In this document: positions 1 to 22,421 of the stretch, piece by piece
Numbering within the stretch: position 1 is the first letter of the stretch
Layout: each line of letters opens with the position of its first letter
Virus record (IMG/VR): IMGVR_UViG_3300022758_000225
Coordinates: 1-22,421 of that record
From: a virus
Taxonomy: Duplodnaviria > Heunggongvirae > Uroviricota > Caudoviricetes
Length of the DNA: 22,421 nt
Reading direction: 5' to 3' (one strand)
Made by a program: the position numbers and the translations under genes
The notes under the pieces: model-generated
What the model saw: the letters and a program-made list of their open reading frames with translations, nothing else
Told to the model about the DNA's origin: nothing
Databases searched by the model: none

Positions 1-73
1 TGATTATTTGCCACCCATGCCCCCCAACGTTCAAGAACCATTTGAATATCACGCATCAACTGTCTCCACAAAA

Positions 74-487
74 TCAGGCCAGCACGCCAGTTGCCAGCGC
101 ACGATCGATAAAACGAAATATCAGCTCCAGCTGGGAGCCATACTTCTCTTCAAATGCCACGATATCCGCATGCAGCTCGTCGTGATGCTTTCTGCACAGA
201 GGCAACACAAAGAGGTCATGCGCTTTTGTACCCATTCCACCCTGACCGTGGCCTATCAGGTGGTGGGGATCATCAGCAGGCTTTCCACAACATGCACACG
301 GCTGCGTCTTAACCCAGCGCGTGTACTTTTCGTTAACCCAGCGGCGACGTTTTGGGCGTAACATAAAAGACTCCGGCGACTCCGGATCCACTTTCAGCGC
401 CAGCACCTTTTTCGCTTTATTCTGGATGATGCTGGTGGCCGGAACCGAAGGAACAAGGTCACTCTCCCGGGGTGACAGACGGCACAA
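74..487 (-). CDS. HNH-like Cys/His-motif protein (DUF968-like); probably the C-terminal part of a split ydfU-like nin-region gene
   Basis: 137-aa ORF with CACCG...HH...LPLCRKHHDELH motif typical of HNH/DUF968 proteins. Track start is TTG at 487. Overlaps upstream ORF 459..1070 by 29 nt in a different frame. Confidence 0.5.
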   Translation of the reverse strand: MCRLSPRESDLVPSVPATSIIQNKAKKVLALKVDPESPESFMLRPKRRRWVNEKYTRWVKTQPCACCGKPADDPHHLIGHGQGGMGTKAHDLFVLPLCRKHHDELHADIVAFEEKYGSQLELIFRFIDRALATGVLA

Positions 488-1070
488 CAGGCTTCGGTAA
501 TCTCAGTGCCTTACGGGCTGCACTTTCAGGTAAGGCATCCGCCAGATCATTACGAACCAGCCACCAGCACAGTTCCGGCATTGTCACAACGTGACTATCA
601 TCAAAACCGAGATCCCGACGCACGACGGACAACACCCAGCGGGCACAGTTATCCGTTGCCATTGATTCCAGCCGTTCCGTGAACTGATCGCGCAGCTGGT
701 TATCGCAGTGCCAGCACAGACGGATTGCGCCCGGCGCGTGACGCATTGTGGTCATGTTCTCGCTGTGCCAGTCGGAATGAGGCCACTGGCAGCCTTTTTC
801 ACGAAGTAACCAGCTTTCAAGACATTCCACGCCACCAGCACGACGGATCACTGCCTCATTGCGGAACACGGCCCGAACGGCAGGATCATCCGCCAGCGGT
901 TGTGATGCCGCCGGAACAGCACCACTGGCGAAAGATGAATAACTTTCCGGCTCAGGCTCCAGCAGGACACGCCCCTGCATAAACAGAGGCATCAGCTCTG
1001 AACCAGGCCTGAACAATACGATCCCCATACGCGGGGCAATTTCAGGGGTCAGTAGTGCTCTCACGGTCAC
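459..1070 (-). CDS. nin-region protein, probable N-terminal part of the same ydfU-like gene
   Basis: 203-aa ORF with GTG start at 1070, directly after the KilA-N gene stop (1072-1074). Family assignment is from recall only. Confidence 0.4.
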   Translation of the reverse strand: MTVRALLTPEIAPRMGIVLFRPGSELMPLFMQGRVLLEPEPESYSSFASGAVPAASQPLADDPAVRAVFRNEAVIRRAGGVECLESWLLREKGCQWPHSDWHSENMTTMRHAPGAIRLCWHCDNQLRDQFTERLESMATDNCARWVLSVVRRDLGFDDSHVVTMPELCWWLVRNDLADALPESAARKALRLPKPVVPSVTPGE

Positions 1071-1071
1071 C

Positions 1072-1881
1072 TCAATGAACGGTATCGAGCAGCTTTAACA
1101 GCTCAGGGAATCGGGATTCGAAGAAATGCGGCTGCGTCTCGCGCGGATTTGCGGGACTAGTGATGTTCTTGCCGAACATGCAGCCTTTCGCGGTCAGCGA
1201 CCAGAATTTTTTGATGTTGTTAATCGCGGTACGGCTGTATCGTTCGCGTTGTTCAACGATCCCCAGCTTCACCATCTGGTGATATGCCTGATTAGCCGTC
1301 AGGCGGATACCATACTGTTTCAGCAGTGCACTCAGTGACAGTGTCGGGCGACTTGAGCCATCGTGTGCATCAGCAGGAGCATCAATGGCATAGCGCGGTG
1401 CCAGATTCGGTAAGCCAACAGCCTCCTGGAGTTTCTGACAGGCACCAAGCACAGATGAGTTAGACAGGTTTAACTCCCGACGCATAAAGTCCAGCAGAAT
1501 CACACCAGCCTGCATCTTGTCAGCAGCCTGTCCGGATAATTTTTCCGGTGCGCTGGTTACCATGTCGAAAGTACGGATCACCTTCAGATGGAATGACGGG
1601 CTGATCCACATTGCATAGGCATACACCAGTTCCTTGCAGACATAAGTTCCCCGTTCATTTCCCCCATGAATCACACTCACCGGGTCAACACCCAAATTCT
1701 GGGTGTTGGTCAATTCATGAACAAGTTCAACAGTTTGTTGGCTGGAAAGAAACTTTCCTGGCTCCTTGGTTCTGGCATTTGCACCAGATGCTACTGCTGC
1801 GCGATGCAGATCGTTCAGGCTGTAACGCCCATAAGCATCACGACGAACTTCAATACCATCAATGACCATCAGATTATTCAT
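1072..1881 (-). CDS. KilA-N domain protein / phage antirepressor-like
   Basis: N-terminus MNNLMVIDGIEVRRDAYGRYSLNDLHRAA is KilA-N-like. ATG at 1881 is preceded by AGGAGA; the track ORF extends to 1914. Confidence 0.7.
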   Translation of the reverse strand: MNNLMVIDGIEVRRDAYGRYSLNDLHRAAVASGANARTKEPGKFLSSQQTVELVHELTNTQNLGVDPVSVIHGGNERGTYVCKELVYAYAMWISPSFHLKVIRTFDMVTSAPEKLSGQAADKMQAGVILLDFMRRELNLSNSSVLGACQKLQEAVGLPNLAPRYAIDAPADAHDGSSRPTLSLSALLKQYGIRLTANQAYHQMVKLGIVEQRERYSRTAINNIKKFWSLTAKGCMFGKNITSPANPRETQPHFFESRFPELLKLLDTVH

Positions 1882-1900
1882 ACTTCGTTTCTCCTCTTGA

Positions 1901-2290
1901 TCAGGCGGCTGCACCCGCCGTTTTCTCGTACTTACTGATGGTGATCTCGACCTTCCCTTTCGGGATAACCGGTCCCCACTCCACCAGCATTCTTTTCACC
2001 TGTCTGTCGTCTTCCCACACACCCGCGTGGGTCAACGCGTCAAACAGCGCCTTGTTATAGTTGTCCAGATCGCGGATCCGGTTATCCGGAGGAAACAACA
2101 CGATCTCCACTGAAGCAGGTGCCGACGTTGGTTTTGGCAGACGACGTAACTGCTCAACTATTGCTGCGCACGCCGCGCTCTGAAATTTTCGCCCCGCCGC
2201 GCTTATCAGGCTCTTACCAGCAAATGCCCCTTTGTTGGGGTGTCGCCAGTACGTGTTCACGCTGGGCGGGAAAGGCAGGATCAGCTTCAT
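1901..2290 (-). CDS. rusA: Holliday-junction resolvase RusA
   Basis: 129 aa with PPSVNTYWRH, DLDNYNKALFDAL and GVWEDDRQV motifs matching E. coli RusA. Start overlaps the upstream stop as ATGA. Confidence 0.85.
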   Translation of the reverse strand: MKLILPFPPSVNTYWRHPNKGAFAGKSLISAAGRKFQSAACAAIVEQLRRLPKPTSAPASVEIVLFPPDNRIRDLDNYNKALFDALTHAGVWEDDRQVKRMLVEWGPVIPKGKVEITISKYEKTAGAAA

Positions 2291-2613
2291 ACTTTCAGGC
2301 CTCTCTCATGTAACCAGTGGGTTGCACGCAGCCTGGCGTTTTCCTCACCGGCAAGCAGTGAGCGGATAATCCCGACCGCCTCGCTGTCGTCGTCCTTCAC
2401 CGCGGTATGAAGAGTGATACCCCGGGCCACGCCACGCTTTATCGTGATGACGCCTTTTTTCTCCAGTGCGCGAAGATGTTCCACCGCTGCATTCACTGAA
2501 CGGTATCCCAGCATGGTTGCCACCTCCTGATTGGTTGGCGGGAAGCCACGTTCTTTCTGGTAAGAAATCAGCATATCCAGCACCTGCTGCTGGCATTGAG
2601 TTAACGTCGTCAT
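2287..2613 (-). CDS. LexA N-terminal DNA-binding-domain protein lacking the S24 peptidase domain
   Basis: 108 aa; QQQVLDML...GFPPTNQEVATMLGYRSVNAAVEHLRALEKKGVI aligns by eye with the LexA winged-HTH domain. No Ala-Gly cleavage site or Ser/Lys dyad. ATGA overlaps at both ends. Confidence 0.7.
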   Translation of the reverse strand: MTTLTQCQQQVLDMLISYQKERGFPPTNQEVATMLGYRSVNAAVEHLRALEKKGVITIKRGVARGITLHTAVKDDDSEAVGIIRSLLAGEENARLRATHWLHERGLKV

Positions 2614-3263
2614 GCCGCCATCTCCCTGACCAGTTTTTCCGCCTGCTGGCGAACCTGCGCCAGAAACGCCTCACCACATGCCTCAAGTTCATCGCGCCCG
2701 ATGTAGCTGATTGCCGGTCCCTTCCAGGTCTTGTCGAAAACAGCAATAGCACCAGCGAAGAAAGCGCCTGTCGGCACCTGCTTCTCGTCCTTCGGTATAA
2801 ACCAGGCAGGCAGTTCAAAACCAATACGCCCGCGAATAAAAGCAATATGATCTGCATCTTCCGGCCACCACACTTCGCTGGTGGCCGCTTTGATCAGGAA
2901 AACATAGCGCCCGCCCTTATCACGCATGGCACTGGCATGTTTCATGATGTAACGCATGCCGGTGATGTATTGCCCCTCATGCTGACTGGCGCGGCTGTAT
3001 GGGGGATTACCAAAGGCAGCACCTTTAAGCTCCGCAAGACGTTCTGACCAGTCATGCGCCAGCGCGTTATCTTCCGCCGTGTAATACGCGGCACATTTGG
3101 CGTTATCACCGTCAGTAAACAGATCCAGAACAAACGGGCCAAACAGAGTGTTAATTCCCCAGAAAATGTTGTCCGGCGTGCGCCACTGATCGCCCACTTC
3201 CTTCAGTTCATGGGCTGGTTTGTTCCGCAGTTCCACCAGTGCCTGACAATATTTATTACTCAT
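2610..3263 (-). CDS. phage N6-adenine DNA methyltransferase (Dam-like orphan methylase)
   Basis: Contains the NPPY motif (FGNPPYS) and a DLFTDGDN region typical of phage N6-adenine methyltransferases. Preferred start is ATG at 3263, overlapping the upstream stop as TAATG; the track gives a GTG at 3296. Confidence 0.8.
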   Translation of the reverse strand: MSNKYCQALVELRNKPAHELKEVGDQWRTPDNIFWGINTLFGPFVLDLFTDGDNAKCAAYYTAEDNALAHDWSERLAELKGAAFGNPPYSRASQHEGQYITGMRYIMKHASAMRDKGGRYVFLIKAATSEVWWPEDADHIAFIRGRIGFELPAWFIPKDEKQVPTGAFFAGAIAVFDKTWKGPAISYIGRDELEACGEAFLAQVRQQAEKLVREMAA

Positions 3264-3745
3264 TAAGCCCCCACGTAATTCCCTGACAGATACCACTCTT
3301 CACCCGATGCTGCGCGCTTGCTGCTTTTCTGTAAGCACTGCTCACGACGCGCCAGAAAATTGTTTCGTTCTGGCTGGGAGTGGCTTTCACGGAATGCCGC
3401 CATCCACACCGTTGCAGCACGACGGTATAAGCCCCTGGACTCCAGTTCTTCAGCCTGGCGAATCACCCGGGGATCGTTAGTGCCGACATAGAAATTGCGC
3501 ACAGGTCTGGTTTCACGAACTGGTTGTGGTTCCGGCTCCTGCGCTCTCTCAGTCAGGCGCGGGAAATGTCTGCGTGTATCTCCTTCACAACGGTGAGCCA
3601 CACGCCCACTCTGACGTAACTTGCTTGCTGACTGCAGAACGCGCTGTCGTGAGTAACCTGCAAAAGCATCCGCAATGTCTCCGAAAGTACACCCCGGATG
3701 GGCTTCAATGAATTTCTGAACTTCATTCAAAAGACTCATGATCAC
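3263..3745 (-). CDS. putative DNA-binding regulator with PerC-like C-terminal region
   Basis: 160-aa ORF in an operon of overlapping genes. The segment RVIRQAEELESRGLYRRAATVWMAAF resembles PerC-family proteins, from recall only. Confidence 0.4.
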   Translation of the reverse strand: MIMSLLNEVQKFIEAHPGCTFGDIADAFAGYSRQRVLQSASKLRQSGRVAHRCEGDTRRHFPRLTERAQEPEPQPVRETRPVRNFYVGTNDPRVIRQAEELESRGLYRRAATVWMAAFRESHSQPERNNFLARREQCLQKSSKRAASGEEWYLSGNYVGA

Positions 3746-4332
3746 CCCCTGAATCCTACCGGGATCTGGCTGTAGTCCACGTTGTCGTAACTGGCTTTGA
3801 AGTACGGGTCTTCACGTTTTTCTGTGTGCGTGCTGACGGACGGCGATAAGCGCAGGGAAAGCTCATCCCATTTTTCCCTCAACTTCGACGGGCTGAGCAC
3901 GTTACGGTACCAGAACGGATCGCGGCTGACGCGGCTGTACATCTCGCAGATTTGTTTGTGAGTACGACCATCCTGCACACACATCAGGCGAATTTCGTTT
4001 GCCCATGCTGTCCAGTTCGGTTCTTTGGGACGAACCACCTCGCCGTCACATTCGGCGGCCTGCTCGTACAGGGCGATGATTTTTTTCCAGAGCCACTGTG
4101 CGCAGGTCAAATCATCCTGCGTTCCCCACTGGCGCTTTTTAGGGCTGAATACAACCGCATCAGGATGGCGAGTTAAAAACTCCTGTTCAGCCGTTTGCGT
4201 GTCCGGTTGCGAAGCGTCCGGACGAGAAGAGGTTTTATTCTCTGTAGTAATCTCTGTTGTATTCTCTGTAAGATCATTGGGCCATTTTGACCCGATGACA
4301 GCGTGTCGTTTTGAACCAATGGATCGTGTCAT
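3742..4332 (-). CDS. replication protein, C-terminal part (O-like linker plus C-terminal domain)
   Basis: 196 aa. N-terminus is low-complexity (TENTTEITTENKTSS) and is encoded by the iteron region. ATG overlaps the stop of the replisome-organizer ORF as ATGA. Function inferred from position and iteron linkage. Confidence 0.5.
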   Translation of the reverse strand: MTRSIGSKRHAVIGSKWPNDLTENTTEITTENKTSSRPDASQPDTQTAEQEFLTRHPDAVVFSPKKRQWGTQDDLTCAQWLWKKIIALYEQAAECDGEVVRPKEPNWTAWANEIRLMCVQDGRTHKQICEMYSRVSRDPFWYRNVLSPSKLREKWDELSLRLSPSVSTHTEKREDPYFKASYDNVDYSQIPVGFRG

Positions 4333-4408
4333 TTGCGCCCATCCATCAGGTCACTTTGACCCGATGGAGAAGTGCATTTTGACCTGATGGATTCGTTCAC
4401 TTTGACCT
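4285..4408. repeat. origin-of-replication iterons (about 5 direct copies of TTTGAC(C/A)YGATGG plus one inverted copy)
   Basis: Direct copies at 4285-4298, 4309-4322, 4355-4367, 4377-4390 and a partial copy at 4400-4408. An inverted copy (ccatcaggtca) lies at 4343-4353. Spacing is 22-24 bp. They sit inside the replication gene, as ori-lambda does inside O. Confidence 0.6.
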
Positions 4409-4733
4409 CTTCTAAAAGCTCACTTTCATAGTTGATCGTGTAGAAGTTGGTCATGTCACGCTTCGATTTATTGAGTTGCTCGCGACGCAAAACCCCAAGT
4501 GATTTCAGGCTTGCAAATGTGCGTTTCAGAGTGGACTCTGACCAGAACGGAAACTGCTCCAGCCACTGTTCTGTCGTGTTATAAACCCAGCGAATTCCGC
4601 CATGCTCAGTGCCTGAATTCGTTTCATTCAGCCAGTAATGAAGCTGCTGCAACACAATTGCCTCATTCAGACCAATACGGCATGCAAGATCACGATTTAT
4701 CACAATGGGCTGGGATGTCATTAACAGGCTCAT
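4329..4733 (-). CDS. phage replisome organizer, N-terminal iteron-binding domain (lambda O-like)
   Basis: 134 aa; the N-terminus [39 protein letters not shown] resembles replisome-organizer N-terminal domains. Its 3' end is encoded by the iterons. Confidence 0.6.
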   Translation of the reverse strand: MSLLMTSQPIVINRDLACRIGLNEAIVLQQLHYWLNETNSGTEHGGIRWVYNTTEQWLEQFPFWSESTLKRTFASLKSLGVLRREQLNKSKRDMTNFYTINYESELLEEVKVNESIRSKCTSPSGQSDLMDGRK

Positions 4734-4902
4734 GACCGACCTCTATTTCCCTGAATTTACGACGAAACTGTTCGAGCGGACTGAAGCATTCATGTTCATA
4801 GCCTTCACGGAGGTAGATAACCCGTTGTGTTTCCGGCTCCCAACGAATGACTCTGACGGGCACTCCGTAGTGATCTTTGAACCAGCGGTTAACTTGTCGC
4901 AA
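4690..4902 (-). CDS. small phage protein (DUF4222-like)
   Basis: 70-aa ORF with TTG start at 4902 preceded by a strong SD (AAGGAGA at 4906-4913 on the minus strand). Motif [12 protein letters not shown]. Its 3' end overlaps the replication gene start by 44 nt. Confidence 0.45.
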
Positions 4903-5081
4903 AGGACTGTCTCCTTCTGCCGGTTGAAATCACCCACAGCCCACTCTGCAAAGCTGTGGGTTACAATTTCCCTGTCACCTGGTACATTCACTGCATAGCA
5001 ATACTCCACCTTCGCTTTTCCACCCGGTACAGGAAGCGCAATCAGTTGCGAGCGACGGTAGTGTGTTGTTAAACTGTTCAT
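4743..5081 (-). CDS. hypothetical protein (gene model uncertain)
   Basis: ATG at 5081 with GGAG about 10 nt upstream. The 3' two-thirds overlaps the DUF4222-like gene in another frame and looks low-complexity, so the true product is probably shorter. Confidence 0.2.
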
Positions 5082-5147
5082 GCGTTAGTTTCTCCACAAC
5101 CAGAAGCAATCGACGCCACGACGCCCGGAGCTGCACACTCGCGGGCG

Positions 5148-5636
5148 TCACTCTTTTCTGGAGCGCAAAAGATTTTGTAGACCAGTGCTGCATGCTCCTG
5201 GAGCTTCGCAAATTGACAGATACAACTCATCATTAATTGCTGTCTGCTCGTGTGGCTCCACTACCCCATCTTCGATTGCCGAACGAATCTGCTTTGAGTA
5301 ACTCCCGATCTGTTCGATGACTTCCAGCAGGCGCTGGTTTATATCGGCGTTCTCTACTTCCTCAATTTCAGGAAGCGATACAAACACCCCACCAGCAGAC
5401 TGTGCGACAGCATCCGCAATGTAGTGAGTGCCAGCCGCGCGCTGTAAAATCATTGCCCATCCCAGCGGGAAAATCTGATCGCCATCTGCACGAAGGCGGT
5501 TGAATAAAGCGTTCTCTGTTACATCCAGCCACTCAGCAGCTTCAGCGTAACCCCCCGGCAACGCCGCGATAGTTTTTCTGACAGCTTTCACGTACCACTC
5601 AGGCTGTTTTTCCACTTTCCAGTGATGATTACCCAC
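5148..5636 (-). CDS. CII-like regulatory protein (CP76 / YdaT-like family)
   Basis: 162 aa with GTG start preceded by AGGAGG. Lies immediately downstream of the cro-like gene, opposite the repressor. Family assignment is from recall only. Confidence 0.5.
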   Translation of the reverse strand: MGNHHWKVEKQPEWYVKAVRKTIAALPGGYAEAAEWLDVTENALFNRLRADGDQIFPLGWAMILQRAAGTHYIADAVAQSAGGVFVSLPEIEEVENADINQRLLEVIEQIGSYSKQIRSAIEDGVVEPHEQTAINDELYLSICEAPGACSTGLQNLLRSRKE

Positions 5637-5732
5637 GGCTTACCTCCTGTTCCTGTGGTTTAAAACCCATTCTGGTTTTGGCTAGATTGAAAACGTGCCG
5701 GATAAAGAATCTGCATTTCGCTGATTTCACCC

Positions 5733-5921
5733 TTAAAAAAATTGGCCAGACGTTCTGCAAGATCGATAGATGGAATTTGTTCCAGTCTTTTCAATACGAC
5801 TCAGCGTCGCTGGATTGACCTGAACGCCAGCAGCAACATGCTGCAAAGTAAATCCGTGCGCCTTACGCACATTTCCGTAATGGTGATTGCATATTACCTC
5901 CACATATTGCGTGATGAGCAT
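5733..5921 (-). CDS. Cro-like HTH (XRE-family) regulator
   Basis: HTH signature LQHVAAGVQVNPATLSRIEKTG. Divergent from the repressor gene. Internal ATG at 5921 chosen because the track's TTG at 6017 would overlap the cI start; no obvious SD, so possibly leaderless. Confidence 0.45.
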   Translation of the reverse strand: MLITQYVEVICNHHYGNVRKAHGFTLQHVAAGVQVNPATLSRIEKTGTNSIYRSCRTSGQFF

Positions 5922-5970
5922 ATTATTTTCACGCAAATATTTTGCGCAAGTTGATTTGCTTAACGCGCAA
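5907..5970. promoter_or_regulatory. OR-like operator cluster and divergent promoters between the cro-like and cI-like genes
   Basis: Three 15-bp palindromic sites centred about 24 bp apart: TTGCgtgatgaGCAt (5907-5921), cGCAAatattTTGCg (5932-5946), TTGCttaacgcGCAA (5956-5970). TTGATT at 5951-5956 and TAATAA at 5982-5987 are candidate promoter hexamers. Confidence 0.5.
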
Positions 5971-5990
5971 TAAAGAAATGTAATAAACGC

Positions 5991-6684
5991 ATGAACATAG
6001 GAAACCGAGTCAGACAACTTCGCCAGGCGAAGAACATGAAAATCGCCGATCTCGCTGAAGCAATAGGAGTGGATGCGGCGAATATCTCACGCCTGGAAAC
6101 AGGTAAGCAGAAACAATTCACTGAACAAGCCCTGAGTAATATTGCCAGGAGCTTAGGTGTTGATATTGCTGATCTCTTTACCTCAGACGTCAAAAGTAAT
6201 ACTGTATGTAAAAACAGTATTAGTGAGGATGTTGCGCAGGTGAAGGATGTATTCCGTATTGAAATGCTGGATGTCAGTGCCAGTGCGGGAAATGGCCTTA
6301 TCCAGGGCGGTGATGTCATTGATGTGATTCATGCCATTGAATACAGAACTGATAATGCTGTATCGATGTTTTGGCGGACGGCCAGCCAATCACATTAAAG
6401 TTATCAACGTTCGTGGGGACAGTATGTGTCCAACCATTGAGCCAGGAGATCTCATCTTCGTTGATGTCAGTATCAATCAGTTTGATGGAGATGGTATCTA
6501 TGTATTTGGTTTTGATGATAAAATTTATGTCAAGCGACTGCAAATGATACCTGACAAACTACTGGTGATTTCTGATAACCAGATTTACCGTGAATGGGGA
6601 ATTACCAGCGAAAATGAACACCGGTTTATGGTCTTTGGAAAGGTCTTAATCAGCCAGTCACAAACCCTTAAGCGACACAATTAA
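5991..6684 (+). pseudogene. cI-like prophage repressor (XRE HTH plus S24 LexA-like peptidase domain) interrupted by a frameshift
   Basis: ORF 5991..6398 carries the HTH (IADLAEAIGVDAANISRLETGKQ) and an Ala-Gly site (SASAGNG). ORF 6331..6684 in the +1 frame carries the S24 motifs GDSMCPTIEPGD and KRL. Removing one T from the T4 run at 6369-6372 joins them as ...NAVSMFGGRPANHIKV.... Confidence 0.7.
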
Positions 6685-6704
6685 CCCTTACCTCCTCATC
6701 AATT

Positions 6705-6726
6705 AGCCACCCAAAGGTGGCTTTTC
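6705..6726 (+). terminator. intrinsic terminator downstream of the cI-like gene
   Basis: Stem agccacc / ggtggct with loop caaa, followed by TTTT, about 20 nt after the cI stop at 6682-6684. Confidence 0.5.
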
Positions 6727-6739
6727 ATTACCCTTTAAA

Positions 6740-6792
6740 TTGCATATCTCGCAACAAAAACACTTGCATAATGCGCAACTTCATTTTATCTT
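6740..6792 (+). promoter_or_regulatory. OL-like operators with candidate PL promoter
   Basis: Two TTGC-N7-GCAA sites (6740-6754 and 6764-6778), 24 bp centre to centre, the same motif as the OR sites. TTGCAT at 6764-6769, a 17-bp spacer and TATCTT at 6787-6792 form a candidate rightward promoter. Confidence 0.4.
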
Positions 6793-7222
6793 TCTTTCCA
6801 GACAAACAAACAAGGTACTAACAAAATTTGGTTGTAACACGGCGTATGGCACATGCGTCGTTAGCGGTCTGGGGACGTTAAAGGGGACAATCCACTCCTT
6901 GCTCGGGCAAACAAACCAGGTAGCCGGAATGTGCAAGTCAATGATGATGCTGATAAGACGCCTAACCAGCGTGGCGGTTCGGTTTGACACCTGGGAAGAG
7001 ACCAGGGTGCAACGATGAGGGCATTTATGGAACCGCGACAAAGTGTGGTGCCGTAACTGGCTAAGTGCTCTCAGCGTTGTGGTGAATGCGCAGGCTGATG
7101 CGCGAAAGACATTGCAGCTATTGCGGAAAAGAGCTGTTCGGCGGGGCAATTAAACGCCCGTGAGAGTCTGAAATAACCGCAAGCCGGAGATCAGCACCGG
7201 TCACCACAACAGCCACTGCTTT

Positions 7223-7270
7223 AGCGGTACCAGTTTGTACACTTGCTTCCGGCTGGTACCGCTCTTTTTT
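7223..7270 (+). terminator. intrinsic terminator in the early-left leader (tL-like)
   Basis: Perfect 11-bp stem agcggtaccag (7223-7233) / ctggtaccgct (7253-7263) with a 19-nt loop, followed by T6 at 7265-7270. Confidence 0.5.
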
Positions 7271-7407
7271 ACAAAACAGAGAAGAGCATCACCGGACGAC
7301 GGGCTCATAACCCAATCCATCCGGGCGGCTGCCACCGCAGGTGTTCTTCTCTGTTTTGTGGAGAAACCAACCGACCTTGCAGGGTCGATATGATGAGGAG
7401 CAGCAAA

Positions 7408-7770
7408 ATGGCTAGCGTACGCAGTACTGATGTGCAGGCATTTATCGGGGAGCTGGACGGCGGCGTATTTGAAACCAAAATCGGCGCTGTTCTCAGTGAA
7501 GTCGCTTCCGGTGTGATGAACACGAAAAACAAAGGTAAGGTCTCGCTCAACCTGGAAATCGAACCATTTGATGAGAACCGTGTGAAAATCAAACACAAAC
7601 TCTCATATGTTCGCCCGACTAACCGCGGGAAAATTTCCGAAGAAGACACCACCGAAACGCCGATGTATGTCAATCGCGGTGGTCGCCTGACTATTCTGCA
7701 GGAAGACCAGGGACAATTACTGACTCTTGCCGGTGAACCTGACGGAAAACTCCGCGCAGCAGGTCATTAA
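7408..7770 (+). CDS. hypothetical early-left protein (first gene after the leader; yfdP-like by position and size)
   Basis: ATG at 7408 preceded by GAGGAG at 7395-7400; 120 aa. No similarity to lambda N. Track ORF 7243..7770 is an upstream extension without an RBS. Confidence 0.5.
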   Translation: MASVRSTDVQAFIGELDGGVFETKIGAVLSEVASGVMNTKNKGKVSLNLEIEPFDENRVKIKHKLSYVRPTNRGKISEEDTTETPMYVNRGGRLTILQEDQGQLLTLAGEPDGKLRAAGH

Positions 7771-7835
7771 TATCGTTCTTAATTAACTGATTATTTATCT
7801 CATCACTGAATATCTTAATATAGTGAGGACTTATT

Positions 7836-8659
7836 ATGTCTCAGAACTTAGACGCAACCGCAATTAATCAAATCCATGCCCTTATTTCTGCTCAGGGTGT
7901 TAATGAAATTATCAGTAAGATTGGTGCCGATGCTGTGGCATTGCCTGAGAATTTCCGCATTCATGATCTGGAAAAATTTAATTTAAATCGCTTCCGTTTC
8001 CGTGGTGCGCTTTCCACTGCCAGCATCGATGACTTTACCCGTTATTCTAAAGATCTTGCAGATGAAGGCACCCGCTGCTTTATCGATGCCGATAATATGC
8101 GAGCCATCAGTGTGCTTAACCTGGGTACTATTGATGAACCAGGTCACGCAGATAACACCGCCACTCTCAACTGAAAAAGACAGCACCGTTCTCTGCCCTG
8201 CTGTCTGTTAATGGCGAGCGTAACTCCCAGAAGTCACTGGCAGAATGGATTGAAGACTGGGCCGACTATCTTGTGGGCTTTGATGCTAATGGTGACGCTA
8301 TTAAGGCAACAAAAGCGGCTGCGGCAGTCCGTAAAATCACGATTGAAGCAAACCAGACCGCTGATTTTGAAGATAATGACTTCAGCGGCAAACGCTCTTT
8401 GATGGAGTCTGTCGAAGCGAAAACCAAAGACATTATGCCAGTAGCATTTGAGTTTAAATGCGTTCCGTTTGAAGGCCTGAAAGAACGTCCGTTTAAATTA
8501 CGCCTCAGCATTATCACTGGTGATCGTCCTGTACTGGTTCTGCGCATTATTCAGCTGGAAGCGGTGCAGGAAGAAATGGCTAACGAATTTCGTGATCTGC
8601 TTGTTGAGAAATTCAAAGACAGCAAAGTAGAAACCTTTATTGGTACTTTCACCGCCTGA
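7836..8659 (+). pseudogene. DUF2303-like (yfdQ-like) gene split by a frameshift
   Basis: N-part 7836..8174 (frame 0) stops at 8172-8174. The C-part frame is open from 8156 and continues to 8659 (track ORF begins at GTG 8273). The two frames overlap in 8156-8172; joined length is about 274 aa. Confidence 0.5.
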
Positions 8660-8786
8660 TTTCATTACTGCAAATGCCCCTGCGGGGGCATTTATGGAAA
8701 CGTAATTGACTCAATAATCGCCAGATGGTGAGGGCTTCCTTTTACCAGAATTCAGCGCGGTGCAGCGCATATACGTGGAGAACAAA

Positions 8787-9323
8787 ATGTCATTTATTAA
8801 AACTTTTTCCGGGAAGCATTTTTATTATGACAGGATAAATAAAGACGACATCGTTATTAACGATATCGCGGTTTCTCTTTCAAATATCTGTCGCTTTGCA
8901 GGACATCTTTCACATTTCTACAGCGTCGCCCAACATGCGGTGCTTTGCAGCCAACTGGTACCGCAGGAATTTGCTTTTGAAGCGTTAATGCATGATGCAA
9001 CAGAAGCGTATTGCCAGGACATCCCGGCGCCACTGAAACGCCTTCTTCCTGACTATAAACGGATGGAAGAAAAAATAGACGCCGTAATCCGTGAGAAATA
9101 CGGGTTACCACCAGTTATGAGTACACCCGTGAAATATGCCGATCTCATCATGCTGGCAACCGAACGTCGCGATCTCGGGCTTGATGATGGCTCTTTCTGG
9201 CCTGTACTGGAAGGCATCCCGGCAACAGAGATGTTCAACGTGATTCCACTGGCTCCGAGCCATGCCTACGGGATGTTTATGGAACGTTTTAACGAGTTAT
9301 CGGAGTTACGCAAATGCGCATGA
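8787..9323 (+). CDS. HD-domain phosphohydrolase (yfdR-like)
   Basis: His-Asp motif in EALMHDATEAYCQDIP plus HLSHFYSVAQH. ATG at 8787 preceded by GGAG gives 178 aa; the track ORF starts at 8760. Confidence 0.65.
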   Translation: MSFIKTFSGKHFYYDRINKDDIVINDIAVSLSNICRFAGHLSHFYSVAQHAVLCSQLVPQEFAFEALMHDATEAYCQDIPAPLKRLLPDYKRMEEKIDAVIREKYGLPPVMSTPVKYADLIMLATERRDLGLDDGSFWPVLEGIPATEMFNVIPLAPSHAYGMFMERFNELSELRKCA

Positions 9324-9730
9324 ATGTTTTCGAAATGGAAGGGTTTCTTCGCGGGAAATGTGTACCACGAGATCTGAAAGTGAATGAAACAAATGCTGAG
9401 TATCTGGTGCGTAAATTTGCTGAAGCGGAGGCCAAGTGCGCGGCGCTGGCGGCGGAGAATGAGCTGGCTCGTAAAGCTGTTCAGGCATTCTGTGAGGTTG
9501 TTGGCGACAACACTGAGATTATCTCCGTGTTGGTTGGGCGAGATGGCGTTCTGGTTATTTTGGAGGCCATGAAGGCAACAGGAAATATGTCAGCCACCGA
9601 CGCTTTCCTGGCTGAAGTACGTGCGCAGGGTGTTGAATTGTTGCGCGAGCATCCTGCTATCCAGATTTGCTCTTTAACGCACGTATGCGACGAGTTCGCC
9701 GCCCAGCTTCGTAAAGGAGGCAACCAGTGA
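9314..9730 (+). CDS. hypothetical protein
   Basis: 138-aa ORF. ATG at 9314 preceded by GGAG; overlaps the HD gene stop by 10 nt. Confidence 0.45.
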   Translation: MRMNVFEMEGFLRGKCVPRDLKVNETNAEYLVRKFAEAEAKCAALAAENELARKAVQAFCEVVGDNTEIISVLVGRDGVLVILEAMKATGNMSATDAFLAEVRAQGVELLREHPAIQICSLTHVCDEFAAQLRKGGNQ

Positions 9731-10026
9731 CTGTATGTCTTATTGATAAACGTCGACGTGGGCAACAAATACCATCTGTTGAAATGCCGAATCACACATG
9801 GTTTTGCGTACTTGATATCGATGGTATGGATACGTTGATCGACACTCGTCATTACTGCGATACCGCAACAGCTACTCCGGCGAAAGCAAAGAAAATGGCT
9901 GCTCTGATAGAAAACTGGACTCCACCTGATGGTTGGTGCAATGGGAATGATCGGGATTGGCATGAAAAAATGAAGAGCTATATCTGCGATTTCTTACGTA
10001 AATGCAACGGATTCAGGGTGATGTGA
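9727..10026 (+). CDS. hypothetical Cys-rich small protein
   Basis: 99 aa. GTG start overlapping the upstream stop as GTGA, preceded by a strong AGGAGG at 9713-9718. Confidence 0.45.
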   Translation: MTVCLIDKRRRGQQIPSVEMPNHTWFCVLDIDGMDTLIDTRHYCDTATATPAKAKKMAALIENWTPPDGWCNGNDRDWHEKMKSYICDFLRKCNGFRVM

Positions 10027-10027
10027 C

Positions 10028-10564
10028 ATGAGCAATATTGACTATCAGGCACTGCGTGAGGCGGCAGAACGTGCAATTCCGGCAATGGAACGCCTGTTAA
10101 TGTTGCCAGCTGATGATGATTTGTTAAGTGAACAGGAACTTAAAGATTACGGTGTGGATATTGATGCGCTCAACGCCTTCAAATTTCTGAACGGACCAGA
10201 AACCGTGCTGGCACTGCTGGATGAACGGGAAAGAAACCAGCAATACATCAAACGCCGTGACCAGGAGAACGAGGATATTGCGCTTACGGTTGGGAAGCTG
10301 CTCGTTGAGCTTGAAGCAGCAAAATCAAAACTCAACGAGCAGCGCGAGTATTACGAGGGAGTTATCTCTGATGGGTGCAAGCGTATTGCTGAACTGGAAG
10401 CGCGGGAAGTTCAATTACCGACTCGCTACGACCTTCGATATGGACACCCGATAAATGCAGATGAGCGACATGTCATGATACCTAAAGAAAATGGCAGTTG
10501 GCTTTACCTGATTGACCTGGAACACGCATTACGCGTCGCTGACATTCGCATCAAAGGAGAGTGA
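10028..10564 (+). CDS. Ead/Ea22-like early protein
   Basis: 178 aa. N-terminus MSNIDYQALREAAERA and a coiled-coil-like middle section resemble Ea22-like proteins of lambdoid early-left regions, from recall only. Confidence 0.45.
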   Translation: MSNIDYQALREAAERAIPAMERLLMLPADDDLLSEQELKDYGVDIDALNAFKFLNGPETVLALLDERERNQQYIKRRDQENEDIALTVGKLLVELEAAKSKLNEQREYYEGVISDGCKRIAELEAREVQLPTRYDLRYGHPINADERHVMIPKENGSWLYLIDLEHALRVADIRIKGE

Positions 10565-10565
10565 T

Positions 10566-10829
10566 ATGGCAACTTTGACAAAAAAAGAACAAGCATGGTT
10601 GAGCGAATTACAGGACGTTCTTGATCGCTGCCCATCACCGAAAAAAATTGGTTTTTACACCATTGGCGATAAAAGCATTTACCTGTATGACCTGCGCCGC
10701 ATGGATGAAATCATGGAGGCTCTTGATAATCGTTCGTCAATGGATTGGTGTGTTGCTGTTCATGATATGAATGCCGGATTTGATGAAAAGATTTTATTCC
10801 CCTCATCAGTTGAAAGTACAGCAGGATAA
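10566..10829 (+). CDS. hypothetical protein
   Basis: ATG at 10566 two nt after the upstream stop, preceded by AAAGGAGAG; 87 aa. The track ORF extends upstream to 10512. Confidence 0.45.
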   Translation: MATLTKKEQAWLSELQDVLDRCPSPKKIGFYTIGDKSIYLYDLRRMDEIMEALDNRSSMDWCVAVHDMNAGFDEKILFPSSVESTAG

Positions 10830-10839
10830 GGACTAACAC

Positions 10840-11412
10840 ATGACCACTATTACCAAAGAGCGACTGCTGACAATCAGGCAGTGGCGCGAAACATACGGAC
10901 CTGGTAGCAACGTTGTACTGCCAGCAGAAGAAGCGGAAGAACTGGCACGAATTGCTCTGGCATCGCTGGAAGCAGAACCTGTAAGCCAAACTTACAACTT
11001 GCCACAAACGCACTTTGAACAGGTTGCTGACCTTTACGAAATGCAATTTGATGACGGACGCACTTGTGCCTTTCATACTGATGCGCAAAAGGCTGCGCAA
11101 TGGCTTCGGGCATGCGACGGAAACAGGGTTCAGGAATACGTGAAACTGGAGCGACTGCAGAACGCGCTATCGGGCAACTCTCCGGTAATTCCGGATAGTT
11201 GGATAAGCTGTAGTGAGCGAATGCCGGAAAAGAATCAGAACGTGCTTATTTCGGTGAATTTCGATAGCTCTCTGGTTGAACCGCTAATATGCTCCGCACG
11301 CTATACCGGAAGCACCTTTCGGCGCGGAGATGCAACGATTAAGCCGGGTAATGGTATTGAGCAGGCAACCCACTGGATGAAATTACCGGAACCACCGCAG
11401 GAGGTGAAGTGA
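10840..11412 (+). CDS. DUF551-domain protein
   Basis: C-terminal WISCSERMP...THWMKLPEPP matches the DUF551 signature common in lambdoid prophages. Confidence 0.6.
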   Translation: MTTITKERLLTIRQWRETYGPGSNVVLPAEEAEELARIALASLEAEPVSQTYNLPQTHFEQVADLYEMQFDDGRTCAFHTDAQKAAQWLRACDGNRVQEYVKLERLQNALSGNSPVIPDSWISCSERMPEKNQNVLISVNFDSSLVEPLICSARYTGSTFRRGDATIKPGNGIEQATHWMKLPEPPQEVK

Positions 11413-11984
11413 TGAACAACTTAATGATCGACCTTGAGACGATGGGGAAAAATAAGGATGCACCGATCGTTTCCATTGGCGCGGTGTTCTTCACTCCAGA
11501 AACCGGAGACATCGGACAAGAATTCTATACGGTTGTTAGCCTGGAAAGTGCTATGGGGCAAGGAGCTACACCTGACGGCGATACCATCCTGTGGTGGTTG
11601 AAACAAAGCCCTGAAGCACGAGCTGCAATCTGTATTGATGATACTTTGTCGATCAGCGATGCTCTCTCAGAACTAAATCATTTCATTAACCGGCACGCAG
11701 CCAATACGAAATATTTAAAAGTCTGGGGTAACGGGGCCACCTTCGACAACGTAATTTTACGTGGAGCTTATGAGCGAGCAGGACAAATCTGCCCGTGGGC
11801 ATACTGGAATGACCACGATGTACGCACGATCGTTACGCTTGGGCGTTCCATCGGATTCGACCCCAAAATGGACATGCCTTTCGATGGCGAACGGCACAAC
11901 GCCCTGGCTGATGCTCGTCATCAGGCAAAATATGTTTCCGCTATCTGGCAGAAATTAATTCCTGCCACCAGCACAGAATTATGA
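11412..11984 (+). CDS. DnaQ-like 3'-5' exonuclease (DEDDh family)
   Basis: MIDLETMG (Exo I motif) and ERHNALADARHQ (Exo III H-x4-D motif). AGGAGG at 11399-11404. Confidence 0.65.
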   Translation: MNNLMIDLETMGKNKDAPIVSIGAVFFTPETGDIGQEFYTVVSLESAMGQGATPDGDTILWWLKQSPEARAAICIDDTLSISDALSELNHFINRHAANTKYLKVWGNGATFDNVILRGAYERAGQICPWAYWNDHDVRTIVTLGRSIGFDPKMDMPFDGERHNALADARHQAKYVSAIWQKLIPATSTEL

Positions 11985-12020
11985 TTTTCCCGGGTGCAGC
12001 CGGTTTTGATGGAGAAAATT

Positions 12021-12302
12021 ATGAACACCTTGTTTTTACTGATGGCTGAATTCAATACCCCTAACATTGAACTCTCAGCAGTTAGCCAAAAGTACTTTGG
12101 CATGAGTCCAGCCACGGCAGAAGCAAAAGCAAACGCTTGTAAGTTGCCCGTTCCAACATATCGCATCGGCACATCACAAAAAGCAAAACGTTGCATCAAT
12201 ATTCAGGATCTTGCGGAATACATAGACAAAAGACGAGAAGAAGGACGTATCGAGTGGGAACAGGTCAGAACAGGCAAACAGAAGGGCAAAGAACATCACT
12301 AA
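12021..12302 (+). CDS. PrtN-family DNA-binding protein (pyocin-activator / excisionase-like)
   Basis: MNTLFLLMAEFN...IQDLAEYIDKRR closely resembles the N-terminus of P. aeruginosa PrtN. ATG at 12021 preceded by GGAG. Confidence 0.6.
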   Translation: MNTLFLLMAEFNTPNIELSAVSQKYFGMSPATAEAKANACKLPVPTYRIGTSQKAKRCINIQDLAEYIDKRREEGRIEWEQVRTGKQKGKEHH

Positions 12303-12304
12303 AG

Positions 12305-12331
12305 AAAAAACCCGCCTAAAGGCGGGTTTTC
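12305..12331. terminator. bidirectional intrinsic terminator
   Basis: aaaaaaCCCGCCtaaaGGCGGGtttt: GC-rich stem flanked by an A-run and a T-run, between convergent genes ending at 12302 and 12350. Confidence 0.6.
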
Positions 12332-12349
12332 AAAAAGCACCAGCTATGA

Positions 12350-12523
12350 TCATGCTGCTTTGCGACGACGAAGCTTACCCTGCTGCTCTTTACCAGAGAC
12401 AGTAGCGTGAGTGAACGCATTAGGAGCAGCCTTCATCAGAACTTCAACAGCAGCACCCATACCTGCGAATGCTTTCATTGTGTCGAACTTAACCTGTGGC
12501 TTGGTTGCTTTTTGATCTTTCAT
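12350..12523 (-). CDS. small lysine-rich hypothetical protein (57 aa; not in the supplied ORF track)
   Basis: Hand translation of the minus strand gives MKDQKATKPQVKFDTMKAFAGMGAAVEVLMKAAPNAFTHATVSGKEQQGKLRRRKAA. ATG at 12523 preceded by GGGAG at a 7-nt spacing. Confidence 0.4.
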   Translation of the reverse strand: MKDQKATKPQVKFDTMKAFAGMGAAVEVLMKAAPNAFTHATVSGKEQQGKLRRRKAA

Positions 12524-12719
12524 AGAAAACTCCCGAGACAGTAAAGGCGTCTCTAACCCTCTCTTTAAAGCTAGCTTGTTTAGCTAACTTATGCCAATCG
12601 ATCATGTCGATTGGTGACATCGTTTCTTAGTAGTTTAAGCACAAAACGACTGCCATAGATGTACCTTTAAGGTAATCTGGACGGGTATCCTACAATTTGT
12701 AGACCCTTCTCGTCTATAC

Positions 12720-13256
12720 CTACTGAGCAAATTTAAGAAAGATATCCTGCAGCTCATCAATGACTGCAGACATCACATAACCGCACTGTTCCATGCGGAA
12801 ACCAAAAGACTCGTAATACTGCACCAGTTCTGGTACTGGCTCTACAATGTGGACAACTTTACATTCAACAGCTTTACAAAATATAAAAGCACTCATAAGA
12901 GTGAGTAAAACCATGCGCCCTTTCAATGGGTGAGATTCATCTTCTCTAGAAAACCTTTCGATCATATGGATACGAAAGATGTTTTCTTCAACCCCATAAA
13001 CACAAATTGCTGCTCCTGATGGTATTCCCTGAACCCGACCTTGCTGAACAAGTTTTATGCAGAACTCATACTTTTCTCTGGAGTTGCCATAGGTGCTTAA
13101 CGCATAGTCCCATTCAAGCTCACCATAGCCACCACACAGAATCTTGTAATCATCATCACTGAGCGGACCAACAGCAAGAGGTAAGCCGACATGATCAATA
13201 ATCAACTGGATATTGTTACGTACAGATTGACCTATCTCGTCTAGGGTAAGCATCAT
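12720..13256 (-). CDS. GNAT-like acetyltransferase-fold protein (moron candidate)
   Basis: 178 aa. KGRMVLLTLMS and ELVQYYESFGF resemble GNAT motifs A and B. Opposite strand to its neighbours and visibly AT-rich. Fold call is tentative. Confidence 0.45.
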   Translation of the reverse strand: MMLTLDEIGQSVRNNIQLIIDHVGLPLAVGPLSDDDYKILCGGYGELEWDYALSTYGNSREKYEFCIKLVQQGRVQGIPSGAAICVYGVEENIFRIHMIERFSREDESHPLKGRMVLLTLMSAFIFCKAVECKVVHIVEPVPELVQYYESFGFRMEQCGYVMSAVIDELQDIFLKFAQ

Positions 13257-13536
13257 AGACTCTCAAGCGGAACACTAAAAATCTCATTATATCTCATTCT
13301 GATGCCCCGCATGGATTACACCTTGAAATGAAAACACCGGGTTCCCAATAGGCTCCCACAAAGTGTATAACTACTTGTTTTTCAAAAACGGTACATCCTA
13401 TCGAGCATAGGAGCAATGCTAAACCGAGAACTCCAGTAAGCGCCAGTTTTTTCAGGCATCACGCTGGTTTGATTAGTTTTCTGTATTTCAGGATTATCGT
13501 GCATTTTTGAACATTTCAGGCTATTTTTCTCGCGTT

Positions 13537-13572
13537 AGGTTCCCGCACAGGTTCCCACGTTTTATGGGAACC
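13537..13572. promoter_or_regulatory. repeated GGTTCCC motifs upstream of the integrase gene (candidate arm-type or regulator binding sites)
   Basis: AGGTTCCC at 13537-13544 and 13549-13556; inverted copy GGGAACC at 13566-13572, forming TTCCCA-N7-TGGGAA. Related GGTTCCCA and GGCTCCCA copies at 13340-13347 and 13351-13358. Confidence 0.35.
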
Positions 13573-13592
13573 CGAAATAACGAGGTCGTGTA

Positions 13593-14690
13593 ATGGCGTA
13601 CTATAACATAGAGAAACGACTAAAATCCGATGGCACACCACGCTATCGCTGTAATGTGATTATCAAAGAAAAAGGTGTTATCACTTACAGGGAAAGCAAA
13701 ACATTCCCTAAACATGCTCATGCCAAAACATGGGGCGCACAGAAAGTGATGGAATTAGATCTATATGGCATTCCATCATCAAATGCTGTTGATGGACTTA
13801 CAGTCCGTGACTTACTACACAAATATTTAAATGACCCAAATGCCGGAGGTAAAGCAGGCCGTACTAAAAGATATGTGCTGGAACTGCTTATGGATAGTGA
13901 CATATCCGCGATCAAACTATCTGAACTGACAGAAAATGACGTAATTGAACATTGCAGGCTAAGAAACAACGCTGGTGCAGGCCCAGCAACAGTCAGCCAC
14001 GATGTTAGTTATCTTGGCAGTGTTCTGGATGCGGCAAAACCTGTATACGGAATCAATTACACATCAAACCCGGCGAAAAGCGCTCGTCCATATCTACTTA
14101 AACTCGGTTTGATTGGTAAATCAAACCGTCGTAATCGTAGACCAGCATCTGATGAACTGGACATGCTCATTGAAGGCCTTCAACAACGATCTACTCATAA
14201 ATGCTCAAAAATTCCGTTCGTTGATATCCTCAAATTTTCTGTGTGGTCCTGTATGCGAATCGGAGAAGTATGCCGGTTACGATGGGAAGATCTCGACCAA
14301 GAACAAAAATCTATACTAGTAAGAGATAGGAAAGATCCACGTAAAAAGGAAGGTAACCATATGAAAGTTGCCTTGCTTGGGGAAGCCTGGGATATCGTCC
14401 AGCGCCAACCCAAAAAATCAGAATTCATTTTTCCATATAACAGCACTTCTGTTACCGCAGGATTTCAGAGGGTAAGAAGCAAATTAGGTATTAAAGATCT
14501 GCGATACCATGATTTGCGTAGAGAAGGGGCAAGTCGCTTATTTGAGGCTGGTTTTAGTATTGAGGAAGTCGCTCAAGTTACAGGGCATCGTTCATTAAAC
14601 GTGCTATGGCAGGTATATACCGAACTGTATCCGAAATCTTTACATAATCGTTTTGAAGAACTCCAAAAGAGCAGAAACAAGACCTCTTGA
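13593..14690 (+). CDS. int: tyrosine site-specific integrase
   Basis: 365 aa with C-terminal catalytic signature YHDLRREGASRLFEAGFSIEEVAQVTGHRSLNVLWQVYTEL (HxxR and Tyr nucleophile). RBS GAGG. Confidence 0.9.
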   Translation: MAYYNIEKRLKSDGTPRYRCNVIIKEKGVITYRESKTFPKHAHAKTWGAQKVMELDLYGIPSSNAVDGLTVRDLLHKYLNDPNAGGKAGRTKRYVLELLMDSDISAIKLSELTENDVIEHCRLRNNAGAGPATVSHDVSYLGSVLDAAKPVYGINYTSNPAKSARPYLLKLGLIGKSNRRNRRPASDELDMLIEGLQQRSTHKCSKIPFVDILKFSVWSCMRIGEVCRLRWEDLDQEQKSILVRDRKDPRKKEGNHMKVALLGEAWDIVQRQPKKSEFIFPYNSTSVTAGFQRVRSKLGIKDLRYHDLRREGASRLFEAGFSIEEVAQVTGHRSLNVLWQVYTELYPKSLHNRFEELQKSRNKTS

Positions 14691-14692
14691 CA

Positions 14693-14736
14693 CTGTTTAT
14701 TTATACAGATAAAAATAACACTGTATACAAACACAG
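14693..14736. promoter_or_regulatory. two tandem LexA (SOS) boxes upstream of the dinI-like gene
   Basis: CTGTttatttatACAG (14693-14708) and CTGTatacaaacACAG (14721-14736); both match CTGT-N8-ACAG exactly and lie 16-60 nt upstream of the ATG at 14752. Confidence 0.7.
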
Positions 14737-14751
14737 TATAGAGGGATTTTT

Positions 14752-15000
14752 ATGCGTATTGAAATCTGCATAGCCAAAGAGAAAATGACTAAAATGCCAA
14801 ACGGTGCTGTGGATGCGTTAAAGGAAGAATTAACTCGGCGCATCAGTAAGCGTTATGACGATGTAGAAGTGATCGTAAAAGCCACCAGCAATGATGGGCT
14901 TTCTGTTACACGCACAGCAGATAAGGATTCTGCAAAAACATTTGTTCAGGAGACTCTGAAAGATACCTGGGAGTCTGCTGACGAGTGGTTTGTTCACTAA
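14752..15000 (+). CDS. DinI-like DNA-damage-inducible protein
   Basis: 82 aa; [11 protein letters not shown]...[16 protein letters not shown] matches the E. coli DinI family along its length. RBS GAGGGA. Confidence 0.85.
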
Positions 15001-15068
15001 TAAACACGTAAAATCGGTAACGGCTGGAAATCATTCAATACCCGCACTATCGAAAGTTCACCAGCCAA

Positions 15069-15112
15069 CCGCAGCACGTCCTGCATACGTCGTGTCTGCG
15101 GTTTTTCTTTTT
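15069..15112 (+). terminator. intrinsic terminator downstream of int and dinI (tI/sib-like position)
   Basis: Stem ccgcagcacg / cgtgtctgcgg with one bulge, followed by TTTTTcTTTTT. Confidence 0.45.
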
Positions 15113-15253
15113 CGCTTACATTGTGTCTGGTTCTTCCGGCCACTCAATATCAGGTGCAGTTGATGTATCAACACGGTTCAGCAACACCCTGCATGCCTTC
15201 CATGCCGCCAGCAATGATGTTTCCTCCTTCGTTGCATATACTGCTCACCTTTT

Positions 15254-15547
15254 TCACCCACGATTAACCAACAGCCAGATCAGCAGACACGCCACCACCG
15301 GCACAGCAAAATCCATCAGACTTGCCATATCCCACACGCGCGGGTCAAAACCACCCCACCACGGCATATTCATACGCTTGCCATGCCCGAACATTTCAAT
15401 CCAGCGATATTCTGCCTGGGTGTGTTCCCGCGCAATGAAGAACGTACAACCGGCTATCGCCCCGTAAGCCCAGTTTCCGGTAAAAAGACCAGCCAGTACC
15501 TGCACCGCTACGGCACAAAGCGCATGAAGTATCGACGTGATATCCAT
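15254..15547 (-). CDS. small hydrophobic (membrane) protein, moron candidate
   Basis: 97 aa with hydrophobic N- and C-terminal segments (LHALCAVAVQVLAGLF and FAVPVVACLLIWLLV). Last gene of the tail operon direction. Confidence 0.45.
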   Translation of the reverse strand: MDITSILHALCAVAVQVLAGLFTGNWAYGAIAGCTFFIAREHTQAEYRWIEMFGHGKRMNMPWWGGFDPRVWDMASLMDFAVPVVACLLIWLLVNRG

Positions 15548-15556
15548 CTGCTATCC

Positions 15557-15835
15557 TTAAAACCACTCCCTGAGCGGGCGCTCTGGTGTAACCACCCACT
15601 CACGGAACACGGAATCATCAAATCCATCGTCAAGAAGACGGATATTAACAAAGTACCCTTCGTTTCGCGTGTATTCTGGTTCTCCGTCATCAGGAACATC
15701 TGTCTCCCTGAACGTAAAACCAATCTCATCAACCAGAACGGCATTCTGCAGCTCTTCGTCCTCTTCCCAGTTAAGTTTCCTGAGAAATGCCCTGAAATCT
15801 GCTTTATCACTGAAACGCAACGTGAAATCTCTCAC
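15557..15835 (-). CDS. hypothetical acidic protein downstream of the tail fibre gene
   Basis: 92 aa. Start overlaps the stf stop as ATGA. No resemblance to lambda Tfa. Confidence 0.45.
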   Translation of the reverse strand: MRDFTLRFSDKADFRAFLRKLNWEEDEELQNAVLVDEIGFTFRETDVPDDGEPEYTRNEGYFVNIRLLDDGFDDSVFREWVVTPERPLREWF

Positions 15836-17895
15836 TCCACAACCTCCCCAAGCTGCGCATCTGTTAGCTCTTTATGCCAGAGACGAAAATTCCTCACATG
15901 CCCAAATAAATGGCGTAATCCTGCTGTAGTTTGTCCACCAATGCGAATGGTTGCTGTACTCCGGATATATTCCCATGTGGTTTTTGTTTCGCTGGATATA
16001 CGCCCGTTACTTACTGCACATGTAGACTGATCTGACTTTACACGCATCCCCATAACCATTTTTTTCAACGATGCGTTTTCGTTAACACGCCTATTTGATC
16101 CACCAATATCGCAATAAGGAAATCCGTCTGGCCCATCTGCCGAAGATCCGAAGCCAAGAATAATAGCCGCTCCGGTTTGATGACCGCCGGTATCAAAAAC
16201 ACGTGGCGCTGCATTTGGCGTTTTATACCAGTTCTTATGTACCTCACAAAGAACCGTAAAAGGAAGATTATAAAGATTATTATTAATTGGAACTGTAACT
16301 ATATCGCTTGCGCGGGTAGCCGCCGTCGTTCCTGAGATAATAAAAGATGATGCACACGAACCATCCTCAACCTGAGGGGTGGCCAGATAAATATAGTCTC
16401 CAGATACGGTTGCTCCGCCCTGATTAGGAGAATACTGTATCTGAGATCCTATTTTTAACTCATCATCAATTGCCAGGATTGTTGCCTCTGCAAAAATCCA
16501 TCCGGTAGCTTCGTCCTTTCTGACTCTCGCTGTAATCCTTGAGGCCGCGCCACCTGTCATATTAATTTCAAGCGTTTGTGTATCAATATATGCATCACCA
16601 AGAAAAGTTGTTGCACTACCGTCATATTTATCAAAGCGGATACGCAACCTTACCTGTCGTTCTGTTTTAAAACGACATGAGGTTGTCACGTACTTGTTAT
16701 CGCCTGAAACATCAACTGACTTTGTAGCAGCAATTGATGCCATATTAATGGCTGACGTTTGCCCAATCAGAGAATCGTTACAAACAAACTTTCCATAAGT
16801 AAAACCAAAACTATCAGTTCCAACCTCAGCGACATTCATATTTGCAGATTTACCCCAAGAAGCTGGAGTTGCTGAATTCAACATGTAGTTGGTTCGCTGA
16901 CCTTCAATCAATAAACCTTCTTTTTCAAATCGTGGCTCATTAATTTCCGCCGTTTTCAGTTCGCCAGATTTGTTGATATATGTTGCCGTTGATGCGCGAC
17001 TGAAATTAACCTGTTTATCACTGGCAACCTGAACCACATTATCACCAATCTTCACTTTTTTATAACCCGGAGAATAGCCCGTAATCATATCCAGCGAATC
17101 ATTAAAGGGTATCCACACATCCGGCAGCGGCTGTAAAACATATCTGTACGGCTCTGCTGTCTGGTTTGCGTATTCTCTGGCAGCATCTTCACTTGCTTTT
17201 GCTGCCGTCTGGCTTGCTGCCGATGCTTTCGCCGAGTTCGCCGCCGCTGTTTCGCTCACCTTTGCGTTGGCTTCACTGTCTTTGGCATTCGTCTCACTGG
17301 TTTTCGCTGCCGTCTGGCTGGATTTTGCGTTTTTTTCGCTGGCCTTTGTGGCTGTCTCGCTATTTTTCGCGCTGGTTTCTGATTTTTTGGCTGCTGTCGC
17401 GGAGTTTGCCGATGCAGTCTGCGAGGCCGCTGCCGCCTGTGCGCTGTTAGCTGCATTCGTTTCTGAGGTTTTCGCCGCATTCTTCGATGAGGCTGCTGCC
17501 GTTTCGGATTTCTTTGCCGCCGCTGCACTCTGTGATGACGCTCCGGCATGACGTGCCACTTCATTCACCATCAGCTCAAAACGGCGCAGTGCCTCCGGAC
17601 GGGCATCATCCTCCGTCATGGCACCGAGAAAATCATTCAGCGTACCTGGTCTGGAACCTTCATAGACGGTAATGGTCCCGGCATGTGAAGGTGGAAAACC
17701 TTCAACCAGCAGGGTGACGCTGTACTGGCCATACTCAACATCCATGCTGTAACGCCCGGCTTCATCCGGATTTTCTGAGGCCACCGTGTTCACCACCACC
17801 GTGGTGCTGTTACGTTTTGCTTTCAGCTGGATTGTGCAGTTCTGTACCGGTTTACCTGCACCGTCTTTCAGTACACCTGAAATCTTTACTGCCAT
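15832..17895 (-). CDS. stf: side tail fibre protein (lambda Stf-like N-terminus, A/S/T-rich repeat stalk, lectin-like C-terminal domain)
   Basis: N-terminus MAVKISGVLKDGAGKPVQNCTIQLKA...GFPPSHAGTITVYE matches lambda Stf. C-terminus GHVRNFRLWHKELTDAQLGEV resembles the end of concanavalin-A/LamG-type domains. ATG at 17895 with a GGGGTGA SD. Confidence 0.8.
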   Translation of the reverse strand: MAVKISGVLKDGAGKPVQNCTIQLKAKRNSTTVVVNTVASENPDEAGRYSMDVEYGQYSVTLLVEGFPPSHAGTITVYEGSRPGTLNDFLGAMTEDDARPEALRRFELMVNEVARHAGASSQSAAAAKKSETAAASSKNAAKTSETNAANSAQAAAASQTASANSATAAKKSETSAKNSETATKASEKNAKSSQTAAKTSETNAKDSEANAKVSETAAANSAKASAASQTAAKASEDAAREYANQTAEPYRYVLQPLPDVWIPFNDSLDMITGYSPGYKKVKIGDNVVQVASDKQVNFSRASTATYINKSGELKTAEINEPRFEKEGLLIEGQRTNYMLNSATPASWGKSANMNVAEVGTDSFGFTYGKFVCNDSLIGQTSAINMASIAATKSVDVSGDNKYVTTSCRFKTERQVRLRIRFDKYDGSATTFLGDAYIDTQTLEINMTGGAASRITARVRKDEATGWIFAEATILAIDDELKIGSQIQYSPNQGGATVSGDYIYLATPQVEDGSCASSFIISGTTAATRASDIVTVPINNNLYNLPFTVLCEVHKNWYKTPNAAPRVFDTGGHQTGAAIILGFGSSADGPDGFPYCDIGGSNRRVNENASLKKMVMGMRVKSDQSTCAVSNGRISSETKTTWEYIRSTATIRIGGQTTAGLRHLFGHVRNFRLWHKELTDAQLGEVVE
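17180..17560. repeat. imperfect tandem repeats encoding the Ala/Ser/Thr/Lys-rich stalk of Stf
   Basis: Repeated gctgccg / ttcgc / ttttcgc units on the plus strand, translating to KxSETxAxNS-type repeats. They generate spurious ORFs on both strands. Confidence 0.5.
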
Positions 17896-17906
17896 ATTCA
17901 CCCCAC

Positions 17907-17932
17907 AAAAAAGCCCGCCTGAACCGGCGGGC
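17907..17932 (-). terminator. intrinsic terminator downstream of lom
   Basis: Minus strand reads GCCCGCC-ggttca-GGCGGGC followed by TTTTTT, ending just upstream of the stf SD. Confidence 0.5.
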
Positions 17933-17959
17933 TGTCATAACACTGTGTTACCTGGCTAA

Positions 17960-18559
17960 TCAGAACTTATAACCGACACCCACGATGAACCCGTCAGTGC
18001 GCCAGTTGCCACTGCCGGAGCCTTCATAAGCGACATCAACGGCCACGGATTCGGTCGGGTTAAACTGCACGCCAGCTCCCCACGCCAGAGAGGTGTTACT
18101 GTGGCGAGCGTCATCACTTCCGGTCAGCACGTCGTGCGTTTTTCCCTTGTTGTCAGTTACGCGGAGATAATCCCCGGAAAAAGTCGACACACGGCTGTAA
18201 GCCACGCCTGCCATCGCATACGCGCTGAACCATTCATTCACGCGTACAGACGGCCCCGCCATCACGCTGAACCAGCGGTTACGCACGGAATCCTCATGCC
18301 AGCGGGTATCGCTGTAATGCGTTTTTTGCTCATCTTCAGCGTTGGCATAACTGAATGACGTAATCAGCCCCAGCGTGTCCGTAAACTCATAACGGTATTT
18401 CACGTTAATCCCGTTCAGATTATCGCTGCCGGGAGCGTTCGTACGGGCATGAAGATACCCTGCGCTCAGTGTGGCCTGCTGCTCAGACGCCCATGCAGGC
18501 GCACCGGATACGGCCAGACAGATGGCTGCGGACAAAATGGCTGCACAAACTTTACGCAT
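17960..18559 (-). CDS. lom: outer-membrane protein Lom (Ail/Lom family)
   Basis: 199 aa with signal peptide; GINVKYRYE and C-terminal AYEGSGSGNWRTDGFIVGVGYKF match lambda Lom. Confidence 0.85.
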   Translation of the reverse strand: MRKVCAAILSAAICLAVSGAPAWASEQQATLSAGYLHARTNAPGSDNLNGINVKYRYEFTDTLGLITSFSYANAEDEQKTHYSDTRWHEDSVRNRWFSVMAGPSVRVNEWFSAYAMAGVAYSRVSTFSGDYLRVTDNKGKTHDVLTGSDDARHSNTSLAWGAGVQFNPTESVAVDVAYEGSGSGNWRTDGFIVGVGYKF

Positions 18560-18583
18560 AATTACCTCTCGCTTTTCTGCAAT

Positions 18584-18607
18584 AAAAAAGGCGCCAGAAA
18601 TGGCGCC
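18584..18607 (-). terminator. intrinsic terminator between J and lom
   Basis: Minus strand reads GGCGCC-atttct-GGCGCC followed by TTTTTT. Consistent with lom being a separately expressed moron. Confidence 0.5.
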
Positions 18608-18627
18608 CGCATATGGGTTATGAAAAT

Positions 18628-21600
18628 TCAGCTAATCGTGATACCTGCTGTGGATTTCTTCATCACCACAACCAGCAAATCACTGATACTGGCTGTGGGA
18701 TACCAGTCATTTACCAGCCACGCTGATACCGAAAACTCCAGCGTCATGTGACCGCGACCAGCAGGCATATCAATAACACCTGTATAAACCAGCGTATTAT
18801 CCAGCGCGGTACGGTTATAAATTTCAGCACCGTTTTTCTTCACTATCAGGCGGCATGACGAATAAATATCGTTATTCTCCCGCTCATGTTTAGCGCCACG
18901 AAACGCCACCGCGGGAATAACAATCTGCCGGTTAAACGGCTGATCGTCATAAACCCTGACGGTAATGGTTCCTGATGGCCAACGCTTCGGTGCACGGGAG
19001 TCACGGGGGAAAGCCTTACCCACTGTTTTAACGAGATCGCCTTCAATCTGGTTTGCAGACAGTTTCCCTCTGATGACACAGTTCTCGTTAATGGTGACAT
19101 TATTGAGCGTGCCGGTATTCGCCGTGATGGCTCCACTGATATCCGCATTGCGGGCTGTCAGCCTGCCATCCGGCGTCAGGGAAAACGTCGGAGGATTGCC
19201 GGATGACGTGATGCTCACCGCAAACAGTCGCTTCAGGAACACGTCGTTCATGAACAGCTGATTCCCCTGCGCCACAAACAGCGGCGTGGTGTTGCCGTTC
19301 TCCGGGGTAATCATCGCAATGCGATCGGCCTGCAGCAGAATGTTACTCAGGGTCTGATCATCAACATCCTCAATCCCCGCGCCAATCCCGGCCACATAGG
19401 GAATACCGTTTTTGTTTCTGCACCTTCAGCATATACATGGCATTCAGCTCATTGCGCGTGTCTGACTGAACCCGCTGGATTTGCTGTATGGTCACGGCCT
19501 GGTCACCCAGCTTTTTATCCGTGGTCGAGGTAATTTCACTCCCTTTTTTATCCACGTACTGGCGGACCTGTGCTATCTGTCGGGCGTTTTCTGACTGCCC
19601 CTGGCTGACAGTCTGTGAGATTTCACTGCTCACCCGGTCCACTTTCTGGCTCACCTGCGCGATGGCCAGTGTCTGGTCCTCATTCTTTTTCGCAACCAGC
19701 TGCGTGAGGCTGTTTTCCGCCTTCCCGATTTTCCGGGTCACTTCTGCGATATCCGTGTCCATCCGCTGACGGATATCTTCTTCCAGTTGCGTGACCTCCG
19801 TACGCAGCGCTGAAGCATCAATGCGCTCTTTCAGTGCCTGACCCAGAAGCGTCTCATCTATCAGCCCCCCGGAAAATTTCCAGATACCCTTCACCATCAT
19901 TGCTGGGCTGCCCGCTGGCTTCCACAAAAGCAGATTTCCCCACCAGGTTGACGCTGCGCACGTAAAACCAGAAATCCGTCCCCGGCTTAATCCGGCTCCC
20001 CTGGACAGTCCACTGACTGCCGGTCCCCAGATAACGGGCAGATTTTCCACCTGTGCTGTGTTCGTGATGCGTTTTTCTGAGAACCAGAATTCAAACTGTA
20101 CCGTCGGGTCATACACCGCAAGACGCGGGACCGCCGTTATCTGAAAATACCCCGGCGTCAGCTCAATCCGAGACGGCGCTGCCGGTGCGGCAATCCGGAA
20201 CGATACCGATGCCGGATCGCCCTGCTGCCCCCACGCATTTACTGCCCGGACTGTCAGCGTGTACCGCCCCAGCGCCAGTTGCGTGAAGCGGTATGTGGTT
20301 TCCGTCGTCCGGGCCGTGCTGACCAGCCGCTCACTGCCGTCATCCGCTGCCACGGTCAGGCGAAGCATAAAGCTCACGCCCTTCACCACCTTCGGCGTGT
20401 CCCAGCGCGCCAGCACCTGATATTCCCCGCTGTCTGCGGTAACTTCGGCGGTCAGGTGCTGCACCGCTGGCGGCGTGACACCATTCACCGTGCCGCTCTG
20501 GTCGCCGTCAAAGTGCGCCCCGTTATCCACGATGGCCTCTTTTGCCGGTACATGCTGTACGGCGGTGATGGCATACGTACCGTCGTCATTCTCACGGATA
20601 CTCACACAGCGGAACAGGCGCTGGCGCAGCGTCGGCAGCTTCAGCCCCCACACGCTGTATCCGGCAACGCCGTCAGGAACACGGCTCACTTTCACCTTCA
20701 CACCGTCGGTGACGGACTGGACCTCCACGCTCACCGGATTACCCTGCCCGTCAACCAGGCTTATCAGCGTGGTGCCGGAGGATGGCAGCGTGATTTCACG
20801 GTCGAGCGTCAGCGTCCGGGTCTGGCTGTTTACCGCCAGCACGCGCCCGCCGGTGCTGATACCGGCATAGTCATCATCGCAGATTTCAATGACATCGCCC
20901 GGTACATGGCGAAGCCCTTCGGCACCCACGCTGAAGTCCACGGTCTGCGTTTCCAGCAGTTCCGTTTTAATCAGCCACAGCCCGGCGCGGTGCGCCTGCC
21001 CCCGGCTGGTACAGCCAAAGGCATCCATCTTCGTGACGTTACGACCGTAACGGGCAATGGCCTGCGTATCTTCAACAAGCTCTGTCGCCGTCTCCCAGCC
21101 GTTATCCGGGTCAATCCAGTTCACCTCAACGGCATTATGGCGGTCCTTCAGGGCGCTGAAGCTGTAGCGGAACGGCGCGCCATCATCCGGCATCACCACA
21201 TTACTGCGGTTATAGGTCCACACCTTATCCGACGGTCGGTCCTGCACGAACGTCAGCGTCTGCCCGTTCCATACCGGCATACAGCGCATCGCCGAGCAGA
21301 AATCGCTGAGAACATCCCACGCCTTACGCTGTGTGGTCAGCCAGGCATTACAGGTGATGCGCGGCTCCGTGCCGCCAAAGCCGTCCGGCACTGACTGGTC
21401 GCAGTACTGGCCGATGACATACAGCGCCCATTTATCCACATCCGCCGCACCAAGACGTTTCCCCATGCCGTAGCGCGGATGGGTCAGCATATCCCACAGA
21501 CACCAGGCCATGTTGTTGCTGTATGCTGGCTTAAACGTTCCGTCCCAGATACCGCTGTATTGCCGCGTCTGCGGGTTATAATTCGACGGCACCTGCAGAA

Positions 21601-22324
21601 TACGCCCGCGAAGATGATAATTACGGCTCACCTGCTGGCTGCCGAACTGTTCCGAGTCCACCTGTACGCCGACCAGTGCCGTGTTCGGGTAGCACTGTTT
21701 CACATCGATGATTTCAGTGTATGACGACCAGAGCGTTTTGTTCTGCAGCTGGTCTGTGGTGCTGTCCGGCGTCATCCTGCGCATCCGGATGTTGAACGGG
21801 CGCGGCGGCAGGTTACCCACCACCACCGAGGCCAGATACTGCGAGGTGGTTTTGCCCTTAATGGTGATGTCTTTTTCCGTCACCCAGCCACCGTTACGCT
21901 GTATCTGAACCAGCAGGCGGACTTCCGACGGATTCCGGTCCCCCTTTGAGGTGGTTTCCACCAGTGCCTGCACACCGAAGGTAAAGCGCAGACGGTCAAT
22001 GTTTGCCGACGTGATGGTCCGGGTGATCGGCGTGTCATATTTCACTTCCGTACCCAGCACCGTCTCGGAGCCGGAGGATTCAAATCCCTCCGGCGGAGTC
22101 TGCTCCTGCTCACCTGCCCGGAACACCACCGTTACGCCGGAGATGTTGGTATTCCCCTCACTGTCCAGCACCGGTGTACTGTTCAGCAGCACGCTTTTTA
22201 AGCCATCCACCGGACCTTCAACCGGCCCTTCACTGATGGCATCGATCACACTCAGCAACTGCGTGGACTTCAGATTGTCCTTCGCTTCGCGCGGGGTATG
22301 CCCCTTACTGCTGCCTTTACCCAT
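18628..22324 (-). pseudogene. J: tail tip / host-specificity protein J, interrupted by single-base frameshifts
   Basis: The first ~800 aa of ORF 19370..22324 are near-identical to lambda J. The segment encoded 20046->19870 is out of frame; the alternative frame gives KSARYLGT...YVRSVN...GKSAFVE...GEGYL, matching J. ORF 18628..19395 carries the J C-terminus. Breaks at T4 20043-20046, C6 19865-19870 and T5 19409-19413. Confidence 0.8.
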
Positions 22325-22384
22325 TCGTCATGCTCCATAAACGACAAAACCGCCCGGAGGCGGTTTCACATAAAATATTTTGCA

Positions 22385-22421
22385 TCATCGACCAATCATC
22401 ACAACCTGACCACCATCCCCA
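22385..22421 (-). CDS. 3' end of the upstream tail gene (I-like position), partial
   Basis: Open minus-strand frame running off the window edge, stopping at 22385-22387 about 60 nt upstream of the J start. Identity not verifiable from 12 codons. Confidence 0.25.
   Translation of the reverse strand, partial: GDGGQVVMIGR

What the first reader, a model, noticed from the sequence alone, without database searches (positions are those of the whole stretch)
14693..15000. dinI-like gene controlled by two consensus LexA boxes, in a phage that also encodes a LexA DNA-binding-domain-only protein
Two CTGT-N8-ACAG boxes lie directly upstream of the dinI-like gene, and E. coli dinI is LexA-regulated. Separately, the nin region encodes a 108-aa protein resembling only the LexA DNA-binding domain (2287-2613). 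The phage may both respond to and manipulate the host SOS circuit: DinI-type proteins modulate RecA filaments, and a non-cleavable LexA-like binder could hold SOS boxes closed or form mixed dimers.
Basis: partly seen in the sequence, partly recalled or inferred. Interest (0 to 1): 0.55.

Follow-up and report, generated by a model that had tools for sequence, protein, structure and literature searches.

The report
SOS-controlled phage dinI gene cassette
A lambda-like E. coli phage carries a small self-contained gene for a RecA-binding DinI-type protein that the host DNA-damage repressor LexA almost certainly switches off; this kind of cassette is already known, but the same phage also has an uncharacterised "LexA DNA-binding domain only" protein and a very well conserved LexA site inside its own repressor gene.

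Summary
Two perfect CTGT-N8-ACAG boxes (14693-14708, 14721-14736) lie in the spacer and over the start region of a near-consensus promoter. The promoter's -35 contains the integrase stop codon. An 82-aa DinI-family gene (14752-15000) and a terminator (15067-15112) follow. The promoter-operator-gene unit recurs behind at least four unrelated upstream sequences, so it is an autonomous SOS-inducible moron. All eight RecA-contact residues of E. coli DinI are kept or conservatively replaced. LexA-controlled prophage dinI genes are already known (Gifsy phages), so this part is ordinary.

The 108-aa protein (2287-2613, minus strand) is real. It has a LexA winged helix (about 50% identical to E. coli LexA residues 1-68) plus its own two-helix tail, and no protease domain. 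It belongs to phage family phrog_362, uncharacterised as far as I could find. The only studied analogue is GIL01 gp6, an activator. That it binds SOS boxes is possible but unproven, and mixed dimers with LexA are unlikely.

Beyond the finding, the best LexA box in the window lies inside the cI repressor gene (6200-6219). It is conserved at that position in 16 of 19 species-level CI homologues.

The parts
13593..14690 (+). Tyrosine integrase of the dusA-targeting type. Its TGA stop (14688-14690) lies inside the -35 hexamer of the dinI promoter.
   Evidence: Pfam Phage_integrase 1.1e-20. In E. coli PMV-1 the same int-dinI pair lies directly beside dusA.
14687..14692 (+). -35 hexamer TTGACA of the dinI-like promoter
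   Evidence: Promoter scan: TTGACA-18-AAAAAT, 10 of 12 matches. mEp460 annotates a promoter at the same place. Homology between cassettes in different contexts begins here.
14693..14708 (.). LexA box 1 (20-mer 14691-14710, CACTGTTTATTTATACAGAT), filling the promoter spacer
   Evidence: The CTGT/ACAG arms are kept while the box spacer varies among cassettes. The identical 16-mer precedes dinI in Klebsiella phage Kp4865-4.
14711..14716 (+). -10 hexamer AAAAAT (alternative register TAAAAA, 14710-14715)
14721..14736 (.). LexA box 2 (20-mer 14719-14738, CACTGTATACAAACACAGTA), over the predicted transcription start and 15 nt before the ATG
14742..14746 (+). Ribosome-binding site GAGGG
   Evidence: Read from the sequence
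14752..15000 (+). dinI-like gene, 82 aa (DinI family, phrog_189)
   Evidence: Pfam DinI 1.2e-19; phrog_189 4.4e-31; 46% identical to E. coli DinI, with RecA-contact residues conserved
15067..15112 (+). Intrinsic terminator: bulged GC hairpin followed by TTTTTCTTTTT
   Evidence: RNA fold -20 kcal/mol, z = -2.7. Homology with SKA5 and Lys8385Vzw ends near 15101.
2287..2613 (-). 108-aa protein with only the LexA DNA-binding domain (phrog_362): winged HTH (residues 1-68), linker, and a two-helix tail (75-103). Its start and stop codons overlap those of dam and rusA (ATGA).
6200..6219 (.). Third and strongest LexA box, TACTGTATGTAAAAACAGTA, inside the linker-coding part of the cI repressor gene
5991..6684 (+). 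CI-type repressor gene (HTH + S24 peptidase), split here into two ORFs by one extra T at 6369-6372
13404..13504 (-). Phage-borne replacement 5' end of dusA; the attP crossover lies at about 13380-13404
   Evidence: Identity with the PMV-1 attL junction starts at 13404, and the dusA start codon maps to 13504

Best explanation
Positions 14687-15112 form a self-contained SOS-inducible accessory cassette (a 'moron') at the integrase end of a lambdoid, dusA-integrating phage of the mEp460/cdtI/SfV type.

Anatomy: a near-consensus sigma-70 promoter carries one LexA operator in its spacer and a second over its start site. A ribosome-binding site, an 82-aa DinI-family gene and an intrinsic terminator follow.

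Proposed mechanism: in a lysogen, two host LexA dimers keep the cassette shut. DNA damage produces RecA filaments and LexA cleaves itself, so the gene is transcribed (inferred). The product binds in the groove of the RecA filament as E. coli DinI does (inferred from conserved contact residues). That groove also receives LexA, UmuD and CI-type repressors. The phage therefore adds its own dose of a RecA-filament modulator just when its S24-type CI repressor is being cleaved. Whether this damps or promotes induction is not known; I lean towards damping or threshold-setting.

The 108-aa protein is a different module. It is a LexA winged-helix domain fused to a private two-helix tail, probably for dimerisation. 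It is translationally coupled within the nin operon, so it is presumably made only after the lytic promoter opens. It cannot be cleaved like LexA, and its DNA target is unknown.
For: - Boxes and promoter geometry.
- Cassette conserved as a unit behind at least 4 unrelated upstream sequences. Homology starts at the -35, and both boxes keep their CTGT/ACAG (or CTGG) arms while the box spacers vary.
- Terminator. No ORF lies between dinI and the terminator.
- DinI membership: Pfam and PHROG. The RecA-contact residues L13, L21, E24, E69, W71, D76, W77, F78 of E. coli DinI read M, L, E, D, W, E, W, F here.
- Precedent: Gifsy dinI homologues have a LexA box and are induced 4.6- to 23-fold by nalidixic acid.
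- The phage repressor has an S24 domain and an Ala-Gly site, so it is the RecA-cleavable type.
- 108-aa protein: full LexA_DNA_bind domain; 1LEA/3JSO are the top structural matches at 1.4-1.6 A rmsd and 50% identity; the C-terminal helices are conserved in the family but absent from LexA; start and stop codons overlap the neighbouring genes, and no promoter-like site was found in 1800-3800.
Against: - Nothing here was measured. LexA binding, damage induction and RecA binding are all inferred.
- The weight matrix rests on operator sequences recalled from memory.
- Non-polar deletions of the Gifsy dinI homologues had no significant effect on induction, so the cassette's physiological effect may be small or may lie elsewhere.
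- The protein scores below the NCBIfam equivalog cut-off for E. coli DinI (72.5 against 111), so it is a paralogue and may behave differently towards RecA.
Confidence: 0.8

Rival explanations
1. The 108-aa protein is an uncleavable LexA surrogate. After host LexA has been destroyed it re-occupies CTGT-N8-ACAG boxes. These include the phage's own boxes (dinI promoter, the cI linker, and in relatives the 5' end of a late-operon methyltransferase gene) and perhaps host SOS operators.
For: - About 50% identity with the LexA DNA-binding domain. Helix-III contact residues S39, N41, A42 and E45 are kept.
- Only N8 spacing of CTGT/ACAG is enriched in the window.
- In Klebsiella prophages the homologue is the third gene of a LexA-boxed dinI operon.
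- 34 of 39 viral contigs carrying the methyltransferase box also carry the gene 2.7-6.4 kb upstream.
- All ten E. coli/Shigella phages with this cI allele also carry it.
Against: - Glu44 is replaced in 12 of 12 family members and Glu45 in 4 of 12, including the Klebsiella protein (Leu-Leu).
- Half-site spacing in LexA is set by the C-terminal dimer, and here a different tail must do that job.
- The cI-internal box is conserved in many species whose prophages show no homologue within 6 kb (14 of 18), so those boxes evolved for host LexA.
- Co-occurrence within a few kb of a mosaic genome may be plain linkage.
- 91 loci of two other lineages have no LexA box within 3 kb.
Confidence: 0.25
2. The 108-aa protein is a phage-specific transcription factor whose specificity has drifted away from the SOS box, as with GIL01 gp6. 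It acts on phage promoters or in a process linked to its constant neighbour rusA, and has no direct SOS role.
For: - gp6 is a LexA-DBD-only phage protein that binds a different site and activates the late promoter.
- The recognition helix is variable across the family.
- The gene lies immediately upstream of rusA in the window, in 4 Citrobacter-type loci and in 90 of 91 loci of two other lineages.
- PHROGs files the family simply as a transcription regulator.
Against: - No candidate alternative operator was found. No other CTGT/ACAG spacing is enriched.
- There is no BLASTP similarity to gp6, so any functional analogy is only by architecture.
- The Klebsiella operon context points towards SOS.
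Confidence: 0.45
3. The dinI cassette is an induction module of the Gifsy or phage 186 Tum type: the LexA-controlled transcript also encodes an antirepressor that inactivates the phage repressor.
For: In Gifsy phages dinI is the first gene of a LexA-controlled antirepressor operon, and 186 Tum is an antirepressor-DinI fusion. The Klebsiella relatives have a small ORF (phrog_1813) after dinI.
Against: - Here a terminator follows dinI after 66 nt with no intervening ORF.
- The protein is DinI-length with no N-terminal extension.
- The repressor is an S24 self-cleaving type that needs no antirepressor.
Confidence: 0.05
4. The two boxes are chance or decayed palindromes, and the gene is constitutive or silent.
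For: The boxes are AT-rich and lie in an AT-rich intergenic stretch. One of 100 shuffles of the window gave three pattern matches.
Against: Both boxes score within the range of real operators, against a shuffle median of 10.6. They lie exactly on the promoter. They are retained in every cassette variant seen, including diverged ones.
Confidence: 0.03

Closest known systems
E. coli chromosomal dinI (b1061) and its LexA-controlled promoter
   Same: About 80-aa DinI fold family, 46% identity, conserved TWESAD(D/E)WF C-terminal helix and RecA-contact residues. A LexA box lies just before the ATG.
   Different: K-12 dinI has one visible box with a CCAG arm (ACCTGTATAAATAACCAGTA). The phage copy has two CTGT...ACAG boxes on a TTGACA promoter. 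The phage protein is below the NCBIfam equivalog cut-off and travels as a mobile cassette.
Gifsy-1/2/3 dinI-gfoA/gftA-irsA operons of Salmonella (Lemire et al. 2011, PMC3121763)
   Same: Prophage-borne dinI homologue preceded by a terminator, a promoter and a LexA box. Induction by DNA damage has been shown experimentally.
   Different: In Gifsy phages there is one box, the operon lies in the nin region, and it continues into an antirepressor gene and irsA. Here there are two boxes, the cassette lies next to int, and it is monocistronic. Identity between the DinI proteins is about 42%.
Coliphage 186 Tum / PSP3 (LexA-controlled antirepressor with a DinI-like half)
   Same: LexA-repressed phage gene with a DinI-like sequence. 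The PHROG profile for DinI (151 positions) is matched only over its C-terminal half, positions 71-149.
   Different: There is no antirepressor half here.
GIL01 gp6 (Fornelos et al. 2018, PMC6182141)
   Same: Phage-encoded truncated LexA homologue consisting of the LexA winged-helix domain, in a phage whose promoters carry LexA boxes.
   Different: gp6 is 66 aa with no tail, comes from a Bacillus tectivirus, binds a non-LexA site and activates the late promoter. There is no BLASTP similarity to the 108-aa protein, so the two are independent captures. The 108-aa protein adds a conserved two-helix tail.
Host LexA repressor
   Same: The N-terminal winged helix is superimposable (1.4 A rmsd, 50% identity) with 4 of 5 helix-III contact residues kept.
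   Different: No S24 domain, no Ser/Lys dyad, no conserved Ala-Gly, and no C-terminal dimer interface. It scores below the lexA equivalog cut-off (70.8 against 110.95).

Membership tests
DinI family (Pfam PF06183) | Profile match above the curated cut-off over the whole domain | tested here: met
   70.8 bits against 24.2; residues 16-80 cover profile positions 1-63 of 63
DinI family (Pfam PF06183) | Residues that contact the RecA filament (L13, L21, W71, W77, F78 pocket; E24, E69, D76 acidic patch) | tested here: met
   M, L, W, W, F and E, D, E in the alignment with E. coli DinI: 5 identical, 3 conservative
DinI family (Pfam PF06183) | Equivalog of E. coli DinI (NCBIfam NF007893) | tested here: not met
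   72.5 bits against a cut-off of 111. It is a DinI-like paralogue, not the chromosomal orthologue.
DinI family (Pfam PF06183) | Binds RecA nucleoprotein filaments and modulates co-protease activity | not testable with these tools
   Needs biochemistry
SOS (LexA) regulon member | CTGT-N8-ACAG operator of operator-grade score | tested here: met
   Two perfect cores; matrix scores 19.7 and 20.9, within the 12.3-26.9 range of the training operators
SOS (LexA) regulon member | Operator overlaps the promoter or transcription start | tested here: met
   Box 1 fills the spacer between -35 and -10; box 2 starts 5 nt after the -10 hexamer
SOS (LexA) regulon member | Operators conserved in homologous loci | tested here: met
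   Both boxes are present in all 28 distinct upstream variants from 62 loci
SOS (LexA) regulon member | LexA binding and derepression after DNA damage | not testable with these tools
   Shown only for the Gifsy homologues in the literature
LexA repressor (TIGR00498 equivalog) | N-terminal LexA winged-helix DNA-binding domain | tested here: met
   Pfam 2.9e-19; Foldseek top hits 1LEA and 3JSO
LexA repressor (TIGR00498 equivalog) | C-terminal S24 peptidase / dimerisation domain with a Ser-Lys dyad | tested here: not met
   The protein ends at residue 108, and there is no Peptidase_S24 hit
LexA repressor (TIGR00498 equivalog) | Conserved Ala-Gly self-cleavage site | tested here: not met
   A88-G89 is present in the window protein, but the Gly is replaced (E, R, D, C and others) in several family members
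LexA repressor (TIGR00498 equivalog) | Whole-protein score above the equivalog cut-off | tested here: not met
   70.8 against 110.95
phrog_362 (phage LexA-DBD protein with helical tail) | Full-length match including the C-terminal extension | tested here: met
   1.1e-59; residues 1-108 against profile positions 1-106 of 106. The Klebsiella homologue also matches, at 7.6e-42.
GIL01 gp6-like LexA-DBD-only activators | Sequence relationship to gp6 | tested here: not met
   BLASTP finds no alignment at E <= 100
GIL01 gp6-like LexA-DBD-only activators | Binds a non-LexA site at about -43 of a late promoter and activates it | not testable with these tools
   The late promoter lies outside the window, and no binding data exist

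The most novel reading that the evidence does not exclude
This phage lineage is wired into the host SOS circuit at several points, not only through RecA-stimulated CI cleavage. In the complete relative mEp460, operator-grade LexA boxes sit at the dinI promoter, inside the cI coding sequence (the linker) and at codons 3-9 of a late-operon methyltransferase gene. The two intragenic boxes would act as LexA roadblocks, or as sites for an as yet unseen internal promoter. They could tune CI supply and late transcription according to LexA level. The phrog_362 protein would be an uncleavable stand-in that takes over these boxes once LexA is gone. The cI-internal box alone occurs in prophages of about 19% of complete E. 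coli genomes. I found no report of it in the searchable literature.
Probability: 0.2. Interest if true: 0.75.

Novelty: new variant of a known kind. Interest (0 to 1): 0.45.

Why it matters
On its own the dinI cassette adds little. LexA-controlled prophage dinI genes are documented, and this exact sequence is common and already annotated in E. coli, Shigella and Stx phages.

It matters as part of a larger pattern. A widespread group of lambdoid prophages, including Stx2c-, cdt- and serotype-converting phages, carries several operator-grade LexA sites and a LexA-derived DNA-binding protein. If these work together, they would change how induction thresholds are understood in these phages. That in turn bears on toxin release and gene transfer after antibiotic-induced DNA damage. 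They would also give a second, independent example (after GIL01 gp6) of a phage capturing the DNA-binding head of LexA.

The conserved LexA box inside cI is directly testable with synonymous mutations.

Tried and rejected
- Other half-site geometries for the 108-aa protein. I counted CTGT/ACAG inverted, everted and direct arrangements at spacings 0-20. Only inverted N8 is enriched.
- A promoter next to the cI-internal box. The consensus scan found none. Comparison of 18 diverse sequences shows that only the box itself is conserved, with no fixed -35 on either strand. The roadblock and internal-promoter ideas therefore remain undecided.
- A promoter for the late methyltransferase just upstream of its box in mEp460: none found.
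- An internal promoter for the 108-aa gene in the nin region: none found in 1800-3800.
- The small ORF between dinI and the LexA-DBD gene in Klebsiella as a GfoA-type antirepressor: no BLASTP similarity to Gifsy-1 GfoA. It is phrog_1813, function unknown.
- IrsA of the Gifsy operon as a relative of the 108-aa protein: rejected. The gene after gfoA in Gifsy-1 (STM2620, which I take to be irsA) is a 200-aa gene annotated as similar to Pseudomonas phage D3 Orf79.
- Sequence relationship to GIL01 gp6: none.
- Literature searches for a characterised enterobacterial LexA-DBD-only phage protein, or for LexA sites inside phage repressor genes, found nothing beyond GIL01. The ST64B transcriptome paper mentions damage-responsive features downstream of cI but gives no positions.
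- The Ala-Gly at residues 88-89 as a LexA-like cleavage or decoy site: not conserved in the family.
- A rigorous genome-wide test of co-occurrence between dinI and phrog_362 was not possible, because hit tables list at most 60 records.

Full report
**What the window is.** The window is the early, integration and tail-fibre part of a lambdoid phage of the mEp460/cdtI/SfV type, written in the reverse of the usual lambda orientation. From left to right it holds:
- nin-type genes on the minus strand (DUF968/HNH, KilA-N, RusA, the 108-aa gene, Dam);
- replication genes;
- cro and cI;
- early-left genes;
- an integrase (13593-14690, +);
- the dinI-like gene;
- tail-fibre, lom and J genes on the minus strand.

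The stretch 13500-15900 is 100% identical to a prophage of E. coli PMV-1 and 96% identical to phage mEp460.

In PMV-1 the int-dinI pair lies directly beside dusA. Identity with that junction begins at window position 13404, and the dusA start codon maps to 13504. The phage therefore carries a replacement 5' end of dusA, with attP at about 13380-13404. Because the window runs across attP, it shows the phage form rather than an integrated prophage.

**The observation.** The pattern CTGT-N8-ACAG occurs three times in the window against 0.31 expected. The two 20-mers score 19.7 and 20.9, inside the range of real operators. The best non-box site scores 11.0, and the median best score of shuffled windows is 10.6.

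The dinI region reads as a complete expression unit:
- -35 hexamer TTGACA at 14687-14692, which contains the TGA stop of int;
- box 1, which fills the spacer;
- -10 hexamer AAAAAT at 14711-14716;
- box 2, which begins five bases later;
- GAGGG ribosome-binding site;
- ATG at 14752 and stop at 15000;
- a bulged GC hairpin followed by TTTTTCTTTTT at 15067-15112 (-20 kcal/mol, z = -2.7).

No ORF lies between the gene and the terminator.

**The cassette is a mobile unit.** I compared 62 related viral loci with enough upstream sequence and found 28 distinct upstream variants. The dinI gene is preceded by at least four unrelated sequences: this integrase, two different 'GCCCCA'-rich contexts, and a terminator-bearing context. 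In each case homology starts at the -35. Both boxes keep their CTGT/ACAG (occasionally CTGG) arms while the box spacers vary (TTTATTTAT, TTTATCCAT, TTTATTTGT). This is the signature of an autonomous moron carrying its own LexA-controlled promoter. mEp460's annotators marked the promoter, but that record annotates no LexA boxes here.

**The protein.** The product matches Pfam DinI (1.2e-19) and phrog_189, and is 46% identical to E. coli DinI. [quoted passage not shown] Here these positions read M, L, W, W, F and E, D, E. It scores below the NCBIfam equivalog cut-off (72.5 against 111), so it is a DinI-like paralogue rather than the chromosomal orthologue.

By inference it binds the RecA filament groove. 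According to the same paper, LexA, UmuD and lambda CI use that groove too. This phage's CI belongs to the HTH + S24 self-cleaving type with an Ala-Gly site. A damage-induced extra dose of a groove binder should therefore alter CI cleavage.

The direction of the effect is unknown. Authors of Stx-phage genome papers have guessed that it limits induction (PMC8456039). Deleting the Gifsy dinI homologues had no significant effect on induction (PMC3121763).

**How new is this part?** It is not new in kind. Gifsy-1, -2 and -3 carry dinI homologues behind a terminator, promoter and LexA box. Replacing that region made induction arabinose-dependent. The genes are induced 4.6- to 23-fold by nalidixic acid.

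Three things differ here. There are two strong operators instead of one. The cassette lies next to int rather than in the nin region. The unit is monocistronic, whereas the Gifsy operon continues into an antirepressor gene and irsA. The K-12 chromosomal dinI has a single visible box. The Salmonella chromosomal gene has a strong and a weak box.

**The 108-aa protein.** Residues 1-65 match the complete LexA_DNA_bind profile, and residues 1-90 align with E. coli LexA 1-86 at 43% identity. An AlphaFold model (mean pLDDT 79) has three parts: a winged helix-turn-helix, a low-confidence linker at residues 69-74, and two helices at 75-87 and 93-103. Foldseek's best matches are the LexA DNA-binding domain structures 1LEA and 3JSO, at 1.4-1.6 A rmsd and about 50% identity.

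There is no S24 domain. The Ala-Gly at 88-89 is not conserved in relatives. The protein scores below the lexA equivalog cut-off.

It belongs full-length to phrog_362, labelled only 'transcriptional repressor'. The family is common in Enterobacterales prophages. The two-helix tail is conserved in the family and absent from LexA. I take it to be a private dimerisation element, which is an inference.

The gene's ATG overlaps the dam stop codon, and its own stop overlaps the rusA ATG. No promoter-like site lies nearby. It is therefore presumably made with the other nin genes after the lytic promoter opens.

**Does it bind SOS boxes?**

In favour:
- four of the five helix-III contact residues of LexA (S39, N41, A42, E44, E45; PMC3091678) are kept in the window protein;
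- N8 is the only enriched spacing of CTGT/ACAG in the window.

Against:
- Glu44 is replaced in all 12 family members examined;
- Glu45 is replaced in 4 of 12, including the Klebsiella protein, which reads Leu-Leu. This looks like diversifying specificity rather than specificity locked to an invariant host operator;
- the tail, not a LexA C-terminal dimer, would have to set half-site spacing.

Mixed dimers with LexA are unlikely, because LexA's dimer interface is in the C-terminal domain that this protein lacks.

The only characterised analogue I found is GIL01 gp6. It is a 66-aa LexA-DBD-only protein that binds a different site and activates the late promoter (PMC6182141). It shows no BLASTP similarity to the 108-aa protein, so the two are independent captures of a LexA head.

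**Is the 108-aa gene linked to dinI?** The evidence is mixed.
- In a Klebsiella prophage lineage, 76 of 80 viral contigs show a dinI homologue about 350 bp upstream of the phrog_362 gene, separated by a small ORF where examined (Kp4865-4). 70 of these also have a strong LexA box just before dinI. That box is sometimes the identical 16-mer to box 1 here. These loci are closely related, so this counts as roughly one lineage.
- In the window, in Citrobacter prophages and in 91 loci of two other lineages, the gene sits in the nin region. In the window, the four Citrobacter-type loci and 90 of those 91 loci it lies directly upstream of rusA. The 91 loci have no LexA box or dinI within 3 kb.
- The two genes often share a genome (mEp460, cdtI, 2H10, Stx2c phages), but each also occurs without the other.

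**What else turned up.** The strongest LexA box in the window is not at dinI. TACTGTATGTAAAAACAGTA at 6200-6219 scores 25.7, above the best of 200 shuffles (20.2). It lies inside the cI gene, in the linker between the HTH and S24 domains. The evidence that it is conserved at the DNA level:
- It is invariant in arm sequence in the cI genes of mEp460, SfII, ST64B and two Klebsiella phages, while the neighbouring linker codons diverge with indels.
- In a species-level genome scan, 16 of 19 CI homologues have an operator-grade box at the same offset, +206 or +209 from the start codon. They come from Shigella, Citrobacter, Pseudescherichia, Pantoea, Mixta, Rosenbergiella, Proteus and Serratia, at 54-96% amino-acid identity.
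- One of the three exceptions (a Dryocola strain) still has a CTGT-N8-ACAG core at this position, though it scores below the matrix threshold.
- Across 18 distinct sequences, the box arms are 95% conserved. The 30 bases upstream are 66% conserved and the 30 bases downstream 51%.
- Most of these prophages have no phrog_362 gene within 6 kb, so host LexA is the likely ligand.
- This cI allele is present in 1039 of 5426 complete E. coli genomes.

I found no conserved promoter beside the box. A LexA roadblock on cI transcription and an unrecognised internal or antisense promoter both remain open.

A further box, TACTGTAAAAATAAACAGTG, lies at codons 3-9 of a methyltransferase gene between Q and the holin gene. 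It is present in mEp460, SfV, cdtI and an Stx2c phage. Of 39 viral contigs with this box and enough upstream sequence, 34 carry phrog_362 at 2.7-6.4 kb. That could be plain linkage. mEp460 thus has four operator-grade LexA boxes in 44.5 kb.

My literature searches found no description of either intragenic box.

**Verdict.**
- The dinI cassette is a clear but ordinary SOS-controlled moron, a variant of a known kind.
- The 108-aa protein is a real, widespread and apparently unstudied LexA-head protein. Its link to SOS boxes is plausible but unproven, and partly contradicted by its variable recognition helix.
- The most interesting lead lies outside the given coordinates: the conserved LexA operator embedded in the cI gene.

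Noticed in passing
window 6200-6219 (inside cI, 5991-6684): The best LexA box in the window (TACTGTATGTAAAAACAGTA) lies in the linker-coding part of the cI repressor gene. It is conserved at the same offset in 16 of 19 species-level CI homologues across Enterobacterales, while the flanking linker is hypervariable (box arms 95% conserved, flanks 51-66%). Its role is unknown: a LexA roadblock or a hidden promoter are both possible.
   Followed up: yes
window 6369-6372: A run of four T where mEp460, SfII, ST64B and the Klebsiella phages have three. This splits cI into an HTH fragment (5991-6398) and an S24 fragment (6331-6684). None of the listed best matches, all at 99.3% among 1039 E. coli genomes with this allele, carries the extra T. 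It is either a private inactivating mutation or a homopolymer sequencing error.
   Followed up: partly
L178 (mEp460) 41021-41040; L176 (SfV) 34170-34189; L177 (cdtI) 44083-44102; L300 (Stx2c_2409) 16747-16766: An operator-grade LexA box (TACTGTAAAAATAAACAGTG) lies at codons 3-9 of a DNA methyltransferase gene in the late operon between Q and the holin gene, with no promoter-like site just upstream. 34 of 39 viral contigs with this box also carry the 108-aa gene 2.7-6.4 kb upstream. This region is outside the window.
   Followed up: partly
L004 (Klebsiella phage Kp4865-4) 2462-3469; L092-L171: Operon made of a terminator, a LexA box (16-mer identical to box 1), dinI, a small ORF of unknown function (phrog_1813) and a 130-aa phrog_362 LexA-DBD protein. 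Its recognition helix reads Leu-Leu at LexA positions 44-45.
   Followed up: partly
window 13404-13504 (minus strand) and about 13380-13404: The phage carries a surrogate 5' end of the host dusA gene next to attP, as expected for dusA-integrating elements. The window is continuous across attP, so it represents the excised or virion form.
   Followed up: partly
window 14687-14692: The integrase stop codon TGA (14688-14690) is embedded in the -35 hexamer TTGACA of the dinI promoter. LexA bound at box 1 therefore sits at the very 3' end of int.
   Followed up: no
window 1901-2613 (minus strand); L172-L175, L301-L391: The LexA-DBD gene lies immediately upstream of rusA, with overlapping stop and start codons in the window. 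This holds in the window, in four Citrobacter-type loci and in 90 of 91 loci of two other lineages, and hints at a functional or expression link with the Holliday-junction resolvase.
   Followed up: partly
window 6200-6219 and L178 41021-41040: Both intragenic LexA boxes are read in the same frame and encode Asn/Thr-Thr-Val-x-x-Asn-Ser (NTVCKNS in CI, NTVKINS in the methyltransferase). The palindrome dictates a short peptide motif.
   Followed up: no
window 15116-15235 (minus strand) and 15254-15547 (minus strand): Just after the dinI terminator lies a remnant annotated in PMV-1 as a truncated tail-fibre assembly gene. It is followed by a 97-aa protein of unknown function with no Pfam hit (phrog_1443).
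   Followed up: no
window 12720-13256 (minus strand): A 178-aa ORF of unknown function (phrog_4350, no Pfam hit) lies between the excision genes and attP, opposite in direction to int. It may be another moron.
   Followed up: no

What the first reader, a model, noticed from the sequence alone, without database searches (positions are those of the whole stretch)
15254..17895. Stf with lectin-like C-terminal domain, no Tfa chaperone, two small unknown genes instead
The tail fibre keeps a lambda Stf-like N-terminus but has a long A/S/T/K-rich repeat stalk and a C-terminus ending in a motif typical of ConA/LamG-type lectin domains. No lambda-type tail-fibre assembly gene follows. Instead there is an ATGA-coupled 92-aa acidic protein and a 97-aa hydrophobic protein, which could be a fibre chaperone and a membrane-located exclusion or conversion factor.
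Basis: partly seen in the sequence, partly recalled or inferred. Interest (0 to 1): 0.45.

Follow-up and report, generated by a model that had tools for sequence, protein, structure and literature searches.

The report
Phage-21-type lectin-headed side tail fibre cassette
This is a common, already catalogued but functionally untested tail-fibre cassette of E. coli lambda-like phages: a fibre ending in a sugar-binding-type head, its small partner protein, and an unrelated small membrane protein.

Summary
The 92-aa gene overlaps the stf stop as GTGA, not ATGA. A 42-codon 3' relic of lambda tfa lies directly after the 97-aa gene.

- **Spread.** The same three genes occur in phage 21 and in about 576 of 5,426 complete E. 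coli genomes.
- **92-aa acidic protein.** It follows the module in every enterobacterial phage group examined and in two of three distant metagenomic relatives. It is most likely the module's dedicated accessory protein. It is not Tfa-like and has no significant fold match.
- **97-aa protein.** It is a conserved small membrane protein. Full-length copies were seen only in temperate phages, and it is independent of the fibre type.
- **Prior notice.** Lectin-like heads on homologous fibres were noted in two 2025 papers.

Verdict: an ordinary member of a known kind. The small partner protein is the one open question.

The parts
15832..17895 (-). stf, side tail fibre gene (687 aa from ATG 17895; the mechanical ORF starts at GTG 17901)
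   Evidence: ORF list and translation. PHROG 1419 tail protein, E=0. 99% identical to RefSeq WP_001552192.1, 'prophage tail fiber N-terminal domain-containing protein'.
17542..17895 (-). Stf residues 1-118: lambda-Stf-type N-terminal virion-attachment domain
   Evidence: Pfam PF08400, E=1.3e-68. PDB 9e7m lambda tail fibre fragment, E=5.9e-50. BLASTP against lambda orf-401.
17146..17571 (-). Stf residues 109-250: A/S/T/K-rich stalk with heptad periodicity (inferred coiled coil)
   Evidence: Composition and 7-residue spacing of SE[TK]NA-type motifs. Low-complexity similarity to the lambda Stf stalk. No DNA tandem repeat.
15835..17139 (-). Stf residues 253-687: portable C-terminal receptor-binding module, predicted as ConA-like beta-sandwich domains
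16276..16977 (-). Approximately Stf residues 307-540: domain homologous to the RcGTA head spike fibre (approximate boundaries; hypervariable core at about residues 340-512)
   Evidence: NCBIfam NF048003 GTA_spike_fiber, 54.4 bits against a cut-off of 36. Profile search against PDB: Rcc01080 E=1.5e-42, 9occ gp17, 9b45 gp46, 8env gp45. Mosaic identity profile.
15835..16275 (-). Approximately Stf residues 541-687: LamG/pentraxin-like domain (basic, pI 9.1; second hypervariable patch at about residues 572-658)
   Evidence: Profile search against PDB: 4qvs E=2.5e-6, C-reactive protein E=1.3e-3, BoNT Hc. 33 of 50 homologues hit Pfam Laminin_G_3. pI. Mosaic identity profile.
15557..15835 (-). orf92: 92-aa acidic protein (pI 4.26) with a GTG start overlapping the stf stop (GTGA); conserved syntenic partner of the module
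15254..15547 (-). orf97: 97-aa small membrane protein with 2-3 hydrophobic segments and an AAGGA ribosome-binding site 9 nt after orf92
   Evidence: PHROG 1443, E=6e-58. Hydropathy. Homologues in lambdoids, a P22-like phage and phiHAP-1. dN/dS 0.1-0.25.
15116..15244 (-). 3' relic of a lambda-type tail fibre assembly gene (42 codons plus stop, no start codon)
   Evidence: Translation. 86% identity to lambda Tfa residues 156-191. RefSeq pseudogene annotation in strain N56. Present after orf97 in many related contigs.
17912..17933 (-). Terminator-like hairpin between lom and stf
   Evidence: Consensus scan. A terminator is annotated at the same place in phage 21. Function not tested.

Best explanation
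The locus is the phage-21-type side tail fibre cassette of a lambda-like temperate coliphage.

Stf keeps the lambda N-terminal anchor and a heptad stalk that is probably a trimeric coiled coil. Its distal half has been replaced by a 435-aa portable module predicted as ConA-like beta-sandwich domains. One part is homologous to the capsule-binding head spike fibre of the Rhodobacter gene transfer agent. The other is LamG/pentraxin-like.

Inferred mechanism:
- Each fibre ends in lectin-type heads that bind a surface polysaccharide (O-antigen, capsule or a similar glycan). This would be the first, reversible step of adsorption, before J engages its terminal receptor.
- The heads are globular beta-sandwiches predicted with high confidence as single chains, not an interdigitated trimeric tip. 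They therefore do not need a lambda-type Tfa. The ancestral tfa was lost when the module was recombined in, leaving only its conserved 3' end.
- The translationally coupled 92-aa acidic protein is the module's dedicated, co-inherited accessory protein. Most likely it is an assembly or stabilising factor, or a stoichiometric tip subunit.
- The 97-aa protein does not belong to the fibre module. It is a conserved small membrane protein of temperate phages carried at the cargo position after tail-fibre or tailspike genes, most likely acting at the host envelope (exclusion or surface modification).

Shown: the gene anatomy, homologies, fold, synteny and selection. Inferred: glycan binding, the absence of a chaperone requirement, and the roles of both small proteins.
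For: - Anatomy and homology of Stf.
- Glycan binding of a homologue: the RcGTA head spike fibre binds capsular polysaccharide experimentally and sits as a single subunit on its base (PMC7296036, PMC10218006).
- Homologous fibres of BASEL phages were described with a 'galectin-like domain' (IrisVonRoten Gp22, PMC11990801) and a 'lectin-like head D69' that the authors say cryo-EM confirmed (EmilHeitz RBP_10, PMC12143355).
- Two hypervariable patches lie inside the two domains, as expected for receptor-contact surfaces.
- Tfa loss: relic only. No intact tfa in the 99%-identical N56 prophage. The virulent phages examined carry the module with no lambda-type Tfa annotated next to it.
- orf92 partnership: 206 phage records carry it against 226 with the module, and it was directly downstream, often overlapping, in all 14 annotated phage records inspected, spanning lambdoids, Drexlerviridae, Dhillonvirus, Queuovirinae, T5-like and rV5-like phages. 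It is retained next to module genes only 30-33% identical. It is kept under purifying selection in lambdoids that lack a distal fibre. Its charge (pI 4.3) is complementary to domain 2 (pI 9.1).
- orf97 independence: about 91% identical even where the module is only 43% identical. It also sits after a P22-like tailspike and after the phiHAP-1 tfa. It is absent from the virulent carriers of the module that were inspected.
Against: - No binding, assembly or localisation data exist for this cassette.
- The oligomeric arrangement of the heads could not be modelled.
- One distant module gene (L099) has no small gene after it.
- orf97 has no promoter-like site of its own, so it may be expressed late with the fibre rather than from the lysogen.
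- Tfa supplied in trans by other prophages of the host cannot be excluded for lysogens.
Confidence: 0.6

Rival explanations
1. orf92 is not a chaperone but a docking adaptor, or branch-point subunit, that lets a second distal fibre plug onto the lectin head. In this phage the distal fibre gene is missing, so orf92 is a leftover or serves only as a cap.
For: In Drexlerviridae, Dhillonvirus, Queuovirinae, most T5-like phages and some lambdoids (HannyBb), orf92 is followed within about 10 nt by a fibre gene. Its N-terminus carries a conserved plug motif, M.T.T.IP.DI[TK].LK. The BASEL authors model the IrisVonRoten distal T-shaped fibre as attaching to the module-bearing proximal fibre (PMC11990801).
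Against: orf92 is retained, with purifying selection, in all 80 window-type and phage-21-type lambdoid contigs and in rV5-like phages that have no plug-bearing gene. In IME178 the distal fibre lacks the plug motif although orf92 is present.
Confidence: 0.2
2. The C-terminal module is an enzyme (a glycanase or depolymerase of the ConA-like glucanase type) that degrades a surface polysaccharide, rather than a passive lectin.
Against: The best matches are non-catalytic carbohydrate-binding or lectin domains. The experimentally studied homologue binds capsule, and no activity was reported for it. The invariant residues lie in the N- and C-terminal parts of domain 1 that are also conserved in Rcc01080, so they may be structural.
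Confidence: 0.1
3. The fibre still depends on a lambda-type Tfa, supplied in trans by another prophage of the host. The two small genes are unrelated cargo.
For: E. coli genomes typically carry several lambdoid prophages; the query region matches a median of 4 places per genome. A Tfa relic shows the ancestor used Tfa.
Against: Virulent phages of five other groups carry the same module with orf92 and no lambda-type Tfa next to it. The module shares nothing with the lambda Stf tip that Tfa serves. orf92 synteny extends to distant relatives.
Confidence: 0.05
4. orf97 acts in virion morphogenesis or late infection, for example as a membrane-associated assembly or lysis-timing factor expressed with the fibre, rather than as a lysogenic exclusion or conversion factor.
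For: It lies 9 nt after orf92 with its own Shine-Dalgarno sequence and no promoter-like site upstream. In phiHAP-1 its homologue overlaps the end of the tail fibre assembly gene inside the tail operon.
Against: It is absent from all virulent phages examined that use the same fibre module. It is truncated in some otherwise similar prophages (L010 and L011). In a P22-like phage it occupies the slot between tailspike and int; from general knowledge, not tested here, P22 carries its O-antigen conversion genes in that slot.
Confidence: 0.2

Closest known systems
Side tail fibre cassette of Escherichia phage 21 (OL657228.1, CPT_21_22 to CPT_21_24)
   Same: Same three genes in the same order and spacing: stf with a lambda-like N-terminus and the module, a 92-aa protein overlapping the stf stop, and a 97-aa putative membrane protein.
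   Different: A different allele: module 73% identical, orf92 64-65% with an ATG start, orf97 91%. In phage 21 the cassette is followed by sitABCD cargo rather than by the Tfa relic, DinI and int.
Rhodobacter capsulatus GTA head spike fibre Rcc01080 (GhsB; PDB 6tb9 and related entries)
   Same: Clear homology to the first lectin domain: profile E=1.5e-42, and the NCBIfam GTA_spike_fiber domain is met. It is a glycan-binding adhesin on a phage-like particle.
   Different: It is a 325-aa protein present as a single subunit on a capsid pentamer base, not the tip of a tail fibre. The homology found here covers only the first domain. No orf92-type partner is known for it, and its gene neighbourhood was not examined here.
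Lectin-headed lateral tail fibres of BASEL phages (IrisVonRoten Gp22 'galectin-like domain'; EmilHeitz RBP_10 'lectin-like head D69')
   Same: Homologous module at the fibre C-terminus: 63% identity for IrisVonRoten, and about 44-45% for the related rV5-like phages JeffSchatz and CarlMeissner. An orf92 homologue follows in both named phages.
   Different: Different virion anchors (T5-like and rV5-like N-termini). IrisVonRoten has a distal T-shaped fibre gene after orf92. The papers do not discuss the small protein.
Lambda Stf-Tfa system
   Same: Same N-terminal attachment domain and coiled-coil stalk, the same position after lom, and the same presumed role as an accessory adsorption fibre.
   Different: The distal half is unrelated (E=9.8). 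tfa is reduced to its last 42 codons. orf92 has no Pfam or NCBIfam family match at all, including any tail fibre assembly family.
Baseplate wedge proteins with the same domain (Pseudomonas phage Pa193 gp46, PDB 9b45; gp45 of PDB 8env)
   Different: There the domain is part of a baseplate or structural protein rather than the tip of a side fibre.

Membership tests
Lambda-type side tail fibre (Stf) | N-terminal prophage tail fibre domain that anchors the fibre to the tail tip | tested here: met
   PF08400, E=1.3e-68. PDB 9e7m, E=5.9e-50. 76% identity to lambda Stf over residues 1-158.
Lambda-type side tail fibre (Stf) | Lambda-like distal tip (orf-314 part) served by an intact Tfa encoded downstream | tested here: not met
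   No similarity to lambda orf-314 (E=9.8). Only a 42-codon tfa relic remains.
GTA head spike fibre domain (NCBIfam NF048003) | Score above the curated cut-off of the domain model | tested here: met
   54.4 bits against a cut-off of 36, Stf residues 331-531 of the 689-aa ORF. Rcc01080 E=1.7e-07 with the single sequence and 1.5e-42 with the profile.
ConA-like lectin / LamG (Pfam PF13385 Laminin_G_3, clan level) | Sequence match to the Pfam model | tested here: inconclusive
   The window's own protein has no hit at E<=0.01. However, 33 of 50 aligned homologues hit PF13385, best E=1.9e-11.
ConA-like lectin / LamG (Pfam PF13385 Laminin_G_3, clan level) | Beta-sandwich jelly-roll fold of the superfamily | tested here: met
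ConA-like lectin / LamG (Pfam PF13385 Laminin_G_3, clan level) | Carbohydrate binding | not testable with these tools
   Known only by analogy with the RcGTA head spike fibre.
Tail fibre assembly protein (Tfa) family, for orf92 | Sequence or fold relationship to Tfa-type chaperones | tested here: not met
Fibre accessory or chaperone gene in the functional sense, for orf92 | Encoded immediately after, and co-inherited with, the fibre tip it serves | tested here: met
   Directly downstream, often overlapping, in the enterobacterial phage groups examined and in distant metagenomic loci.
Fibre accessory or chaperone gene in the functional sense, for orf92 | Physical interaction with the fibre and a requirement for its folding | not testable with these tools
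Intramolecular-chaperone fibres (T5 pb1 / Peptidase_S74 type) | C-terminal S74 autoproteolytic chaperone domain | tested here: not met
   No PF13884 hit. The C-terminus is the LamG-like domain.
Known anti-phage defence or exclusion proteins, for orf97 | Match to a catalogued defence family | tested here: not met
   No PADLOC hit at E<=1. No Pfam or NCBIfam hit. PHROG 1443 is of unknown function.
Small integral membrane protein, for orf97 | Hydrophobic transmembrane segments | tested here: met
   Kyte-Doolittle maxima above 2 at residues 5-24 and 76-95. The phage 21 annotators report 2 TMDs.

The most novel reading that the evidence does not exclude
The orf92 family may be a previously unrecognised class of tail-fibre accessory protein, unrelated to Tfa, gp38 or gp57. 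It would universally accompany ConA-like 'lectin-head' fibres in enterobacterial phages of at least six lineages and in distant metagenomic relatives. Together with the head it may form a plug-in hub that either caps the fibre (as here) or accepts a second fibre through the conserved N-terminal plug M.T.T.IP.DI[TK].LK. That would be a general, transferable mechanism for building branched receptor-binding fibres.
Probability: 0.3. Interest if true: 0.55.

Novelty: new member of a known kind. Interest (0 to 1): 0.3.

Why it matters
This cassette is one of the commonest side-fibre types of E. coli lambdoid prophages. It occurs in about 10% of complete genomes, including ExPEC and neonatal meningitis strains. 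The same head module equips T5-like, rV5-like and small siphoviruses that are studied for therapy.

Three practical gains would follow from resolving it:
- Knowing that the head is a portable lectin module with two hypervariable patches gives rational swap points for host-range engineering.
- Knowing whether the 92-aa partner must travel with the module decides whether such chimeras will fold.
- Knowing what the 97-aa membrane protein does could reveal another small prophage-encoded envelope factor.

None of this is conceptually new. The locus itself is ordinary.

Tried and rejected
- Tandem Repeats Finder on the stalk found no DNA repeats. The periodicity exists only at protein level.
- Single-sequence searches of orf92 and orf97 against solved structures gave only chance-level hits.
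- PADLOC gave no hit for either small protein.
A narrower alignment of database proteins was used instead.
- The search for related loci with the orf92 alignment returned only close lambdoid relatives. These were useful for synteny and dN/dS but not for diversity.
- I tested whether orf92 co-varies with the module's hypervariable patches. It appeared to within lambdoids, but HannyBb and IrisVonRoten break the pattern, so that is linkage rather than proven co-evolution.
- I checked whether DT57C LtfA/LtfB or its LtfC explain the system. DT57C LtfA ends in an S74 chaperone domain, and LtfC is the collar protein, so it is a different architecture.
- rV5 virion proteomics and the lambda-chimera delivery paper contain nothing on this module or on orf92.
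- A literature search for phage 21 side tail fibre found nothing.
- The apparent J pseudogene was rejected as a probable sequencing artefact.
Full report
**Context**

The window is the circular (excised or packaged) form of a lambda-like temperate phage. Positions 1-13417 match the right end of a 40.6-kb prophage integrated at dusA in E. coli N56, PMV-1 and relatives. Positions 13401-22420 match its left end. Identity is 99-99.9%, and a 17-bp overlap marks the att core. On the minus strand the order is J, lom, stf, orf92, orf97 and a tfa relic. A DinI-like gene and int follow on the plus strand.

**The observation**

- Stf residues 1-158 are 76% identical to lambda Stf, and nearly identical over the first ~118. 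The N-terminus matches Pfam PF08400 (E=1.3e-68) and the solved lambda fragment 9e7m.
- Residues 109-250 are 33% Ala, 17% Ser, 11% Lys and 10% Thr. SE[TK]NA-type motifs are spaced by multiples of seven, which suggests a coiled-coil stalk. There is no DNA-level repeat.
- orf92 is acidic, with pI 4.26.
- orf97 has two strong hydrophobic segments and a weaker third.

Two details need correcting. In this window the coupling is GTGA; the ATGA form belongs to the phage-21-type allele. Directly after orf97 lies a 42-codon relic that is 86% identical to lambda Tfa residues 156-191. RefSeq annotates it as a tail fiber assembly pseudogene.

**What the Stf C-terminus is**

Pfam finds nothing beyond the N-terminus. 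NCBIfam places the GTA_spike_fiber domain on residues 331-531 at 54 bits, against a cut-off of 36.

A profile built from 50 diverse homologues was searched against the PDB.
- The first half matched the Rhodobacter GTA head spike fibre Rcc01080 (E=1.5e-42) and the phage structural proteins 9occ gp17, 9b45 gp46 and 8env gp45.
- The second half matched an S-layer-domain protein (4qvs, E=2.5e-6), pentraxins (E about 1e-3) and botulinum toxin Hc domains.

Thirty-three of the 50 homologues hit Pfam Laminin_G_3, although the window's copy does not. The module has no similarity to the lambda Stf tip. The lectin-like reading is therefore supported at fold level and by transitive homology.

The experimentally studied relative, the RcGTA head spike fibre, binds capsular polysaccharide and is present as a single subunit per spike.

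**How common and how modular**

- The 2.9-kb region is at least 80% covered in 576 of 5,426 complete E. coli genomes.
- It occurs in many isolated lambdoids, including classical phage 21, where the same three genes are annotated as side tail fiber, hypothetical protein and putative membrane protein.
- The 435-aa module always sits at the very C-terminus. It is joined to many unrelated N-termini, including lambda-Stf-like and tail-collar types, and also occurs as a module-only protein. It has 2,904 clusters at 50% identity.
- Internally it is mosaic. The first ~90 residues, an inter-domain stretch and the last ~30 residues are conserved. Two hypervariable patches lie one in each domain.

Homologous fibres have already been described as carrying a 'galectin-like domain' (IrisVonRoten Gp22) and a 'lectin-like head' whose replacement the authors say cryo-EM confirmed (EmilHeitz RBP_10).

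**orf92**

A tblastn search finds the module in 226 phage records and orf92 in 206. In all 14 annotated phage records inspected, orf92 starts within a few bases of the fibre stop. These cover lambdoids, Drexlerviridae, Dhillonvirus, Queuovirinae, T5-like and rV5-like phages. The same arrangement holds in all 80 related IMG/VR contigs.

The association persists at distance.
- Next to a module gene only 33% identical, a 100-aa protein matches the orf92 profile end to end (E=1e-11).
- A second distant locus gives a weak match (E=1.5e-3).
- A third distant locus has no small gene.

In most virulent carriers, and in some lambdoids such as HannyBb, a third gene follows. It encodes a distal fibre with a conserved N-terminal plug, M.T.T.IP.DI[TK].LK. 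That gene is absent from the window and from all 80 related contigs, yet orf92 is retained there. I therefore favour a dedicated assembly or tip-accessory role over a pure docking-adaptor role. Neither is shown.

**orf97**

orf97 behaves differently from orf92.
- It stays about 91% identical while the module varies from 43 to 100%.
- It is absent from the virulent carriers that were inspected.
- It recurs after the tailspike of a P22-like phage, just before int, and after the tail fibre assembly gene of Halomonas phage phiHAP-1.
- It is under strong purifying selection, with dN/dS 0.1-0.25, but it is truncated in some prophages.
- It matches no Pfam, NCBIfam or PADLOC family, and it has no promoter-like site of its own.

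An envelope-directed role such as exclusion or surface modification is plausible but untested.

**Origin of the arrangement**

The Tfa relic shows that the module, orf92 and orf97 replaced the distal stf and most of tfa by recombination, leaving only the 3' end of tfa. In a sister prophage, a methyltransferase-like cargo gene sits between two such relics. The complete N56 prophage has no intact tfa.

**Verdict**

The finding is real and the lectin call is right. The locus is an ordinary, widespread member of a known fibre type whose head domain has been noticed before. The one open point is the function of the conserved 92-aa partner protein.

Noticed in passing
window 13401-13417 (junction region 13257-13592): The window joins the right end of the dusA-integrated N56/PMV-1 prophage to its left end (int). 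A 17-bp segment is shared by both alignments, which is the expected att core. The sequence therefore comes from an excised or circular phage genome, or from a particle assembly, not from the integrated prophage.
   Followed up: partly
window 18622-20042 (J region), plus 10 sites in 469-8168: Compared with the 99-99.9% identical N56 prophage, almost all indels are single-base length changes at the edge of short homopolymer runs. Positions 1-13417 have 10 indels against only 3 mismatches. These indels split J into ORFs 19370-22324 and 18628-19395, so the J 'pseudogene' is most likely a sequencing artefact.
   Followed up: yes
window 15116-15244 (-): A 42-codon relic of the 3' end of lambda-type tfa lies directly after orf97. 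Related contigs carry one or two such relics, apparently as recombination joints for cargo.
   Followed up: yes
L011 3630-4298 (-), between tfa relics at 3447-3563 and 4505-4621: In a sister prophage with the same int, a 222-aa methyltransferase-like gene is inserted between two Tfa C-terminal relics, and orf97 is truncated to 73 aa.
   Followed up: partly
L003 26630-27804 (N56 prophage, outside the window): The near-identical prophage encodes a scabin-related ADP-ribosyltransferase and a subtilase-family AB5 toxin B subunit between the Q gene and the lysis genes. This looks like a pertussis-like AB5 toxin cargo.
   Followed up: no
L004, L006-L009, L090, L092, L094 (gene after the orf92 homologue): The distal fibre or other proteins encoded right after orf92 in several phage families share the N-terminal motif M.T.T.IP.DI[TK].LK while being otherwise unrelated. 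This is probably a common docking plug.
   Followed up: partly
L097 2373-5246; L100 4001-7313: In distant metagenomic relatives the lectin module is a free-standing protein of about 425-500 aa. It occurs as two tandem paralogues followed by a single orf92-like gene.
   Followed up: partly
window 12720-13256 (-): A 178-aa ORF of unknown function with no Pfam hit sits in low-GC DNA next to attP. It is conserved in the N56 prophage as a hypothetical protein.
   Followed up: no
window 14752-15000 (+): A DinI-like gene lies between int and the tfa relic, on the strand opposite to the tail genes.
   Followed up: no

What the first reader, a model, noticed from the sequence alone, without database searches (positions are those of the whole stretch)
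19409..20046. Three single-base frame breaks in J, two of them compensating
Between 20046 and 19870 the annotated frame gives Gly/Ser/Arg/Trp-rich nonsense, while the alternative frame encodes a recognisable J segment (KSARYLGT...FWFYVRSVN...GKSAFVE...GEGYL). The switches coincide with T4 at 20043-20046 and C6 at 19865-19870. The second switch restores the original frame, so about 58 codons are substituted without a stop. A third break at T5 19409-19413 separates the last 255 residues into ORF 18628..19395.
Basis: seen in the sequence. Interest (0 to 1): 0.6.

Follow-up and report, generated by a model that had tools for sequence, protein, structure and literature searches.

The report
Homopolymer sequencing errors splitting phage J
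The frame breaks in this phage tail-tip gene J are really in the sequence, but they belong to 14 one-base homopolymer miscounts spread over an otherwise perfectly matching phage genome, so they are almost certainly sequencing or assembly errors.

Summary
On the minus strand, J (18628-22324) leaves its frame at the A4 run (20043-20046), returns at the G6 run (19865-19870), and breaks again near 19409-19417. The other frame between the first two sites encodes genuine J sequence.

One correction: the third break is two separate one-base losses, 5 nt apart (A4->A3 at 19415-17, A6->A5 at 19409-13). That makes four indels, not three. Repairing all four gives one 1232-aa ORF, identical at residues 1-1142 to the intact J of E. 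coli IHE3034 and PMV-1.

These indels are not special to J. The window is the excised form of a dusA-integrating lambdoid phage. Each part matches a public sequence with no substitutions, apart from the short att overlap, but with 14 one-base indels. Thirteen of the 14 change a mononucleotide run. Ten lie outside J and also break the cI-like repressor, the cro-like gene, ymfL, yfdQ, a DUF968 gene and a hypothetical gene.

None of the window's run lengths occurs in 5,426 complete E. coli genomes. None of those scanned for was found in IMG/VR, GTDB genomes or JGI metagenomes.

Verdict: consensus homopolymer errors (about 0.9). Real decay, a mutator origin, recoding and phase variation are each contradicted. 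The "compensation" is a coincidence. Interest is low.

The parts
18628..22324 (-). Tail-tip / host-specificity gene J. Once the four run lengths are corrected it is a single 3699-nt, 1232-aa gene.
   Evidence: The repaired ORF has no internal stop. It is identical to WP_000515673.1 (IHE3034, PMV-1) at aa 1-1142, with 8 differences in the C-terminal receptor-binding domain. It has the full gpJ Pfam domain series. 114 of the 120 best protein clusters are exactly 1232 aa.
20043..20046 (-). Break 1: A4 on the J strand where relatives have A5, so one base is missing. Frame shifts by -1.
   Evidence: Alignments to IHE3034 and PMV-1. 69 of 69 IMG/VR loci carry A5. 0 of 1318 matching E. coli records reach 99% identity over an 81-nt probe; the best is 98.8%, which is one gap. 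The window variant is absent from IMG/VR and JGI metagenomes.
19868..20044 (-). 59 codons (aa 761-819 of the as-written ORF) read in the wrong frame. The correct frame encodes the second half of the second Ig-like domain of J.
19865..19870 (-). Break 2: G6 on the J strand where relatives have G5, so one base is extra. This returns reading to the original frame.
   Evidence: 62 of 69 IMG/VR loci have the exact G5 version and none has G6. 0 of 1248 matching E. coli records reach 99% identity; the best is 98.8%. Absent from IMG/VR and GTDB genomes.
19415..19417 (-). Break 3a: A3 on the J strand where relatives have A4, so one base is missing.
   Evidence: No IMG/VR locus has either 'half-repaired' version.
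19409..19413 (-). Break 3b: A5 on the J strand where relatives have A6, so one base is missing. Together with 3a the net shift is -2, which cuts off the last 255 codons.
   Evidence: 69 of 69 IMG/VR loci have A4-C-A6. The window version has 0 hits in IMG/VR, GTDB genomes and JGI metagenomes. The best E. coli record is 97.6%, which is two gaps, among 619 records.
19370..22324 (-). As-written ORF A (984 aa): the J N-terminal part, containing the 59 wrong-frame codons and ending in a 14-aa out-of-frame tail.
   Evidence: This product is not on record among 153 billion gene positions.
18628..19395 (-). As-written ORF B (255 aa): the J C-terminal part, comprising the rest of Phage_Tail_Tip plus the Ig_GpJ_C receptor-binding domain.
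469..8168 (.). Ten further one-base indels of the same kind, at or next to 469 (+G), 4331 (-T), 5209 (+C), 5662 (+A), 5788 (+T), 5872 (+T), 5926 (+T), 6369 (+T), 7265 (+T) and 8168 (-A). They break the DUF968 gene, a hypothetical gene, ymfL, the cro-like gene (three times), the cI-like repressor and yfdQ. Two are intergenic.
   Evidence: Window 1-13417 against PMV-1 shows 10 gaps and no substitution before the att core.

Best explanation
The frame breaks are errors in the consensus length of short mononucleotide runs, introduced by the sequencing or assembly that produced this record. This is the usual error type of long-read, pyrosequencing and semiconductor data. The underlying phage very probably carries an ordinary intact 1232-aa J with A5, G5, A4 and A6 at the four sites.

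Shown here: the window differs from exact public matches only by 14 one-base indels. Thirteen of them lengthen or shorten a run. They hit genes and spacers alike, and none is seen in any other sequence searched.

Inferred: that the cause is technical. The reads and the source record were not available.

The apparent compensation (-1 then +1, 177 nt apart) is a coincidence of two independent miscounts with no stop codon in between.
For: 1. Indel-only divergence. Window 1-13400 against PMV-1 shows 10 indels and 0 substitutions. Window 8300-13300 and 20100-22300 are 100.0% identical to PMV-1. Window 13404-18902 is 100.000% identical to contig L075. Window 18913-21305 against IHE3034 shows 4 indels and 0 substitutions. 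The total is 14 indels to 0 substitutions.

2. Homopolymer association. 8 of 9 insertions extend an existing run (chance P=3e-6). 5 of 5 deletions lie in runs of 3 or more (P=1e-4). The reference runs are short, 2-6 nt.

3. Two independent one-base losses lie 5 nt apart in AAAACAAAAAAC. This fits a context-dependent miscount.

4. No sign of selection. 12 of 14 indels are in coding sequence. They destroy J, the cI-like repressor, the cro-like gene and others, although the DNA is in the excised phage form with the attP joint intact.

5. Uniqueness. The window's run lengths are absent from 5,426 complete E. coli genomes. Each site variant scanned for was also absent: site 3 from IMG/VR, GTDB genomes and JGI metagenomes; site 1 from IMG/VR and JGI metagenomes; site 2 from IMG/VR and GTDB genomes. 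The intact lengths are universal. The frameshift products are not on record.

6. The error density of 14 per 22.4 kb (6e-4 per base) matches that reported for an uncorrected long-read bacterial assembly: 2900 errors, less than 0.05% of the assembly, mostly homopolymer indels (PMC12007338).
Against: No reads, quality values or source record could be examined, so the technical origin is inferred rather than observed.

The indels are clumped: 9 in 4331-8168, 4 in 19409-20046, and none in an 11.2-kb stretch (P about 0.001). Neither homopolymer density nor repeat copy number in PMV-1 explains this. A uniform per-base error process would not give this pattern. Patches of low consensus quality would, but that is a guess.

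Run slippage is also a genuine mutational mechanism.
Confidence: 0.9

Rival explanations
1. The mutations are genuine. The phage, or a defective derivative of it, has really acquired slippage frameshifts that inactivate J and other genes, and the -1/+1 pair in J is a true intragenic suppressor pair.
For: Slippage at mononucleotide runs is a real mutation class, and inactivated J genes are common in cryptic lambdoid prophages (general knowledge). The breaks are clumped rather than evenly spread.
Against: 14 indels with 0 substitutions over about 22 kb.

Even mismatch-repair-defective E. coli accumulate 30,061 substitutions to 5,324 small indels (PMC8510543). At that ratio, 14 of 14 events being indels has probability about (0.15)^14, or 3e-12.

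The runs affected are short (2-6 nt), whereas real slippage favours long runs. In one search the hotspots are 8-9 nt runs.

The 'suppressor' pair replaces half of an Ig domain with unrelated sequence, and J is broken again 450 nt later, so nothing is rescued.

The repressor, cro and J are all broken in DNA that is in the excised form. No other record shares any of the alleles.
Confidence: 0.06
2. Recoding. J is expressed from the sequence as written, by programmed ribosomal frameshifting or transcriptional slippage at the runs.
For: The breaks sit on A and G runs. Lambda-like tails do use a programmed -1 frameshift, in G/GT (general knowledge).
Against: All relatives encode J in one frame. This holds for 114 of the 120 best clusters (1232 aa), for the 69 IMG/VR loci, and for 600-1300 E. 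coli records per site.

None of the sites is an X XXY YYZ heptamer in the reading frame: G GAA AAT, C CGG GGG G and C AAA AAC (read).

The shifts required are -1, +1 and then -2/+1 in succession. The runs of 3-6 nt are far below the roughly 9 nt generally needed for efficient transcriptional slippage (general knowledge).

The same indels occur in six unrelated genes and two spacers.
Confidence: 0.01
3. Phase-variable (contingency) tracts switch J on and off.
For: The frame depends on mononucleotide run length.
Against: Tract lengths do not vary across all the relatives examined. The tracts are only 4-6 nt. Four tracts would have to be 'off' at once, together with ten more elsewhere in the window.
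Confidence: 0.01

Closest known systems
Homopolymer-length indel errors in long-read, pyrosequencing or semiconductor assemblies (gene-fragmenting errors, e.g. as treated by Kastor, PMC12007338)
   Same: One-base insertions and deletions in short A/T and G/C runs, with no accompanying substitutions. The density is about 5e-4 per base. Genes split into adjacent ORFs that a close reference shows to be one gene.
   Different: The platform and reads are unknown. The errors here are clumped into two patches rather than spread evenly.
Intact 1232-aa gpJ of the dusA-integrated lambdoid prophage of ExPEC strains IHE3034 and PMV-1 (WP_000515673.1)
   Same: The DNA is identical apart from the four indels between window 21305 and 18913, and 100% identical to PMV-1 over 20100-22300. 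The neighbours are the same: lom, stf, DinI-like gene, integrase.
   Different: There are 8 amino-acid differences in the C-terminal receptor-binding domain. That part of the window is identical to contig L075 instead. The window is in the excised, attP form.
Bacteriophage lambda gpJ (1132 aa; PDB 8iyk, 8xcj, 9wca)
   Same: The same domain series. The wrong-frame stretch corresponds to conserved lambda sequence (STRYLGTALYW...[19 protein letters not shown]...AEGYLDFF).
   Different: This J has about 100 extra residues (aa ~839-940 of the repaired protein) between the second Ig domain and the tail-tip domain, with no counterpart in lambda J.
Programmed -1 frameshift in lambda G/GT
   Same: A frame change within a tail gene of a lambdoid phage.
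   Different: G/GT is conserved as two frames in all relatives and uses a slippery heptamer. Here the relatives are single-frame and no heptamer is present.

Membership tests
Lambda-type tail tip attachment protein J (gpJ) | Domain series FNIII-A_GpJ, Phage-tail_3, Ig_J, Ig_J_second, Phage_Tail_Tip, Ig_GpJ_C | tested here: met
   All six domains are found in order in the repaired protein (E from 1e-24 to 1e-43). As written, Ig_J_second is truncated and Phage_Tail_Tip is split between two ORFs.
Lambda-type tail tip attachment protein J (gpJ) | One continuous reading frame | tested here: not met
   As written there are two ORFs (984 and 255 aa) plus 59 off-frame codons. The feature is met only after four one-base corrections.
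Lambda-type tail tip attachment protein J (gpJ) | Position downstream of tail assembly gene I and upstream of lom and stf | tested here: met
   lom lies at 17960-18559 and stf at 15832-17895, downstream on the same strand. The order is the same as in IHE3034 and PMV-1, where I precedes J. The window ends 97 nt upstream of the J start.
Consensus homopolymer-length sequencing error | Differences from near-identical references are one-base indels in mononucleotide runs, without substitutions | tested here: met
   14 indels, 13 of them in runs, and 0 substitutions.
Consensus homopolymer-length sequencing error | Spread over the record irrespective of gene or function | tested here: met
   Seven genes and two spacers are hit. 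The indels are, however, clumped into two patches.
Consensus homopolymer-length sequencing error | Not reproduced in independent sequences of the same element | tested here: met
   No hits for the window variants in the collections scanned. The intact variants are universal.
Consensus homopolymer-length sequencing error | Reads or accurate re-sequencing give the reference run lengths | not testable with these tools
   The source record and reads were not available. The window was not found in the phage, plasmid or E. coli genome collections.
Programmed ribosomal frameshift or transcriptional slippage site | The two-frame arrangement is conserved in relatives | tested here: not met
   Relatives are single-frame.
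Programmed ribosomal frameshift or transcriptional slippage site | Slippery heptamer X XXY YYZ in frame, or a long (about 9 nt or more) A/T run | tested here: not met
   The sites read G GAA AAT, C CGG GGG G and C AAA AAC, with runs of 3-6 nt.
Phase-variable homopolymer tract (contingency locus) | Tract length polymorphic among close relatives | tested here: not met
   No record with a different length among 619-1318 matching E. coli records per site, nor among 69 IMG/VR loci.

The most novel reading that the evidence does not exclude
The 14 indels are real. In that case they would record a frameshift-only mutational process acting in patches on an excised lambdoid phage genome, for example an error-prone, slippage-biased copying step. 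The result would be a freshly inactivated phage whose J carries a 59-codon out-of-frame substitution.
Probability: 0.04. Interest if true: 0.4.

Novelty: not a real feature. Interest (0 to 1): 0.06.

Why it matters
This matters mainly as quality control. This record, or the assembly it comes from, should not be used to infer J pseudogenisation, host range, defective virions or recoding. At about 0.6 indels per kb, many of its genes will appear fragmented.

The corrected J is an ordinary member of the 1232-aa gpJ family found in ExPEC dusA prophages. If the indels were real the case would be odd, because no known spontaneous process gives indels without substitutions. Nothing here supports that reading.

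Tried and rejected
1. Finding the source record. The window's J segment, immunity region and attP joint were searched in phage, plasmid and complete E. coli collections. The as-written frameshift products were looked up by exact sequence. No identical record was found, so the platform and reads remain unknown.

2. Independent occurrences of the window's run lengths. Exact-pattern scans of IMG/VR, GTDB genomes and JGI metagenomes gave nothing.

3. Mutator origin. Rejected on the substitution-to-indel ratio of MMR-defective E. coli.

4. Explaining the clumping of indels by homopolymer density. Rejected.

5. Explaining the clumping by repeat copy number, meaning failed short-read polishing in repeats. 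Indel-rich and indel-free segments each have about 4 places in PMV-1, so this is not discriminating.

6. Recoding and phase variation. Rejected on comparative grounds.

7. A single 2-nt deletion at break 3. Impossible, because the C between the two A runs is retained, so the two losses are separate.

Full report
**What is in the window.** The minus strand of 15832-22324 carries the end of a lambdoid tail module: J (18628-22324), lom (17960-18559) and a side tail fibre gene (15832-17895/17901). The closest complete genomes are ExPEC strains IHE3034 and PMV-1. In both, the same genes lie in a prophage integrated in dusA, and J is a single 3699-nt, 1232-aa gene, WP_000515673.1.

Window 1-13417 is the early and immunity arm of the same PMV-1 prophage. 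In the window that arm is joined to the integrase side across a 14-nt overlap (13404-13417). In PMV-1 the two arms lie at opposite ends of the prophage, next to zur and dusA. The window is therefore the excised (attP) form. Related phages are recorded as circular 'plasmid' contigs with the same joint and a 5' dusA fragment.

**Checking the observation.**
- The 984-aa ORF 19370-22324 reads 59 codons of unrelated sequence (aa 761-819, window 20044-19868).
- The alternative frame reads [12 protein letters not shown]...[24 protein letters not shown].
- That sequence aligns with solved lambda-type gpJ chains (9wca, 8iyk, 8xcj).
- It completes Pfam Ig_J_second, which is otherwise cut at profile position 48 of 105.
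- The last 255 residues form a separate ORF, 18628-19395, which carries the rest of Phage_Tail_Tip and the Ig_GpJ_C receptor-binding domain.

**Correction to the observation.** Base-level alignment to IHE3034 and PMV-1 shows four one-base differences, not three:

| Site (J strand) | Window coordinates | Relatives | Window |
|---|---|---|---|
| Break 1 | 20043-46 | A5 | A4 |
| Break 2 | 19865-70 | G5 | G6 |
| Break 3a | 19415-17 | A4 | A3 |
| Break 3b | 19409-13 | A6 | A5 |

The two losses at break 3 are separated by a retained C, so they are independent events 5 nt apart. Correcting the four runs gives one uninterrupted 1232-aa ORF. It is identical to WP_000515673.1 at residues 1-1142, with 8 substitutions in the C-terminal domain. 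That C-terminal DNA is itself 100% identical to an independent contig, L075.

**The decisive context.** The J breaks are not special to J.
- Window 1-13400 differs from PMV-1 by ten one-base indels and no substitution.
- Window 8300-13300 and 20100-22300 are 100.0% identical to PMV-1.
- Window 13404-18902 is 100.000% identical to L075.
- Window 18913-21305 differs from IHE3034 only by the four J indels.

The whole window is thus made up of segments that each match a public sequence without substitution, apart from the short att overlap, plus 14 one-base indels. Eight of nine insertions extend an existing run (chance P=3e-6). All five deletions fall in runs of 3 or more (P=1e-4).

The ten non-J indels break a DUF968 gene, a hypothetical gene, ymfL, the cro-like gene (three +1 insertions with stops in between), the cI-like repressor and yfdQ. 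Two are intergenic. So 12 of 14 indels are in coding sequence, with no avoidance of essential functions.

**Uniqueness.**
- In 5,426 complete E. coli genomes, no record comes closer than four gaps over 901 nt.
- With 81-83-nt probes, none of 1318, 1248 and 619 matching records carries the window's run length at site 1, 2 or 3. The best identities are 98.8%, 98.8% and 97.6%, which correspond to 1, 1 and 2 gaps.
- Exact scans for the window variants returned nothing: site 3 in IMG/VR, GTDB genomes and JGI metagenomes; site 1 in IMG/VR and JGI metagenomes; site 2 in IMG/VR and GTDB genomes.
- The intact site-3 version is present in 69 IMG/VR contigs. Those loci carry the intact versions of sites 1 and 2 in 69 and 62 cases.
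- The frameshift products are not on record.
- 114 of the 120 best protein clusters for the repaired J are exactly 1232 aa. 44 of them are identical to it across aa 740-1000, which spans all the breaks.

**Interpretation.** An indel-only, homopolymer-bound, function-blind and unique set of differences, at 6e-4 per base, is the signature of consensus run-length errors. Long-read assemblies are reported to carry mostly homopolymer indels at a similar density: 2900 errors, less than 0.05% of one assembly (PMC12007338).

The -1/+1 pair is two independent miscounts. With 9 insertions and 5 deletions in the set, opposite signs are unremarkable. A stop-free 59-codon off-frame stretch occurs at 5.5-17.6% of positions in this gene. 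I put this explanation at about 0.9. The technical cause is inferred, because the reads were not available.

**Rivals.**
- **Genuine decay or a mutator origin.** Even MMR-defective E. coli give 30,061 substitutions to 5,324 small indels (PMC8510543). At that ratio, 14 of 14 events being indels has a probability of about 3e-12. Real slippage also favours long runs, not runs of 2-6 nt. In addition, the phage would have lost its repressor, cro and J while sitting in the excised form.
- **Recoding.** This is contradicted by the single-frame relatives, by the absence of slippery heptamers, and by the mixed shift directions that would be needed.
- **Phase variation.** This is contradicted by tract lengths that do not vary across relatives.

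**Unexplained residue.** The indels are clumped: 9 in 4331-8168, 4 in 19409-20046 and one at 469. An 11.2-kb stretch is clean (P about 0.001). Homopolymer density does not explain this. Copy number in PMV-1 does not discriminate either. Patches of low consensus quality are a plausible but untested reason, for example long-read bridges between accurate short-read contigs. The one short-read contig identical to the window breaks inside J at 18902.

**Verdict.** The biological interest is not supported. The feature is best filed as a sequence artefact over an ordinary gpJ gene.

Noticed in passing
window 13404-14690: The window holds the excised-form joint of a dusA-integrating phage. The early arm ends at about 13403. 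A 14-nt overlap (13404-13417) is shared with both prophage ends in PMV-1. A 5' dusA fragment (about 13404-13504, minus strand) follows, then a tyrosine integrase (13593-14690, +). Related phages appear as circular 'plasmid' records, e.g. NZ_CP081704.1.
   Followed up: partly
window 5629-5892 (minus strand): The cro-like HTH gene carries three separate +1 insertions (5662, 5788, 5872). The net change is +3, so its ends are in frame while the middle has two stops. This is a second coincidental 'compensation' in the same window.
   Followed up: yes
window 4331-8168 and 19409-20046 versus 8169-19408: The 14 indels are clumped into two patches, with an 11.2-kb clean stretch between them. Homopolymer density does not explain this, and copy number in PMV-1 does not discriminate.
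   Followed up: partly
L002:1197-2371 (PMV-1 prophage, about 630 nt beyond window position 1): Between the Q antiterminator and the lysis genes, the PMV-1 copy of this phage carries a scabin-related ADP-ribosyltransferase and a subtilase-family AB5 toxin B subunit. This looks like a pertussis-like AB5 toxin cassette as phage cargo.
   Followed up: no
L074:7915-10015: Another prophage with an identical 687-aa side tail fibre gene carries three genes with CdtA, Exo_endo_phos and CdtA-type domains just downstream. This looks like a cytolethal distending toxin operon.
   Followed up: no
window about 19500-19810 (aa ~839-940 of repaired J): This 1232-aa J family has about 100 residues with no counterpart in lambda gpJ (1132 aa). 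They lie between the second Ig domain and the tail-tip domain and are rich in Q, E, K and heptad-like spacing.
   Followed up: no
window 18622 and 17893: Two length differences from PMV-1 are shared exactly by the independent contig L075, so they are genuine variation: an extra C in the J-lom spacer and a missing GCA codon at the stf start. This shows that true indels can be told apart from the unique ones.
   Followed up: yes
window 17166-17564 (minus strand, stf aa ~115-245): There is a long Ala/Ser/Lys/Thr-rich repetitive segment in the side tail fibre (…AKKSETAAASSKNAAKTSETNAANSA…). It produces several spurious overlapping ORFs on both strands.
   Followed up: no
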